A stretch of 64,000 bases of DNA from Nitrospirota bacterium. Its GTDB lineage: Bacteria; Nitrospirota; UBA9217. Where the stretch lies: NCBI GenBank assembly GCA_963751455.1, contig CAVVUN010000001.1, positions 576,001-640,000 of the forward strand, read 5' to 3'. The notes below the pieces were generated by a model that had not been told where the DNA came from, did no database searches, and was given only the letters and a program-made list of their open reading frames with translations. The translations under genes and the position numbers were made by a program. Positions 1 to 64,000 of this stretch are shown one piece after another (position 1 is the first letter of the stretch; each line of letters starts with the position of its first letter).

Positions 1-45
1 GGCGACCAGCAGATAAACGAGGCATTTTCCTGCAATCCGGGTCAT
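1..45 (-). CDS. Partial CDS (N-terminus only), next gene of the biosynthetic operon, signal-peptide-like start
   Basis: ATG at 45-43 overlaps the TGA (44-42) of the radical SAM gene (ATGA coupling); reads MTRIAGKCLVYLLVA and runs off the window. Confidence 0.55.
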   Translation of the reverse strand, partial: MTRIAGKCLVYLLVA

Positions 46-1532
46 TTAGCCACCGTGCCCGGAGCAGCCTGAATCACTTTTACCTTGCCCCGCGCGATCA
101 GATCGGTCCCGCGATAAACTTCACCGTTGACGGTGCCGTAATCGCCGTTTTTTGCAATCTTCACTACCTTTATCTGCAGGACGTCCCCTATCCGGGCAGT
201 CCCCAGGATCTCGAGCTTTTTCACTTCGGTCTCAAATCCTTCCGGTTTCGGATCACGGCTTCCGAGCTTGCGGAACCCCTCCTGTGCGGCGAGCGCCTGG
301 GAAAAGAGCTCGGGATAGGAGGCTTCGACCAAAGTCCCGGTTCCGTTGACGAACCGCGAACCGGCTTTGACCGTCATCTCGGAAACGGAGGCACGCTCCT
401 TCATTTCAATCAGCCGGTCGATCATAAGCAGCGGCGGTTTGTGCGGCACGAGCCGCGAAGCTTCTACGGGCAGAAAGAGTATCTCCTTCTTCTTATCGAT
501 ATTCTTCCAGCAGAGAGGGTCCGAGGCCAGGTAATCGCCGGTCAACTGGTAAGCGGCCCCCCGGCATCCATAGCATTCGTCAAGATCTTTACAGGAAGCG
601 CAGGGCCCCTTGATCATATGGCGGTAGCGCTTCAAGTCCTGGACGACCTCGCTGTTGCCGAGTATATCCTTCAGTTTATTGTCGCGGACGTTCCCGATCG
701 GGATCGTCACGCCGACGCACGGCTGCACATTGCCTTCGGAGCTTACCGCGCAGGAAAACTGGTGCCTGAGGCAGACTCCCCCTACGAGCGGCGGTCTCGG
801 GTCCCAGTGGTTCCCGTATTTTCTGCTGTCGATTTCCGCTATTTTGTGGAAAAACGCTTCCGCCTGTTTCGTATTGATATCAAGGGCCAGGTTTTCTTTT
901 GCCCCTCCCTGGGGCGTTATCATCTCGAAATACGGCGCAATGTTCTGGTCCCGCAGCCATTCCCACATCCGGGGGAGTTCTTCGATGTTCTGCTGGCAGA
1001 TGATTGTGCTTACGCCCATGAAGCGGTCTACCGAAGGATACCCTGCTTGCTTCAGGTTCGCGAATGCATGGTGTATCTGTGCATAGGCCCCGGTTCTGCC
1101 TGAAAGCATGTCCTGCATCTTTTCATCGAAGCTGTTCATCTTGAGGACGACCCGGACTTTATAGTCATGGAGTGTTCGCGCCATATCGGCAGTGATCCCG
1201 GTCCCGTTCGTGAAAAGTTCAATCTCCATGCCCAGGCTTCTGATGAACTCTATCATTTCCATGATCGAGGGATAGAGCATCGGCTCGCCGCCGAGAATGA
1301 TGATCTTGCGGGCCCCGAGATTCTTCGCCTGGGTGATGACGTCCTTGAATTGGTCCTTGGTCAGCTCGTTCCGCCGATTTCCGTTCTCTGAGGCGTAACA
1401 GTAGATGCAGTGAAAATTGCAAACACTGTTGAACTCTATCTCCATCGAGAGCAGCCTGCCGTTCCGGACGGCATCCGCTATTTCGGCGGCTGAGAATTCC
1501 GCCGCATAAATTCTGGTCTGGCAACTATTCAT
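42..1532 (-). CDS. Radical SAM/SPASM enzyme fused to a C-terminal FabZ-like hot-dog domain
   Basis: CNFHCIYC (CxxxCxxC), GGEP, SPASM-type cysteines (C..QPC..CASC..ECYGCRG..DPLC), then LVPHKPPLLMIDRL...ELFSQ hot-dog motif. Confidence 0.88.
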   Translation of the reverse strand: MNSCQTRIYAAEFSAAEIADAVRNGRLLSMEIEFNSVCNFHCIYCYASENGNRRNELTKDQFKDVITQAKNLGARKIIILGGEPMLYPSIMEMIEFIRSLGMEIELFTNGTGITADMARTLHDYKVRVVLKMNSFDEKMQDMLSGRTGAYAQIHHAFANLKQAGYPSVDRFMGVSTIICQQNIEELPRMWEWLRDQNIAPYFEMITPQGGAKENLALDINTKQAEAFFHKIAEIDSRKYGNHWDPRPPLVGGVCLRHQFSCAVSSEGNVQPCVGVTIPIGNVRDNKLKDILGNSEVVQDLKRYRHMIKGPCASCKDLDECYGCRGAAYQLTGDYLASDPLCWKNIDKKKEILFLPVEASRLVPHKPPLLMIDRLIEMKERASVSEMTVKAGSRFVNGTGTLVEASYPELFSQALAAQEGFRKLGSRDPKPEGFETEVKKLEILGTARIGDVLQIKVVKIAKNGDYGTVNGEVYRGTDLIARGKVKVIQAAPGTVAK

Positions 1533-2871
1533 GGCTTTTCCTCTTATCGACGAATCTGATCAGCTTCCGGGCATTCCCGGGATAAACCTGTTTTCGCACC
1601 TGTTCCGCGCTCTCTATCATTACCGGAGGACGGACGCGTAAACGGGTCTGCAGCTTGTCCATGATCATCCCCGGGGTATAGGTATCGTCCTTGACCGCGA
1701 CCGTGACCGTTATAATGTCGGACAGGTCGTAATCATTTGTTGCGGTAACGTAATAATCGGTGACCGAGGGAACCGCATCCAGCACCTCGTAAACCGCGTT
1801 CGGGTACAGTGTCGTTCCCCGGAACTTGATCATCTGCTTTTTCCTCCCGAGGATAGGTCCCAGCCTCGGCGAGAAACGGCCGCAGGAACAAGGTTCGTCG
1901 GTCAGAAAGCTGACGTCTCCGGTCCTGAAGCGGATGAGCGGCATGCCCTCGATCCGGAGCGGGGTCACGACGACCTCGCCGTCTGCTCCCGGCGCTGCTC
2001 TTTTCCCGCTGTCATCCACGATCTCGACAACCGCGAGATCGGGATGGAGGTGCCCTCCCTGCTGCGCGGTGCACTCGCAAAAAGAGGTTATCGTCTCTGA
2101 AGACGCGTAGGTCGAGTAAATCTTTGCGCCCCACACTTCCTCAAGAGCTTCTCCGAGTTTTATAAACCGGAGGCTTCTGTCTCTGATCGGCTCGCCGATG
2201 CAGATCAGCTTCCGAATGCCCGTCTGACGGGGATCGGTTTGCTGAGACTGCAGATGCCGCCCGAGTTTCAGCAGAAATGACGGCACACCCACGAGGGCGG
2301 TCGGTTTAAGCCTCTGGATGATCTCGAAATGGCTCTCGACGCTGCTTAAACCGTTCCTGATCGCGGCGGCCCCCAGCCGCCGGACACCCGAGAAGTACGC
2401 GAGGCCTGCAATGAAGCACCGGTCCATCGTGCAGGTCAGGAGCACTACGTCATCCCGCGTCATGCCGCAGCTGCTGAAGGAAATCTCCTCATTATACGCA
2501 AGGCGCTCGAGGTCGTTTCCGGTGTACATCATCGTTGTCGGCTTGCCTGTCGTGCCTGATGAAAGGACTATATCGGAGATGTCCGGTCGTGGAACCGCCA
2601 GAAAATCTTCATTGTACTGCCCGAATTCCGACTTGTCCGTAAGGGGCAGCTGCTGAAGAGAGTCCAACGTTACGGCTGCGGCGTCTATCCCGTGCTTTTG
2701 AAAAAGCCTCCGATAATAGGGAGAACGCGCGGCTGCATACTGTATATGGCTCTGAAGCAGGGCTTCCTGGATTTTCTTTATCTCTTCAGGACGGGAGAAC
2801 TCAAGTTTTCTGTTCCTGTCGAATTCTGTCGCACTCATAAGTGATACGCTGAAGCCCTTTCTCGTTGCCAC
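1525..2871 (-). CDS. Phenylacetate-CoA ligase (PaaK)-family adenylate-forming enzyme
   Basis: SSGTTGKP loop, TYASSE, PLIRFRTGD, GRKKQMIK; overlaps the downstream gene. Confidence 0.85.
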   Translation of the reverse strand: MATRKGFSVSLMSATEFDRNRKLEFSRPEEIKKIQEALLQSHIQYAAARSPYYRRLFQKHGIDAAAVTLDSLQQLPLTDKSEFGQYNEDFLAVPRPDISDIVLSSGTTGKPTTMMYTGNDLERLAYNEEISFSSCGMTRDDVVLLTCTMDRCFIAGLAYFSGVRRLGAAAIRNGLSSVESHFEIIQRLKPTALVGVPSFLLKLGRHLQSQQTDPRQTGIRKLICIGEPIRDRSLRFIKLGEALEEVWGAKIYSTYASSETITSFCECTAQQGGHLHPDLAVVEIVDDSGKRAAPGADGEVVVTPLRIEGMPLIRFRTGDVSFLTDEPCSCGRFSPRLGPILGRKKQMIKFRGTTLYPNAVYEVLDAVPSVTDYYVTATNDYDLSDIITVTVAVKDDTYTPGMIMDKLQTRLRVRPPVMIESAEQVRKQVYPGNARKLIRFVDKRKSHE

Positions 2872-2905
2872 GGATTATACTCAAAAACGGGGGTAGTAAG
2901 CAATA

Positions 2906-5323
2906 TTAAATCCTGACTTTAACGCGGTCGGGGCCCTCCTTGCTTTCTTTCAGCTCGATGCCCCGTTCCAGGACACTGCACATGGACGGAATGACAATTA
3001 CAGCCGAAACATATCCTGTAACGGTGCAAATAACCATGGCAAGGCCGGTTGAAAACAAAGCCGGGTGTTTCGCCAACAGCAGAACGCCGGCGCCCAGAAC
3101 ATTCGTGACTGCGGAAAGCGTTATGGCGACGACAGTCCCGGTTCGGAGATTGTTCCGGTATTCATACGTGACGCCCAGGCCGTAATCCACAATAACGCCG
3201 ATCATGACGATGAGAGCAATCATGTTTACAATGTTGAAACTGAGTTTAAAGAGGGCCATGATGCCGATCAGCCAGACGACCCCCGTCAGCACCGGAACCA
3301 GCGCGATGAAAGCCTCTTTCCAGTTTCTGAAGAAAAAGACAGCCGGGAGGACATTGAGCAGGACGGCAATAGGAGCGAGAATTTTCATCTCACGCGACGA
3401 GAAACGGGATATCGCAGATGACATTTCCCTGCCCGAGACAATGAACGTACCCGGGTATTTCTTTGCTACGAGCTTAAGCGCATCAACCGTCTGCTGTTCT
3501 TCGGGAAAGAATGACAGTATACCGGCCCCGTCTGCCTTCAGAACAACAAAACGCTCATGGAGTTTTGATATCATTCCGTCGGCAGTTTTGCCGGCGTCAT
3601 CATGTTCATACAGCCCTTCGAAAAAAGGGGTAAAGGCCTTGTCGGAAAAGCCATGCCGGGGAGAAAGCTCCCGAATCAGCCCTTTCAGCTTCCGTTCCCG
3701 GCCCTCTTTCCAGAAGCGGTCCCAGTGTATGCTATTTTCCTTCCTCACTTTTTCAGAAGGCCAGAAATAAGCGAGACTCGTGAAATTTTCCTGCCCTACG
3801 GCACTGGTTGCGTCACGGTACACGAGGTCATTCTTCTCTGTCGCCTCTTCATAGGTTTTCCCCTGTACGACGAAAATTGCCTGGTTGCTCTTTCCGCCCC
3901 ATATATCGTGAAACTCCTCCTGATCAGCCAGCACCTTTGGGTCACTGCCGTCCAACTTTTTAAGATCGCTGTCGAAGTGAACGGTAAAGGCAAAAAACAG
4001 GAGAATGAGGGTCGATACTGCCCAAATGCCGATATTAATCCCGGCCCATCCATGGAATTTTTGAAGCCGGTCTCCCCCGGGAGGCAGGAACGTAGCGGAG
4101 TCGCGCGGACGCAGTACGAGAGGCAGCACGAACAGGGCAAAAAGGAGGCTGACAACCACACACAGGATCGAGAACGAGGCCAGCTGATGGTACCCGCGAA
4201 TCACCGAGAAATAAAGGGCCGCGAAACTGAAGATGGTCGTGGCTGCGTCTATCATAATGAGTTTTGCCACCTTCACCGTCCGCATCGTATCTACCCCGCT
4301 TCTCAGCGCTATGTAGACAAGCAGGCCGAAATCAGTCGAGATTCCGGCGATGGCCGTTCCAAGCCCGATTACCAGGTATGAGAGCCTGCCTTCAAGGCCG
4401 GTGCCGATAATAATGGCCCAGGTTACGGCTGCAGCCGGTATCAGAAAAACGAAGATCGCCCGAAAATCGCGAAACGCCAGAACGAAAAGCAGGAGGAATG
4501 CCGCCGAAGCGATCACCGAAGCGACCTTGATGTCCCGCTTGATTACCCGCTCGTTGCTGACTGTATGGAAATGACCGCTGACCATTGCGGCGGAAACGTA
4601 AGGCGGCAGCTGGCTGATCCGGTCCTGAACCGCCTGCACGACCGCAGCGCTCCCCTGTCCGTCGAGCATCGAGACCGGTGTCTGTACAATCAGCATCGTA
4701 TGCAGTCCGTCCCTGCTCATGAAATGACCGTCCTCGACAGCGACGTCATATCCCATGGAAGCAGGCAAGGCGCGCAGCTTGCCGAAAATGAGAAGTTTAA
4801 TGCCCAAAGGATCGGTCCGCGAGAGAGCAGACAGGAATATGCTTTCCGGCCGGAGGGACTGACGGAAGATCGTCCGCATCTGCTCATTAACGCTTTCCGG
4901 ACTGATTTTCCGGTCAAGGGCCGTGTAATCTTCTTCGTTCAATATCTGCGGTCCGTATCGGAGTACCGAGAACTCCTCCATCATATCGGCCGGCGAGAAA
5001 CCGGAAATGACCCTGGTAAAAAGCGGCGGGGTCAAGGCGGCGGCAAGCTGGTCGGCTGCAAAAAACAATTCTTTTTTGCTTTTTGAGGGGTCAGTCAGTC
5101 CCAGGGATATGATGATTTTATCCGAAAGGCTCGAGTCCCGGAGAGTGGCCAGGCTGCGGCTGATTTCAGGGTCGGGTGGGAGCATCACATCGATGCTGCT
5201 GTCGTAGCGGATAAACCAGAGGGCTCCGGCAGCGGCCGCTGTTGCGGAAAGAACGATCGCCAGGACCGCCCTTTTGTGGTCCCTGATCGCCTGAAACAGA
5301 TATAACAATAACGCGTCAAACAT
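2906..5323 (-). CDS. MMPL/RND-family lipid exporter
   Basis: 805 aa with two repeats of a periplasmic loop plus TM bundle; GISTDFG and GVIVDYG motifs. Confidence 0.85.
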   Translation of the reverse strand: MFDALLLYLFQAIRDHKRAVLAIVLSATAAAAGALWFIRYDSSIDVMLPPDPEISRSLATLRDSSLSDKIIISLGLTDPSKSKKELFFAADQLAAALTPPLFTRVISGFSPADMMEEFSVLRYGPQILNEEDYTALDRKISPESVNEQMRTIFRQSLRPESIFLSALSRTDPLGIKLLIFGKLRALPASMGYDVAVEDGHFMSRDGLHTMLIVQTPVSMLDGQGSAAVVQAVQDRISQLPPYVSAAMVSGHFHTVSNERVIKRDIKVASVIASAAFLLLFVLAFRDFRAIFVFLIPAAAVTWAIIIGTGLEGRLSYLVIGLGTAIAGISTDFGLLVYIALRSGVDTMRTVKVAKLIMIDAATTIFSFAALYFSVIRGYHQLASFSILCVVVSLLFALFVLPLVLRPRDSATFLPPGGDRLQKFHGWAGINIGIWAVSTLILLFFAFTVHFDSDLKKLDGSDPKVLADQEEFHDIWGGKSNQAIFVVQGKTYEEATEKNDLVYRDATSAVGQENFTSLAYFWPSEKVRKENSIHWDRFWKEGRERKLKGLIRELSPRHGFSDKAFTPFFEGLYEHDDAGKTADGMISKLHERFVVLKADGAGILSFFPEEQQTVDALKLVAKKYPGTFIVSGREMSSAISRFSSREMKILAPIAVLLNVLPAVFFFRNWKEAFIALVPVLTGVVWLIGIMALFKLSFNIVNMIALIVMIGVIVDYGLGVTYEYRNNLRTGTVVAITLSAVTNVLGAGVLLLAKHPALFSTGLAMVICTVTGYVSAVIVIPSMCSVLERGIELKESKEGPDRVKVRI

Positions 5324-5384
5324 CGGCTATAGTCTTATCCCCGGAGCAAACTCAAAATTGAATTCATCAAGCTTGAAAAGGTCT

Positions 5385-6254
5385 TCATGTCTTAAGAACT
5401 TTCCTTGTCTTCATGATGAAGCTGCCGGCCGATTTTCCTTCAATGGTCAGTCCGGCTTTTATGGTGAAGCTGTCATCATCGCGCACGACTTTCACTTCAG
5501 CCGCTACCTGATCGCCGGGCAAGACCTGCCTCGAGAATTTCGCTCTATCAACCGCCGACAGGACCATCGGACAGGAACTCGCTTGTTCAGCCAATACCAA
5601 CGTCAAATGGAGCAGAGCCACTCCCGGAACGATGGGATATCCGGGGAAGTGGCCGCGGAAACCCGGGAAATCATGATCGAACGAGATTTTTCCGCGGACA
5701 AGTCCGTCCTGGGTGGACTCCATTCCGGAGATCTTGCTGCGAAAATAATTATGGACAAGGGTTTCACCAGGAAGCTCATTTTCCGCAGAACAGCCCGCTG
5801 TGGCCGGATCATAGGCTTTTTTTAGCGGCGACGGGTTATCGAACACAAAGAGCTTCAGGTTTCCTTTTGCCAGAAGGTCCTTGCCCCGGTAAACGTCGCC
5901 TTCTACTATAGTGAAATTGTTCAGCTGCATCCCTTTTCGCAATTTCAAGTCCAGTTCGTCGCCGGCAACCGCTTTTCCCATTACCATGAAGTCATTGACC
6001 CCGGCAAGAAAACCGCTTCTGACCGGCTTGCCCGCCTTTGTCGATTCATAGCCGTCGCCGGCAGCGGCCAATTGCGCAAGGAGTTCCACAAAACAAGCTG
6101 CGTCAAGGCCGCGGGAGCTGATGAAAATATTTCCGGGCTTGATGACTGTTTTTCCTTCCATAAAATCCGAACTGCTGGCACAGAGTTTATCGAGAAGAAG
6201 CATTGATTCCCTGTGGGGAATAATGTCTTTTGCATCAACCGGGAATTGCATCAT
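5385..6254 (-). CDS. Tandem hot-dog 3-hydroxyacyl-ACP dehydratase (ApeP/ApeI-like fusion)
   Basis: N-domain IPHRESMLLLD...ELLAQ; C-domain FRGHFPGYPIVPGV. Confidence 0.85.
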   Translation of the reverse strand: MMQFPVDAKDIIPHRESMLLLDKLCASSSDFMEGKTVIKPGNIFISSRGLDAACFVELLAQLAAAGDGYESTKAGKPVRSGFLAGVNDFMVMGKAVAGDELDLKLRKGMQLNNFTIVEGDVYRGKDLLAKGNLKLFVFDNPSPLKKAYDPATAGCSAENELPGETLVHNYFRSKISGMESTQDGLVRGKISFDHDFPGFRGHFPGYPIVPGVALLHLTLVLAEQASSCPMVLSAVDRAKFSRQVLPGDQVAAEVKVVRDDDSFTIKAGLTIEGKSAGSFIMKTRKVLKT

Positions 6255-6291
6255 GTCATCGTCCTTGCTGATAGCAGTCGAACGCCCCGTT

Positions 6292-7032
6292 CTACCCGTC
6301 CAGGCGTCCCCTTATTACTGCTTCAACATGCTTTTTTAATTTGATCGCCCGGCGCTCTTCGGGAAATGAAGATGGATGCACAGGCGGAAGAATTTCCATT
6401 TTGACCGTTGCGCGCCTCACCAGGTGGTCTTTCATGGGTAAAAATTTTTCAGTCCCGGTCATGCAGACCGGAACCACAGGAATGTTCAATTCGGCTGCGA
6501 GCAGGAATGCCCCTGAACGGAAAACCTGCAGCCTGCCGTCGCGCGAGCGGTGTCCTTCCGGAAAAAAAAGAAACGAAGCGGCCCGTTCCCGAAGGGCCTT
6601 GCCGTGTCCCGCAACAAACTCCCTGACGTCCGTTTTCTCAATATCGACATACCCGGCCCTTTTCATGAACCAGCTGAGCACCCAGAGCCTGAAGGGCCAT
6701 GACCGAACAAATACGACCGTATTCGACGGTGTAAAAAACGGCGCAAAGAAAATATCCGCAGTGGAACGGTGATTGACGACGATAACGCATGCACTGCCGA
6801 CCGGTATGTTTTCTCTTCCCGCCGATACTATCTTCAGGAGCGGACGCGATGAACGGACCAGAAAACGGCCGTATAACCTGTTGAAGACCCGGAGCGCGTC
6901 GTCGATCATGCCCTTGTATATCAACCGATGCCCGATGATGATGAAGGGCGTCATTAACCCGTAGAGAGCCGTAGCGAGAACAAGATAAAAGAGATAAACT
7001 ACGGTGACTACGGTAAGCGAAATTTTTATCAT
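6292..7032 (-). CDS. Lysophospholipid acyltransferase (PlsC-like)
   Basis: NHRSTAD (HxxxxD) and FPEGHRS motifs. Confidence 0.88.
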   Translation of the reverse strand: MIKISLTVVTVVYLFYLVLATALYGLMTPFIIIGHRLIYKGMIDDALRVFNRLYGRFLVRSSRPLLKIVSAGRENIPVGSACVIVVNHRSTADIFFAPFFTPSNTVVFVRSWPFRLWVLSWFMKRAGYVDIEKTDVREFVAGHGKALRERAASFLFFPEGHRSRDGRLQVFRSGAFLLAAELNIPVVPVCMTGTEKFLPMKDHLVRRATVKMEILPPVHPSSFPEERRAIKLKKHVEAVIRGRLDG

Positions 7033-7050
7033 GTGTTTATACGGCCGGGA

Positions 7051-7311
7051 TTAAATACTTTTCTGCTTCTCGATGATGAAGCCATACACATCGCTCAAGG
7101 TTCGAATAGCCCGGATCTTTGCTTCATCCGTGTTTCTCGATATTTTAAAGTTGAATTCGTGCTCCAGCGCGACGACGAGATCGACACTGTCCAGACTGTC
7201 CAGCCCAAGCTCCTCGTACAGATTGGCCCCGGGCTTGAGCATTTCTTCGTTAAGTTCAAACTCCTGCACCAGGATTTTCTTAACGCGTTCGGCGATCTCC
7301 TGTTCGGTCAT
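7051..7311 (-). CDS. Acyl carrier protein
   Basis: 86 aa, acidic, LGLDSLD phosphopantetheine site; GGAGG RBS upstream. Confidence 0.92.
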   Translation of the reverse strand: MTEQEIAERVKKILVQEFELNEEMLKPGANLYEELGLDSLDSVDLVVALEHEFNFKISRNTDEAKIRAIRTLSDVYGFIIEKQKSI

Positions 7312-7318
7312 GTTGTTT

Positions 7319-8557
7319 TTAAAACCTCCTTAGAATAAGTACGGAATTTATGCCCCCGAAGGCAAAGCTGTTTTTTATGACGGTATTGATTCTGTTGTTC
7401 GCCTGACCGTTCACATGGGAGACGATGTCGCAGCCTTCCCCCGGGTTCTTCAGATTAAGGGTGGGGATTAATTTTCCGCGATGCATCATCTGAACCGAAG
7501 CTGCAAGCTCCAGCGCTCCGCTCGCGCCCAAGGTGTGTCCCATGTGACCTTTGAGACTGCTTACCGGCACTTTTTTCTCTCCGAAAACCTCGCGTATGGC
7601 TTCCGCTTCAGCCTGATCCCCGAGGAGTGTTCCCGTCGCATGGGCATTGATATAATCCACGGCATCCGGACCGATTTCTGCGTTTGTGAGTGCGTCCTTT
7701 ATGCACCGGGCGATCGAGGCGCTGTGGGGCTGGGCGAGATGGGTCCCGTCTGACGAAGTCGAAAAGCCGGTTATCTCCGCGAGAATGACTGCGCCCCGCT
7801 CCCGTGCGCTCTCTACGGATTCGAGAACGATGCATCCGGCGCCTTCGCCGCAGACGGTCCCGTCCCGTTCGCTGTCAAACGGCCGCGGAGTTTCCCGGGG
7901 ATTGTCGTTATATTTGCATGACGTGGCGTTCAGCAGATCGAACGAACCGCACACAAGAGCATCGAGTTCATCCGCCCCCCCGCAGATCATGATGTCCTGA
8001 AGCCCGTACCGTATAGCCTCATACCCGAGGCCGATTGCCTGCGCCGAAGAAGAGCAGGCCGAATCCGGAGATATTACCCTGCCGGATATGTTCAACGCGT
8101 GGGCGATATTTGCAGCGCACGTATGGCTCATCACCTGGAAAAAAGCGCCGGACGATATATTCCGAAGCGAACCGGTCGTGAGATACTCCTTGAAATATTC
8201 GGTCAGAGATTCGGCGCTTCCCATGGATGACGAAAAACTCACTCCCGTCCTGCCCGACGAAAAGCAGGCTTCCGGAAGCCGCGCTTCCCGAATTGCTTCC
8301 TGCGCGGCATGCAGGGCCATCATCGCGGTGAGCCCCATGGTGCGCCGGTATTTTCTCGGAATCGCTTTCGGCGGAAGCGGCCCCTTGAGCGGAGCTCCCA
8401 CCCAGCAGTTCAGATCATGGATGCGGCTCTCCCATTTCTCTTTTTGAGAAACAACCGCTGACTCGCCGGCATACAGGCCGTCGATCATCGGCTTCATGCC
8501 TATTCCGAAAGGCGAAACCGCTCCCATTCCCGTAATAACGACTTTTTTTACCTGCAT
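7319..8557 (-). CDS. Beta-ketoacyl-ACP synthase (FabF/FabB family)
   Basis: SACSSS, HATGT, GHTLGA (Cys-His-His triad), NSFAFGG. Confidence 0.92.
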   Translation of the reverse strand: MQVKKVVITGMGAVSPFGIGMKPMIDGLYAGESAVVSQKEKWESRIHDLNCWVGAPLKGPLPPKAIPRKYRRTMGLTAMMALHAAQEAIREARLPEACFSSGRTGVSFSSSMGSAESLTEYFKEYLTTGSLRNISSGAFFQVMSHTCAANIAHALNISGRVISPDSACSSSAQAIGLGYEAIRYGLQDIMICGGADELDALVCGSFDLLNATSCKYNDNPRETPRPFDSERDGTVCGEGAGCIVLESVESARERGAVILAEITGFSTSSDGTHLAQPHSASIARCIKDALTNAEIGPDAVDYINAHATGTLLGDQAEAEAIREVFGEKKVPVSSLKGHMGHTLGASGALELAASVQMMHRGKLIPTLNLKNPGEGCDIVSHVNGQANNRINTVIKNSFAFGGINSVLILRRF

Positions 8558-9996
8558 TTTATTATCTCGTTCCAGAGGGTCTTGGCATCGAGGATCATAA
8601 ACGCCGCTAAAAACCCTGAAATCATGCTGCTCATCACGCCGGGGACCAGGATGCTCTGCCCGGCGAGGTAAAGCCCTTTGACCGGTGTGGCCTGCGATAA
8701 TTGCGCCTGATCGATCGACTGCTTTACTCCATACATCGAACCCCCGGGTGTACCCGTATATCTCTCATACGTAAACCGTGTCGCGCTGTCCGCGACTTTG
8801 CACTTTCCCCTGAATCCGGGGAATATCTCCAAAAACTGGCTCATGGATTTTTCGGTCTCCCACGCCTTATACTCGAGGTATCGCTCGGAGCGCCACTGAA
8901 CGTCCCGCAATTCCGGGGGAACATCGTCCGTCCCGGATTCGCGCAGAACGCAGAGCGCCTTTTTGTTGCCTGCATCGGTATTCGGTCCGCATGCCATGAT
9001 CGAGATGGGCGGCTTTCCCGATTTCCCAAACGAGTGATAATTGGTCCCGACCAGTTCTGCGGGAACATGATCGGTTTGAAGAAATACCGCAAAAGCCGAA
9101 GTCGTATTCTCGATCCGTTTGAGCCGGGATATATAGGCCGGGCGGACCGCTTCGCGGGGCAGGATATCGCGCAACAGAGCAGGATGCATCGTGCTTACGC
9201 AATGGCTGCACTCGAGCAGCTCTCCCCCGGAGATGCGAACACCGGTGAGCCGCCGCCCCTCGCCAGCCTCGATCCCGGTCGCCGTTTTGCCGCAGAGAAT
9301 CTCCACGCCCTCCTGTTTGAGCCGGGAAGAAAAAGCAGTCACGAGCTCGTCTCCGCCGTGGACAAGCGTTTGAGGAGAGCGGTAAAAAGTGCCCATGACC
9401 ATCGCGTGAAGGTAAAACGGTATTTCGCGTCCGGGTGATCCATAGAGAAACTGGCCGTATGCCCCGAGCAATTGCACAAGCGCCTCTTCGGCGCCCCGCT
9501 GGCGTAAAAAAACGTCGAGAGACTCGTTGCAGGTCGGGTCCGTCGGGACTTCGTTATAATTGAGGCTGAAATTTAAAAAGGCGGTCGATCCGAGCACGTA
9601 CTCGATCTTGCTGATATATTCATCGATCGCGTGTTTGCTTTTCGGGAAGCTGCCGGACAACGCGTCCCGGATATTCTCAATCCCGGCCGGGAACACGACT
9701 TCCTGCTCGCCGTTGCGTAAGACGTCGTATCCGTTCTCGTTCATCGGAACCGGGTTTATCTTGTCCCGCATTCTGAGATAGCGGAAAATAACCGACATGG
9801 TTCCCGATTCTTCGAACCCGCCTGTATAATGAAAACCCGGGTCACACCAGAAATCTCCGCGTTTAAACCTGCGGATCAAGGGAGCTATGCGGCTGCTTCT
9901 TTCGATGAGGGCAACGCGCTGTCCGTTTTGTGCGAGAACCAGGGCGGAGGTCAATCCGCTCATCCCGGATCCGATGACTACCGTATCATAACGCAC
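8548..9996 (-). CDS. Phytoene dehydrogenase (CrtI)-like FAD oxidoreductase
   Basis: GSGMSG dinucleotide fold, DPGFHYTGG, GSMYG, GLYLAGQS. Confidence 0.85.
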   Translation of the reverse strand: MRYDTVVIGSGMSGLTSALVLAQNGQRVALIERSSRIAPLIRRFKRGDFWCDPGFHYTGGFEESGTMSVIFRYLRMRDKINPVPMNENGYDVLRNGEQEVVFPAGIENIRDALSGSFPKSKHAIDEYISKIEYVLGSTAFLNFSLNYNEVPTDPTCNESLDVFLRQRGAEEALVQLLGAYGQFLYGSPGREIPFYLHAMVMGTFYRSPQTLVHGGDELVTAFSSRLKQEGVEILCGKTATGIEAGEGRRLTGVRISGGELLECSHCVSTMHPALLRDILPREAVRPAYISRLKRIENTTSAFAVFLQTDHVPAELVGTNYHSFGKSGKPPISIMACGPNTDAGNKKALCVLRESGTDDVPPELRDVQWRSERYLEYKAWETEKSMSQFLEIFPGFRGKCKVADSATRFTYERYTGTPGGSMYGVKQSIDQAQLSQATPVKGLYLAGQSILVPGVMSSMISGFLAAFMILDAKTLWNEIIKCR

Positions 9997-11212
9997 TATT
10001 TGTTCCTATCAGGAGGCAGGAGTTTGTGCCGCCGAATCCGGCCGCATTGCATAATATGATCCCCGGCTTTTGATCGATGGTTTCCGCTGCAAGCCTTAAC
10101 GGCGAAGCGTCTTGTTCCTGTCCGGACAAATTAATGTTCGGCGCGATGAAACCGTCCATTCCCATAATCACCGAGTAGACCACCTGAGCGCCCCCCGCCA
10201 TCCACATCTCATGACCGGTCATCGACTTGGTCGACGATACCCATGGCGTTTTCCCGCCGAACACCTCGTAGATCGAACGCGCTTCGGCCGCGTCTCCTAC
10301 AGGAGTCGAGGTCGCGTGCGCACAAACGTAATCCACTTTGTCCGGAGAAGCTCCGCCTCTCTGAAGACATTCCTTCATACAGCGTTTGATGCCTTCGCCC
10401 GAGGGAACAGCGAGTTTCGATCCGTCGGAGCTGAACGCATAGGCCAGGATCTTTCCCAGAATCTGCGCTCCCCTTTTTTTTGCGAGCTCGTACCGCTCAA
10501 GCGCTACGATTGCCGCTCCTCCGCTCGGCACGAGACCGTCCCTGTCCTTGTCAAACGGCCGGGAGGCCCGTTCCGGGTCGTCCTGCCGGAGGGAAAAAGC
10601 ATTGGTTGCATCGAAGCTGGAAACGGATTCCCAACTGATTTCCTGGGCTCCTCCGCAGAGCACCCTGTCCTGGCGACCGAGCGCGATCAGGTCTCCCCCC
10701 TGGCCTATGGCATGGCTCCCGCTTGCGCAAGCTCCGCTGATCGTCCAGGAGGCTCCGAGAATGCCGAGTATTGTGCTCAGGTTCATTGAAACGGTGGAGT
10801 TCAGCGCCTGGAAAACAAGGCCGGCTCCGATGGGGAAGGTGCTTTTTTCTGCCAGAGTGGTCCGAACCTGCTGAAAATTGGCGATCGTCGAGGAATCGTT
10901 GCCGATGATGAGGCCGGTCCGATCGCTTTGCACGTCGCCGTCGGTCCATCCGGCCATCTGGATCGCTTCACGCGCAGCCGCATAAGTCCAGAGGCCGAAG
11001 TCGGTCATCGTGCGGCATTTTTTACGGTCCAGCTCGCGAGGAACAACAAAATCGCCGATGTGGCCCGTGAGCGCGCTGCGAAACCCAAGCTCTTTCCGGA
11101 CAGGGTCGAATTTGATCCCCGAGCGGCCGTTTTGAAGAGATGCTTTAACTTTTGCTCTGCCGGTGCCAAGGCTCGATACGATACCGATGCCTGTTATCGC
11201 TATTTCATACAT
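9986..11212 (-). CDS. Beta-ketoacyl-ACP synthase (FabB-like)
   Basis: GACASG, HATST, GHEMWMAG, GFGGTN. Confidence 0.92.
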   Translation of the reverse strand: MYEIAITGIGIVSSLGTGRAKVKASLQNGRSGIKFDPVRKELGFRSALTGHIGDFVVPRELDRKKCRTMTDFGLWTYAAAREAIQMAGWTDGDVQSDRTGLIIGNDSSTIANFQQVRTTLAEKSTFPIGAGLVFQALNSTVSMNLSTILGILGASWTISGACASGSHAIGQGGDLIALGRQDRVLCGGAQEISWESVSSFDATNAFSLRQDDPERASRPFDKDRDGLVPSGGAAIVALERYELAKKRGAQILGKILAYAFSSDGSKLAVPSGEGIKRCMKECLQRGGASPDKVDYVCAHATSTPVGDAAEARSIYEVFGGKTPWVSSTKSMTGHEMWMAGGAQVVYSVIMGMDGFIAPNINLSGQEQDASPLRLAAETIDQKPGIILCNAAGFGGTNSCLLIGTNSAL

Positions 11213-11245
11213 AAAGATTCAATGTAAAACGGACGAACATCCGTC

Positions 11246-11983
11246 TCACATATATATGCCCCCATTGATGCCGATGACTTGACCGACGATATATGATGCG
11301 TTGTCGGAACAAAGAAATTCGACCACTGCCGCAACCTCATCAGGCTTACCGAAGCGCCCGGCTGGAATAGAGGGCAATATTCTGTCGACCGGGAGGTCTT
11401 TCGTCATATCGGTCTCAATAAAACCCGGCGCAACGCAATTAACAATAATGCCCCGTTTGCAGACTTCGGCGGCAAGCGACTTTGTGGCGCCGATCAGCCC
11501 TGCCTTGGCTGCGGAATAGTTTACTTGCCCGGCAAGGCCGCTTTGTCCGGCTGTAGAAGCGATATTAATAATGCGGCCCGAACGCCTTTTCATCATCCCT
11601 ACCAGGACGGCCTTGGTCACGAAAAAAAAACCGAGAAGATTTACATTCGTGACGCTTTCCCAATCCTGGCGCGTCATCCACATCATGAGCGTATCCTTGG
11701 TAAGACCGGCATTATTGACGAGGACATTGGGAACGGACTTGGCAAGCATGGGTTCCAGGGTTTCAAAGACGCTTTTCTCATCGCAAACGTCGAATGGAAG
11801 CAGAACACATTCCCTTCCCAGGCCGTTTATTTCTTCCTGTATCTTTTTTGCTGCTTCGTGGTTACTGTGATAATTGACCCAGATATCATAGCCCGCCCTG
11901 GCAAGACGCAGAGCGATGGCGGCGCCAAGCCCCCTGCTGGCGCCTGTAATAAGTGCTGTTCGGCGATGGTTGTCTTCGCTCAT
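11246..11983 (-). CDS. fabG: 3-oxoacyl-ACP reductase
   Basis: TGASRGLG, NNAG, YSAAK; start moved to ATG 11983, which has a GGGGGA RBS, rather than 12064. Confidence 0.9.
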   Translation of the reverse strand: MSEDNHRRTALITGASRGLGAAIALRLARAGYDIWVNYHSNHEAAKKIQEEINGLGRECVLLPFDVCDEKSVFETLEPMLAKSVPNVLVNNAGLTKDTLMMWMTRQDWESVTNVNLLGFFFVTKAVLVGMMKRRSGRIINIASTAGQSGLAGQVNYSAAKAGLIGATKSLAAEVCKRGIIVNCVAPGFIETDMTKDLPVDRILPSIPAGRFGKPDEVAAVVEFLCSDNASYIVGQVIGINGGIYM

Positions 11984-12488
11984 TATTCCCCCGGATCTGA
12001 GACGTCCTTGCAACTTACTTCGACAAGTACAACGTCGTCCATTACAAAGGTCCTGATCTGTCACAAAGGCGTATAAATTGAAACAAATTGAAACCTTATA
12101 ATACCTTCATCACCATATTTTTGTCAATTCATATTTTCCAAAGGATATTAAGTTGACTTTACTCTGAGGCTTCAAAGGAGGCGTAATGAAAAGTTTTATG
12201 AACGTTGCACGAATTTTCAACGTCATCACAATAATGTTTAGACATATTCGCAGTCTGATAAGCTCATATTTACTTTCGTCCGCTATTCAATTCACTAGAT
12301 TTCAGTCATCCACGGGTTCTTCAACCCCGGCTATTGGGACCGTTTATAATTATTTGACAAACCGATCCGGACAAATTATTATCATCCGGATTTGAAAGAA
12401 TAGGGACTGACCCCTTTATACCTTCTTGCAAACGCGTTCGCGAATATATATATATGTAAACCTCGATCGGTAACAAAGCGAATACGTA

Positions 12489-12517
12489 TTGCACTTTTTT
12501 TCAATAAATGCTATATA
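12489..12517 (+). promoter_or_regulatory. Putative sigma70 promoter of the dar operon
   Basis: TTGCAC-17bp-TATATA with an extended TG; overlaps the track ATG at 12508, so the real start is probably GTG 12550. Confidence 0.45.
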
Positions 12518-12549
12518 ATTTCGATTGCAGATGGAAGGTGGATTGGCCT

Positions 12550-13533
12550 GTGCCCCGGTCGGGATTCGATTCTAAGTCAAAATATAAAAAACGCGTTCTT
12601 GTCTTACATTATTCCCAAACCGGTCAGCTTAATTCAGCCCTGCGCAAGATGATGACGCCGCTGGAGGAGCTGCCTGATCTAGAGCTGATTTGGGAAGAGC
12701 TTAAGCCTGTCAAGCCATACCCCTTTCCCTGGCCTGTTTTCGATTTTTTCGAGGTATTCCCCGAATCCGTGCATATGGATGCGCCGGACCTGCAGCCTGT
12801 TGCCTTTGATCCGGACGGGAGGTTCGACCTCGTGATCATGGCCTATCAGGTATGGTTTTTGTCCCCGTCATTGCCTGTGACCGGCTTTCTTAAATCCGGG
12901 GCAGCGCGGGTCCTTCAAGGAAAGCCTGTCGTTACCCTTATCGTATGCAGGAACATGTGGCTTACGGCCCAGGAAAAGATGAAGGGCCTGATTGCATCAA
13001 ATGGCGGACATCTTATAGACAATGTGGTTCTTGTGGACCGGGGCGCACCGTGGACCACGTTTGTAACAACTCCGCGCTGGCTGTTGACCGGAAAGAAAAA
13101 CGGCTTTTGGGGTATATTCCCTCCCGCAGGAGTAAGCCGGGAAGACATTGACGGTGCGGCAAGGTTCGGCAGGGCGCTTGCGGATGGGCTCAGCAAACTG
13201 GAGGGAAGGCCTCCTTATGCATCTTTACTGAACGGTCTCGGCGCTGTCCGGGTAAACCCCGGGTATATCATGGGTGAAAAGATAGCCCACAGGAGTTTCT
13301 ATATCTGGGGGAAGCTGCTTAAGAGCGTGGGTGGTCCGGGTACTCTGCGGCGAAGGATTATGCTTCTGGTGTATATTGTCTTCCTGGTAACTATGATACT
13401 TACCGTGCTTCCGTTGAGCATAGTTGTCCGGGCTGTTTTAAGGCCTTTTTTTCGCCGAAAACTCGACGCGGAGGTTGCAAGGCTGGAGGGTCCATCAGGT
13501 TCTTCTCTCGAGCGTATAATTTTGTATGAATAA
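12550..13533 (+). CDS. darA: Dialkylresorcinol condensing enzyme
   Basis: VLVLHYSQTGQL, YPFPW..FFEVFPE, YQVWFLSPSLP, CRNMW are DarA hallmarks; start uncertain (12508-12550). Confidence 0.9.
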   Translation: MPRSGFDSKSKYKKRVLVLHYSQTGQLNSALRKMMTPLEELPDLELIWEELKPVKPYPFPWPVFDFFEVFPESVHMDAPDLQPVAFDPDGRFDLVIMAYQVWFLSPSLPVTGFLKSGAARVLQGKPVVTLIVCRNMWLTAQEKMKGLIASNGGHLIDNVVLVDRGAPWTTFVTTPRWLLTGKKNGFWGIFPPAGVSREDIDGAARFGRALADGLSKLEGRPPYASLLNGLGAVRVNPGYIMGEKIAHRSFYIWGKLLKSVGGPGTLRRRIMLLVYIVFLVTMILTVLPLSIVVRAVLRPFFRRKLDAEVARLEGPSGSSLERIILYE

Positions 13534-14695
13534 TGAAAACTGTTTGACGAATAAAGTTTTTATTGCAGATATAGCGTCCTTTTTGCCGAATGCGCCGGTC
13601 GTGAACGACAAGATTGAGGATGTCCTCGGCATGGTTGACGGGCAGAAGTCGCGCTCTCGCAGGATTGTCCTCAGGAGCAACGGGATAATAACGCGCCATT
13701 ATGCCATTGATCCGACATCCGGAAAATTCACTCACAACAACGCAAAGATGACCGCTGAGGCTGTGCGCGAATTATTAAAAAAAAGCAGTGTCAGGCTGGA
13801 TGAAATAGATTGCCTCAGTTGCGGAACTTCGAGTCCCGATCAGTTGCAGCCCGCGCACGGCTGCATGGTCCAGGGCGAGCTCTCCATGCCGCCAACAGAG
13901 GTTGCGACGACATCGGGCGTCTGTCTTTCCGGGATCACGGCAATGAAGTATGCGTACACGAGCATAGCATCAGGGATGACCGGCTCCGCTGTCGCAACCG
14001 GGTCGGAGTTTGCGTCGAGCGCAATGCGGTCTTCATACTTCGAAACAGATGACCCGGCAAAGTACGAAGAGTTGAAAAATAAACCGTCCCTTGCCTTTGA
14101 AAAAGACTTCCTCAGATGGATGCTCTCCGACGGCGCCGGCGCAGCGCTTTTGACGAACAAACCGAACTCCGGCCGCACCTCTCTTCGCATAGACTGGATC
14201 GACATCCTTTCTTTTTCAGGAAACCTGCCGGTGTGCATGTATGCCGGCGGCGTCAAACGTGAAGACGGCTCCTTCGAAGGAATGCGTGAAGTTGACGATC
14301 CCCAAAAGCTGCTGAAGGAGCATTACCTCGTATTGAAGCAGGATGCACGCATCCTTGACGAGCATATTCTACCCGTGTCGGCACAAACCCTTGTGACTAT
14401 TGCGGCAAAACGAGGTCTCCAACCGGACGAAATCACGTGGTTCCTGCCGCACTATTCGTCGGAATATTTCAGGACAGGGCTTCATGACGCATTTGCGGAT
14501 GGCGGTTTCCCTATTCCGTTCGAAAAATGGTTCACCAATCTTCCCGTAAAAGGGAATGTGGGGGCCGCCTCTATCTATCTTATCATTGAAGAACTTTTTT
14601 ACTCGGGACGCCTCAAACCGGGGGACCGTCTTCTCTGCTACATCCCGGAGAGCGCCCGCTTTTCTATCGGATACATGTTGTTGACGGTAGTATAA
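13526..14695 (+). CDS. darB: DarB/StlD-family ketosynthase (KAS III-like)
   Basis: GVCLSG, FEKDFLRWMLSDGAGA, PHYSS, GNVGAAS, PESARF; overlaps darA. Confidence 0.9.
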   Translation: MNNENCLTNKVFIADIASFLPNAPVVNDKIEDVLGMVDGQKSRSRRIVLRSNGIITRHYAIDPTSGKFTHNNAKMTAEAVRELLKKSSVRLDEIDCLSCGTSSPDQLQPAHGCMVQGELSMPPTEVATTSGVCLSGITAMKYAYTSIASGMTGSAVATGSEFASSAMRSSYFETDDPAKYEELKNKPSLAFEKDFLRWMLSDGAGAALLTNKPNSGRTSLRIDWIDILSFSGNLPVCMYAGGVKREDGSFEGMREVDDPQKLLKEHYLVLKQDARILDEHILPVSAQTLVTIAAKRGLQPDEITWFLPHYSSEYFRTGLHDAFADGGFPIPFEKWFTNLPVKGNVGAASIYLIIEELFYSGRLKPGDRLLCYIPESARFSIGYMLLTVV

Positions 14696-14719
14696 AAATA
14701 AGAAACCAGGAAACGAGAG

Positions 14720-15133
14720 ATGAAAGCCAAAGACGTGCCTCAGGAAGAATGGATTACAGGTCACGGCCGCCGGGCGTGCTATGCCGAGGATGACAGCGGC
14801 AGATATGTCGTTGTGCCGAGCAAGGGATGGGAGGTCGAGAAAATCGTCAATGCCCAGGCCCATGCTGAAATCCAGCGCAGGCTTGAAGAGGTGAAGCGAG
14901 AAGTGGCTGCGGGCAAGGCAAGTCCCCTGAAATATCACATGGAAAATAACATGATGGACGTCGCCCTCCTTGCCGCGACATCCGGGTTCTGGAAATGCCA
15001 GGTCAGAAGGCATCTTCAGCCCGGGCGTTTTAACGCTCTTGACAACAAGTCCTTGGAGCTTTACGCAAAGATCTTTCGCATTTCAGTAGCGGACCTTCGG
15101 AAACTCCCTTCCGGAGAAGGGAGTTCATCATAA
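14720..15133 (+). CDS. Conserved hypothetical protein of dar clusters
   Basis: VPQE..YAEDDSGRY..S.GWEVE..SPL.YHM pattern; lies between darB and the BtrH-like gene. Confidence 0.7.
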   Translation: MKAKDVPQEEWITGHGRRACYAEDDSGRYVVVPSKGWEVEKIVNAQAHAEIQRRLEEVKREVAAGKASPLKYHMENNMMDVALLAATSGFWKCQVRRHLQPGRFNALDNKSLELYAKIFRISVADLRKLPSGEGSSS

Positions 15134-16135
15134 TTGTCTAAAACCTTTGAACACCGCCATTCCGGACACTGTGAATCCGGGGCGCTGTCCGCCCTTCTCA
15201 GGGACAGAGGCCTTGATCTGAGCGAGCCGATGGTCTTCGGACTCTCCGGAGGCGTCTTTTTTGTGCACGTCCCCTTCCTCAAGATGGGCGGTATACCGCT
15301 GACGGCTTACCGGGACGCCCCCGGCGCCATTGTAAAAAAAGCCTGCAAGCGGCTTGCTATCGGAGTGAAGACGATGCGTTTCCGCGATGAGGCTGAAGGA
15401 ATGGAAACACTCGATTCCCTGCTGGCGAATGGGATGTCGGTCGGACTCAGGACCAACGTGTATTGGCTTCCGTATTTCCCGAGAGAAATGCGCTTTCAGT
15501 TTAACGCCCACCATCTCGTTGTGTTCGGCAAGGAAGGCGACGATTACCTGATAAGCGATCCGGTCTTTGACCACATCGTGAAGTGCCCGGCCGCCGATCT
15601 TAGGCGGGCGCGTTTTGCGAAAGGCATCTTTGCGCCGAAGGGCCATCTGTTCTATCCTGTTTCCATTCCGGCCTCGTTCGACATGAAAACTGCAGTCAGG
15701 AAGAGCTTGCGCGAAAGCTGCAAACGCATGACCTCGATACCCCTCCCGTTTTTCGGGATCCGGGGCATGCACTACCTGGCGCGCGAGTTCAGGAGATGGC
15801 CGGTAAAAATGGACGCTGCAAAGGCCGTCCTTAATGTCGGTTCAGTGGTTCGCATGCAGGAAGAGATCGGCACCGGCGGGGCGGGCTTCCGTTTCATGTA
15901 TGCCGCTTTTTTGCAGGAGGCCTCGGAGACCATGGGCCTCCCTGCGCTAAAAGAAGCCTCCAAAATGATGGGTGAGACCGGGGACCGCTGGAGGGCCTTT
16001 GCCGTAAAAGGCGCCCAACTCTGCAAAGGCCACATCAGCGGGAACGAAGTTTTCAATGAACTTTCCGATATGCTGAAAGATTGCGCGGACAGGGAAAAGA
16101 AAATCTACGCTCTTATACTCAAGATGATCGCATGA
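15134..16135 (+). CDS. BtrH N-terminal-domain (papain-like) acyltransferase/peptidase
   Basis: HCESGA catalytic Cys, FNAHH, SDP, EEIGTGGAGFRFMYAAFLQEA. Confidence 0.85.
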   Translation: MSKTFEHRHSGHCESGALSALLRDRGLDLSEPMVFGLSGGVFFVHVPFLKMGGIPLTAYRDAPGAIVKKACKRLAIGVKTMRFRDEAEGMETLDSLLANGMSVGLRTNVYWLPYFPREMRFQFNAHHLVVFGKEGDDYLISDPVFDHIVKCPAADLRRARFAKGIFAPKGHLFYPVSIPASFDMKTAVRKSLRESCKRMTSIPLPFFGIRGMHYLAREFRRWPVKMDAAKAVLNVGSVVRMQEEIGTGGAGFRFMYAAFLQEASETMGLPALKEASKMMGETGDRWRAFAVKGAQLCKGHISGNEVFNELSDMLKDCADREKKIYALILKMIA

Positions 16136-16139
16136 CCGG

Positions 16140-16406
16140 TTATCCCGGCTGAATCGCGTCCGCAAGGGCGTTCACGGATTTTATGATCCGCATGGCCTCC
16201 TTGCTGTCGTGTATCTGCAGGCCGTATTCCAGCTTCAACGCCACGCACAATTCGAGGGTGTCCAGGGAGTCAAGGCCCAGGACTGAATCCTGGCCTAAAA
16301 GGGGCAAGTCGTCCTGCACGGATTCGGGAGCGGCATCGATCCGGCATGTTTGTAAAATCAGCTTCTTTATCTTCAGCTTAAATTCAGTATCCTGCGAACC
16401 CTTCAT
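16140..16406 (-). CDS. Acyl carrier protein (DarC-like)
   Basis: LGLDSLDTLE, 88 aa, GAGGAGG RBS. Confidence 0.88.
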   Translation of the reverse strand: MKGSQDTEFKLKIKKLILQTCRIDAAPESVQDDLPLLGQDSVLGLDSLDTLELCVALKLEYGLQIHDSKEAMRIIKSVNALADAIQPG

Positions 16407-16475
16407 TACTGTAAAACCTCCTCATTTTTGCGATTCTCGCAATACGCCTTACCACAAAGCACACACGCAATCTTC

Positions 16476-16681
16476 GTAATATTCAGCTTCTTTCAGAGCG
16501 ACCTTAAGACAAATCTGAGAAAAAACTTCTATCCGCAGATTTCACAGATGGACGCAGATTTTAAAACCAGAGTTCGGGTTTTGTTTTGCCTTGCGAAATC
16601 TGCCTGCACCCGGCGCTTACGAGTGCCCGCGCGAGTGCAGGGTGCGTAATCTCTGGATAAAAAAATGACCTGAGTAGTTAG
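16476..16681. mobile_element. MITE copy 1, with a nested 42-bp insertion
   Basis: Ends GTAATATTCAG...CTGAGTAGTTAG, flanked by AATCTTC direct repeats; internal GCAGATT/AATCTGC arms; homologous to 18928 and 62857. Confidence 0.75.
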
Positions 16682-16704
16682 AAATCTTCAAGCATTAAAT
16701 AACA

Positions 16705-17952
16705 TCAGGAACGGCTCGTGATGGTCCTGAACCGCCAGACCGCGACGGACGCACAAACAACGGAAAAAGCGATAAGGGCCAGCGCCTCCGGCATTACGTC
16801 CCGTACGGTTCCGTTGCGTACGAAAATATCAAGGAAGCCCTCAAGTCCCCAGGACATCGGAGATATTACGCTCAACTTTTGCATGAAAGACGGCATCTCG
16901 AACGTGGGTACCATCACCCCGCCGAGCGCCCCGAAGATAATGGAGGAAGTCCCGCCAAAGGTAGTGGCCTGCTCAACGGTTTTGCAAAAGGTGGAAACCA
17001 TGAGGCCGTAGCTTACGGCCGCAACGCTTGCGCCGCAGGCAAGGACCGCCAGCGCCCCCGGAGAGTTCCCTATGACCAGCGATTCCCCGCCCAAAAGAGG
17101 CACAATATACATTCCGACAAAGAGCATCAGTATCAGCTGGGCCTGGTTTATGAAGAAGAAGGGAATGGCCTTGCCCATCACTATTGCCCATGCAGGCACA
17201 GGCATGGACATGACCCTGACCAGGCTTCCCTGCTGACGTTCCTTGATAAAGGCCACGGAAAGAGGGATTACTATAAAAAACATCGCAAAGAGAGACCAGC
17301 CCGGCACACTTTGCTGGACCGAAGTCGGCATCTCCGCGTTTTCCCCTGAAATGTTTTCCGCCTTCAAGTCGGCAAATATGCGGGTCTTTTTAATGTCCTG
17401 CGCCACGGCGGAATTTCCAAAAGGCATTGCTGCCGCGACTGAAATCAGTCTGTCGGCCAGGAGCTTCAATTCCACTCCCAGGACTGTCTGGTTGACGACC
17501 GAGATTATGAGGTTTCGGTGGTCGGCCCGCATCGCGGGGTCAACGAGCACGCGCACGTTTACGGTCTGCAATCCCGCTTTCGGCGACTTTCCACCCATTT
17601 CCCGGCCTGCGGTCCGGGTGGACCCCTCCGGGATAATGATCCCGAACTTGTATACGCCGGCGGCTATGTCTTTCTTTATTTGGGCCTCGTCAATGCCCTC
17701 GGCCTTTTTCACATTTATGTTTTTGACTTCGGAAACCCCTTTGACAATGGCCTTCCCCACCTTGCCGCCGTCCAAATCCAGTATTGCTCCGTTGAAGACA
17801 GCACCGCCGCCCTTTTCCTTGAAAACGTTCTGAAGGGCCAGGGACATGATGAGCACAAAGGCAAGAGGCATGGCAAACAGGATCAGAAGTGCCTCCCTGT
17901 CCCTGAAAATGATCTTTACTTCCTTTGTTATCGATGCCAGGAGTTTTTCCAC
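16705..17952 (-). CDS. ABC-2 type exporter permease
   Basis: N-terminal TM, large loop, ERQQGSL, six-TM C-domain, ISPMSW. Confidence 0.88.
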   Translation of the reverse strand: MEKLLASITKEVKIIFRDREALLILFAMPLAFVLIMSLALQNVFKEKGGGAVFNGAILDLDGGKVGKAIVKGVSEVKNINVKKAEGIDEAQIKKDIAAGVYKFGIIIPEGSTRTAGREMGGKSPKAGLQTVNVRVLVDPAMRADHRNLIISVVNQTVLGVELKLLADRLISVAAAMPFGNSAVAQDIKKTRIFADLKAENISGENAEMPTSVQQSVPGWSLFAMFFIVIPLSVAFIKERQQGSLVRVMSMPVPAWAIVMGKAIPFFFINQAQLILMLFVGMYIVPLLGGESLVIGNSPGALAVLACGASVAAVSYGLMVSTFCKTVEQATTFGGTSSIIFGALGGVMVPTFEMPSFMQKLSVISPMSWGLEGFLDIFVRNGTVRDVMPEALALIAFSVVCASVAVWRFRTITSRS

Positions 17953-17961
17953 TGCAAGCCC

Positions 17962-18915
17962 CTATTCGCGAACGACCGTTCCCGTGAGCGACATGAAGAA
18001 TTGTTCGAGATTCGCCGCACCGTGCACAAGCGACAGTATGCCTATGCCGCGGTGTTCAAACAGCGCTATAACGTCCGCAATGGTCCTGGTCGGCGCACGG
18101 CTTATCAACGTGAGCGTCTTGTCTTTACATCCAACCATGGATACGCTGGGCAGGGCCATGAGCTGCTTCTCCACTGCTTCTGAAATCCGTGCGTCGGTCT
18201 TTATTTCTATAACGCCTTGCCCATGACGTGCGAGAAGTTCAGCTACCTTTCCCGTCGAGATAATCTTTCCCCTGTCCATGATGGCTATCTCTTCGCACAG
18301 ATATTCGACCTCTTCCATATAATGGCTCGTGTATACGATGGTCATCCCGTCCGCGTTCATATGCTTCAGGCTTTCATAAATGAAGTGCCTGGACTGGGGG
18401 TCTATGCCGACCGTGGGCTCATCAAGAAAAAGTATCTGCGGGCTGTGAATGAGGCCGACCGCAAGGCTCAAGCGGCGTTTTAACCCGCCGGAGAAGGTGT
18501 CGACGCGTTTTTCCGCCAGGTTGTTCATGTTGGCTACATCAAGGCAGCAATCAATTCTTTCGCTGAGGTAAGCGCCCTTTAGTCCCTGCATTTTTCCGAA
18601 AAATTTCAGGTTCTCACGAGCGGTCAGTGTGGGATACAAGGCTATGTCCTGCGGCACATACCCTATTGTCCCCTTGATCTTTGCTATGCCGTCTTTTGTA
18701 GAAATGCCGGATATGAAAACGTCTCCTGAGTCCGGTCTGAGCAGGGTGCAGAGGATCGACAACATCGTCGTCTTTCCCGCGCCGTTGGGGCCGAGAAGGC
18801 CGAAGAAGCTGCCTTTCCGCACGGAAAGGGTTATTCCATCCACAGCTGGCTTGTCGGACCCTGTGTACGTCTTGTAGACGGATGATATCTCTATTATGTT
18901 TTGCGAATTAAACAT
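17962..18915 (-). CDS. ABC transporter ATP-binding protein
   Basis: GPNGAGKT, FSGG, LDEPT, SHYMEE. Confidence 0.92.
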   Translation of the reverse strand: MFNSQNIIEISSVYKTYTGSDKPAVDGITLSVRKGSFFGLLGPNGAGKTTMLSILCTLLRPDSGDVFISGISTKDGIAKIKGTIGYVPQDIALYPTLTARENLKFFGKMQGLKGAYLSERIDCCLDVANMNNLAEKRVDTFSGGLKRRLSLAVGLIHSPQILFLDEPTVGIDPQSRHFIYESLKHMNADGMTIVYTSHYMEEVEYLCEEIAIMDRGKIISTGKVAELLARHGQGVIEIKTDARISEAVEKQLMALPSVSMVGCKDKTLTLISRAPTRTIADVIALFEHRGIGILSLVHGAANLEQFFMSLTGTVVRE

Positions 18916-18927
18916 CTATATAAATTC

Positions 18928-19079
18928 GTAACCATTCAGCTTCTTTTCAGAACGGCATTAAGACAAATCTGAGAAAAAACCCTTCTATCCGCAGATTTCG
19001 CAGATTTACGCAGATTTTAACCGGAATTCTGGTTTTGTTTTTATCTGCGAAATCTGCGTAATCTGCGGATAAAAAAATG
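18928..19079. mobile_element. MITE copy 2 (right end missing)
   Basis: Near-identical to copies 1 and 3 from GTAACCATTCAG to GATAAAAAAATG. Confidence 0.72.
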
Positions 19080-19171
19080 CAGCGCTGCTTATTGTACCTC
19101 ACGAGGGTCATGGGCGTCAACTTTGCGTTCGCGAGGTAAGAACCGGACAGAGTACGTTTCGGCTGCACGCA

Positions 19172-19747
19172 TTAACTACGAATTTTCTTAAGCAGCCAGC
19201 TCATATTCTTACCGAGGTTTTTCATCGTTTGCACGCCTTCCGTATCGTTGTTCACCTCGCCCGGCTGGCGACCGATGCCGATATTCCAGTATGTCGACCC
19301 GGGAATGATCATTCCGCTTATCGAGAAAAAATAATTGAGAGAATTAAAAACATTGATGGCTCCGGCGCGCCTCACCGCGACAACCGCTGCTCCTGCTTTT
19401 CGGGTGTACATATCGGTATTCGCTCGGCCGACCATGCCGGCCCGTTCAATAAGCGCCTTCATGGACGCCGAAACATCGGCAAAGTACGTCGGTGAACCGA
19501 GCAAAATGCCGTCGGCATCGATCATTTTTTCGATGCACTCATTCACGATGTCTTTTTCCACGTTGCACCGCTGGTTCTTTTTCTCGAAGCACTTGAAGCA
19601 TCCGATGCAACCCTGGATCGGTTTTCCCGCCAGGCTGTACAGCTCCGTCTCGACACCTTCGTTCTTCAGTTCATCCAGAACGAGATTGAGCAGAATAGCG
19701 GTGTTCCCCTCTTTCCGCGCGCTGCCGTTAAATGCAATTACCTTCAT
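19172..19747 (-). CDS. Iron-sulfur flavoprotein / NADPH-dependent FMN reductase family
   Basis: GSARKEGNT, CIGCFKC-x7-C, GSPTYF. Confidence 0.88.
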   Translation of the reverse strand: MKVIAFNGSARKEGNTAILLNLVLDELKNEGVETELYSLAGKPIQGCIGCFKCFEKKNQRCNVEKDIVNECIEKMIDADGILLGSPTYFADVSASMKALIERAGMVGRANTDMYTRKAGAAVVAVRRAGAINVFNSLNYFFSISGMIIPGSTYWNIGIGRQPGEVNNDTEGVQTMKNLGKNMSWLLKKIRS

Positions 19748-20019
19748 ATGACGTCCTCCTTCGGTTACCTTAAAAGCAATCGATACAAACCGGATATCAA
19801 GTCATTCCCCGGGGCTTTCTCGGGAATATCGTTTAAACCGGGTCCTTCTTGACGCCCTTCCCGGCTGTTGCCAAAACGCCGGGTCAGCCGGGATGACTGA
19901 AGGCCTGCGACTTGTGGCTGGAATCAGAACAAACTGCCACGTTATAACATAAATGTGCGTTTTTTGAAACAGACTTCTCAGCAGTGAAATCAATGAGGTT
20001 GAACGTGGAAAAAATATCG

Positions 20020-20071
20020 TTGACAAATACCGCTCGAATAACTATATTTTTAATGACCGACCGGTCAGTCA
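20020..20071 (+). promoter_or_regulatory. Sigma70 promoter plus TetR-type operator
   Basis: TTGACA-17-TATATT (20020-20048), then the palindrome TGACCGACCGGTCAGTCA (20054-20071) just before the tetR RBS. Confidence 0.75.
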
Positions 20072-20088
20072 AATTTTAAGGAGCGGAC

Positions 20089-20685
20089 ATGTCGCCCAAG
20101 GTCGTGGATAAGGAAGAAAAGAAAAAAACGATCCTGAACGCAGCCAGGGCGGTATTTGCCCGGAAAGGGATCGCATCTGCCAAGATGGAGGATGTCTCCG
20201 TTGAAGCCGGAATCGGCAAAGGCACGATTTACGAATATTTCCGGAGCAAGGACGATATCTTTTTTGCCCTCTTCGAACAGATGAAGATCGAACTGCACCG
20301 GCGGATTTTTGAAGTGGACAGGACCCTGCCGCCCCGGGAAAAGCTGCACCTCCTTATCAGGTCAGCGCTTCTCGCCTTCGAGCAGTGGCGCGACTTCGGG
20401 TATATCCTGCTGGATTTCTGGGCCATGCATAAAGGCGGGTCGTCCACCAGAATACGGTTCGACGAAATTTACGATGATGCCCGCTCCATCCTTTCTGCCC
20501 TGATCAGGGAGGGCATCAAAACCGGGGACTTTAAAAAAGTAAATCCTGCGAATGCCGCATCGGCGATTATTGCGATATTTGACGGGCTGCTCCTTCAATG
20601 GATATTCAATCCCAAAAGCTTTTCCCTGAAAACAATCGCCGATACGGTTTCGGATATGATTTCGGTCGGCATAGAAATAGACTAA
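20089..20685 (+). CDS. TetR/AcrR family regulator
   Basis: ILNAARAVF...GIGKGTIYEYFRSK helix-turn-helix. Confidence 0.92.
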   Translation: MSPKVVDKEEKKKTILNAARAVFARKGIASAKMEDVSVEAGIGKGTIYEYFRSKDDIFFALFEQMKIELHRRIFEVDRTLPPREKLHLLIRSALLAFEQWRDFGYILLDFWAMHKGGSSTRIRFDEIYDDARSILSALIREGIKTGDFKKVNPANAASAIIAIFDGLLLQWIFNPKSFSLKTIADTVSDMISVGIEID

Positions 20686-20695
20686 GAGGTCGCTG

Positions 20696-21379
20696 ATGAT
20701 TACGATTAAGAACGCCGGCAAAACCTATCACCAGGGCGCCAAGGAGATCCAGGCGCTCAGGAATGTTTCGCTTACGATCGGGAAAGGAGAGTTCCTGAGC
20801 ATCATGGGACCCTCTGGTTCGGGAAAAAGCACGCTTCTGAATCTCATCGGCGGGCTCGATCAGCCCACAACGGGCGAAATCTTCATCGACGGCAAACCGC
20901 TGCACGGCATTTCCGACGACGAGCTCACGCTGACGCGCCGAAGAAAGGTCGGATTCATCTTTCAATTCTTCAACCTTTTGCCGATCCTGACCGCGGCCGA
21001 GAATGTGGCGCTGCCGCTTTTGCTCGAAGGCATCCCCTTTTCGAAAGTGAAGCCGAAGGCGGAAGCGCTTCTGCATAAAGCCGGGCTCGGCGGCCGTATC
21101 GAGCACCGTCCGGAGCAGCTTTCAGGCGGTGAGATGCAGCGCGTCGCGATCGCCCGGGCATTGATCGCCAATCCGGCAGTGCTCCTTGCGGACGAGCCTA
21201 CCGGGAACCTGGATTCCCATACCAGCGAGGAAATATTCCGGCTCCTCGAGGGGCTCCATGCGGACGGACAGACGATCGTGATGGTGACCCACGATGACAA
21301 GGCGGCATTGCACGGTACGCGAACCATAATGCTCAAGGACGGCTGTATCGCGGAGGACAAGGCGACGAGATGCCGTTAG
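20696..21379 (+). CDS. LolD/MacB-type ABC ATPase
   Basis: GPSGSGKS, LSGGEMQRVA, ADEPTGNLD. Confidence 0.92.
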   Translation: MITIKNAGKTYHQGAKEIQALRNVSLTIGKGEFLSIMGPSGSGKSTLLNLIGGLDQPTTGEIFIDGKPLHGISDDELTLTRRRKVGFIFQFFNLLPILTAAENVALPLLLEGIPFSKVKPKAEALLHKAGLGGRIEHRPEQLSGGEMQRVAIARALIANPAVLLADEPTGNLDSHTSEEIFRLLEGLHADGQTIVMVTHDDKAALHGTRTIMLKDGCIAEDKATRCR

Positions 21380-21389
21380 AACTGAAATG

Positions 21390-21493
21390 CATTGCATATT
21401 GCATGTTGCAAACTTCAAATTGTAAATTTGTTTATATCCTGGCGGCTTAAAATATTTTTTCAGTTTGCAATTTACATTTTGCAATATGCAATG
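21390..21493. repeat. Intergenic palindromic element built from TTGCA-type heptad repeats
   Basis: Arms CATTGCATATTGCA / TGCAATATGCAATG. Confidence 0.65.
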
Positions 21494-21504
21494 ATCTTTT
21501 TCCT

Positions 21505-24096
21505 ATGAACCTTCTTAATCTCGTAAAACACATCAGCCTGCGCCGTATCCGCCTTCAGAAGGTGCACACCCTCATGACGATTTCCGGCATTTGTCTTGGT
21601 GTGGCCGCCATCATCTCTATCGGGATCGTCAATAAAAGCGTGCTGCGCTCTTTCGAGGACTCTATTAACCGCGTAACCGGCCGGGCGGCGCTCCAGGTCA
21701 CCGCAGCCGCTTCCGGCTTCCCCGAGAGCGTGATTGACCGGGTTCAGAATGTACCGGGTGTCGAGTATGCGGTCCCGGTCATCGATACCCAGGGAATCCT
21801 GGTCGGAGCAAAAGAGCCGAGCCTGATGATCCTCGGCGTTGACGTTCTGCAGGACGGTAATATCCGGGATTATAAGCTTTCGGAAGAGAACGCCGATATC
21901 CCGGACCCCCTCCTCTTCCTCGCGCGTCCCGACTCGATTATCCTGACCAAGGAACTTGCCGAGCGCGAAGGCATCAAAATCGACCAGACAATAGAGGTGC
22001 AGACGGTCCGGGGCATCAGGACTTTCCGCGTGCGGGGCTTGCTCAATCCGGAAGGCCCGGCAAGGACGATGGGCGGGAACATTGCGATCATGGATTATCC
22101 TGCCGCCCAGATGGCGTTCGGGAAGGAAGGGCGGATCGACCGGATCGATGTCAGCCTGCTTGGCGGCGAAGACCTCGAGACCGTGCGCGACCGGATCAAA
22201 AAGGCCGTGCCCGAAGGATACAACGTCGTGACTCCCGAAGGCAGGACCAGGCAGGTCGAGCTTCTCGTATCCAATTTTCAGAAGAACATCAACCTTATCA
22301 GCTTCATCGCGGTCTTCGTAGGGATGTACCTGATATACAACGCCGTCTCAATCTCGGTTGTCCAGAGAAGAAAAGAGATAGGCATTCTCCGGGCACTCGG
22401 CACGACCCGCAAAGAGATCATCTCGCTTTTTCTCGGCGAAACGTTTGTTCTGGCGATCATCGGATCCGCGATCGGGGTGGGCGTCGGCATATTTTTCGCC
22501 CGTTCCGCCATGGGCGCGGTCACCGATGCCGTTTCGGAACTGTATGTCCGTACTTCGGTTACGGAGATAGCAATCTCCTGGCCCAATCTGGTCATAGGCT
22601 TTGTGACCGGCATCATCGCCAGCCTCGGGGCGGCCCTATTCCCTGCTGTCACAAGCACCCGCATCAGCCCGATCTCGGCCATCCGGTCCGTCCCTTACTC
22701 GGACGACGGGTTCCTGTCGCACGCGAAGCTCAGGTTGACCTCTCTCCTGTTTGTTTCCTGCGCCCTTGTCCTTCTTTTCCTTTATACAACCTTTCCGTCC
22801 TCGCGCCTTCTGCATACCACGACAACCATGTTCACGGCGACAATACTGCTGCTGCTCGGCATTTCGCTGGCCATGCCGACCGTGCTCCAGGTTTTCCTCG
22901 TATTTTTCCGGTATGCGCTCTCGTCGCGCGTCGGAGCGGCGGGAAGACTCGCCGGTCTCAATCTCCAGAAGAACATCGGAAGGAACTCGGTCGCGGCCGC
23001 GGCAATATTCTACGGGATATCGGTATTTGTCAGTTCGGCAGGAATCATCTACAGCACGAAAACATCAGTGATCGAATGGATAGACTCCTATGTGCGCGGA
23101 GACATCATCGTAACCTCAGGCCATCCCGTCGCGTCGACGGGGGCCCAGAACATCCCCATGCCGGTCGAAATGTGGAAAGCTATTGAAAAAGTGCCGGGTG
23201 TCCTCTCAGCCGATCCGTTCAGAAAAATCTGGGTGGACTATCGCGCCAGAAGGATCCTGCTCCTGGCCCTTGACGTCCCGAGGAGGATGGAATACAGCCC
23301 ATTCCTGACAGCCAGGGGAACCCGGGCAGACATGAAGCGGCTGCTGCCGAGCGGGGACTACATAGCAATGAATGAGGCCCTTTCCCGCCAGGAGCACCTC
23401 AAGCCCGGCGATACAATCATGCTCCCGACGCCGCAGGGCCCGGTTGCTTTTGCCATAGCCGTGATCAATGTTGATTACAGCTCCGATTCCGGCTCGATCC
23501 TCATGGATATCCATACCTACCAGCGTTACTGGAAAGAGTACCTCGCGGATTCCTTTTCGGTAAAGGTAAAGCCGGGAGAAAGCGTACAGACCGTCCGGGA
23601 TGAGCTCGTGAGCAGGTTTGGAAAGGACCGTAAACTGTTCGCGCTCCCTTCAAAGGAATTCCGGGACGAGATCCGGAAGATCATCGACCAGGGATTTGCC
23701 GTAAACCATGCGGTCAACGCGATCACGCTGCTCATTGCCGGTCTCGGCATCATCGTCACGCTTCTCGCGTCCGTGCTCGAGCGGACCCGCGAGATCGGGA
23801 TTCTCAGATCGATCGGAATGCTCCGTGGTCAGGTTTCTGGCGTCGTCGTGGTCGAATCAATTCTTCTCGGCATCATCGGGGGCTCGCTCGGCGCGTGCGC
23901 CGGAATGATCATCGGATGGATGAGCCTTGAAGGCTTTCTGCGGGGCGACTACGGCGCGAGCCTGCGCTATCATGTCGACTTTGTTTCTATCGGCTGGGCA
24001 CTGGTCTTATCGATGCTGCTCGCCGTCCTTGCCGGGCTCTATCCTGCCCGGCGGGCGGCAAAGACCAATATCGTGGAGGCGCTGTCGTATGAATGA
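21505..24096 (+). CDS. FtsX/MacB-type ABC permease (duplicated architecture), paralog 1
   Basis: Two MacB-PCD/FtsX repeats; RRKEIGILRALG and ERTREIGILRSIG; ends RAAKTNIVEALSYE. Confidence 0.9.
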   Translation: MNLLNLVKHISLRRIRLQKVHTLMTISGICLGVAAIISIGIVNKSVLRSFEDSINRVTGRAALQVTAAASGFPESVIDRVQNVPGVEYAVPVIDTQGILVGAKEPSLMILGVDVLQDGNIRDYKLSEENADIPDPLLFLARPDSIILTKELAEREGIKIDQTIEVQTVRGIRTFRVRGLLNPEGPARTMGGNIAIMDYPAAQMAFGKEGRIDRIDVSLLGGEDLETVRDRIKKAVPEGYNVVTPEGRTRQVELLVSNFQKNINLISFIAVFVGMYLIYNAVSISVVQRRKEIGILRALGTTRKEIISLFLGETFVLAIIGSAIGVGVGIFFARSAMGAVTDAVSELYVRTSVTEIAISWPNLVIGFVTGIIASLGAALFPAVTSTRISPISAIRSVPYSDDGFLSHAKLRLTSLLFVSCALVLLFLYTTFPSSRLLHTTTTMFTATILLLLGISLAMPTVLQVFLVFFRYALSSRVGAAGRLAGLNLQKNIGRNSVAAAAIFYGISVFVSSAGIIYSTKTSVIEWIDSYVRGDIIVTSGHPVASTGAQNIPMPVEMWKAIEKVPGVLSADPFRKIWVDYRARRILLLALDVPRRMEYSPFLTARGTRADMKRLLPSGDYIAMNEALSRQEHLKPGDTIMLPTPQGPVAFAIAVINVDYSSDSGSILMDIHTYQRYWKEYLADSFSVKVKPGESVQTVRDELVSRFGKDRKLFALPSKEFRDEIRKIIDQGFAVNHAVNAITLLIAGLGIIVTLLASVLERTREIGILRSIGMLRGQVSGVVVVESILLGIIGGSLGACAGMIIGWMSLEGFLRGDYGASLRYHVDFVSIGWALVLSMLLAVLAGLYPARRAAKTNIVEALSYE

Positions 24097-24143
24097 TTTC
24101 CCATTGCGGATTGCGGATCTCGAATTGCGGAATAAAGCGCAGA

Positions 24144-25213
24144 CTAGAGCAGGTACTCCACGTATTCGTTCTCGCACGGCGGTCCGAAGGAAATAAGCAT
24201 TCTCCCCTCTCCTGGAATCATAATAAGGGAACACAAGGACATACTCGCGAACATGGCCGGCTTCGCGGGATCGACATGCGTGCAGATGGATTTGGGATGG
24301 CCTGCATGGTCCGATAAAGATTCCATCATGACTTCCGGCGTGATGGAGCCGTGGGCGCCGTCGATGAGAGCCCGGAGACGGTCTGCGCGATGGAATGAAT
24401 CCTGGATATAGGTATATGCTCCGTCGGTTTTCTTGTACTTCTCGGTCTCATAATGATTAGCATGGACGAGCACGCCGTCCCGCGGCTCGACGATGGCATA
24501 ATCGTCGTACACGCTCTCGATGCCGGACAGAAACCCTGTGCGGTCTCCGATATGGATGTAACCGACGCCCCGCGATGCTTTCAGAGAACGTCCATTGCCT
24601 CCTTCGCGCTCCTTCGGCGCATTGCAGTGTACAGGTAGAATGCGAACGGCACATGCTTCCTCACAGGTGCGGATGGGCAAAGCGTCATGTTCGCGCAGCT
24701 TCCCATCCCGTTTGAAGTCAGATAATAGGCCCCGTATCCGTTGAGAAAGAGACCGAACATTCGGCTTCCGTCATTGCACTCGATTCGGAGCAGATCGAGC
24801 GTGGCATCGGGATGCCAGTCCACGTTCTGGCCGAGGATGGTCACCCCGCCCTTTGTTGCCTCATCGGCCACGCCGAAAGACGTGCACATCCCGGCCAAAC
24901 CGGGATAGTTGACGAACAACTCGCTGTAGCATTGCAGGGCGAAGAGCTCTTTAAACGATATTTCCGCGCCGTCCGCCATCCCTTTCACTCGCTCCAGCGC
25001 CCCAGGGTCAAAGGCTCGAACGTTGTCTAAGAACTTTCGGGCGGCAGCAGTCACAGCGTCTTCCTCCGCCCGATACGGCATGTGCTTCATGGTCGAGAAC
25101 ATCAAGGCCACGGACTTCCGGAGATGCTCCTGCGCCTGCTCCCCGTACTGCCTCCCGATTTCGTACTCGCTCCCGCTGCATTCGATGATTTGAAGTACCT
25201 TTCGCATCTTCAT
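24144..25213 (-). pseudogene. C45-family Ntn acyltransferase/peptidase, frameshifted
   Basis: EIGRQYG, GMCTS, GQNVDW in the upstream ORF; HANHY, SICTH in the downstream ORF; removing one CT at 24583-24586 joins the frames. Confidence 0.8.
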
Positions 25214-25222
25214 GAATCACCC

Positions 25223-26092
25223 TCAGTGTTTGGCCAGAAAATCAAGCACCGTGCTGTTGAACTGTTCGGGCTTTTCTACATTCACCATATGGCCCGCACC
25301 CGGTATGATCACCTTTTTCGCCCCGGGAATGTTTTTTTCAAGAGTCTCCACTATCTTTGTGATCATCGGAACATCGCGATTCCCTCTGATCAAAAGTGTT
25401 GGAACGCGGATTTCAGCCAGGCGCTGAACGGCCAACGGAAAAGGCGGACGGGGGAAAAAGATGTTGATCAGCCATACCCGGGAATTTTCAATGGCAATGG
25501 GCCGCAGTTTTGCCGCGACCTCGGGGTTCTCCATGGCAGCCGCATTATACGCGCTCCGGAGCCATGCTTCCCCTGCGGGGGTCCCATCGTCGTTCTGGAT
25601 CGACCAGATGATCTTCATCAGCTCGATCGTATCCTCTGGCGTAAAGGGAAAGCCGCTCAATCCCGGCGCAACCGGGACCAGCGTGGCGACCATATCGGGA
25701 TGGGCGAGACCGAAATCGATGGCGATTCTTCCACCCATGGACAAGCCAATGATATGCGCTTTGCTGACCTTGAGGTATGAGAGCAGCTGGTACAGGTCTT
25801 CGTCGTCGGAATAGGGCTTTGTCGGCGCAGGAGACTTACCGTAGCCCCGCACGTCGTAGCGGATCACCGTATACCGGTCCGAGAAAGCGGAGAACTGGTC
25901 GTCCCAGGTCCTGCGGTCAAAACCGCCCGAGTGGATAAAGACGATGGCCGGCCCGTTCCCTTTCATCTCGTAGTACAGTTTTGTGCCATTTACTTCCGCA
26001 AAACCTGATTTCATTTCCCCTCCATTCCCCGCGGCCGGAAGCGTAAAAACTCCGACCAATACCAGTGCGAGAATTGTGCGCAGATCGAACAT
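25223..26092 (-). CDS. Alpha/beta hydrolase with signal peptide
   Basis: YDVRGYGKS, GLSMGG nucleophile elbow, GAGH. Confidence 0.9.
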   Translation of the reverse strand: MFDLRTILALVLVGVFTLPAAGNGGEMKSGFAEVNGTKLYYEMKGNGPAIVFIHSGGFDRRTWDDQFSAFSDRYTVIRYDVRGYGKSPAPTKPYSDDEDLYQLLSYLKVSKAHIIGLSMGGRIAIDFGLAHPDMVATLVPVAPGLSGFPFTPEDTIELMKIIWSIQNDDGTPAGEAWLRSAYNAAAMENPEVAAKLRPIAIENSRVWLINIFFPRPPFPLAVQRLAEIRVPTLLIRGNRDVPMITKIVETLEKNIPGAKKVIIPGAGHMVNVEKPEQFNSTVLDFLAKH

Positions 26093-26180
26093 TGATTTTC
26101 TCCTTCCTGATTTTATTTATGGAGGATTCTATCAGAAAGGGCTTGCGGTGTATTGTAAAAATGCGACACGATGGATTGAC

Positions 26181-26921
26181 TCAGATCTCGCCGGGAGATG
26201 TTTGCATCAGCGATTTAAAATCCCGGATGAAGTGGGATTGGTCGGCATAGCCCCACTCGCAGGCAAGATCGGCGAGGTTCGCCCTGGCCGCGCCGGAGCG
26301 GAGCTGCGACAGGACGTTCTGGAACCGGATGAGTCGGATGAATTTTTTCGGCGACATGCCGGCATGTTCGCGGAACATCCGCTCCAGGGTCCTGGTCGTG
26401 ACGCCCAGGTTTTCCGCGAGCCCGTCCACCCTGATCATTCCACGTGACGACTCGACGAGTTCCGCTGCGCCGCGATATATCCCCTTCGGCGTAACTGACG
26501 CCAAACCGGCTTTATGGAAAAAATCTTCCATGAAACTCCGTTTCGCATCAAGATTACCGGCACGAGAAAGCCGCTCGCCCAGCTCGTCGATGTTTGTGCC
26601 GAGCACCCTCGGCAGGTCCGCCCAACCGTCCACCAGGTCGCCGGGTGCGACATCCGCCACGCGCGGCATGATCCCCGGACGGAACCACACGCAGAAGTAG
26701 TCACAGTTGTTGAACATAGGGATATGCTTCGGCTTGGTGAAGGGACCGACGTAAAGGACCTTACAGCGCGATCCGGCAAGGATGAACACGAGGTCGAAGC
26801 TGCCGTCCGGCGGCGCGTCGAGAAGCCACTGGCCGGCCCTTCCCTTACGCGGCATCAGCCAGAACTTTTCGATCAGCCCGCGGAATTCTTTTCCCGGGCG
26901 CTGTTCGATTCGATGGAGCAT
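26181..26921 (-). CDS. AraC-family regulator
   Basis: RTLERMF..GMSPK, GYADQSHFIRDFK. Confidence 0.9.
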   Translation of the reverse strand: MLHRIEQRPGKEFRGLIEKFWLMPRKGRAGQWLLDAPPDGSFDLVFILAGSRCKVLYVGPFTKPKHIPMFNNCDYFCVWFRPGIMPRVADVAPGDLVDGWADLPRVLGTNIDELGERLSRAGNLDAKRSFMEDFFHKAGLASVTPKGIYRGAAELVESSRGMIRVDGLAENLGVTTRTLERMFREHAGMSPKKFIRLIRFQNVLSQLRSGAARANLADLACEWGYADQSHFIRDFKSLMQTSPGEI

Positions 26922-26959
26922 GAAGACCTCCAGCCTTGAAAAGGTCCTGTTGCAGCTTA

Positions 26960-27151
26960 TTATTGTTTATTTTTTTCTTTATTCCATGCGCGGTCGTAGA
27001 CAGCTTTCTCTTCATTGTCCTTTGGCGGACTATATGCACTGAATTTAGCGTTTGTAACGTATCCAAGAGTGTTAAGATCGACAAAACACTTGTCCCACTT
27101 CGCGTCATCTTTCGCGAACACCTCAATTACTCTTTCACGTAATTTATCCAT
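26960..27151 (-). CDS. Small ORF of the distal cassette (no downstream attC found)
   Basis: GAGGAG RBS after the attC core; AT-rich. Confidence 0.5.
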   Translation of the reverse strand: MDKLRERVIEVFAKDDAKWDKCFVDLNTLGYVTNAKFSAYSPPKDNEEKAVYDRAWNKEKNKQ

Positions 27152-27179
27152 ATGAACTCCTCTTTATCCCGGGGCTTAT

Positions 27180-27239
27180 TCGCAACGCGACGCTGAGGGG
27201 CGCGGTTTTCAGCGACCCTCTCGAGCGTTTTCGTTAGAA
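27180..27239 (-). repeat. attC site
   Basis: TTCTAAC...GTTGCGA on the minus strand; imperfect palindrome with an extrahelical base (CGCTCGAG/CTCAGCG). Confidence 0.85.
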
Positions 27240-27249
27240 ATCTTCGATG

Positions 27250-27444
27250 TCATTTGTTCCTTGACATCTCTTCGATTGATATACAGTCAGTGCATACCCA
27301 TTTTGTTTCGAGCTTCATTTTCTTTCCGATTTGCTTGAGATGTTTGCGGCAAGTGGCTTTATTACATAGAGAGCATATACCGCCCCTCGACGTATCGAAC
27401 TCGCTGCGACAAATATGACATTTCCAAGGTACGAAGTCTTTCAA
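27250..27444 (-). CDS. Small Cys-rich zinc-finger-like cassette protein
   Basis: CHIC, CSLC, CRKH, CTDC in 64 aa. Confidence 0.6.
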   Translation of the reverse strand: MKDFVPWKCHICRSEFDTSRGGICSLCNKATCRKHLKQIGKKMKLETKWVCTDCISIEEMSRNK

Positions 27445-27474
27445 TGATGAGACCCGCCTCTTTAGAATCAGAAT

Positions 27475-28134
27475 TTACCAAAACATACCGTGCCCGCTAA
27501 AGTAGTATCGAGAGAATAATTGAACAACAGAAAAAATAATCGTGATCAGCGCCACAATCCTGAAATGTTTCGCATTGGTCCATGAAAAGGATTTGCTATA
27601 CATCAGTCGGACGCATTCAACTGCAATGATGGCAAAAATGAGATTGTAAAATATGGTTTGTCCAGCGTCTTGAATAAATTCGGCTTGGGTCGCAAATCTT
27701 ATTTTTCTTAGTGTTACTTGTAAATCTGTCGGGATGACTTGAGAGCGCAGAATATGAATTGTATCAATTACCAGGGCGACAAAGAAAGCTATTTTCCTTG
27801 GTAGGTTTGCTGATTCAGAGAAAAAAAGATTCTTGTCGGAAACGACGCCTTCTTTTCTTAACTCAAAGAATACTCGCCAGTAATAATAGGTATTGATGTA
27901 AAGTGCAATCAGGAATAAGCCGTAAATCACACGGAATACCGCAAATAGATTACCGAATGTATCGTATCCGTTATAGAAAAATGGTGAAATGGAGTTAATC
28001 GATAAACCGACAGCTACAAACGTAGAAATGGAGTGGAGTTTATAAGGCGTCGGGGCGCTTAAATTCTGGCGGTAATGCTTTCGAACAAATGTCAGAATTC
28101 TATCGTCAGCCTTTTTTAATGTCTGTTCTATCAT
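27475..28134 (-). CDS. Multi-TM cassette membrane protein
   Basis: About 5 hydrophobic segments; starts 11 bp after attC with a GAGG RBS. Confidence 0.7.
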   Translation of the reverse strand: MIEQTLKKADDRILTFVRKHYRQNLSAPTPYKLHSISTFVAVGLSINSISPFFYNGYDTFGNLFAVFRVIYGLFLIALYINTYYYWRVFFELRKEGVVSDKNLFFSESANLPRKIAFFVALVIDTIHILRSQVIPTDLQVTLRKIRFATQAEFIQDAGQTIFYNLIFAIIAVECVRLMYSKSFSWTNAKHFRIVALITIIFSVVQLFSRYYFSGHGMFW

Positions 28135-28145
28135 AGAACCTCATG

Positions 28146-28204
28146 GACTAACGCCGACGTGAGGAACGCGGTTGTCAGCGTTTCTCTCGACGGCGAGGTT
28201 AAAA
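28146..28204 (-). repeat. attC site
   Basis: TTTTAAC...GTTAGTC; nearly identical to the attC at 30162. Confidence 0.9.
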
Positions 28205-28249
28205 AACTGATTTTATCTCAGCTTTACTGAATTCGACCAGAAAGTGCAT

Positions 28250-29047
28250 CTATTTTATCTCTGACATTAACATAGCCCGGAACGTAGGTTCCCAAGTATC
28301 CTTAGGCAACTCAATTAATTTGCTTCTCACATCTGCTATATTAGCGGCGGTAAGTTCGTTGAATTTTAAGCGCGAGAGGTCAGATGTAACATCAACCATT
28401 GGCATGGTTTTAAGATCAGCCCGCCAGCTTTTTTGAACGCGGGTGAGAAATCTGGTTGCGAGTGGTTTCCCAGTTGGACCATCTATAACTACAACGGTAG
28501 CAACGAGATGAAGGATTGAGAAGCCCGTAGAATCACCCATTCCTCGTGAATAAAAACCTGCTCCTCTCATAACTTGACCAAGAGCTCCCGTAAAGAAATC
28601 ACCTATTTCACCCTTGATAACAAGAACGATAGCATCAAGTGAATTGACTCTGGCGAAATCGCGTAGTTTCTCTTCCACTGCGCTCCATTTAGGAGTTCGG
28701 AATGCGGGAGCATCCCACGGGCCGTTCAGGTCATATACCGGGTAAAATTGGCTTCGATCATGAGAGACGTGAACTACTTGAAAAAGTCCTAGTTTTTCTA
28801 AAGCGCCTTGTATTTGTAAATCGTATTCGTCATCGACTTTCCATGTTGAGATATCCTGTTTCTCGAATTCGTTTCCAAAGACTGTAAGACCTGTATGGCG
28901 ACGTTGAAAATCATGGGCAGTCAGTGAGATTGCGCCCACTCTCTTCATTTTAGCTATTGCATCAGCATCGACCCTTAAGGTAGCGCAACCAGTAAGAATA
29001 GCAAGCAATGACACTGCCGCAACTAACAATCGTAAATGAAATAACAT
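28250..29047 (-). CDS. Cassette lipoprotein of unknown function
   Basis: Lipobox LTGC; GGAGG RBS. Confidence 0.75.
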   Translation of the reverse strand: MLFHLRLLVAAVSLLAILTGCATLRVDADAIAKMKRVGAISLTAHDFQRRHTGLTVFGNEFEKQDISTWKVDDEYDLQIQGALEKLGLFQVVHVSHDRSQFYPVYDLNGPWDAPAFRTPKWSAVEEKLRDFARVNSLDAIVLVIKGEIGDFFTGALGQVMRGAGFYSRGMGDSTGFSILHLVATVVVIDGPTGKPLATRFLTRVQKSWRADLKTMPMVDVTSDLSRLKFNELTAANIADVRSKLIELPKDTWEPTFRAMLMSEIK

Positions 29048-29067
29048 AAATCCTCCAATGCCTCGGA

Positions 29068-29126
29068 CTTTAACGCGGCGCTGACGCGCCGCCTTTGGCG
29101 CGTCGCAGTCGAGCGCCAGGTTGGAA
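29068..29126 (-). repeat. attC site
   Basis: TTCCAAC-ctGGCGCTCGAC...GTCAGCGCCgc-GTTAAAG. Confidence 0.9.
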
Positions 29127-29153
29127 TACTCTGCATTCGTACTGCAAGTGAAT

Positions 29154-30149
29154 TTAAGAAATCAGCTTATGTTTTACAAGATACGCACGACCGGCATGAT
29201 CTATAGACCACATCGTTTGATAATTAACCTTGCTGCATTCTATCATGCGTCTGTCTACGAGTTCTTGCAAATGGTAAAGCACAATTTGCTCAGAAAGACC
29301 GCAATCAGACATAATTGTATAAAGAGGAATATAAGTAGAGCCACAGGCTGCGAGGTATTTAAGAATGTTTATTTGTGTCTCATCAAGATCAACTGGCTTA
29401 GGCAGTTTTTTCGATGTAGCGGGTAAAACAAGGGAATTATCTTTTGATTTATTAGAATTATTCGTCCAAATAAAATATATGTTCAGCTCTGCCTCTTTCT
29501 TGGTTGGGTTGATATGGTCAACGTAACATCGGAAAAAGAATTCGCCGTCATCAACGTGTTCGGTTTTAAAGAAGAATACAGAGTACCGATCTTCCTCGTC
29601 GTTTTCGATCTTGCTCATGTCATAGCAGTATTCGTCGAAGAGCGGCGAGGTTTCGACTTTCTTTATACGGGCGCCATGAGTGAGCATAAATCCATGACTG
29701 AATCCGACCGTAGCCACGTCAGTCATAATTTCTTCTGGCATGTGATCTGATTCATAGGGTGGAGGCATCTTTTTTCGAGAAACATCTTTGAGGGTTATTC
29801 GGAAGAATTGTTTACCGTGCTTGGTTAAAACATCATGATAGGAGTCTAATTCGAGTGATATTTTGTCGTGGTATTTCCAAGGAAAAGTGGAAGGAGTCGG
29901 TTGGTTATCGGAAATATTCGTTTTGTGTTGTCCTTTAAGATCGAGTACCCAATATGAAAGACCTAATATTAATAAGCTGGCGAGGCCAAATGTTATTCGC
30001 AGTAGGTTTTGTGGCTGTGTTTCTTTTGGCCAAGTGGATAATAATTGCAGGATACGAACTTCAAAAATTAAATAAAGAGTGGCCATTGTACCTGTTGCTA
30101 TTAAGGGTATTAGAAATCGGAGTAATTTTTTCATTGTATCTTCTCGCAT
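29154..30149 (-). CDS. Cassette protein: two N-terminal TMs, unknown core, C-terminal winged helix
   Basis: Hydrophobic N-terminus; QINILKYL...VLYHLQEL...GRAYL wHTH-like end. Confidence 0.65.
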   Translation of the reverse strand: MREDTMKKLLRFLIPLIATGTMATLYLIFEVRILQLLSTWPKETQPQNLLRITFGLASLLILGLSYWVLDLKGQHKTNISDNQPTPSTFPWKYHDKISLELDSYHDVLTKHGKQFFRITLKDVSRKKMPPPYESDHMPEEIMTDVATVGFSHGFMLTHGARIKKVETSPLFDEYCYDMSKIENDEEDRYSVFFFKTEHVDDGEFFFRCYVDHINPTKKEAELNIYFIWTNNSNKSKDNSLVLPATSKKLPKPVDLDETQINILKYLAACGSTYIPLYTIMSDCGLSEQIVLYHLQELVDRRMIECSKVNYQTMWSIDHAGRAYLVKHKLIS

Positions 30150-30161
30150 CAGGTTTATTGA

Positions 30162-30220
30162 ATCTAACGCCGACGTGAGGAACGCGGTTCTCAGCGTTTC
30201 TCTCGACGGAGTTGTTATGA
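30162..30220 (-). repeat. attC site
   Basis: TCATAAC...GTTAGAT; the upstream ORF stop TAA lies in the inverse core. Confidence 0.9.
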
Positions 30221-30634
30221 TCGTACTTTTTTTCGGGTTAACAAATCAGCAGTATAAGCACCAAAGAAAGCAAACAGTGGCGGATATGCATATGTAAAAA
30301 AGAAATTTATTTTATCAGCGATATCGGCATCAGCGGTGAACGAGGTTTTATTTGTCAGTATTCTTATCAAGGAATCAATAAGCCCCACCGATATCGGCCA
30401 TATGTGTGGGAATTTTGAATCGAAAATGAAGTAGGCTGATATGCCAATTAACAAGAAAATTAGCATTACCGGTATTTGTTCTACTAATAAATTTGTGTTA
30501 ATCCCTGCAGCGTCTGTAAAAATTCGCTTCTCTATGAAAAGCGCAAACCATGTTCGCCAAATGGCACTATGGAGTAAAAATGCTAAATAAGCTAGGCCCA
30601 GAGCCGATGTTATCTTTTTCATAGTAGTCATCAT
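30215..30634 (-). CDS. Four-TM cassette membrane protein
   Basis: Four hydrophobic helices; 18 bp downstream of the AbiV-like gene; ends in attC. Confidence 0.7.
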   Translation of the reverse strand: MMTTMKKITSALGLAYLAFLLHSAIWRTWFALFIEKRIFTDAAGINTNLLVEQIPVMLIFLLIGISAYFIFDSKFPHIWPISVGLIDSLIRILTNKTSFTADADIADKINFFFTYAYPPLFAFFGAYTADLLTRKKVRS

Positions 30635-30652
30635 GAGTACTCACGATTTGGT

Positions 30653-31234
30653 TCATTTTGGCTTTTTCAGATTGAAATACGAATTCTCGACCTTAATGAA
30701 AAAACGTTTTGCTTTAGCACGCGAAGCTGCATTAGACCAACAGTCAAATCCGTTAAACCCGAGATCACCGACTTCCTTAAATTTACGAAACACAATTGTT
30801 AGCTCCGAGTACGCCTTCCTTGAACTGAGCATCATTGGAGTGCGAATTCGGCGCTTATGATAGCCGACGTAGATAGCGTTTTGCTTAGCCCGATCCAGAA
30901 CGCCATCAGAAATATCTTTGAGCCTCTTTTTCTTGTAATTACGCATCGGATCGGATGCCCACATTTGCTTATTCTTATGATTGAAAAACATCGGACCTGA
31001 AAAAAGATGGTCTAAAAATTCTTGACCATTGACGTGACGATTAAGAGAGATATCGTCGCAAATATGATCAACCATTTCAAGTTTGCCCAGTTCCTCAAGT
31101 GATAAGATGGCAAACGCAAATGCTGACGGATAGGATCGCCTCTCGAAGAGCGAGCATGCGTCGGCGAACAGCCGGACCGCGTTGATATAAACTTGTTCTT
31201 TGAGTTTGCTTAGTGTTTTCTCTCTTGGGACCAT
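30653..31234 (-). CDS. AbiV-family (HEPN-like) abortive infection protein
   Basis: NAVRLFADA..L....YPSAFAFAILSLEELGK, H..K, KQNAIYV. Confidence 0.78.
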   Translation of the reverse strand: MVPREKTLSKLKEQVYINAVRLFADACSLFERRSYPSAFAFAILSLEELGKLEMVDHICDDISLNRHVNGQEFLDHLFSGPMFFNHKNKQMWASDPMRNYKKKRLKDISDGVLDRAKQNAIYVGYHKRRIRTPMMLSSRKAYSELTIVFRKFKEVGDLGFNGFDCWSNAASRAKAKRFFIKVENSYFNLKKPK

Positions 31235-31254
31235 AGCTATGCTCGATATTTAAA

Positions 31255-31316
31255 AAATAACACGCGGCTGAGGAGCCGGGCGGCTTTCCCGGCCTCATTC
31301 GAGCCGCATGTTATGA
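31255..31316 (-). repeat. attC site
   Basis: TCATAAC-atGCGGCTCGA...TCAGCCGCgt-GTTATTT. Confidence 0.88.
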
Positions 31317-31325
31317 CATCTCAAA

Positions 31326-32069
31326 TTAGGTGTATAGTTCATCCCAATCCTCTCCGAGAACCCATCGAAGTGCTGACAATTTACCGTTCATCATTCCCCA
31401 GTCAAAATCATCATACGGCCCGAGATTATCCTTTCCGTATTTTTCTTCGACTTTTTTGGCGGACGCTAGAGCACCTTTCCATATTTCTGAATTGACCTTC
31501 TCTTTTCCTTCCTCAATCCGTTCCCGCAATACCAAATGCCTGTTATACCAAACCTTCGTGGTGAGCTCTTCTTCGACCGCCAAAATTTCCTTTATTGTCC
31601 GTTCCGGTATTCCAACTAAATCGTACTTTCTTAAAAGGCGCCTTTTTGGTGAGGCCATCTTTTCTAAATTGGGTTTCTCCCAATACTTAATGCGAAATGG
31701 TGGCTTTCGATTTCTTTGGTAATCTTCCAAATAGTCTTTTGCTGCATTAGCAAGAAAGCTTGAAGCAATAATTAGAATTGTATGAGGTCTCTCTGCCTCG
31801 GCCCAAGCTAAGATACCTTGCAGTTTTTCAGGAGGCACGCCTTTTTCGTAGTGTTTGCACTCGACAAACCATTTTTCAAAGTGTTTGCTTTCATCTACGT
31901 CGACATGTTCGTACTCGCAAACGATGTCCCTTCCACGATCCGCTGGGCTTGTGGATAATCCTGTTCCTTTTCGCCAATCAATATTTACAAATCCAATTTC
32001 ACCGAGCAAGTCGAAACAAAAGTTTTCGAACTCAACGTCTTTTAAAATTTCAAAATGTATACTTTTCAT
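31326..32069 (-). CDS. Mrr-like PD-(D/E)xK nuclease with an extra C-terminal domain
   Basis: FENFCFDLL...DRGRD...VECKHY. Confidence 0.8.
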   Translation of the reverse strand: MKSIHFEILKDVEFENFCFDLLGEIGFVNIDWRKGTGLSTSPADRGRDIVCEYEHVDVDESKHFEKWFVECKHYEKGVPPEKLQGILAWAEAERPHTILIIASSFLANAAKDYLEDYQRNRKPPFRIKYWEKPNLEKMASPKRRLLRKYDLVGIPERTIKEILAVEEELTTKVWYNRHLVLRERIEEGKEKVNSEIWKGALASAKKVEEKYGKDNLGPYDDFDWGMMNGKLSALRWVLGEDWDELYT

Positions 32070-32252
32070 TTTTACCTACTCTTGGATTGTATCAATTTAA
32101 CAGCCATAACCGCCTATTGCCCCCATGCCCATTTGCCTTTCGTGCGAAGGCGATGAACCTTGCAAAAACAGTCAAGGGCTTGTTCGGGTCTATTATTTAA
32201 TGACTCTCCCTCTCTGATATAATGATCATATAACAAGAAGGAGGTAAGAAAA

Positions 32253-32513
32253 ATGACGAGTGATAAAGATAAAAAATTGGTGACTCCAGAGGATTTATTG
32301 CACGTTTCTGATGTGGCAACTTCTGGAATACTTGCCGTTGCATCGATTTTATCCCATATTGTTTGCATCCTTGCTGATCAATTGAGCCTCGATCGAAAAC
32401 TCCTGATTCAAGAAATTAATCGACTTTATGCGCCGACAGATAAATCCGAAGTTTATCAAACAGCTTATAATAACGCTCGTCGACTGCTCTTGGAAAGTCT
32501 TCAACAAGAATAA
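32253..32513 (+). CDS. Small helical protein, antisense to the array
   Basis: AAGGAGGT RBS; TATAAT about 35 bp upstream. Confidence 0.55.
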   Translation: MTSDKDKKLVTPEDLLHVSDVATSGILAVASILSHIVCILADQLSLDRKLLIQEINRLYAPTDKSEVYQTAYNNARRLLLESLQQE

Positions 32514-32689
32514 CGGAATCTGCTCATAGACTTTTTTGGGTAGTTCTCCCGATAACTTCTTTCTCTCCGTGCTTGCCGCCTGCATAGATCACTCGGACAA
32601 CGGTCGGCGTCAGGATTGCTTGGAGCATCACGTCGATGTCTCCGCCTCGCCGGCTCCACCTGCCTCCACATGTTTTTGCGCGCATTAAA

Positions 32690-32741
32690 ATATAACGCGA
32701 AGATGAGCCCCGTCCCGTGGGGCTCGATCTTCTGGTTGGAA
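32690..32741 (-). repeat. attC site (short, 52 bp)
   Basis: TTCCAAC-cagaa-GATCGAGC...GCTCATC-ttcgc-GTTATAT. Confidence 0.85.
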
Positions 32742-32746
32742 GCACA

Positions 32747-33358
32747 TCAAGATACAGGAGAATTTGGCGCGTCAGGTGTAGCGGGGCCGCCTACTTGTGG
32801 CAGTGACGTGGCAGCGTCGGGCTTGGTTGCTTGCCGAGGTGGTAACGCGATAGTAGCGGTTGGCAGGAATCTTTTATTTTGCAAGATTTCAAGCCAAAGT
32901 TTTCTCGTTTGGTAATTATCTTTATCTGAATCATCGTAAGCGGAGGGATAGTATGACCCGGCTTTTATTTGGACCTTATCAAAATTATATCCAAGATTTT
33001 TTGACATCTCATACAGGAGGTCAACAAGTAATTCGGCCTTCCGGGTGCCCCACATGTTTTTTGGGTATTGTTCGTCGGCCAAATGATTCGTATATAGACG
33101 AGCTGCGGCAACGACAGATGATGATGCATCGGGGGGAGCTTGGAACTCTAACTCCACAAGATTCAGAGCTTCAACGTGCATTGCTGCTAGGGGTGCAGAC
33201 CGAGTGGCCATTAGAGTTCTAAAAATATGCACCTTTCGATCACGAGAATCTTTTCTGTGTCTCAAGGCTTCGGTAATACGCACAGCGATAATTGGGCCTA
33301 CGACGACAGCGCCGATCATGATTATATCGGTAATTTTAATTGTCCAATCCCAAGACAT
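32747..33358 (-). CDS. DUF6680-like cassette protein with N-terminal TM
   Basis: GPIIAV...RKVHIFRTLMATR...HVEALNLVELEF...LL.EMS..LGY. Confidence 0.65.
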   Translation of the reverse strand: MSWDWTIKITDIIMIGAVVVGPIIAVRITEALRHRKDSRDRKVHIFRTLMATRSAPLAAMHVEALNLVELEFQAPPDASSSVVAAARLYTNHLADEQYPKNMWGTRKAELLVDLLYEMSKNLGYNFDKVQIKAGSYYPSAYDDSDKDNYQTRKLWLEILQNKRFLPTATIALPPRQATKPDAATSLPQVGGPATPDAPNSPVS

Positions 33359-33425
33359 ATGCGATTCTCCTTTTCTTTTGACTTTGTGGCCCGCTGACCC
33401 GGGAGTCGAGCGTGTGGTTGGAAAT

Positions 33426-33481
33426 TTCCAACGACGAGTTCACATGCCGCGAAGCGGTCGGCGTGGAACGACAAGTTAGAT
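33426..33481 (-). repeat. attC site
   Basis: ATCTAAC...GTTGGAA; its inverse core is complementary to the attI core GTTAGAT. Confidence 0.88.
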
Positions 33482-34739
33482 GTTTTATGGTACGTTAAAT
33501 ACTCTCGATTCGTGCAACAAGTTTGTAAATAATTTCTTCCGTTACTTTGTTTGACAATTCCGCTGGAGGTATACCAGCCTGAGAAAAGTGTATTCCTACG
33601 ATATCTTTGGGGATTCCCGGAAAAGATGTTTGATCAAGGTAAATAGGAATAACCGCCGCCTCGGGAACGCGAGGTATAAAACATTCGCGTTCAAATGTTG
33701 GCCATATTTTTTCAAGATGATGGATGTCAAGCAGGCAAGCTATAAATCTGGACTTGTCACCGAATATTTCCAGGAAGGTTTTGTGCCAAGCTTGGCCCAA
33801 GTAATTTGCTTCAAATAGCTCATCAAAGAAAACGGAGAAATCGAGTGTTTCCAATTGGTCTTTTATCAATTTTGCTAAATTTCTATTTTCTCCCGCAAAT
33901 GAAATGGCAAAATCGAAATCAAAATCACGCCCACCCGTACGGAACCCACACCGTTTTCTGAGATCCTCCCAATTCAGATGTTTGACATAATAAAATAAGG
34001 CCGGGTCTTCTATTGCAAAGTGCTTGGTGGCCGGGTTGTAATAAAAATAACGTTCGCAAATGGGCTTAGAATCAATAAGTATGGAAAGCCTTTTTTCCTT
34101 TACGTTATTGATGCTGCCGCGAACATTCGGATTAGCATTTGCAAGTTCCGTGAGATCAACTATAGAACTCTCTTGCTCGCTCACGCACTTCAACAATTTA
34201 AGGTAGGGATCATTTGTAGATCGAAATCTATTGCCGCGGCAGAATTCGGTGACAGGTTCATTGTATGCGTGATCTAACCGGTCAGTTACCTTGCGCCTCA
34301 GCGTTGGAATGTCATAATTGAGACCGACTTTCGTGTCGCAGGTTTTAGTTATGTTGTTAATAAGGCAGATCGCTTGGCAGACTAATTGGGTTAACCAATA
34401 GTCACCTTTTGTTTCTTCGTAGATTGAATCATGATTGCTGATCTTGATGTTTAGCTTATTCTCGCCCTTCAAGATTAGTTCTTTTGTGGTTTCGATTGGT
34501 GCGGGTTTTATACGGTGAATTCCACATCGTTTTGATATGTCGTGAACAAGGTGAATTAACTCGCTGCCAACTTTATTTATTCCAATAATCACAATCTTTA
34601 AACGAGAGCCCTCTTCGTAATCCTCGGCAGCGACCTTGATCAGATTCGCAATTTTTTCTTGACGGTCATTGTCGAGGCGGTGAAAGTCGTCTATCACATA
34701 GCGCCCCTGTTCTGTTCCAGCGGCAATAGATAATATTTT

Positions 34740-36128
34740 GGTAGTGTAGAAAAGGAGAGACTTTGGACATGAAGTAACAACAAATTGCCCTCCATTTTAT
34801 GGATAATAGTTTTGGACGAAACTAACCATAAAACAGGAGGGCAATATGGGTGTTACCCCACAAAGGAAAGGTATCACCATCAGTTTTGATTGTCAATTTG
34901 AAGTGCATTTGAAGGACAGCTCTCTTTCATCAATACTCGCCGCCTTTGCCGAGCTTTTGCCGCAGATTTTGACGGACTTCATTCAGAAAGTGCTTGTAGG
35001 CTTTGGCGAGCATGTGATGGCTCTTAAGAAAAAGCCTTTTGCCTGCGGGTGCGGCAATGATCGGGAATTCACATGGAAGACGCGGCACGGGAAAAAGACT
35101 AAGATTCATGCCTTTTACCAATGGGTCTGGTTACAGCAGCTCCAGGTTGTTTGCAAACGCTGTGGGAGTAAGCTCTACATCACCCGAAAGCTGCTCGGAA
35201 TGAAGCCGAAAAAGCGAATAGCGGCAGAAATTTATCGAAAGCTTGGGCTTCTGGGTTCCTTGACAACCTTTCGTGTGGCGGAGAAGATCGGCAAGATGTT
35301 CGGCTGGGCCGTGGACAAGATGACGGTCTGGAGCGCTGTCCAAAAGACGGGGTCGGAAATAGAGTTCAAGGTTGATGAAAAGGAGCTTCCCCAGGGCGAG
35401 GCTGACGGGACCGGGATCGGCATCAAGGGAATCAAGAAGCGCGGGAAGGAATTGAAGGCGTTCATACAGTACAAGAAGGGTGGCGGCGTGCGGGTGGCGG
35501 GCCTTGATATCGGGAATTATAACGGGTCCTGGGACAACCTTTTCAAGAAGAGTCTCAAGGCTCTGGGGAGCTTCACCCGTCCGTTTTCCTTAATCACCGA
35601 CGGCGACACCTCCATCCTGGATGCTCTTAAGGGGAAGGTGAAGATAATTGTTCAGCGCTGCTTGTGGCATATTCCCTATCAAGCGAAGTATGTGTTGTGG
35701 CAGGACAAAGTGAAGCGTAAGAGCGAGGACTGGTTGTATGTGATCGTGGAGCTGATGGAAATCTGCGCGATACGGCCGTTTGTAGACGACAAGCAGACGA
35801 TAGCCGCGATGATCGCTTCGAAGAAGGCCCGGCTGGATGAACTGATAAAGCGGTGCGCTGAGAGAGAATATACTCACACAGCCGCTTATCTTGAAAATGC
35901 CCGCCCGGATATGTTTACGGCGATCAAGAAGAGATTAGACGGTAAGACCACGAGCAAGGTGGAGCGACTCATGCGCACGGTCAATATGCGGGTAAACGTG
36001 AGCAAGTGGACCGAGGCCGGAGCGCTGAATGTCATGAAAGTCCGGCTGGCTTATTACTATAACGGATTTGATGCATAATGCGCGTAAAATGGGGGGCTTT
36101 TGTCAGGTCTCCACTTGACAACGCTACC
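34740..36128 (+). mobile_element. Insertion sequence, ISH6-like
   Basis: Imperfect IRs starting GGTAG; 8-bp target duplication AATATTTT (34732-34739 / 36129-36136). Confidence 0.85.
34846..36078 (+). CDS. DDE transposase (ISH6/IS256-like)
   Basis: EADGT, ITDGD, QRCLWH, VERLMR. Confidence 0.85.
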   Translation: MGVTPQRKGITISFDCQFEVHLKDSSLSSILAAFAELLPQILTDFIQKVLVGFGEHVMALKKKPFACGCGNDREFTWKTRHGKKTKIHAFYQWVWLQQLQVVCKRCGSKLYITRKLLGMKPKKRIAAEIYRKLGLLGSLTTFRVAEKIGKMFGWAVDKMTVWSAVQKTGSEIEFKVDEKELPQGEADGTGIGIKGIKKRGKELKAFIQYKKGGGVRVAGLDIGNYNGSWDNLFKKSLKALGSFTRPFSLITDGDTSILDALKGKVKIIVQRCLWHIPYQAKYVLWQDKVKRKSEDWLYVIVELMEICAIRPFVDDKQTIAAMIASKKARLDELIKRCAEREYTHTAAYLENARPDMFTAIKKRLDGKTTSKVERLMRTVNMRVNVSKWTEAGALNVMKVRLAYYYNGFDA

Positions 36129-36393
36129 AATATTTTGGGAATGTCTTTGGCTTTTCTTGCACTTAGATATACAAATGGAGCTCCAGAAATGTTTTCCTCA
36201 ATAATTCGACGAACCGTGGTTGTTTTCCCTGTGCCGGACTGTCCCTCAATAATTACGGGTTTTCCAGGGTTACGTATATCAACAAGTAACTCATTAAAAT
36301 TTGGAGGATTGACAAAAGTAAATGCGGGCACTCCTTCTGTTCGAAAGATTTCCTCAACCGGGTATATCATATTGCCTCCAATATCAATTTAAA

Positions 36394-36453
36394 ATCTAAC
36401 CAGTGTTTGAAGGGACGGAAACCGTCCCGTGATTTACGAAAAACCGGTATTAG
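36394..36453 (-). other. Putative attI site
   Basis: Core GTTAGAT (36400-36394) between Pc and the first cassette; extent approximate. Confidence 0.7.
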
Positions 36454-36575
36454 TCTTCGAGAAAATGCACATTCGATCAATAATGCGCACTTTTTTGCTG
36501 CCGTGGATGCGCCCAGTCTAATACCGGAATTCCGGTATTAGTTTGATGCATTTCTGCAACTTTTCATTAATCGCG

Positions 36576-36604
36576 AGTATATTTTATGCTTTCCGGCATG
36601 TCAA
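36576..36604 (-). promoter_or_regulatory. Cassette promoter Pc
   Basis: TTGACA-17bp-TATACT on the minus strand, pointing into the array. Confidence 0.8.
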
Positions 36605-36745
36605 GATAAAGTGTTGACTATTCAGGTTGGAATACTCGCAGCGATAATTTTCTCGAATAAGAAATCTGGATTGCCGCGTCGCTTTGCTCCTCGCAATGAC
36701 GGCATAAAAAACAGAAACATTTTTAAAATTATTTTTGTTCTGCAC

Positions 36746-36774
36746 TTGACAAGTGAACATTTGTTCACTATACT
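36746..36774 (+). promoter_or_regulatory. Integrase promoter with a palindromic LexA-type operator
   Basis: TTGACA-17-TATACT whose spacer is the palindrome AGTGAACATTTGTTCACT (GAAC-N4-GTTC). Confidence 0.78.
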
Positions 36775-36826
36775 TTTGTTACCTCGTAAGGTTGAGATTT
36801 CTTAACGTTATGGAGCGCCGGCGGCC

Positions 36827-37402
36827 ATGCAACCTGTACCTAAAGATATTTTGGCTAAATTTGACGGACTTCTGAAACAGCGGAATGTCCCGCTGTTCTC
36901 CCGAGCCGGTTACCGAAAGTGGATGCTATACTTTCTCGACTTTCGCGCCAAATATCCGCTTCCTGACGCCAAAACGGATCAAGTGAAGTTGTTCGCCGAC
37001 AAGTTGCGGTCAAAGAATCAAACCGCCGCGCAAGTTGAGCAGGCAGCGGATGCGATTTCCTTGTTTTTCGCTTTACATCGCTGGGAAAAGAATGTGTCTT
37101 CATCGGCCACCTGGCAGATTGTGTCCCCGGCAAATGTGCCTCGGATAAAATACGATCGAGCTCCGGAAGCGGAATTGAAAAAGGAATTCAGCATGGTGTG
37201 CGAACCCCCGGCCTCTTCCATGCCGTACGCACCGCGGCTCAGAAGCGGTAAGCAATACGACGAATGGCGCTGTCTTCGAAAGACCGCGTCTTCGGCATGG
37301 GACAAGGTAATAGCGCTGCTCGCTGACGAGATCAAGATTCGGAGTTCAAAGTTCTTGATTCAAGAGGAAACTTTGCATATCTCCTGCCGGCTCTTTCCCT
37401 AA
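36827..37402 (+). pseudogene. intI: Truncated integron integrase (N-terminal SAM-like domain only)
   Basis: YRKW..YFLDF...QVEQAADAISLFF...WDKVIALLADEIKIR, then similarity is lost; no RHRHY catalytic residues; divergent from the attC array. Confidence 0.72.
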
Positions 37403-37427
37403 TAACAGAATGGTGCAGAAATAATCC

Positions 37428-37456
37428 TTGACTCTTTACTACTTTTTATATATATA
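37428..37456 (+). promoter_or_regulatory. Sigma70 promoter of the PadR operon
   Basis: TTGACT-17-TATATA in an AT-rich tract, then a GGAGG RBS. Confidence 0.55.
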
Positions 37457-37480
37457 CTTTTATATATTTGGAGGGTATCT

Positions 37481-38023
37481 ATGTCTGTGAAGTACGCCAT
37501 GCTCGGCATCCTTGCGGAAAAGGACCTGCACGGGTATGAACTCAAAAGCAGCTTTGACGAAAAGGTCGGTGAGTTCTGGAGCCTGAACTACGGGCAGATA
37601 TACACTACCCTCGACCGGCTGGAGAAGGAAGATCTCGTCACCTATGACCGGCAGACACAGGACAGGCGGCCGGACAGAAAGATCTACAGCATCACCCGGA
37701 AAGGCAGGAAGGAGCTTGACGAATGGCTTGCCACACCGGTCAACCGCGTGCGCGCCCTGAGGGACGAATTCTTCATTAAACTCGTGTTCATGGACAAGAA
37801 CAATCCCGCGCCTGTCCTTGATCTGATCGAAAAGCAGAAGACCCTCTATCTCAAACAAATGAACCGGCTCACTCACCAGAAAGTCGAATTAAAGAAAAAA
37901 CCCAAAGCCCCTGATGCGCTTACCACTGAACTGCTGATGGATGCCGGACTCTTTCACGCGGAAGCAGACATCAAGTGGCTGACGTTGTGCGAAGCGAAGA
38001 TCAAAGCAGCGATCAAAAAATAA
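37481..38023 (+). CDS. PadR family regulator
   Basis: HGYELK, GQIYTTLDRLE, RKIYSIT..G. Confidence 0.92.
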   Translation: MSVKYAMLGILAEKDLHGYELKSSFDEKVGEFWSLNYGQIYTTLDRLEKEDLVTYDRQTQDRRPDRKIYSITRKGRKELDEWLATPVNRVRALRDEFFIKLVFMDKNNPAPVLDLIEKQKTLYLKQMNRLTHQKVELKKKPKAPDALTTELLMDAGLFHAEADIKWLTLCEAKIKAAIKK

Positions 38024-38085
38024 AAACGGTTTAAGCCGCTTAAACGGTTTGAACAGTTTAAACTGTAAAACCCACGAGGTGAATT

Positions 38086-38808
38086 ATGATTGAGTTGAAG
38101 AATGCCAGCAAAAAATACCAGCAGGGAGCACGGGAAGTTCATGCGTTACGGGATATATCTCTCTTTATCAAGAAAGGCGAGTTCCTCTCCATCATGGGGC
38201 CGAGCGGTTCAGGCAAGAGCACGCTCCTGAATTTGATCGGCGGCCTCGATCAGCCCACATCCGGCCAAATATTTATCGACGACAAGCCGCTCCACGGCAT
38301 TTCGGACAACGAGCTGACGCTGATCCGCCGGAAGCGCGTCGGGTTCATCTTCCAGTTCTTCAACCTTCTCCCGGTCCTGACCGCGATCGAAAACGTGAGC
38401 CTTCCCCTGCTGCTCGGAGGCATCTCCCTCTCTGAGATCAAACCGAAGGCGGTTGCCCTGCTGGAGCAAGTAGGACTTGGCGCCAGAGGAGAGCATCGCC
38501 CTGAACAGCTCTCCGGAGGTGAAATGCAACGGGTCGCCATTGCCCGCGCGCTTGTCACCAACCCGGCTGTTCTCCTTGCTGATGAGCCGACCGGAAACCT
38601 CGATTCCCATACCAGTGAGGAAATATTCATGCTCCTCAAGTCCCTGAACGAACAGGGACAGACTATTGTGATGGTAACGCACGATCCCAAGGCCGCTGCC
38701 TATGGTTCGCGTATCATTACACTGAAAGACGGCGCCCTTTCGGAAGATATATCCATCGGAGGATCCCAGCATGACTCTTGTCAATCTGCTCCGTTATATC
38801 AGTCTTAA
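38086..38808 (+). CDS. LolD/MacB-type ABC ATPase (close paralog of 20696)
   Basis: Walker A/B and signature motifs; long peptide stretches identical to 20696..21379. Confidence 0.92.
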   Translation: MIELKNASKKYQQGAREVHALRDISLFIKKGEFLSIMGPSGSGKSTLLNLIGGLDQPTSGQIFIDDKPLHGISDNELTLIRRKRVGFIFQFFNLLPVLTAIENVSLPLLLGGISLSEIKPKAVALLEQVGLGARGEHRPEQLSGGEMQRVAIARALVTNPAVLLADEPTGNLDSHTSEEIFMLLKSLNEQGQTIVMVTHDPKAAAYGSRIITLKDGALSEDISIGGSQHDSCQSAPLYQS

Positions 38809-41368
38809 GCGCCTGAAACTGCACAAAGCCCAGACCTTCATGTCCGTGTGCGGCATCGCGCTCGGCGTTTCCACCATCGTGTCCATCGGGATCGTGAGCG
38901 AGAGTGTCGTCCGCTCCTTCGAGGAATCGATCACAAAAATCGGAGGAAAGGCTGCCCTGCAGGTCCTCGGCCCCGAGTCGGGTTTTCCCGAGGAGATGCT
39001 GGACCGCGTCCAAACGGTCGCCGGCGTGGAGCATGCCGTTCCTGTCATCGAAGCAGAAGCACCTTTCGCAAATGCGAAAGAGCGCGCCCTCACGGTCCTG
39101 GGTGTGGATGTGCTTCAGGACAGCCACATGCGGGAGTACAGCGTCTCCGATGAAAGTGCAGATATCCCCGATCCCCTTCTGTTCCTGGCAAGACCCGACT
39201 CTCTGCTCATCACCCGGGAAATAGCGAAGCGCGAAGGTTTCCACATCGACCAGACAATAACATTATCGACCGTGCAGGGTCCGCGAACCCTTCGGATACG
39301 CGGTCTGATGAACCCTGAAGGACCGGCAAAGGCCCTTGCCGGCAACATCGCGATCATGGACCTCTATGCAGCGCAGCTTGCCTTCGGCAAGGAGGGACGC
39401 ATCGACCGCATCGATGTCAGCCTTGTCCGGGGAGAACAGGTGGAAGCGGTCCGTCAGCGCATCATTGCCGCGCTTCCCGAGGGATATACTGTCGAAACAG
39501 CTGCAGGCCGGACCAGGCAGTTCGATGTCGTGGTATCCAATTTCAGCAAGTTCATCAGCACCCTCGGCCTCGCGGCCCTTGTGGCCGGCATGTATCTTAT
39601 TTTCAACGCGGTATCGATCGCCGTGGTGCAGCGGAGGAAAGAGATCGGCATTCTGCGCGCCATGGGCGCCGGCCGCGGACTGATCACGAAACTCTTCCTG
39701 TCCGAGACCATGGTGATCGCACTGGTCGGCTCTTTCCTCGGTGTCTGCGCGGGAATATTTTTCGCCTGGGCATCTCTGAAACCGTTCAGCCGGAGCATGG
39801 AGCAGCTGTACCAATATACCTATGCCGGGTCGACGACGCTCAGTTACTCATGGCGCTATCCGCTGGCCGGGATCGTTATCGGGTTTGTTTCCGCCCTTCT
39901 CGCCTCCTTTTTCCCGGCTCGTTCCGCGGCCCGGATCGCGCCGATCTCCGCAATCCGTTCCCTGCCGCAGTCTGATGACGACCGGTCCGCAAGTTCCAGG
40001 GCGCTCATCGTTTCATTGTGCTGTCTTGCTCTCGCCGGCGTCATGGTCATCCTGTTCACCGTTCTGCACGCCCCGGGCAGGAACATCATATTCACGATCG
40101 TTTTCTGCGCGGAGTTGCTGCTCCTGCTCGGCCTTTCCCTGGCAATGCCGTCCGTTCTGCGCGTCTTCATGAGAGTGTTCCATCGCTTCGCGTCTCCGCG
40201 TCTCGGCGCCACGACCCGTCTTGCCGGGCTGAACATCCGGAAGAACATCGGACGGAACGCCGTGGCATCGGGAGCGGTCCTTCTCGGGCTTTCGCTCTTC
40301 ATCGCCATATCGAACATCATAGTTTCCCTGGAGTATACCATCGTCAACTGGATAAACGTCCAGACGTCATGCGACCTTCTTGTGACCATGGGCCATTCGA
40401 TCACCGGTATGTCGATGCGAAGCAAACCCATGCCCTCGGAGGTGAGGAAGGATATCGACAGCATACCCGGCGTGGCGCTCACTGACGTGTACCGAAGGAT
40501 ATTCATTCCCTTCAGGGACTCGCGGATCTTGCTGGAAAGTGTGGATGTGAGGAAAAGATTGGAGTACGCTTCCTTCATCGTGCTCCAAGGAGATCAAAAG
40601 CGCATCACGGACCTGCTGCCCGGCCAAAACAATGTGATCGTGAGCGAATGTCTGGCCGCCCGCCATGGCATGAGGCCCGGCGATGTCATATCTCTGCTGA
40701 CACCGGCCGGACCGGTGTCCTTCGGAATTGCGGCCGTTATCGCCGACTACAGCTATGACCAGGGCTCCGTGCTTATGGACACCAACACGTATAAACGCCT
40801 CTGGAATGACCGTTTGTCGGACGGGATCGCCGTAAAGATATCCGATAAGGATCAACTCCAGTCGATCCGGGCGGCCATCGTTGCCAAGCTGCAAGCGAGA
40901 GGCGATGTCTACGTGATCACCCTGGACGAATGGAACCGTGAAGTTCGATCCAGCATGGACCGGATCTACTCAAGCTTTCATGCGCTGAACGTGATGACGC
41001 TGTCCATCGCCTGCATCGGCATCATCATTACGCTCGTTGCATCGGTGCTTGAACGGACCAGGGAGATCGGGATCCTGCGCTCTCTCGGAGCCGTGAAACG
41101 CCAAATAAGCCGGATCGTGGTCATGGAATCAATGATCCTGGGTCTTGTGGGAGGTTTCGTGGGCATCGCAGGAGGCGTACTCCTCGGCTGGATGGCGGTC
41201 TACGGCATGGTGCGCGGCGAATCAGGCATGACCGTGCAATACATGATCGATTACCGGGCATTCCTCTGGGCAATCGTATTGTCCGGCGGGCTTTCGGCCC
41301 TGGCCGGGTTCTATCCGGCCCGGCGCGCGGCCAAGACGAATATTGTCGAAGCGTTGGCGTATGAATAA
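38771..41368 (+). CDS. FtsX/MacB-type permease, paralog 2
   Basis: Same architecture and terminal motifs as 21505. Confidence 0.9.
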   Translation: MTLVNLLRYISLKRLKLHKAQTFMSVCGIALGVSTIVSIGIVSESVVRSFEESITKIGGKAALQVLGPESGFPEEMLDRVQTVAGVEHAVPVIEAEAPFANAKERALTVLGVDVLQDSHMREYSVSDESADIPDPLLFLARPDSLLITREIAKREGFHIDQTITLSTVQGPRTLRIRGLMNPEGPAKALAGNIAIMDLYAAQLAFGKEGRIDRIDVSLVRGEQVEAVRQRIIAALPEGYTVETAAGRTRQFDVVVSNFSKFISTLGLAALVAGMYLIFNAVSIAVVQRRKEIGILRAMGAGRGLITKLFLSETMVIALVGSFLGVCAGIFFAWASLKPFSRSMEQLYQYTYAGSTTLSYSWRYPLAGIVIGFVSALLASFFPARSAARIAPISAIRSLPQSDDDRSASSRALIVSLCCLALAGVMVILFTVLHAPGRNIIFTIVFCAELLLLLGLSLAMPSVLRVFMRVFHRFASPRLGATTRLAGLNIRKNIGRNAVASGAVLLGLSLFIAISNIIVSLEYTIVNWINVQTSCDLLVTMGHSITGMSMRSKPMPSEVRKDIDSIPGVALTDVYRRIFIPFRDSRILLESVDVRKRLEYASFIVLQGDQKRITDLLPGQNNVIVSECLAARHGMRPGDVISLLTPAGPVSFGIAAVIADYSYDQGSVLMDTNTYKRLWNDRLSDGIAVKISDKDQLQSIRAAIVAKLQARGDVYVITLDEWNREVRSSMDRIYSSFHALNVMTLSIACIGIIITLVASVLERTREIGILRSLGAVKRQISRIVVMESMILGLVGGFVGIAGGVLLGWMAVYGMVRGESGMTVQYMIDYRAFLWAIVLSGGLSALAGFYPARRAAKTNIVEALAYE

Positions 41369-41400
41369 ATTTACCAGCAGATTGGACGTACGAGGTTTAC

Positions 41401-43998
41401 ATGAATCTTATCAACCTGCTCCGCTATATCAGTCTTAAACGCCTGAAACTGCACAAAGCCCAGACCTTCATGGCGATCTGCGGCATTTCCCTCGGCGTAT
41501 CCGCAATCGTTTCCATCGGGATCGTGAGTACCAGCGTTGTCCGCTCTTTTGAGGATGCGATCACGTCGATTGCCGGAAGGGCAAGCCTCCAGATAACGGG
41601 GGGGCAGTCGGGGTTTCCGGAAGCAATGCTCGAACGTGTACAGGCAGTTCCGGGCGTGGAATACGCTGTTCCCGTGATCGAGACCACGGCCAACCTTATC
41701 GGCGGCAAGAACCGATCGATCATGATCATTGGCGTGGATATGCTGCAGGATCACCAGATCCGGGACTACCGCGTCACGGATGACAACACCGAGATCCCGG
41801 ATCCCCTGATGTTCCTCGCAAAGCCTGACTCCATTCTGGTCAGCCGCGGCATGGCGGGTTTGAACAATATCGGTATGGACAAAACCATGGAGATCGAGAC
41901 GGTTCACGGAATCCGCTCACTTACCGTGCGGGGCCTCCTTGAGCCTGTCGGCCCGGCAAAAACCATGTCAGACAGCCTCGCAGTCATGGACATTTTCGCG
42001 GCCCAGATGGCATTCGGCAAGGAAGGACGCATCGACCGGATCGATGTCAGCATTCTGCGCAACGAAGACACGAATGCGGTCCGGAAACGGATACAGGCCG
42101 TGCTTCCCGAAGGCTACACTGTCGAATCGCCCGCTGTCCGTTCCAGCCAGATCGAAGCAACCATTTCCAATCTCAAGAGAAATATCAGCAGCATGGGCTT
42201 CGTCGCCATGTGCATGGGCATGTATCTCATCTATAACGCAGTTTCTATAACGGTCGTGCACCGGAGAAAAGAAATCGGCATCCTGCGGGCACTGGGAGCG
42301 ACCCGTGGACGGATCGTGAATCTATTCCTGATAGAAACCCTTATCCTGTCCGTTATCGGATCCGCGCTCGGCATCGGGTTCGGCATCCTCCTCGCTCACG
42401 GGTCGATGGAAGCGTTCGGACAGAACATCGCGGTTGCATATCAACTGAACAATCCGACCTCTGCTCCGCTCATTATCACTCCGGAGCACATTGTTACCGG
42501 GTTCATACTCGGCATACTGACCGGTATCCTGGCCGCACTGTTCCCTGCGTTTGCGGGCGCCCGGGTAACGCCGGTATCGGCCATCCGCTCGCTGCCTTTT
42601 TCCGAGGAGGAATTCATTTCAAAAAGAAAACTCCTCTTCCTGTCCTTCCTGCTGCTGTCAATAACCGCGGTGATGCTGCTCCTCTATGGTGCAATCAAAT
42701 TGAAGTCACCTGGATCCATTGCACTTTTTATCATGACCTCTGAATTTACCCTGATCTTCGGAGTGACCTTTGCCATCCCCTCGGTGCTCCGGAATTTCAT
42801 TTCACTGTTTCAGCGATTCATTGCTCCGCGATTGGGGGCGGTGAGCAGTCTCGCGGGACTGAATATCCGCAAGAACGTCAACCGGAATGCCGTTGCCGCG
42901 GGCGCGGTGTTTCTCGCCATAGGGCTTTTTATCTCCGTTTCGAGCATCGTCTTCTCAGTGCGCTGCTCCGTGATGCACTGGCTCGAAACAACGGCGAACA
43001 GCGATCTATTCGTTACCTCGGGCCACGCCTTCTCGGGCAGCGCCGGAAAGCACGTCCCCATGCCGCTTACAATGAGGAACGAGTTCGAGCAGATAGAAGG
43101 AGTGCGGTTCACTGACATGTACCGGCAGGTATTCATCCCCTTCAAGGATTCCCGCATTCTTCTTGAAAGCGTTGACGTGCGGCGCAGGCTGCAATACAGC
43201 TCCTTTATGGCGACAAAAGGCGATGCCGCCGACATAGGCAGGCTTCTGCCGGGCCGGGATAATATCGTTGTGAGCGAAAACCTCGCAGTCCGCCTCCGTA
43301 TCAAACCCGGTGATTCACTTGTCCTTACCACTCCCCAGGGTCCCGTCAGTTTCGGCGTGACAGCGGTCGTCGTGGATTACGGCTATGAATTCGGCGCTGT
43401 GCTTATGGACAATCTGACATACCAGAAGCACTGGCACGACGGACTGGCCGACATCATCACCGTGCTCGTGAAAGAGAAGCGTGATATTGACCTGGTCCGT
43501 GACGCTATTCAAAAACAACAAGGGAAACAGAAGCGGTTGTTTATCTTTTCGATGGAAGAATACAAGAAAGAAGGCCAAAAGCTGCTGGATCAGATATACG
43601 GCATTTTCCACGCAATGGACATTCTCACCCTCTCCATCGCCTGTATCGGCATCATTATCACCCTGCTCGCGTCGATACTTGAGCGGAGGCGCGAAATCGG
43701 CATCATCCGCTCGATCGGTGCATATAAGGGGCAGGTCTCGAGGGTCGTCGTACTCGAATCCGTGCTGCTGGGCTTTACAGGATGCCTCCTCGGCATTATG
43801 TGCGGCAGTGTACTGGGCTGGATGGGCGTAGACGGTTTTATAAACGGCGAGGCCGGGATGACCGTGCCGTACCGCATCGACTACGCCGCGATTCTCAAGG
43901 CAAGCGTACTCACGCTCGTCTTTTCAACCCTGGCCGGGCTTTATCCAGCGAGACAGGCGGCAAAGACCAATATCGTCGAGGCCCTGGCATACGAATGA
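41401..43998 (+). CDS. FtsX/MacB-type permease, paralog 3
   Basis: Same architecture; first ~70 nt nearly identical to paralog 2. Confidence 0.9.
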   Translation: MNLINLLRYISLKRLKLHKAQTFMAICGISLGVSAIVSIGIVSTSVVRSFEDAITSIAGRASLQITGGQSGFPEAMLERVQAVPGVEYAVPVIETTANLIGGKNRSIMIIGVDMLQDHQIRDYRVTDDNTEIPDPLMFLAKPDSILVSRGMAGLNNIGMDKTMEIETVHGIRSLTVRGLLEPVGPAKTMSDSLAVMDIFAAQMAFGKEGRIDRIDVSILRNEDTNAVRKRIQAVLPEGYTVESPAVRSSQIEATISNLKRNISSMGFVAMCMGMYLIYNAVSITVVHRRKEIGILRALGATRGRIVNLFLIETLILSVIGSALGIGFGILLAHGSMEAFGQNIAVAYQLNNPTSAPLIITPEHIVTGFILGILTGILAALFPAFAGARVTPVSAIRSLPFSEEEFISKRKLLFLSFLLLSITAVMLLLYGAIKLKSPGSIALFIMTSEFTLIFGVTFAIPSVLRNFISLFQRFIAPRLGAVSSLAGLNIRKNVNRNAVAAGAVFLAIGLFISVSSIVFSVRCSVMHWLETTANSDLFVTSGHAFSGSAGKHVPMPLTMRNEFEQIEGVRFTDMYRQVFIPFKDSRILLESVDVRRRLQYSSFMATKGDAADIGRLLPGRDNIVVSENLAVRLRIKPGDSLVLTTPQGPVSFGVTAVVVDYGYEFGAVLMDNLTYQKHWHDGLADIITVLVKEKRDIDLVRDAIQKQQGKQKRLFIFSMEEYKKEGQKLLDQIYGIFHAMDILTLSIACIGIIITLLASILERRREIGIIRSIGAYKGQVSRVVVLESVLLGFTGCLLGIMCGSVLGWMGVDGFINGEAGMTVPYRIDYAAILKASVLTLVFSTLAGLYPARQAAKTNIVEALAYE

Positions 43999-44062
43999 CA
44001 AACTGAAATATGGTTATTGAACGAAGACGCTGTCAAACCTCTACCTGCGTGTAGGAGATCCT

Positions 44063-46654
44063 ATGACCCTCACCAACCTGCTTCGCCACATCAGCCTCAA
44101 GCACGTCAAGCACCAGAAGACCCGGACGTTCATGGGCATCCTCGGCATCACACTAGGTGTTGCGTCGATGGTCTCGATCGACATCGTCAACAATAGCGTG
44201 CTCTTTTCATTCGAGGATTCGATTAACCGCATAACAGGCCGTGCGGCCCTTGAAATTACAGGAGCGGAGACCGGATTCCCGGAACAGGTGCTCGATCGCG
44301 TTCAGAATATTGCGGGAGTCGAGTTTGCCGTGCCGGTTATAGAAACGACGGCCCGTCTCGCCGACGGAAAAGAACGCCCCCTCCTCATCCTGGGCGTCGA
44401 TGCTCTCCAGGACCACCAGGTTCGCAGTTACAGCCTTCGGGACGAAAGCGCCGATATCCCCGACCCCCTTCTCTTTCTGGCAAAACCGGATTCCATCCTT
44501 TTGACCTCGGCAATGGCGGAACAGGAAGGGGTGAAACTGGACCAGCAGATCCGCCTGCAAACTGTTCAGGGAATAAAAACGTTGACGGTCCGCGGCCTGC
44601 TGAATCCCGAAGGGCTTGCCAAGGCAGCGGGGGGCGATATCGCTGTTATGGACGTCTATGCCGCCCAGCTCGCCTTCGGCAAAAAAGGCAAGTTCGACAG
44701 GATCGACGTCAGCTTCCTTGCCGGCGAGACCTTCGATGTCATGAAGGAACGCATACAAGCCGTGCTAACTGAAGGCTACCGCGTTGACACGCCCGCAGTC
44801 CGGACAAAACAGGTAGAGATCATGACGGCCAGATTTAGAAAAAGCATAAGCCTGGTAAGTCTCCTCGCCGTCTTCGTCGGCATGTATCTCATTTATAATG
44901 CCGTATCCATTACCGTGGTCCAGCGGAGACGCGAGATAGGCATTCTCCGCGCCTTGGGCGCCACCCGCAGACAGATCATCGGTCTTTTTCTCGGAGAAGC
45001 GTTTGCCGTGTCCGCTGTCGGGTCCCTTTTGGGAATCGGACTCGGTTTCCTCTTCGCTAAATTGTCCGTGGGAGCGGTCGCCCAGAACATCAGCGATCTG
45101 TACATGCGGGCGTCGGTTACCGATCTGAACATGTCCTCAAGAGACTTGCTCGTCGATGCCGGAATCGGCATTCTTGCAAGCATGATTGCGGCTGTTTTTC
45201 CCTCGCGGACCGCCGCGCGGATCACGCCCATCTCGGCTATACGGACCTTGCCCTATAGCGGCGACGGAGCGTTTTTCGGCAAAACGATAAAGATCGTCTC
45301 GGGGCTCTGCGTTCTTCTATCGGCAATAGTCCTCGTGCTGTACTATGCGTCAGACCTTACCTCACCGATAAGGAATACCACGACGATGTTCCTATCGATG
45401 GTCCTGCTCCTGCTCGGAGTATCACTCGCAACTCCCCTGTTCCTTCGATATTTTCTCTCATTCGTTCATCGGTTTCTGACATCGATACCCGGCGGTGCGG
45501 GCAGACTTGCGGGTCTGAACCTTCAAAAAAACATCGTGAGAAATTCGGTGGCCGTAGCCGCTATCTTTTACAGCATCGCCCTGGCCATCAGCACCGCTAG
45601 CCTGGTCTACAGCACCCGCGCGTCGCTGATGGACTATGTTGATTCCATCATTCGCGCCGATCTTCTCGTGAGTTCCGGTCATCCTCTTGCCACGGGCGGG
45701 ATGCCGAACATTCCCATGCCGGGCGAAATGAAAAAAGATCTGGAAAAAGTCCCCGGCGTACGCTTCGTGGACACGTTTCGGAAAACATATCTGAATTACC
45801 AGGACCGCCAAATTCTTCTGGAGATCGTCGACTTTGCCCTCAGAATGGAATACTGCCCGTTGCTGATCGTCGAGGGCAACAGGGAGAAGATACGCCGTCT
45901 GTTGCCGAATCAGGATTACATCACGGTGAACGAACATTTTGCAAAACAGTTTCGGACGAAACCCGGCGATGTCATTGTACTCCCGACCCCGGATGGACCG
46001 AAGCGGTTCGGTGTTGCGGCGATCGTTGTCTCCTATTCCGGCGACGCAGGAATCGTATGGATTGACAATGCCACGTACCAGCGCCACTGGAAAGACAGCC
46101 TTATCGATACATTCGAGGTGGTTGTGAAACCTGGAACGGATATATCGGCGCTCCGACAGGCCATCCTGGACCGTTTTGGGAAGGAACGAAAGCTTTTTGT
46201 GCTGCCTGTTCCCGAAGCAAAAGCGGAAATCGAGAAAATGCTCGACCAGATGTTCGTCATGAACAACGCCGTGAATATTATCACGCTGATAATCGCCGGC
46301 ATCGGCGTTATCGTGACACTCCTGGCATCGGTCCTTGAACGAACGAGAGAGATCGGCATTCTTCGCTCCATCGGCATGAAAAAGAGCCAGGTCTCCGGCC
46401 TCGTGCTGCTCGAATCGATGATGCTCGGCGCTGCCGGTGGAGTTCTCGGCACCGCAACCGGCGCGCTGATCGGCTGGATCAGTCTTGAGGGTTTCATGCG
46501 CGTTGACTTCGGCGGGAACATACAATATCATATCCATTACCCATCAGTTGCATGGGCAATGGCGCTCGCAATCGGGCTAGCGGCGCTGGCCGGGCTCTAT
46601 CCGGCTTGGCGGGCGGCAAAAACCAATATCACGGAGGCGCTGTCGTATGAATAA
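44063..46654 (+). CDS. FtsX/MacB-type permease, paralog 4
   Basis: Same architecture; SSGHPLA, FGKERKLF shared with paralog 1. Confidence 0.9.
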   Translation: MTLTNLLRHISLKHVKHQKTRTFMGILGITLGVASMVSIDIVNNSVLFSFEDSINRITGRAALEITGAETGFPEQVLDRVQNIAGVEFAVPVIETTARLADGKERPLLILGVDALQDHQVRSYSLRDESADIPDPLLFLAKPDSILLTSAMAEQEGVKLDQQIRLQTVQGIKTLTVRGLLNPEGLAKAAGGDIAVMDVYAAQLAFGKKGKFDRIDVSFLAGETFDVMKERIQAVLTEGYRVDTPAVRTKQVEIMTARFRKSISLVSLLAVFVGMYLIYNAVSITVVQRRREIGILRALGATRRQIIGLFLGEAFAVSAVGSLLGIGLGFLFAKLSVGAVAQNISDLYMRASVTDLNMSSRDLLVDAGIGILASMIAAVFPSRTAARITPISAIRTLPYSGDGAFFGKTIKIVSGLCVLLSAIVLVLYYASDLTSPIRNTTTMFLSMVLLLLGVSLATPLFLRYFLSFVHRFLTSIPGGAGRLAGLNLQKNIVRNSVAVAAIFYSIALAISTASLVYSTRASLMDYVDSIIRADLLVSSGHPLATGGMPNIPMPGEMKKDLEKVPGVRFVDTFRKTYLNYQDRQILLEIVDFALRMEYCPLLIVEGNREKIRRLLPNQDYITVNEHFAKQFRTKPGDVIVLPTPDGPKRFGVAAIVVSYSGDAGIVWIDNATYQRHWKDSLIDTFEVVVKPGTDISALRQAILDRFGKERKLFVLPVPEAKAEIEKMLDQMFVMNNAVNIITLIIAGIGVIVTLLASVLERTREIGILRSIGMKKSQVSGLVLLESMMLGAAGGVLGTATGALIGWISLEGFMRVDFGGNIQYHIHYPSVAWAMALAIGLAALAGLYPAWRAAKTNITEALSYE

Positions 46655-47579
46655 GGAAACTGTAGTGCGAAGTGCGACCCCACCCAGCCTCCCCTTGCTA
46701 AGGGGAGGTGTGGAGAGGCGCGGAGAGCGGACCAGGTATAGGCTCGTCATTGCGAGGAGCAGCGCGACGAAGCAATCTCATCGTTTTCTAAAAACAAGAT
46801 TCCTCGCTGCGCTCGGAATGACAGCTATTATGCTTTTCTTAAATTATGTTTTACCGTCTGCTGCTCACGCGATCTCGGGTCGTGAAGTCTATGAAAAAGT
46901 CCACGAGGTGAGCTTGAAGGCACTGGACCATAAGATCGAAATGACGATGGTCCTGTTCGACAAGGGCGGCGGCAAACGCAGCCGCTCGCTTACGTCCTAC
47001 AGCAAAAAAGCCGACCCCGAAGCGTATAAGGCGCTCGCTGTCTTCAAGAGCCCTCCGGACCTGAAAAACGTCGGGTTCCTGGTTCATGCGCACACGTTTT
47101 CCAATCGCGAGCTCTGGGCCTACTTTCCCGAATACAAACGTGTTCGGCGCATCGCAACGACTTCGCAGGACGATTCGTTCTTCGGGTCCGATCTTTCGTA
47201 CGATGATTTCACCGGCCCGCCGAATCTGGACGATTTCAAGTTCAGCATTCTTAGAGAAGAGGAGCTGGACGGAAAGCCGTGCTACGTCGTCGAAGTGACG
47301 CCCAAGGTTCGCAGGAAATATAGTAAATATATTGCGTGGGTGGCAAAGGACCTTTGGATTCAGCTCAAAATCGATTATTACCAGGACAAGGACATCTACC
47401 GCTCGGGTGTATTCAAGGATGTCAGAGTCATAGACCGGATCCCCACGCCGTTCCAGAGTGAAATGGAGAATAAAAAGACCGGACACAAGACGGAGCTTAC
47501 GCTCGAAAACGTACAGTACAATACACATTTTCCTGATGATCTGTTCACCCAGCGGTCGCTGGAGAGGGCAGGAAAGTAA
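46647..47579 (+). CDS. LolA-like outer-membrane lipoprotein-sorting protein
   Basis: F.SPPD...W.Y.P..KRVRRI...SFFGSDLSYDD...DDLFT; true start uncertain. Confidence 0.85.
   Translation: MNKETVVRSATPPSLPLLRGGVERRGERTRYRLVIARSSATKQSHRFLKTRFLAALGMTAIMLFLNYVLPSAAHAISGREVYEKVHEVSLKALDHKIEMTMVLFDKGGGKRSRSLTSYSKKADPEAYKALAVFKSPPDLKNVGFLVHAHTFSNRELWAYFPEYKRVRRIATTSQDDSFFGSDLSYDDFTGPPNLDDFKFSILREEELDGKPCYVVEVTPKVRRKYSKYIAWVAKDLWIQLKIDYYQDKDIYRSGVFKDVRVIDRIPTPFQSEMENKKTGHKTELTLENVQYNTHFPDDLFTQRSLERAGK
46746..46822. repeat. REP-like palindromic element GTCATTGCGAG...GGAATGAC inside the lolA-like 5' region
   Basis: Inverted ends; related half copy at ~36665-36700; second hairpin CCTCCCCTT-gct-AAGGGGAGG at 46688-46708. 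Confidence 0.7.
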
Positions 47580-47582
47580 CCA

Positions 47583-49085
47583 ATGCGTATTTCGGAGCTT
47601 GCGGCCGGCGTTTATGAGGTCCTTGATTTCCGTCTCGCGATTCAGCGAGATGATACGACAATGAGTCTAAGCAGTGCAAAGCGCGAGTGCAGGCTGTGCG
47701 GAGTGCGGAGTGAAAAACACGTAAAAAGCGGATATATCACTTTTCTTCTGTTATGTCTCATGTATGCGCCATCCTCCTTCGCCGACGAACCTTTTTCCCT
47801 CTCCGGCAGGCTGGGCATGCGAGATATCCACGCAATCGAGAGCGACAGCATCAAGGAAGACCCGAGTCTCGAGGGCAGGGTAAAACTGGATGCGGAACAG
47901 GGCGCTTTTCGGTTTCACTCCTGGCTCGAAGGTGGATGGGATGGCAGTGTAAAGCGGCCTGCCAGAGATAATTCGTTGTTTAAAAGCTACGACGAGGTCT
48001 ATCAAAGTAATACGCCGTATCTTGAATTCAAGGAACTTTACGCTGCGTACTCCTCGGGCAACCTTGATGTGAGAGCCGGCATCCAGCGTTTTGCCTGGGG
48101 AAGGATCGATGAATACCCGTCGAACGATCTTTTGAATCCCTGGGACTACTCCAAATTTCCGCGAAAACCTCTGGAAGAGAGAAAGATCGGAGTACCTTCC
48201 GTCTCTGCAACTTTGAATCAGGGTGACTGGTCCGTTGAAACCGTCTGGGTCCCGGTTTTCGTTCCTTACCGATTATCTATGCCTGACGAACGCTGGGCAG
48301 GCATCTCAACCACTTCCGCACTCAGCCTCGTCCCTAACGCCGATGTCGTTCCGAAAGAACCTGCGCTTCCTGATCGCTCCCTGGACAACGGCAATTTCGG
48401 CATGCGCATGAAATATCTCGGGACCGTAGAATATACGCTCAACCTGTTTCACGGCTACGATCCAAGGCCTGTTTTCAAGACAACTGCGCTCTCGATCATA
48501 CCGGCAGGAGCGAAGATCATCATTGACCCCGGGTATGTGCCGGATTTTCACCGCATAACAACCGCGGGCATCGATGCAGCGGCAGTGAACGGCGACTTGA
48601 GTCTTCGGGCGGAAATAGCCTATGCCTTCAACCGTTATCTGAATATCAGGCGCGAGCATTGGGGATTTCCCGCAATTCCCGGGCCTGGCGTGTATGCGTT
48701 GAATTCTATCGAGCAGAAACACGATACGATAGATTATGGAGTCGGGGCGGATTACCGTATGTTCGAAGATGGATTATTAACCATGCAGGCCCAGCAAAGC
48801 GTGATCCTCGGCAAGGTCGACTTGTTATACGAAAGGAAAATCGAGACGATTCTTTGGGGCAATCTGAAGGCAAGTTTTATGAACCAGAAGATTGAAACGA
48901 ATATGAGCATTGCCTACAATCCCGAACACGGCGACCGCATGACGAAAGCGAATGCCTGGTATGTATTCTCGGATGCTTGGAAAGCCGGCGGAACCTATGT
49001 CGCCTTTATTGGACCCGCTGAATCGTTCTTCGGCAGATATTCCCGGAATGATCAGCTCGAAGCGGAACTCGCGTATTCATGGTAA
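47583..49085 (+). CDS. Outer-membrane beta-barrel (DUF1302-like)
   Basis: ELY..Y...RAGIQRFAWG.D...D.LNP.D; ends FGRYSRND...LAYSW; start uncertain. Confidence 0.75.
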   Translation: MRISELAAGVYEVLDFRLAIQRDDTTMSLSSAKRECRLCGVRSEKHVKSGYITFLLLCLMYAPSSFADEPFSLSGRLGMRDIHAIESDSIKEDPSLEGRVKLDAEQGAFRFHSWLEGGWDGSVKRPARDNSLFKSYDEVYQSNTPYLEFKELYAAYSSGNLDVRAGIQRFAWGRIDEYPSNDLLNPWDYSKFPRKPLEERKIGVPSVSATLNQGDWSVETVWVPVFVPYRLSMPDERWAGISTTSALSLVPNADVVPKEPALPDRSLDNGNFGMRMKYLGTVEYTLNLFHGYDPRPVFKTTALSIIPAGAKIIIDPGYVPDFHRITTAGIDAAAVNGDLSLRAEIAYAFNRYLNIRREHWGFPAIPGPGVYALNSIEQKHDTIDYGVGADYRMFEDGLLTMQAQQSVILGKVDLLYERKIETILWGNLKASFMNQKIETNMSIAYNPEHGDRMTKANAWYVFSDAWKAGGTYVAFIGPAESFFGRYSRNDQLEAELAYSW

Positions 49086-49098
49086 GAGAAATCCGGCT

Positions 49099-50271
49099 TC
49101 AATTCATCTGATACCGTATCAGCTTGAAGAAATGGTCTACCAGTTGAGGATTAAAGGATTTTCCCTTCCCGTTATTCAGAACATTCACGATCTTTTCAAG
49201 CGGCATGGCTCCCTGATATGACCTCTTGCTTCGCATTGCGTCGAAAACGTCCGCAATGCTTATCATCTGACTCGCAATATTCGGCTGCCATCCGCCTTTG
49301 ATTGAAGGATATCCGGTTCCGTCGAACTTCAAATGGTGCTCCATTGCCGCCAGCACCGCGACTTTCGGTATCCCCTCGGTCCCCATGAGAAACCTGGCGC
49401 CTTTGACCGTATGGGTCTCGATTATCTTTCGTTCGTCGTCGGTAAGCTTTCCCGGCTTTTGCAGCAATTCCTCCGGTACGAAAATCTTTCCGACATCATG
49501 AAGCAGGGAGGCAATACCGATCTGGTGCAGTTGTTCACCCTTGAAGCCGAGCGTCTCAGCCTGGCACATGCTCAGGATACACACGTTCGTAACATGGGTA
49601 AAGGTATACTCATGCGCGGACTTGATGGACGCCAGCAGGCTGAGCGGATTGAGCTCCTGCCGGAAGCCTTTGATGAATCCCTTCACGAGTTCGTCCACAC
49701 CCCGGACGTCTATCTTCCGGTATTTCTTGATCCGGAGGTAAATGTCCTTGAGTTCGTCCATTTCAGATGCGCTAAGCGCAAGCAGCTCTTCCACAACCTC
49801 TTTCGAAACTTCGCCTGCCGGGATCACCGCTGCCGTATCTCCTGCCTGTCCGTCGTATTTCCTGACTTTGATCTCGACTTTGCCGAGTTTTATGAAAGCG
49901 GTCGACCGTATCGAGGCGCTATCGCTTGCGGCAAGATCCACGATCAAAGCATGCAGTTCCGATTTGGGCATGCCCTCCATAAAGCTGAGCCGCTCGACCG
50001 CTTTTTTGTTCAGTATCCGGATAAAATTGGAGACATAGGATGCCGCCCCTGTTGAAACGATCTCTTTGTTGTCGGCAACAAGATCGTTTCCGATAACCAG
50101 AATGGTTATTTCGGGCTTTTGCATGAGCATACCAGTTAGCGCGCTGTAGGCCTTTTCGATATACTGCCCCACTTGGGGGTGGTCCGGCGAATACAGGCTG
50201 GCATTGGCGATCGCGGCCGTGACCTGCGAGATCACCCTGGAAAGTTCCTGTTGAAAATCCTGTTCAGCCAT
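49099..50271 (-). CDS. HD-GYP phosphodiesterase
   Basis: YTFTH, LHDVGK, HH..FDGTGYP, ADVFDAM...RSY. Confidence 0.9.
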   Translation of the reverse strand: MAEQDFQQELSRVISQVTAAIANASLYSPDHPQVGQYIEKAYSALTGMLMQKPEITILVIGNDLVADNKEIVSTGAASYVSNFIRILNKKAVERLSFMEGMPKSELHALIVDLAASDSASIRSTAFIKLGKVEIKVRKYDGQAGDTAAVIPAGEVSKEVVEELLALSASEMDELKDIYLRIKKYRKIDVRGVDELVKGFIKGFRQELNPLSLLASIKSAHEYTFTHVTNVCILSMCQAETLGFKGEQLHQIGIASLLHDVGKIFVPEELLQKPGKLTDDERKIIETHTVKGARFLMGTEGIPKVAVLAAMEHHLKFDGTGYPSIKGGWQPNIASQMISIADVFDAMRSKRSYQGAMPLEKIVNVLNNGKGKSFNPQLVDHFFKLIRYQMN

Positions 50272-50291
50272 TGTTTCTCTTTTCTCTTGAT

Positions 50292-52547
50292 TTATTGCCG
50301 CTCCATAAGCTTTTTGCAGAATCGTTTGATCTTGTCGCTGTTCATCCGCTCTCCGATCTTTAAGAGGGGGACAATGCTCTCACGCGGGTAACGCTCAAGG
50401 GACGAGAAAATGATTTCCTTCATCCACAGAAGGCTTTGCGGATAGAGTGACCAGCTGGCCCTCACAAGTTTCTCGAGGTCCGGGATTGCCTTTGGGTCGC
50501 CGATTTCGCCGAGCGCCTTCACGATCTCGACGTTCACAGTGTAATCCGTGTCAAAGAGAATGACCCGTTTCAGGCGCGTAAGGATGTCCTCCGTAACTTC
50601 CCGGACGCGGTATTGAGCGGCAAGCGTGACCGCCTGGGAGGAAATATCGGGGTCTTCCGACAAAATTGCTTCACGGAGCAATTTAACGGATGCCTGGTCC
50701 TTGAATTTAAGCAGAGTGTTGAGCGCTTCCATTCTGACGCGGCCATGGGCATGCTGAAGCAGCGGTTTTACATACGCGACCGACGAAGTCGTCCCCGCCC
50801 GTCTTATTAAAATAAGAAGATTCCTGACAAAGTACTCCCTCGGGTCACGCAGTCTTTTGTGCGCTTCCCGTACTGCAGCGTCGCCGAAGAGGCAGAGCAG
50901 ATTAAAGAGAACACGCCTCCCTCCCAGCGACTCATCCCTGCTGAATATGTCCATAAGGCCGGGGACAACGTCCGGTCCCAGCGACTGGATCAGGCTGGCG
51001 GCTTCCGGTCCTTTGTCTCGCATCCATAGTTCGAATGCTTCAATGGCCTTTTTGATGAATTCCGGGTCCGAAAATATTTTTCGGGAACTCTCAGCAACAG
51101 CCCTCATGGCGCCCGTCGGTTTTTCCAATGCGTGTCTCTTCAAGGTCTCGGAAATGTCGAAGAGAAGTTCAAAATTGCCGGTTTGAAGAAAACCGGGGAT
51201 GATGGTGAAGAGTTTCAGGGCAAATGCTTCATAATCCTCCGCATCAATGTTTTCCTCCATAAAGGCGATGAGCGCCCGGCCGATCTGGAAATCCAGATGC
51301 CCGTCCTCGAGCGTCTTTTCGTACTCCTGGACCGGAAATTGTCCGATCTCGATGACGGGAGCCTCCGTCATCTGCTGGAGCATAGCAGCGTAGTCCGCGT
51401 CTACGTGGTCCTCGTATTTTTCCCGTTCAAACAGTTTTTGCATCTGTTCAGACGTCATATCCGGCACCGTCATTCCATCTTGACGTTTGCGGCTCAAGTC
51501 AGGAACGGTTCCCGGACTCTGGCTTTGATCACGGACCTTTGCAAGCTTTCCCACAAGTCCGGTCAGCGTAGGTGATATTTCCCTTCCCTCGGTATTTGCC
51601 TGCGCAAGCATCTCAATAACCATGTCATCAGTAAATCCTCCGACGATTTCTTCAACGCCAGTCGGCGGACCGCTTGACACACGATGTGCCGCAACGGACA
51701 GGAACTGTTTGCGAAGCTCGGGATTAAGGTCCTTTAACAGGGCGTTCAGGTTTGTCAGGGTCCGTGACTCCTCGGACGTAGGCTGCCTTTTCTCTGCAGC
51801 GCCTCGTATATAATTGGATACGATCCGGTCATAGCTTTGGACCGCAATGTTCGCGTCCAGCTTGCGCTCGTTCAGCAGGCGTGCAAGTTCCGCCGGGTCG
51901 ATTTGTTCGGCATCTTTAAGGGAAATTCCCTCACCGGCGCCTGCAAGCGTTCCTGCTGCGAGGTGCGATACGAAATCATGCCATACCCCTGCATCCGTTT
52001 TTGTATTCGTCTTGGCCTGCGACCTGACAATTTCCTTTTCTTCAGTAACGTGAAATTTGCTGTAATCGATCGCAATAATCCTGATATGCTGAATGGCTGA
52101 ATCGGCCATTACCTTTTCTATGCCGCCGGCCGCCGTAATTTCAGTCGGCTTAGTGGTGAGTATCCGGTGAAACAACACGAGTTCGTCACTAGCCATGTCC
52201 CGGATAAACGTGACTGCTGCAATTCCCTGGCTGTTCAGCGAAAGCGCGAAGTCGCGGTAGACCGGGTTTTTCGGATCGAGATAATCATTTCCCACGAGCA
52301 GCATGTTTTTGGCCACACCCAGTGTCATTTCCGACCTGACTTCGAACAGGCGCTGCAGGACCTGGAAGGCGCGATCTATACTCTTTGCGATCTGCATATG
52401 ACCCGGCGGGTAAATACCCACATTTTTCCGCGAAATATTGAGCTCAATGACGGCTTCCGAGAGAAGACGGGTATCGAGGGGCAGTTCTTTTGCGGCTTCG
52501 GTATTCTGAGCCGGCGCTATTTCCTTTGCATCATCATTTTGCAGCAT
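50292..52547 (-). CDS. HEAT-repeat protein
   Basis: C-terminal repeats (LRDPREYFVRN, RVRMEALNTL, ALGEIGDPKAIPDL); N-terminal YPPGH domain. Confidence 0.8.
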   Translation of the reverse strand: MLQNDDAKEIAPAQNTEAAKELPLDTRLLSEAVIELNISRKNVGIYPPGHMQIAKSIDRAFQVLQRLFEVRSEMTLGVAKNMLLVGNDYLDPKNPVYRDFALSLNSQGIAAVTFIRDMASDELVLFHRILTTKPTEITAAGGIEKVMADSAIQHIRIIAIDYSKFHVTEEKEIVRSQAKTNTKTDAGVWHDFVSHLAAGTLAGAGEGISLKDAEQIDPAELARLLNERKLDANIAVQSYDRIVSNYIRGAAEKRQPTSEESRTLTNLNALLKDLNPELRKQFLSVAAHRVSSGPPTGVEEIVGGFTDDMVIEMLAQANTEGREISPTLTGLVGKLAKVRDQSQSPGTVPDLSRKRQDGMTVPDMTSEQMQKLFEREKYEDHVDADYAAMLQQMTEAPVIEIGQFPVQEYEKTLEDGHLDFQIGRALIAFMEENIDAEDYEAFALKLFTIIPGFLQTGNFELLFDISETLKRHALEKPTGAMRAVAESSRKIFSDPEFIKKAIEAFELWMRDKGPEAASLIQSLGPDVVPGLMDIFSRDESLGGRRVLFNLLCLFGDAAVREAHKRLRDPREYFVRNLLILIRRAGTTSSVAYVKPLLQHAHGRVRMEALNTLLKFKDQASVKLLREAILSEDPDISSQAVTLAAQYRVREVTEDILTRLKRVILFDTDYTVNVEIVKALGEIGDPKAIPDLEKLVRASWSLYPQSLLWMKEIIFSSLERYPRESIVPLLKIGERMNSDKIKRFCKKLMERQ

Positions 52548-52604
52548 AGTGTTATTATATCCTAAATGAGCTGCTTTTAAAATAAATTTGGGATGCTGGC
52601 TGTC

Positions 52605-53009
52605 TTAGTTTTTCTTATTATTGATTCGGAGGATTAACAGTAAAAGGAGGAGTACGAGTGCAACCCAGATCAGCGGATTTAATGAGAAAATGTTTTCCTC
52701 GTACACATGCGTGACAGAGCGGTTCACAGTAGCAGTTTGTATGGTGGTCGCCGGCTCCGTTTGTATGGCAGGATAAGTGTCAGTCGGAGAACTGATCGGC
52801 TTTACAGGGACACGGTTTTTTTTCGTTTTTGCTATACGTATCGGTTTCCCATCTTTGTCATGGAGGTGGTATTCTTTGTAGAACAGCTTCCACTCTTCGC
52901 ATCCCTTGATACACTGGTGTCCTCCGTATTTGTCGGTTTTTCCGGGATGAGAATGGGCAGCCGTAACGGCGAAAATGCACAAATAAAGCGCGATAATTAC
53001 CTTTTTCAT
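52605..53009 (-). CDS. YHYH-type small exported protein with C-terminal TM
   Basis: AHSHPGKTDKYGGH...EYHLH. Confidence 0.75.
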   Translation of the reverse strand: MKKVIIALYLCIFAVTAAHSHPGKTDKYGGHQCIKGCEEWKLFYKEYHLHDKDGKPIRIAKTKKNRVPVKPISSPTDTYPAIQTEPATTIQTATVNRSVTHVYEENIFSLNPLIWVALVLLLLLLILRINNKKN

Positions 53010-53132
53010 GCGACGAGTTTATCCCATCTCGTGATACGTGTCAACAGAACAAGGGACCCAAAAGGTGTTTTTTCTTGACAACAATAGGTAGCGATGTTAC
53101 ATTACTGTTCTTATTGCAAGGATGCTTTTTGT

Positions 53133-53208
53133 GGGGCTGTAGCTCAGCTGGGAGAGCACAAGGCTGGCAGTCTTGGGGTCAGGGGTTCGATCCCCCTCAG
53201 CTCCACCA
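53133..53208 (+). tRNA. tRNA-Ala(GGC)
   Basis: 76 nt GGGGCTG...CAGCTCCACCA, anticodon loop CTGGCAG, GGTTCGA T-loop, G3:U70. Confidence 0.97.
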
Positions 53209-53217
53209 AAAAATAAA

Positions 53218-53253
53218 AGAAGGGTTGACCGAAAGGTCAGCCCTTTTGTTTTT
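53218..53253 (+). terminator. Intrinsic terminator after the tRNA
   Basis: AAGGGTTGACC-GAAA-GGTCAGCCCTT followed by T-runs. Confidence 0.75.
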
Positions 53254-53357
53254 GGTAGAGGGGGATCGAACGAAGGGGTATGGGGAAGAGACTTCCCCCA
53301 TGCTTCGGGGGAGCACACGAGGGGGCAGGCCCCCTTGTGAAGCGAAGCGCGTAAGAT

Positions 53358-53375
53358 TCCCCCTCAGCTCCACCA
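53358..53375 (+). repeat. Copy of tRNA-Ala 3' end (att-like)
   Basis: TCCCCCTCAGCTCCACCA identical to 53191-53208. Confidence 0.85.
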
Positions 53376-53417
53376 AAAAGTAAAGAACCCCGCAGCAGAG
53401 CTGCGAGGCATTTTTAG

Positions 53418-53840
53418 CTAGAATCTAAAACCTATTTGCTCATCATGCTGATACCGAATGTAGTTTCTGATAACTTCTGCCGTTACTTTGTCGCCAACCG
53501 AACGAACAAAGTAACCATCATTCCAGAGTTCCCCTCCCCAGAGCTTTTTCTTGATCTCGGGAAACTCTCGGAACATCATCTTGGCAGATATACTTTTGAT
53601 CCTTTGCACAACTACTGCGGGAGCAAACTTCGGAGGCACGACCAAAAACAAGTGTACATGATCTTCCATTACTTCCATCGTGTCTATTTCCAAATCGTAC
53701 TGTTCGGCTATCTCCCGAAAAATCTCTTTCAATCGTTTTGACATCCGGTCATCGAACAGCTTTTTACGATATTTTGGAATCCATACAAAATGGTACTTGA
53801 GATCATAGACACAGTGTCTGCTTCTTTTCAGTGGGTTCAT
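53418..53840 (-). mobile_element. tnpA: IS200/IS605-family Y1 transposase
   Basis: YHFVWIPKYR, DHVH (HUH), LWNDGYF, YIRYQ; terminal hairpins at ~53390-53411 and ~53895-53915; no tnpB. Confidence 0.9.
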
Positions 53841-54703
53841 GGCCCGTATTGTATCAGAATCTTATCCTGACTTCGTCAGGATAGTTCTTTTCATCCCAGC
53901 AGTAGAACTGCTGGGTATTCAAGAACTGTTTTTTATAATGGTGATCTTTATCGTGGCATTGTTTGTATCTATCTCTCCAGCAGTCGCAGATTCAGTCAGC
54001 ATCGGTCAATATGATTATTCACTTACCACTGCAATAACGAACATCGGCTCAGCTAAAAAAAAACTATATATTGATGGCGATCCTACCCTTCCGGCAATCA
54101 TTTCAGGGTCGACTGCTACGGTTCCGTCGAATATTTCGATAATTATAGAATACCCTGGCTCTATTGATGTAAACGGGAAATCTCTTACCATCAACGGCCC
54201 CTTCTCCGCAGGACTTCATACAGTTTTTACAGGAACGACTGGGACGGTGAGGTTCGGGACTGCGGGGGTAAAAATTCAAGCAGTATGGTTTAAAGATTAC
54301 ACGACTGATGCAGGTTTAAGCTTAAACGCGGCCATTGCCTCATTAAAAAATGGCGGGGAAATAGAACTACCTGCGTGGGATGTTACATACGAAACTGCTA
54401 TTAACCTTACGGGGAGCAGTCTTCCCCCTATTAAAATTGTGGGGCAAGGGAAAGCAACTACTCTTCGTGCAGCGGTATCAACGGTTGGGATAGACACTAC
54501 TGGGGCTTCAGATTGGGTACTCCGTGATTTTCAGTTAGTCGGAGATACCCCCGCGCCGGAAATAGGGATATTGATGGCAAAAGACAACTCTGCCGGACAG
54601 GGCGGGTTGAGAGGCCGTCTTTATAATATCATTACAGACGGCAGCTTTAATAAAGCAGCTATATTCAATTATGCTTCTGAGGAAAATCGGTTTTATGACT
54701 TAT

Positions 54704-56090
54704 GCCGCTTCAGACTTTAGTGTGGGTACACCCAAGATGTTGTGGTCCGAGGATAACCCGTTTCATGCGGTTTCTGCCCTGGGATAAAGATCAAGGCCTC
54801 CGCAGTGAAAGTAAATTGCCGCTTTGTAGTGCTCCCGATTGCGATAACCGCATGCCATGAGTTTGATCATCTGAATCTTGCTGTTAATCCCCTCCGACGT
54901 AGCATTCGTAATTCGATGCTTGAAGTAAGTCAGCAGATTAGCAAGATGTCGCTTCAACGTCTTTGCGGCCTCAATCATTGGAGCCAGCCTGGAGCGGGTC
55001 GCCCAAAAATACCATGCCTTGAAGTATTTCTCCGCGCATTTCCTATACGCGTATGACCAGAAGGCACGGAGTGATTCTTTGATGGCCCATGCGCGGCCCG
55101 TCTTAAGATCAGCGTTCTTTACCTTGTCGAACTCCTCGCGCCGCCAATCCGGAACATTCTCCTCGTTCCACAGCCACAGATGCCTTGTCCCCTTGAGCCG
55201 AAAATCATCGCGCGCGGCCAGCACTTTGTGTTCGCCTCGCCGTACCTTGTCCACAGCTTTCGTTACATGCGTCGTTGCATGATACCGGTCAAAGACAATC
55301 TTCTCATCTGCATCGGGGACATATGCCTTCGTCGCTGCGATATACGGGTCCCACATATCCATGGCAATCCCCTCAATCCGCGACAGCTCTTCTTTGGCGA
55401 ACTGCTTGAAGTAGGCTTCCAGACTCTTTTGCTCCCGGTCGTCCACAACATACTCGACCGTTCTCCCATCAAGATCGCACACAATTGTCTCGTAATTCTG
55501 GCCTTTCCCAACTGACTTCTCGTCAATCCCGATATAGCTCGGCACCCGTTTCTTCTTTCTCCCAAGCCCGCGTGTAACCGCCCGAAGCATCACTCCCCAC
55601 GTCTCATCCCAACTCGTTTCCCAAAGCCGCGTCACTCCCGTTACATCGCATTCCTTGAGAGTATCGATCAGTCGTGACTCAAACAGCCTGGTGAACTGTG
55701 AACGCGGTTCCGCCCACGGCGATAGAATCTGCTTCACTCCATCCTTCGGGCACTTCGTTCGAGGCAGCCGGGCATGCAAGAATGTTTGCAACTGGCAGGT
55801 GTCGAGGTGTCGCCACACTTGCTCCTCCATATGGTCGTGCACCGGCGCTTCTTGTTTGCATGCTGCACAGGAGAATTTCGCCCCCTGTGCTTCTTCTACC
55901 CACACGTCGACGCGATTGCGCGCCATGTCTACCTGAACCTTCGTTACCCTCCATGGAAACTTTATCCCAAGCAACATCGTGTAGAGTTGAGTGTCTTCCA
56001 TACCAAGCCTCCGTTTTTGGAATGGAAGATAATATCACAAATTCTCAACCACTACATCTTGTGTCTACCCACACTCGTTCCAGAAGAACC
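54704..56090 (-). mobile_element. ISL3-family insertion sequence
   Basis: Imperfect IRs sharing AGTGTGGGTA; 8-bp target duplication TGACTTAT (54696-54703 / 56091-56098). Confidence 0.9.
54763..56001 (-). CDS. ISL3 transposase
   Basis: WRHLD, IGIDE, MDMWDPY, FDRYH, TNATSEGINSKIQ. Confidence 0.92.
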   Translation of the reverse strand: MEDTQLYTMLLGIKFPWRVTKVQVDMARNRVDVWVEEAQGAKFSCAACKQEAPVHDHMEEQVWRHLDTCQLQTFLHARLPRTKCPKDGVKQILSPWAEPRSQFTRLFESRLIDTLKECDVTGVTRLWETSWDETWGVMLRAVTRGLGRKKKRVPSYIGIDEKSVGKGQNYETIVCDLDGRTVEYVVDDREQKSLEAYFKQFAKEELSRIEGIAMDMWDPYIAATKAYVPDADEKIVFDRYHATTHVTKAVDKVRRGEHKVLAARDDFRLKGTRHLWLWNEENVPDWRREEFDKVKNADLKTGRAWAIKESLRAFWSYAYRKCAEKYFKAWYFWATRSRLAPMIEAAKTLKRHLANLLTYFKHRITNATSEGINSKIQMIKLMACGYRNREHYKAAIYFHCGGLDLYPRAETA

Positions 56091-56497
56091 TGACTTATAT
56101 CTTGTAAATAGAAAAGTAGGAGCAGCAGCATATTGGACAACTGGAGACAATGCAGGCACAGGAGAAAGTGTGTCAAGTGTGTACGCTACTATTGCAAGCG
56201 GAGAGCAGTCAAACACTGACAACCGATTTTATGGTTGTGCTTTCTTTACTATAGGTGCTTCGTCTGACGGCATCAGAATGCGCGGGGCAAATGACTCTAG
56301 TTGGGATGGTGCATTTTTTATTAATTTAACCGGCAGTGGTAGATCACATGTATATGTGGATGCCGATGGTATTGCTTCCAGCAGAAATACGTTTTCTCAC
56401 TTCCGGGGCGAGTTGGGCGCTACAGTCCAGCCCGTAAGCGGATTTCATTTTGCAGGTACTACAAATTGCGGCCTGTGGGAAATATCAAACGGATAAT

Positions 56498-58121
56498 CCT
56501 TAAAAGAGCAGTTGGTCCTTGTCAAACGAAGTTAATTGATGGATATTGCAGCAATTAACCCGAAGAGGAGGACTCGCCCAATGGGTGAACCAAATAGATC
56601 GTTGTCTGCACGGAAACCAGAGGGAGTTGCGGTCGATACGTTCAGCGGTCGTATCCACGTAGAATGGGATCCGACTGCAGCCGTTACGCCACTGGGACAG
56701 ATGGCATTTTTCATCGATTTTCTGAAGACCGGCGGTCTCTACGATCCCTGGGTTGCTGATTGTCCGCTTCACTACACAAGCCCCAATGCACCGGAAAAGC
56801 GAGATGTGCTGGGCACGGTGTTATTGTCTGTTCTGGCCGGCCACCATCGCTACTCGCATATTACGAACGTTCGGTGCGACAACGTCAATCCCGGCCTGCT
56901 CGGCATGACCGCCGTCGTGAGTGAGGACTCGGTGCGAAAAGCCCTGCGCCAGATAGATGAAACTCAGGGGGTGCATTGGCTCAAGGAACATGTCAGGCGT
57001 TGTTATGACGCGCTGCTTTCTGTGTCCTGGATCATGGATGGCGACACCACGGTAAAACCGCTGTACGGGAAACAGGAAGGCGCAGTGGTCGGCTATAATC
57101 CTCACAAGCCTGGCAGGCCGTCTCATACCTACCACAGCTATCTGATGGCCAACACCCGGCTCGTGCTGGATGTCGAGGTACAGGCGGGCAACAAAACCGC
57201 AACCTGCTATAGCACGCCGGGCTTGTGGGAGTTGCTGGGCTCCATTCCAAAACGTCACTGGCCCGCGTTTTTTCGGGGCGATTCAGGCTGGGGAAATGAC
57301 GTCTTCATGTCCCAGGCGGAAACAAAAGGCCTGCCCTATCTGGTCAAGCTCCGCCTCACCAAAAACGTGCGGAAGCTCATCGAAAAGACATTTCAGCGGA
57401 ATGGTTGGCAGCAAGCCGGTCAGGGATGGGAAGGTGTGGAAGAAGAACTTCAGCTTATGGGGTGGAAGATAAAGCGGCGCGTCATCGTACTTCGACGGGC
57501 GCTCAAGGGCGATGTCGTCATCAGTGAGAAAGACAAGGATCAGATGGAGCTTGGTTTCGTCGAGACGAATGGAACCGCAAAGCGGTATGAATACGCAGTG
57601 CTGGCCACAACCATTCCGGGCGAAGTCCTTACCATCGCGCAGCACTACCGGGATCGGGCCGATGCTGAGAACAATTTCGATGAACTGAAAAATCAGTGGG
57701 GGTGGGGAGGCTATACGACCAAAGATCTGAAACGCTGTGGCTATATGGCCCGGATCGTGGCGTTGATCTACAACTGGTGGTCCCTCTTTGTGCGGCTCGC
57801 CCGACCGGACAAGCATCTGGAGGCTGTTACGAGCCGGCCGTTGCTTCTTCATGCGGTCGCCAAACAAACATATCACCAGAGCCAGACTACCGTGACCATT
57901 ACAAGCGCTCACGCAAAGACGGAGAAAATACAGGGCACGCTCAATGAGATCGCCCTGTTTCTGAGAAGACTCCGGGAAACTGCGGAGCAGTTGACGCAGG
58001 CGGAACGTTGGAGGTTGATCTTAAGCCGTGCATTCAACAAAATCCTGAAGGGGAAACCCCTCTCGACGCCAGCTTTGCTGCCTCAGCCAGTGTGAAAATA
58101 GACTCAACTGCCGTTTTTAGG
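56498..58121 (+). mobile_element. IS1380-family insertion sequence
   Basis: IRs CCTTAAAAGAGCAGTTG / CAACTGCCGTTTTTAGG; no target duplication visible. Confidence 0.8.
56536..58095 (+). CDS. IS1380-like DDE transposase
   Basis: DGDTT...YGKQEG..GYNP, RGDSG, YRDRADAENNFDELK; start may be 56581. Confidence 0.85.
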   Translation: MMDIAAINPKRRTRPMGEPNRSLSARKPEGVAVDTFSGRIHVEWDPTAAVTPLGQMAFFIDFLKTGGLYDPWVADCPLHYTSPNAPEKRDVLGTVLLSVLAGHHRYSHITNVRCDNVNPGLLGMTAVVSEDSVRKALRQIDETQGVHWLKEHVRRCYDALLSVSWIMDGDTTVKPLYGKQEGAVVGYNPHKPGRPSHTYHSYLMANTRLVLDVEVQAGNKTATCYSTPGLWELLGSIPKRHWPAFFRGDSGWGNDVFMSQAETKGLPYLVKLRLTKNVRKLIEKTFQRNGWQQAGQGWEGVEEELQLMGWKIKRRVIVLRRALKGDVVISEKDKDQMELGFVETNGTAKRYEYAVLATTIPGEVLTIAQHYRDRADAENNFDELKNQWGWGGYTTKDLKRCGYMARIVALIYNWWSLFVRLARPDKHLEAVTSRPLLLHAVAKQTYHQSQTTVTITSAHAKTEKIQGTLNEIALFLRRLRETAEQLTQAERWRLILSRAFNKILKGKPLSTPALLPQPV

Positions 58122-58245
58122 TTCATCGGACCAAGGAGGTTCGTGGCAAGCGAACGCTCGATCTGCTCAGGCGTCAGCTCCTCGAAGTAACCGGCATAGA
58201 AGTTGCCCGCGCTATTGAGCAACACATCAATGCGCCCGGCCAGAA
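58122..58245 (-). pseudogene. Short-chain dehydrogenase fragment
   Basis: GRIDVLLNSAGNFYAGYFEELTPEQIERSLATNLLGPMN, cut at the IS1380 end. Confidence 0.65.
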
Positions 58246-58252
58246 CGTCCGG

Positions 58253-58996
58253 GTGGAAGACATGATGAAAACAAGCGGTCTTCTGGGAATCCGGGAACGG
58301 TTTCTGTACGCGGTCGGGCTGTCCGCCGCCGCGGTCATTACGGGCGACGTGGGCAGCGGCAAATCATCAGGCCTCCGGTTTGCTCAGGCGGAGCTGCACC
58401 CCTCGGAATATAAGGTACTCCATGTCACGGCAACATCAGGGACGATTGCGGAGCTGTACAAGCAGATATGCCATGCCTTGGACATCGAAACCAGAGGCTC
58501 CTCAAAGGCACTCCTGACCAGGACCATACGCGCTACGCTGCTGGACCTTGTAGGGAAGAAACAGAAGCCCGTGCTCGTAATCGACGAGGCATCGCTTCTG
58601 CGGCTCGATGTCTTCGCCGAACTTCATACCATCACCCAGTTCGAGGCAGACTCAAAACCGGTCCTGCCGATGATCCTGGCAGGCCAGAACAACCTTATCG
58701 ATAACCTGCTGTTCCGCCAGTCGCGAGCACTGGCTTCGCGCGTTGTGGCGAGGGGGCACTTGGAAGCGATAACACTGAGCGAGATGGCCGGGTACCTGAC
58801 GCACCACGTGGAAATAGCGGGAGTGCGGCAGAACCTCTTCTCCGAACAGGCTGTGACCGCAATCCACCAGGGCTCGGGCGGGCTCCTCCGGAGAGCGAAT
58901 AACCTGGCGAGGGGCAGCCTGATCGCTGCGTCAGCAGAGAAGTGCAACGTCGTTTCGGCGGAACATGTACGGGTCGCTTCAACCGAAATAATCTGA
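58253..58996 (+). pseudogene. ExeA-like transposition AAA ATPase, probably 5'-truncated, followed by an IS end
   Basis: GDVGSGKS, VIDEA, LAGQ; downstream TGGAATAATGTG repeats (59041, 59108) ending ...CAACA at 59129. Confidence 0.7.
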
Positions 58997-59088
58997 ATCA
59001 TCGGGGGGCTGTGCCCCCCGTTTTTTACAAGACGAAGGGCTGGAATAATGTGAGCGGCGATTGGCCGGACGAATGTGAACTAGCTGGT

Positions 59089-59481
59089 TTAATCAGAGAA
59101 CGTTGGCTGGAATAATGTGGGAATCAACACCGGCCCACTCGTGAAGCAAAGCGCGTGAGATTTCCCCCTCAGCTCCACCAAATTTTCAAAGGGTTGACTT
59201 TCATCGGTCAGCCCTTTTTCATTTGACTGTGCCAGTTTTGTGTCAGTTGACACGCGGTACACGTCGTCCATTACAAAAACTGCTTTCTGTAAGTGTGCCG
59301 GTGCAAGGTGGGCATACTTCATCGTCTGCTTCAGGCTCTTATGTCCAAACAGTTTTGAGAGTGTGGCAATGTCGATCTTGCCGGACATCATAGGAAGGCT
59401 CGCGTAAGTGTGGCGCAGGTCGTGAAAGTGGAAGTCGTTTATCTTCGCATTCTTTACCGCTGTATTGAAACTCCGCTTCAC
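59089..59481 (-). pseudogene. Tyrosine integrase C-terminal fragment
   Basis: FHDLRHTYAS, FGH, TMKYAH; N-terminus absent; points at the tRNA 3' copy. Confidence 0.82.
59163..59180 (+). repeat. Copy of tRNA-Ala 3' end (att site) with terminator-like hairpin
   Basis: TCCCCCTCAGCTCCACCA, then AAAGGGTTGAC...GTCAGCCCTTT. Confidence 0.85.
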
Positions 59482-59597
59482 ATTCCCGTTAGACTTTAAG
59501 GTCAGTGGATCTTGAAGAATAACTTGCCGTCAGAAGAAAGCTAACGATAAAAGCAAAGATGCGTCCCTGCTTTATCATAAAAGTCCTCCTTCTCACC

Positions 59598-59888
59598 TTA
59601 ACTCGCCTTTCTAAGTGCTGTAACAGGCTTGTGCTTTTTCATGGCATGCCACAGGTCCCAATCCCGCTGAAGGTTCAACCAGAATTCCGGCCCAGTGCCG
59701 AACGTCTCGCCAAACGCGAGGGCTGACGAGGCAGTCACACCGCGCCGGCCGTTCACGATCTCGTTCAACCTGGCCCAGGTCCAGCCCAGGTGCTTGGCAA
59801 GCTCTACCTGCTTCATTCCCATAGGCTCCAGAAATTCTTTGAGCAGCATCTCCCCCGGATGCGTGGGCGGTCTTTTTTTCGGCAGCAT
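59598..59888 (-). CDS. higA: HigA antitoxin
   Basis: PTHPGEML.EFL...EIVNGRRGVT...FWLNLQ. Confidence 0.92.
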   Translation of the reverse strand: MLPKKRPPTHPGEMLLKEFLEPMGMKQVELAKHLGWTWARLNEIVNGRRGVTASSALAFGETFGTGPEFWLNLQRDWDLWHAMKKHKPVTALRKAS

Positions 59889-59902
59889 AATTTAAAACCT
59901 CC

Positions 59903-60193
59903 TCAATGGTAATCGACTATATCCACGTCCAGGGCGTCGCCTTCCTCCCAACGGAAGATGATCCGCCACTGGTCGTTAATTCTCACGCTCCAGAACCCTT
60001 CGAGCTCGCCCTTGAGCTTTTCCAGCCTGTTCCCCGGCGGCGCCTTCAAGGTCTCTACCATGACGGCCGCATTGATCTGATCAAGAAGCCGCTGCGCTTT
60101 CGTATGCAGCTCTACAGGTATCTTCCGGGCGCTCCGGCTCTTGATCCCGTCATAGATATCCTGCGCTGTCTTGCTCGAGATGTTCCGTATCAT
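59903..60193 (-). CDS. higB: HigB (RelE-like) toxin
   Basis: PPGNRLEKLKG...SVRINDQWRIIFRW...DYH; start set at ATG 60193. Confidence 0.92.
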   Translation of the reverse strand: MIRNISSKTAQDIYDGIKSRSARKIPVELHTKAQRLLDQINAAVMVETLKAPPGNRLEKLKGELEGFWSVRINDQWRIIFRWEEGDALDVDIVDYH

Positions 60194-60468
60194 CGATCGT
60201 AAGTATATACCGGCTTCCGATATATTGCAAGCCAAAAGAAAAGCCCCTGAGTTGTTCCCCAAGGTCACAGTGTCGACCGGTGTGAAGCCATTATGACGGA
60301 GTTGACCGAAAGGTCAGTCCTATTGTTTTTGGTGGAGGGGATTCGAACTGCAAGACCTGCTACTTTATCAGAATAGCCAATATCACAACGATCTGTTATG
60401 CTATCGAAAGAAACTCTATCTTATCCTTCTCAGCTCATGCATGATAAGCTCTTACGTTTCATAAAGCC

Positions 60469-61779
60469 ATGGTGAAAGGAAAAAACATACAAAAAGGGAA
60501 CCGGTCTTCTGGAATACTGCTTACAGTACTGTTAGTATTCCTGTCCTCGCTGACAGCACCGGGTTGCAATTCATCAAAACCGCCGCCCGAACGAGCAACA
60601 TCGGATACAGCTCCGTCTGATACTTCCCCCCCTTCTACTGCTCCGACTGATACTGTCCCCACTTCTGATACGATTCCACCCGTCCAGGTACCCGCCAAAC
60701 ATATTCTCTGGGTCAGCGCTTATTATGCGGGATGGATGCAGAAATGCGACGGCGCCGCATATCTGAGAGCACAGCAGATCGATTTCAGCGCCGTTACTCA
60801 TATAATCCACTTTTCCCTTATGCCGAATCCCGACGGTTCAATCGACGATAGCATGAACTGCCTCACCCCCGAGAATTCCCAGGAACTTCTGACGGCTGCA
60901 CATGCCGCGGGAAAAAAAGTGCTCATTTCTGTCGGCAGTTGGGATACAGAGACCGATTTTCTGGGAGCGACCAGTGAAAGAAACAGGGCGGCATTTATCA
61001 GCAATCTCGTTACCATCATGACCACGAGAGGATATGACGGCATTGACGTCGACTGGGAGCCTGTTTCTTCAAAATCAAGCGCACAGTTCATCAGTTTTAT
61101 TAATGAACTCAGAAACGCGCTGGACGGTTTGAAGCCACGCCCTCTTTTGACCGCTCCTGCCATGTGGGAACCTTCAGTATACGCTCAACTACAGGAAAAG
61201 CTCGATCAGATCAATATCATGACCTATGAATTATCGGGCCCATGGCCGGGATGGCAAGTATGGCATAATGCCCCTCTTTATGACGGCAGCCATCGGTTTA
61301 TGAGCACAGGTGCATCGCTTCCCTCTGTAAATTCCCTGATCGAGGCCTTTCTCGCTGCAGGCGTACAACCTCAAAAGCTTGGCCTGGGGCTCGAGTTTTA
61401 CGGAGCCCTATGGCGCAGCGGGTCCGGGACATCGACAGGGGGGGCTACACAGCCGCTTCAAACCTGGCAATCTGCGCCCTCGATGGTGATGATCCCGTAT
61501 TCTCTGATCATGGACTCTAATTACCAGTCTCAGTATTACTGGGATTCCGCGGCAGTGTCTCCGTACTTAAGCCTTGATAAGGACGGAGCGACTGAGGACA
61601 CATTCATTTCGTACGACGACGAGAAATCATTGATGGAGAAAGTGGCCTATGCGAAAAAGAAAGGACTCGGCGGCATCATGGTGTTCGAGCTGGGCGGTGG
61701 ATGGAGACCGTCAGCGGCTACCCCGGATTATTTGCTGCAGACAATAAAAAACAGTGTCTCAGCCGGCAACGACGGATAA
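60469..61779 (+). CDS. GH18 chitinase-like hydrolase, exported, with Pro/Thr/Ser linker
   Basis: DGIDVDWE (DxxDxDxE), NIMTYE, FISYDD. Confidence 0.9.
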   Translation: MVKGKNIQKGNRSSGILLTVLLVFLSSLTAPGCNSSKPPPERATSDTAPSDTSPPSTAPTDTVPTSDTIPPVQVPAKHILWVSAYYAGWMQKCDGAAYLRAQQIDFSAVTHIIHFSLMPNPDGSIDDSMNCLTPENSQELLTAAHAAGKKVLISVGSWDTETDFLGATSERNRAAFISNLVTIMTTRGYDGIDVDWEPVSSKSSAQFISFINELRNALDGLKPRPLLTAPAMWEPSVYAQLQEKLDQINIMTYELSGPWPGWQVWHNAPLYDGSHRFMSTGASLPSVNSLIEAFLAAGVQPQKLGLGLEFYGALWRSGSGTSTGGATQPLQTWQSAPSMVMIPYSLIMDSNYQSQYYWDSAAVSPYLSLDKDGATEDTFISYDDEKSLMEKVAYAKKKGLGGIMVFELGGGWRPSAATPDYLLQTIKNSVSAGNDG

Positions 61780-61826
61780 GTTGCGGAATCTTTACAATGC
61801 CGTTAGCCGGCGCTATATACATATAT

Positions 61827-62852
61827 ATGGTGCGGAAAATATTAATTCTCGTTGTTATTGTTGTCGTATCCATTCTCAGTGTCAATCCTGCTGATCCAGC
61901 CGGGAAGCGCGGAGCCTTGGTCCTTTGTTTCGATGATGGAGATAAAAGCTGGACAGAAACCATAGCCGGAGAGCTCGCCCGTGTTGGGGGGAAGGCAACG
62001 GCTTTTGTCAATAATTACCGTATCCATTCCGGTTTGATCACTGTCCGTGAATTGACTGCTCTGCAGGACCGCTTCCACTGGGAAATCGGCACTCACGGCT
62101 ATCATCATTTCGATCCGAAACCTTACGTCGAATTGTACGGCCCGTCTCAGTACGTTGATAAGGAGATCAGGGCCTCGATAGACGAGTTGCGGTCATACGG
62201 CATTGCCATACAATCGCTCGCGCTTCCGTTCAACAGCATTACTGAAGACGTGAACAGAAAAGCGTGCGAATATGTCAAATACACACGAAGAGATGATGAC
62301 AATCCGCTTGCGTTGATCGGAAACAACGACAACTCTTTTCCGGGAGTTATCATTGATATCGGTCACTATGTTCCCCTGTCCCAGATGCTTGCCTGGATCG
62401 ATACCGCACACGGTAAAGCTCAGTTGCTGTTTCTTGTCAGCCACCAGGTGCTGCAGGATAATAAATTTGTTACCGGCGAGGTCCTGTCTGTTACAGAGCG
62501 AACGTTGATGGCAAAAGAGGCCATAAGCCGGACGGAAGTTTCTTATATGTGCCTGGTGCCTGACACGGCAAAGGCGCTGGAATTCGGCATTGAGATCAAA
62601 AGCATTGAAGGCAATGTAGTGCGTGTGGGCAACGGAGATTTGACCCGCCTTTCGAAATCCGGGGCAAAATTCCTTATCGGTCCGTGCATGAGCATCAGGC
62701 TTTCCGATTTCAGGGAGTTAATCAAATATGCCGCTGAAAGAGTCGACTTTTTGACCGTAACAGAAGCGATGGGGCAACAAAGATCCGATTTCCGAACAAA
62801 TCATTCTAAAAAGAACATTTGGGACGCAGAAAAATCGCATAAACGCAGATAA
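61827..62852 (+). CDS. Polysaccharide deacetylase (CE4) with signal peptide
   Basis: LCFDDG, WEIGTHGYHH; start set at ATG 61827. Confidence 0.82.
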   Translation: MVRKILILVVIVVVSILSVNPADPAGKRGALVLCFDDGDKSWTETIAGELARVGGKATAFVNNYRIHSGLITVRELTALQDRFHWEIGTHGYHHFDPKPYVELYGPSQYVDKEIRASIDELRSYGIAIQSLALPFNSITEDVNRKACEYVKYTRRDDDNPLALIGNNDNSFPGVIIDIGHYVPLSQMLAWIDTAHGKAQLLFLVSHQVLQDNKFVTGEVLSVTERTLMAKEAISRTEVSYMCLVPDTAKALEFGIEIKSIEGNVVRVGNGDLTRLSKSGAKFLIGPCMSIRLSDFRELIKYAAERVDFLTVTEAMGQQRSDFRTNHSKKNIWDAEKSHKRR

Positions 62853-62856
62853 AGTC

Positions 62857-63022
62857 GGATTATTCAGCTTCTTTTCAGAACAGCATTAAGACAAATCTAA
62901 GAAAAAGCCCTTCTATCCGCAGATTTCGCAGATTGACGCAGATTCTAAAACCGGAATTCTGGTTTTGTTTTTATCTGCGAAATCTGCGTAATCTGCGGAA
63001 AAAAAATGACCTGAGTAGTTAC
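62857..63022. mobile_element. MITE copy 3, nested in another palindromic repeat
   Basis: TATTCAG...CTGAGTAGTTAC; outer arms GGACGCAGA (62822) / TCTGCGTCC (~63076). Confidence 0.75.
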
Positions 63023-63105
63023 ATATTTTCTTTTGTTTGATCTGCGGTTATCGTTCGACTGAGCTCACGCCGAAGTCTGCGTCCAGCTGCCGTTTTCAGG
63101 ATCAT

Positions 63106-64000
63106 TCAAAAGCGCCGGGTAAGTGAGGCCCCTGCCGTAACCGCCCTGAATGATCCAGTCTCCTGCCTGAAATTGTTCATGATGCCGCTCCTTATTTTCG
63201 CCATCCAATCACGGTATATGCCGAACGAGCCTTCCAGGTCAGCGGCATAACTCAGACGGAAATCCTTCATGGTATTGTCCTTGTGCTCTCCAACGGAAGC
63301 GATGAAATTGACAGCGTTGTCATCAGTGATCTTCCAGGATGTGTATCCGGCGACAGCGTAACGCTGATAAAATTCAGGATCATAATAGCCGTTCTCGAGA
63401 TCCATGTCGAAACCCTGCCATGACAGCAGCGGGCCGGCTTCGAAATCGACTTTTGTGCCTCTGACGATAAACCTTCGCACTCCGATGACCGATTCCCATG
63501 ACCTGTTGTTATCCGAATAGGTGTCATAGTTCGAATTTAACTCGGCTTTATAATTGATGTCCGGCTCCCAATAAAGGTAAATATGGTTGGAGGCGCGTTT
63601 GATCCCGAGGGATACGGTGCGCGGCGAAACGATGTAATAGCCGTACTCCCGTCCAGCCGTCATGAGGAAATTATCCTTGACACGGAAGTCCGCAGAGAGA
63701 TTGTGCGTCGTTATGGTGCTTTGTCCCTCAGCAGAGGCGCCTCCTGCCGATACCACCGCTGCAATAGCAGGTGAAAATACATGGGTGATCCCAAGCCTGC
63801 CCTCCCGAACATCAGTGGAAGTGTCCCCCGCAATTGCCTCCAAACCGCTTTCTGCCCTGGCTTTCAGGATATTGTTCTCTATGCCTGCCTCGAGCCGGGT
63901 GTCCGGAGATAAAGAATAGCCGCCTTTAAAAGAATATCGCGAGATATCGAGACCATCCGAGTCATGATAAAAACCCCAGTCAATTTCGAGGAACGGCCGT
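63106..64000 (-). CDS. Outer-membrane beta-barrel protein, partial (5' end outside the window)
   Basis: Alternating beta strands, YSDNNRS, GYYDP motif, terminal Phe; frame appears open to the window edge. Confidence 0.65.
   Translation of the reverse strand, partial: RPFLEIDWGFYHDSDGLDISRYSFKGGYSLSPDTRLEAGIENNILKARAESGLEAIAGDTSTDVREGRLGITHVFSPAIAAVVSAGGASAEGQSTITTHNLSADFRVKDNFLMTAGREYGYYIVSPRTVSLGIKRASNHIYLYWEPDINYKAELNSNYDTYSDNNRSWESVIGVRRFIVRGTKVDFEAGPLLSWQGFDMDLENGYYDPEFYQRYAVAGYTSWKITDDNAVNFIASVGEHKDNTMKDFRLSYAADLEGSFGIYRDWMAKIRSGIMNNFRQETGSFRAVTAGASLTRRF

Follow-up and report, generated by a model that had tools for sequence, protein, structure and literature searches.

The gene at positions 42–1532 of the window (the 64,000-nucleotide stretch of DNA analysed here) encodes a radical SAM/SPASM enzyme fused to an ApeP-type hot-dog domain and lies beside a gene for a FlxY-like CoA ligase. 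Where related clusters keep the ligase without the radical part, most of them contain an aromatic ammonia-lyase, and the radical part therefore likely makes the aromatic starter of a pigment-like lipid. From this distribution we propose, with about an even chance of being right, that the radical domain provides the cinnamate-type starter of an aryl-polyene/flexirubin-like lipid, and that the fusion results mostly from gene adjacency. The constituent domains and the cluster type (described in 2009) are already known. The features of the region are as follows:

42–1532, minus strand (read 1532→42): radical SAM/SPASM and ApeP-type hot-dog fusion (P0001), 496 residues, a single open frame
966–1436, minus strand: radical SAM core, residues 33–189; CxxxCxxC is Cys38/Cys42/Cys45 and GGEP is 81–84 (Pfam and alignment)
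510–773, minus strand: SPASM region, residues 254–341, with eight cysteines (Pfam and alignment)
66–479, minus strand: ApeP-type hot-dog domain, residues 352–489; Glu408 and Gln412 kept, His motif absent (profile, fold and alignment)
1–45, minus strand: 5' end of a LolA-like gene, with an ATGA overlap with the fusion stop
1525–2871, minus strand: FlxY-like aryl-acid CoA ligase, NF053551 at 476 bits against a cut-off of 520; 8-base overlap with the fusion start
2906–5323, minus strand: MMPL/RND exporter, ApeM-like
5385–6254, minus strand: single-chain ApeP–ApeI dehydratase, 289 residues (PF22817 and PF22818; GFLAG and GHFPG intact)
6292–12064, minus strand: FabG, two ketosynthases, CrtD-like flavoprotein, ACP and PlsC-like acyltransferase
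12508–16135, plus strand: dialkylresorcinol module (341-residue gene, DarB-type ketosynthase, DarG, DarH)
16140–18915, minus strand: ABC transporter ATPase and permease, then a small ACP-like gene (16140–16406)

The fusion protein and its gene cluster

The radical SAM core matches PF04055 (E = 1.9e-25; 90.4 bits against a cut-off of 29.5), and the SPASM region matches PF13186 over residues 254–315 (34.3 bits against 21.5). Cys38, Cys42 and Cys45 are invariant in an alignment of close homologues, and the SPASM cysteines (254, 261, 272, 311, 314, 320, 323 and 341) are kept in all 119 of its sequences, a shorter match (P0014) having been dropped from the 120 listed homologues. Among wider orthologues, Cys261 is present in 52 of 59 and the other seven SPASM cysteines in 59 of 59. 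The eight cysteines are predicted to hold two auxiliary [4Fe-4S] clusters. The structure model of the fusion has a mean pLDDT of 73.9, with low confidence at residues 247–275.

The barrel and SPASM cysteine pattern are common to AhbD/NirJ2, PqqE, MftC and anSME. Unlike these enzymes, the window protein lies in a lipid cluster and lacks an N-terminal RRE/PqqD domain by Pfam scan, its cysteine motif beginning at residue 38. None of the named SPASM equivalogs (AhbD, NirJ/J1/J2, PqqE, MftC, GeoRSP) reaches its NCBIfam cut-off, and the best of them, AhbD, scores 138.4 against 500 bits. The missing RRE and the failure to reach any family cut-off argue against a peptide maturase; the earlier note had seen no precursor peptide. 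Short open reading frames in the gaps between genes, scanned as possible precursor peptides, were all nondescript; this is a weak scan that judged the frames without conservation.

The fusion is real and widespread. All 120 of the matches listed (of 2068; 468–499 residues) carry PF22817, and of 45 genome loci 38 count as close relatives, with 47–72% identity; together these results exclude a lost stop codon or assembly artefact. The earlier note had considered a lost stop codon unique to this assembly, which the 120 fused homologues contradict, and homologues that are always separate genes; fused and unfused orthologues both occur. The fusion is found in 16 of 36 genomes of the same family and in 0 of 24 genomes of other families in the phylum. 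It also occurs in records that bear the labels Nitrospirota, Geobacterales, Kiritimatiellae and Hydrogenedentota.

The C-terminal domain, of about 140 residues, has a hot-dog fold, a point on which the earlier note had allowed for doubt. An alignment profile matches PDB 6qsr_B over positions 353–492 (E = 1.1e-11), and Foldseek places 6qsr_B at rank 3 (E = 6.8e-10, TMt 0.71), ahead of FabZ structures; the top fold match for the protein is PqqE. Precomputed annotation assigns the domain to PF22817, named ApeP-like in the Atlas; a Pfam scan of the domain gave no family at E ≤ 0.1, and no FabZ family match was found for it. Glu408 and Gln412 are present in 119 of 119 homologues and the GHFP histidine motif is missing, indicating that the domain is an ApeP half; a complete FabZ, with His and Glu in one chain, is excluded. 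The roles of the Glu/His dyad are presumably those of FabZ. The architecture proposed earlier (CxxxCxxC, SPASM, hot-dog) is thus confirmed by Pfam, profile and Foldseek, and the FabZ/ApeP-like label narrows to ApeP-like. With ApeP of ApeI:ApeP (PDB 6QSR; PMC8041823 and PMC8253772, available text) the domain shares the hot-dog fold, the PH and E-x-x-x-Q motifs and the absence of a His motif. The available text of PMC8041823 describes ApeI/ApeP as a heterodimer sharing one active site, and the fusion ApeP is predicted to be half of a chain dehydratase that pairs with ApeI in relatives.

The setting is a type II PKS lipid cluster, which bears out the earlier interpretation, and the gene set agrees with the aryl-polyene set (PMC8253772, available text). 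In relatives, the usual order is FabG, CrtD-like, KS, ACP, PlsC, FlxY-like ligase, fusion, LolA-like, MMPL, lipoprotein, standalone ApeI, thioesterase, KS/CLF, B12 radical SAM genes, glycosyltransferase, LpxL-like and ACP. Of 38 close loci, 36 have the ligase adjoining the fusion; among the 30 relative loci that extend to the thioesterase, 29 include a standalone ApeI downstream. Beyond the window are genes for a lipoprotein, a thioesterase, KS/CLF, two B12 radical SAM enzymes (one TIGR04072, over cut-off) and a glycosyltransferase, followed further out by LpxL-like, ACP and KS/CLF genes and a third B12 radical SAM gene. The ACP-like gene at 16140–16406 was left out of gene scoring in relatives. 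A second cluster copy, heavily frameshifted through sequencing error or decay, is present in a 71%-complete genome (L076; G030:C8:1340001–1360000).

Among relatives with fetched context, the closest (G014) has a fusion 81% identical to that of the window and the usual arrangement. Ligase and fusion are 76–81% identical to those of the closest relative, and the upstream FabG/KS/CrtD-like/ACP/PlsC module about 30–55%. The whole of 5385–16135 (upstream module, didomain and dar genes) stands at about 30–55% against 60–87% for the remainder of the cluster, and the MMPL gene, downstream of the fusion in relatives, is upstream in the window. Together, 5385–16135 and the moved MMPL gene look like a module swap giving a flexirubin-like hybrid. 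The dar genes indicate a flexirubin-like ester: the DarB type (NF005293), DarG (NF053536) and DarH (NF053550) score over their cut-offs, two stricter models (NF053539 and NF053545) score under theirs, and the unannotated 341-residue gene stands in what we take to be the DarA position. Elsewhere in the window, 20089–24096 and 37481–41368 are two alike units, each with a regulator, an ABC ATPase and a large FtsX-like permease (labels from translations). The region 27475–36078 contains what we take to be restriction-endonuclease-like, TIR-like and transposase-like frames among unrelated-looking genes and is possibly a defence or mobile island.

The hot-dog domain has drifted in this genome. Changes at 10 of 63 family-conserved sites make it the most altered of the 119 (others: mean 2.7%, maximum 10.9%). 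The radical domain, with 3 of 192 changed (Fisher P = 7e-5 for the contrast), is under ordinary constraint. Leu435 and Gly436 of the G-x-L-L-G strand are kept in 117 of 119 sequences, and LLG at 434–436 is replaced by ETE only in the window protein and P0002. No standalone ApeI was found in this whole genome, where, apart from a FabZ-sized gene elsewhere, the ApeI half occurs only inside the 5385–6254 didomain. The window domain therefore differs from ApeP in being fused behind a radical SAM/SPASM enzyme, in having ETE for LLG and in being accompanied by single-chain ApeP–ApeI instead of standalone ApeI. The didomain likely does chain dehydration in its place, and the fusion ApeP appears to have largely lost its ApeI-pairing role; import of the didomain may have relaxed selection on the hot-dog, the radical domain still being needed. 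This link between drift and didomain comes from one genome with known context, P0002, which shares ETE, being represented by its protein sequence alone; no second genome with ETE and didomain was obtained, and no close didomain was seen in the 2 of 64 metagenome parts scanned. The fusion hot-dog is 31% identical (E = 5e-23) to the N-terminal half of the 5385–6254 product, which belongs to a separate small didomain family, and its origin as a duplicate of the fusion domain is excluded on these grounds. The didomain has about 17 near-full-length relatives, three of them at 60–69% identity.

Separability of the two halves

In the phylum of G061, 20 of 401 genomes gave a match, and in 19 of these 20 the radical domain is unfused; 17 of the 19 orthologues, at 44–57% identity, are in the same cluster type. 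In a tree of 67 radical domains (FastTree, midpoint-rooted, no bootstrap), all 33 fused copies and eight unfused ones form one clade with a support of 99. The groups outside it, including that of kuste3343 from Kuenenia stuttgartiensis, are all unfused and, where context was fetched, follow a FlxY-type ligase or sit one gene from it. Because these basal orthologues (kuste3344/kuste3343 among them) are ligase-adjacent, the pairing with the ligase looks older than the fusion. In six unfused Desulfobacterota genomes a FlxY orthologue was not found (best match 28–32%); these genomes have another AMP ligase, in-cluster in three, whose best family is 4-coumarate–CoA ligase at 100/335 bits.

The radical half can decay with its partner intact. 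Among the best 150 representatives, 53 have ApeP and 43 of the 53 retain the N-terminus; CxxxCxxC is lost in 28 of these 43, a count in which clustering at 50% over-represents fast-evolving forms and a few may be fragments. The second-cluster cysteines are kept at 109 of 112 positions and the ApeP Glu in 27 of 28. Dead radical forms are rare in the genome surveys, and one 57-member cluster of them is present in the Atlas. In these pseudo-radical-SAM forms (P0255, P0256, P0267, P0308, P0313 and others; L099:8984–10879, L300, L301) the CxxxCxxC loop or most of the barrel is deleted while the SPASM cysteines and ApeP are kept, and some are also fused to ApeI. A structural role or one in electron transfer is possible for the retained cluster.

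ApeP is also fused to other neighbours, namely FlxY (G578; L253:4496), LpxL (L103:2552) and ApeI. One protein is a radical SAM–ApeP with a LolA-like tail (P0241, 720 residues) and another is a PlsC-like–pseudo-radical-SAM–ApeP (P0302); an ApeH–ApeI fusion is a published parallel (PMC8041823, available text). The two halves look separable in sequence, each decaying without the other, and the fusion is accordingly a poor guide to function.

Distribution of the ligase, the radical gene and the ammonia-lyase

From 93 genomes first listed, 80 were chosen by cluster state (13 dropped): 65 with an intact orthologue, four with a dead form, four with ApeP and without ligase or radical gene in the fetched stretch, and seven with ligase and ApeP and without the radical gene. 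Most of the surveyed genomes are incomplete MAGs. The aromatic lyase (PF00221) is present in seven of the 80, by protein query and by PF00221 alike, and these are exactly the seven with FlxY-type ligase and ApeP and no cluster radical SAM gene; since the first lyase examples preceded the grouping, G249, G592, G552 and G502 are not blind cases in this comparison. The lyase thus occurs in 7 of 9 genomes that have the ligase but no intact radical enzyme, compared with 0 of 65 that have an intact orthologue. PF00221 is likewise absent from the genome of the window, which is 100% complete by markers. The lyase background in the phylum of G062 is 2 of 111, both among the seven. Five of the seven belong to one clade, and the pattern therefore represents about 2–3 independent events. 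Ligase and a dead radical gene occur together in G759 and G884, where the lyase was not found, and in G1175 a dead fusion lies beside the ligase and an intact copy elsewhere.

The lyase lies inside the cluster in five of the seven genomes. In G578 it sits on a short contig of its own, and in G1004 it lies near a cluster-type glycosyltransferase on another contig. At L104 and L118 it fills the slot between the ligase and a standalone apeP, with gene order otherwise the same. A true flexirubin cluster (L110) has FlxY and FlxA adjacent, both over cut-off. The cluster lyases form three lineages, FlxA being one, that are 32–37% identical to each other and all carry the NQD motif of FlxA, compared with QED in the unlinked second lyase of G1004. 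In a quick tree of the ligases, one lyase clade nests among the radical-SAM clusters (98% support with G606), and its ligase pocket segments are near-identical to those of the window ligase. The searched literature, which left most subscription papers outside, makes no mention of a lyase-for-radical swap.

Losses elsewhere also tie the radical gene to the ligase. The radical gene is missing as well from seven loci with ApeP and no ligase in the fetched stretch, and the adjacent ligase is missing from three loci with a dead fusion. Ligase and radical SAM distances are correlated (r = 0.84, 41 loci), a result that we set aside because the clusters are inherited whole. In addition, the largest lyase clade lacks one or both of the B12 radical SAM genes, and the pattern could therefore be mimicked if radical enzymes were being lost in general; these genes are still present in G249 and L118.

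Proposed role of the radical domain

The initiation pair in the flexirubin cluster of Chitinophaga pinensis provides a close analogy. According to the available text of PMC3992019, FlxA is a tyrosine ammonia-lyase that produces 4-coumarate, and FlxY is a 4-coumarate-CoA ligase that takes coumarate, cinnamate and 3-phenylpropionate. The window cluster shares with it a FlxY-like ligase, a type II PKS, dar genes, and exporter, LolA-like and acyltransferase genes. It differs in having no aromatic lyase in the genome, a radical SAM/SPASM gene beside the ligase, three added B12 radical SAM genes and a ligase under the FlxY cut-off. A likeness to aryl polyene clusters is seen in the standalone ApeI of relatives and in the LolA/MMPL/lipoprotein export genes alongside (PMC8253772, available text). 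In the proposed scheme, the radical domain would act at initiation, taking over from the ammonia-lyase the supply of a cinnamate-type acid to the neighbouring FlxY-type CoA ligase. It would abstract a benzylic hydrogen, after which a 3-arylpropionate (free or as a CoA/ACP thioester) could be oxidized through the auxiliary clusters to a cinnamoyl unit; alternatively, ammonia or water could be lost from Tyr/Phe or an aryl-lactate. For the fusion a single origin, out of the gene order ligase–X–apeP, is most likely. Its retention across several phyla counts against the scheme, as do the Desulfobacterota genomes without a FlxY orthologue, the dead radical genes of G759 and G884 with no lyase, and the window ligase's score below the FlxY cut-off. 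The lyase needs no oxygen, so anaerobes are not forced into the costly radical route, and substrate or product may differ between the two.

The earlier note had reasoned from the hot-dog fusion that the enzyme acts on an ACP-tethered acyl chain. Tethering of the radical domain to the dehydratase for cyclisation, desaturation or cross-linking of the growing chain accords with the type II PKS context, with the 33 fused copies in one well-supported clade and their persistence in several phyla, with the ability of hot-dog dehydratases to bind ACP (PDB titles 6n3p and 7qv0 among the Foldseek matches), and with the proposal of radical SAM enzymes for ladderane rings (PMC13459092, available text). 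We nevertheless consider it unlikely. Eight unfused copies nest in the fused clade and the basal copies are unfused; ApeP also joins FlxY, LpxL and ApeI, much as ApeH joins ApeI; in this genome the hot-dog has drifted and the radical domain has not; and the lyase pattern would be left unexplained. The hot-dog is the ordinary ApeP half of the cluster, unfused intact orthologues are common, and the lasting partner of the radical domain is the starter ligase, for which the replacement is an ammonia-lyase, all of which weakens the earlier argument. Desaturation of an arylpropionyl starter already on CoA/ACP would make it partly right.

The radical domain might instead act at initiation on another starter (non-cinnamate, reduced-ring or decarboxylated), so that lyase and radical clusters give different lipids. 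A radical route is wasteful for a product easily made by a lyase, the best family scores are those of the decarboxylases AhbD and NirJ2 (though far under cut-off), the enzyme of one clade is paired with a different kind of ligase, and anammox-like ligases differ in pocket sequence. Against this, the window ligase and the ligases of the nested lyase clade have near-identical pocket segments, and we regard a different starter as rather improbable. Least probable, and only a slight prospect in our estimation, is that the domain matures a cluster protein or cofactor, in the manner of the anaerobic sulfatase maturase, or that its loss trails that of other radical enzymes and the gain of the lyase is coincidental. 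Structures 4k36–4k39 are among the Foldseek matches, the eight-cysteine layout of the SPASM region resembles the anSME pattern, and one lyase clade has co-lost B12 radical SAM genes. However, L104 and L118 hold the lyase in the same slot yet keep all B12 enzymes, several Verrucomicrobiota clusters without B12 genes at the usual place still hold the radical gene, and no substrate protein co-varies with it in the loci examined.

If the cinnamate-type starter is correct, the radical domain would catalyse a new radical SAM reaction. The radical/lyase swap narrows the candidate substrates to Tyr, Phe, aryl-lactates and arylpropionates, either free or bound to CoA or ACP, and suggests a rescue test by feeding for a family that includes kuste3343. 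The same cluster type was reported by Rattray et al. in Kuenenia, Desulfotalea and Geobacter (PMC2649909, available text), and kuste3343 and Desulfotalea DP1855 are radical SAM genes of this ‘ladderane candidate’ cluster (PMC2649909 and PMC4790861, available text). The cluster's radical SAM genes are standing candidates for ladderane ring formation. The available texts of PMC2649909, PMC4790861 and PMC13459092 name no product for the cluster type, and the last, a 2026 review, describes the ladderane radical enzymes as still uncharacterised. In those of the first two, kuste3343 is uncharacterised and was undetected on expression in E. coli. No characterisation of the radical SAM/SPASM–ApeP family, or of kuste3343, was found in the literature searched, subscription papers being largely outside it.

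Over 343 residues, kuste3343 (P0550, which reads the same by eye as kuste3343 in supplement file 6 of PMC4790861) is 45% identical and 67% similar to the window radical domain. By locus number it follows the ‘phenylacetyl-CoA ligase’ kuste3344 (PMC2649909 and PMC4790861, available text), as the window gene lies beside its ligase. The window cluster also has Kuenenia/Desulfotalea-type features: a TIGR04072 B12 enzyme, a phytoene-dehydrogenase-like gene and divergent FabF paralogues. The Kuenenia protein has 350 residues and is unfused, compared with 496 and fused in the window, and the window genome is not anammox, its close relatives being labelled Nitrospirota. The whole family could tentatively be viewed, though we think it doubtful, as the radical SAM/SPASM counterpart of tyrosine/phenylalanine ammonia-lyase for anaerobic aryl-polyene-like lipids, forming a cinnamoyl-type starter through radical elimination or desaturation, kuste3343 with kuste3344 included. 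If so, the main ‘ladderane candidate’ cluster would make an aryl lipid, or ladderanes would start from an aromatic unit, and work on anammox lipids would be redirected. In six further loci in the phylum of G061 (L187–L192, in G299, G215, G457, G368, G436 and G414), the gene order is near that of kuste3349–3339: three KS, methyltransferase, CLF, ligase, radical SAM, B12 radical SAM, FabG, ACP and FabZ-like. Their radical enzymes group with kuste3343 in the tree.
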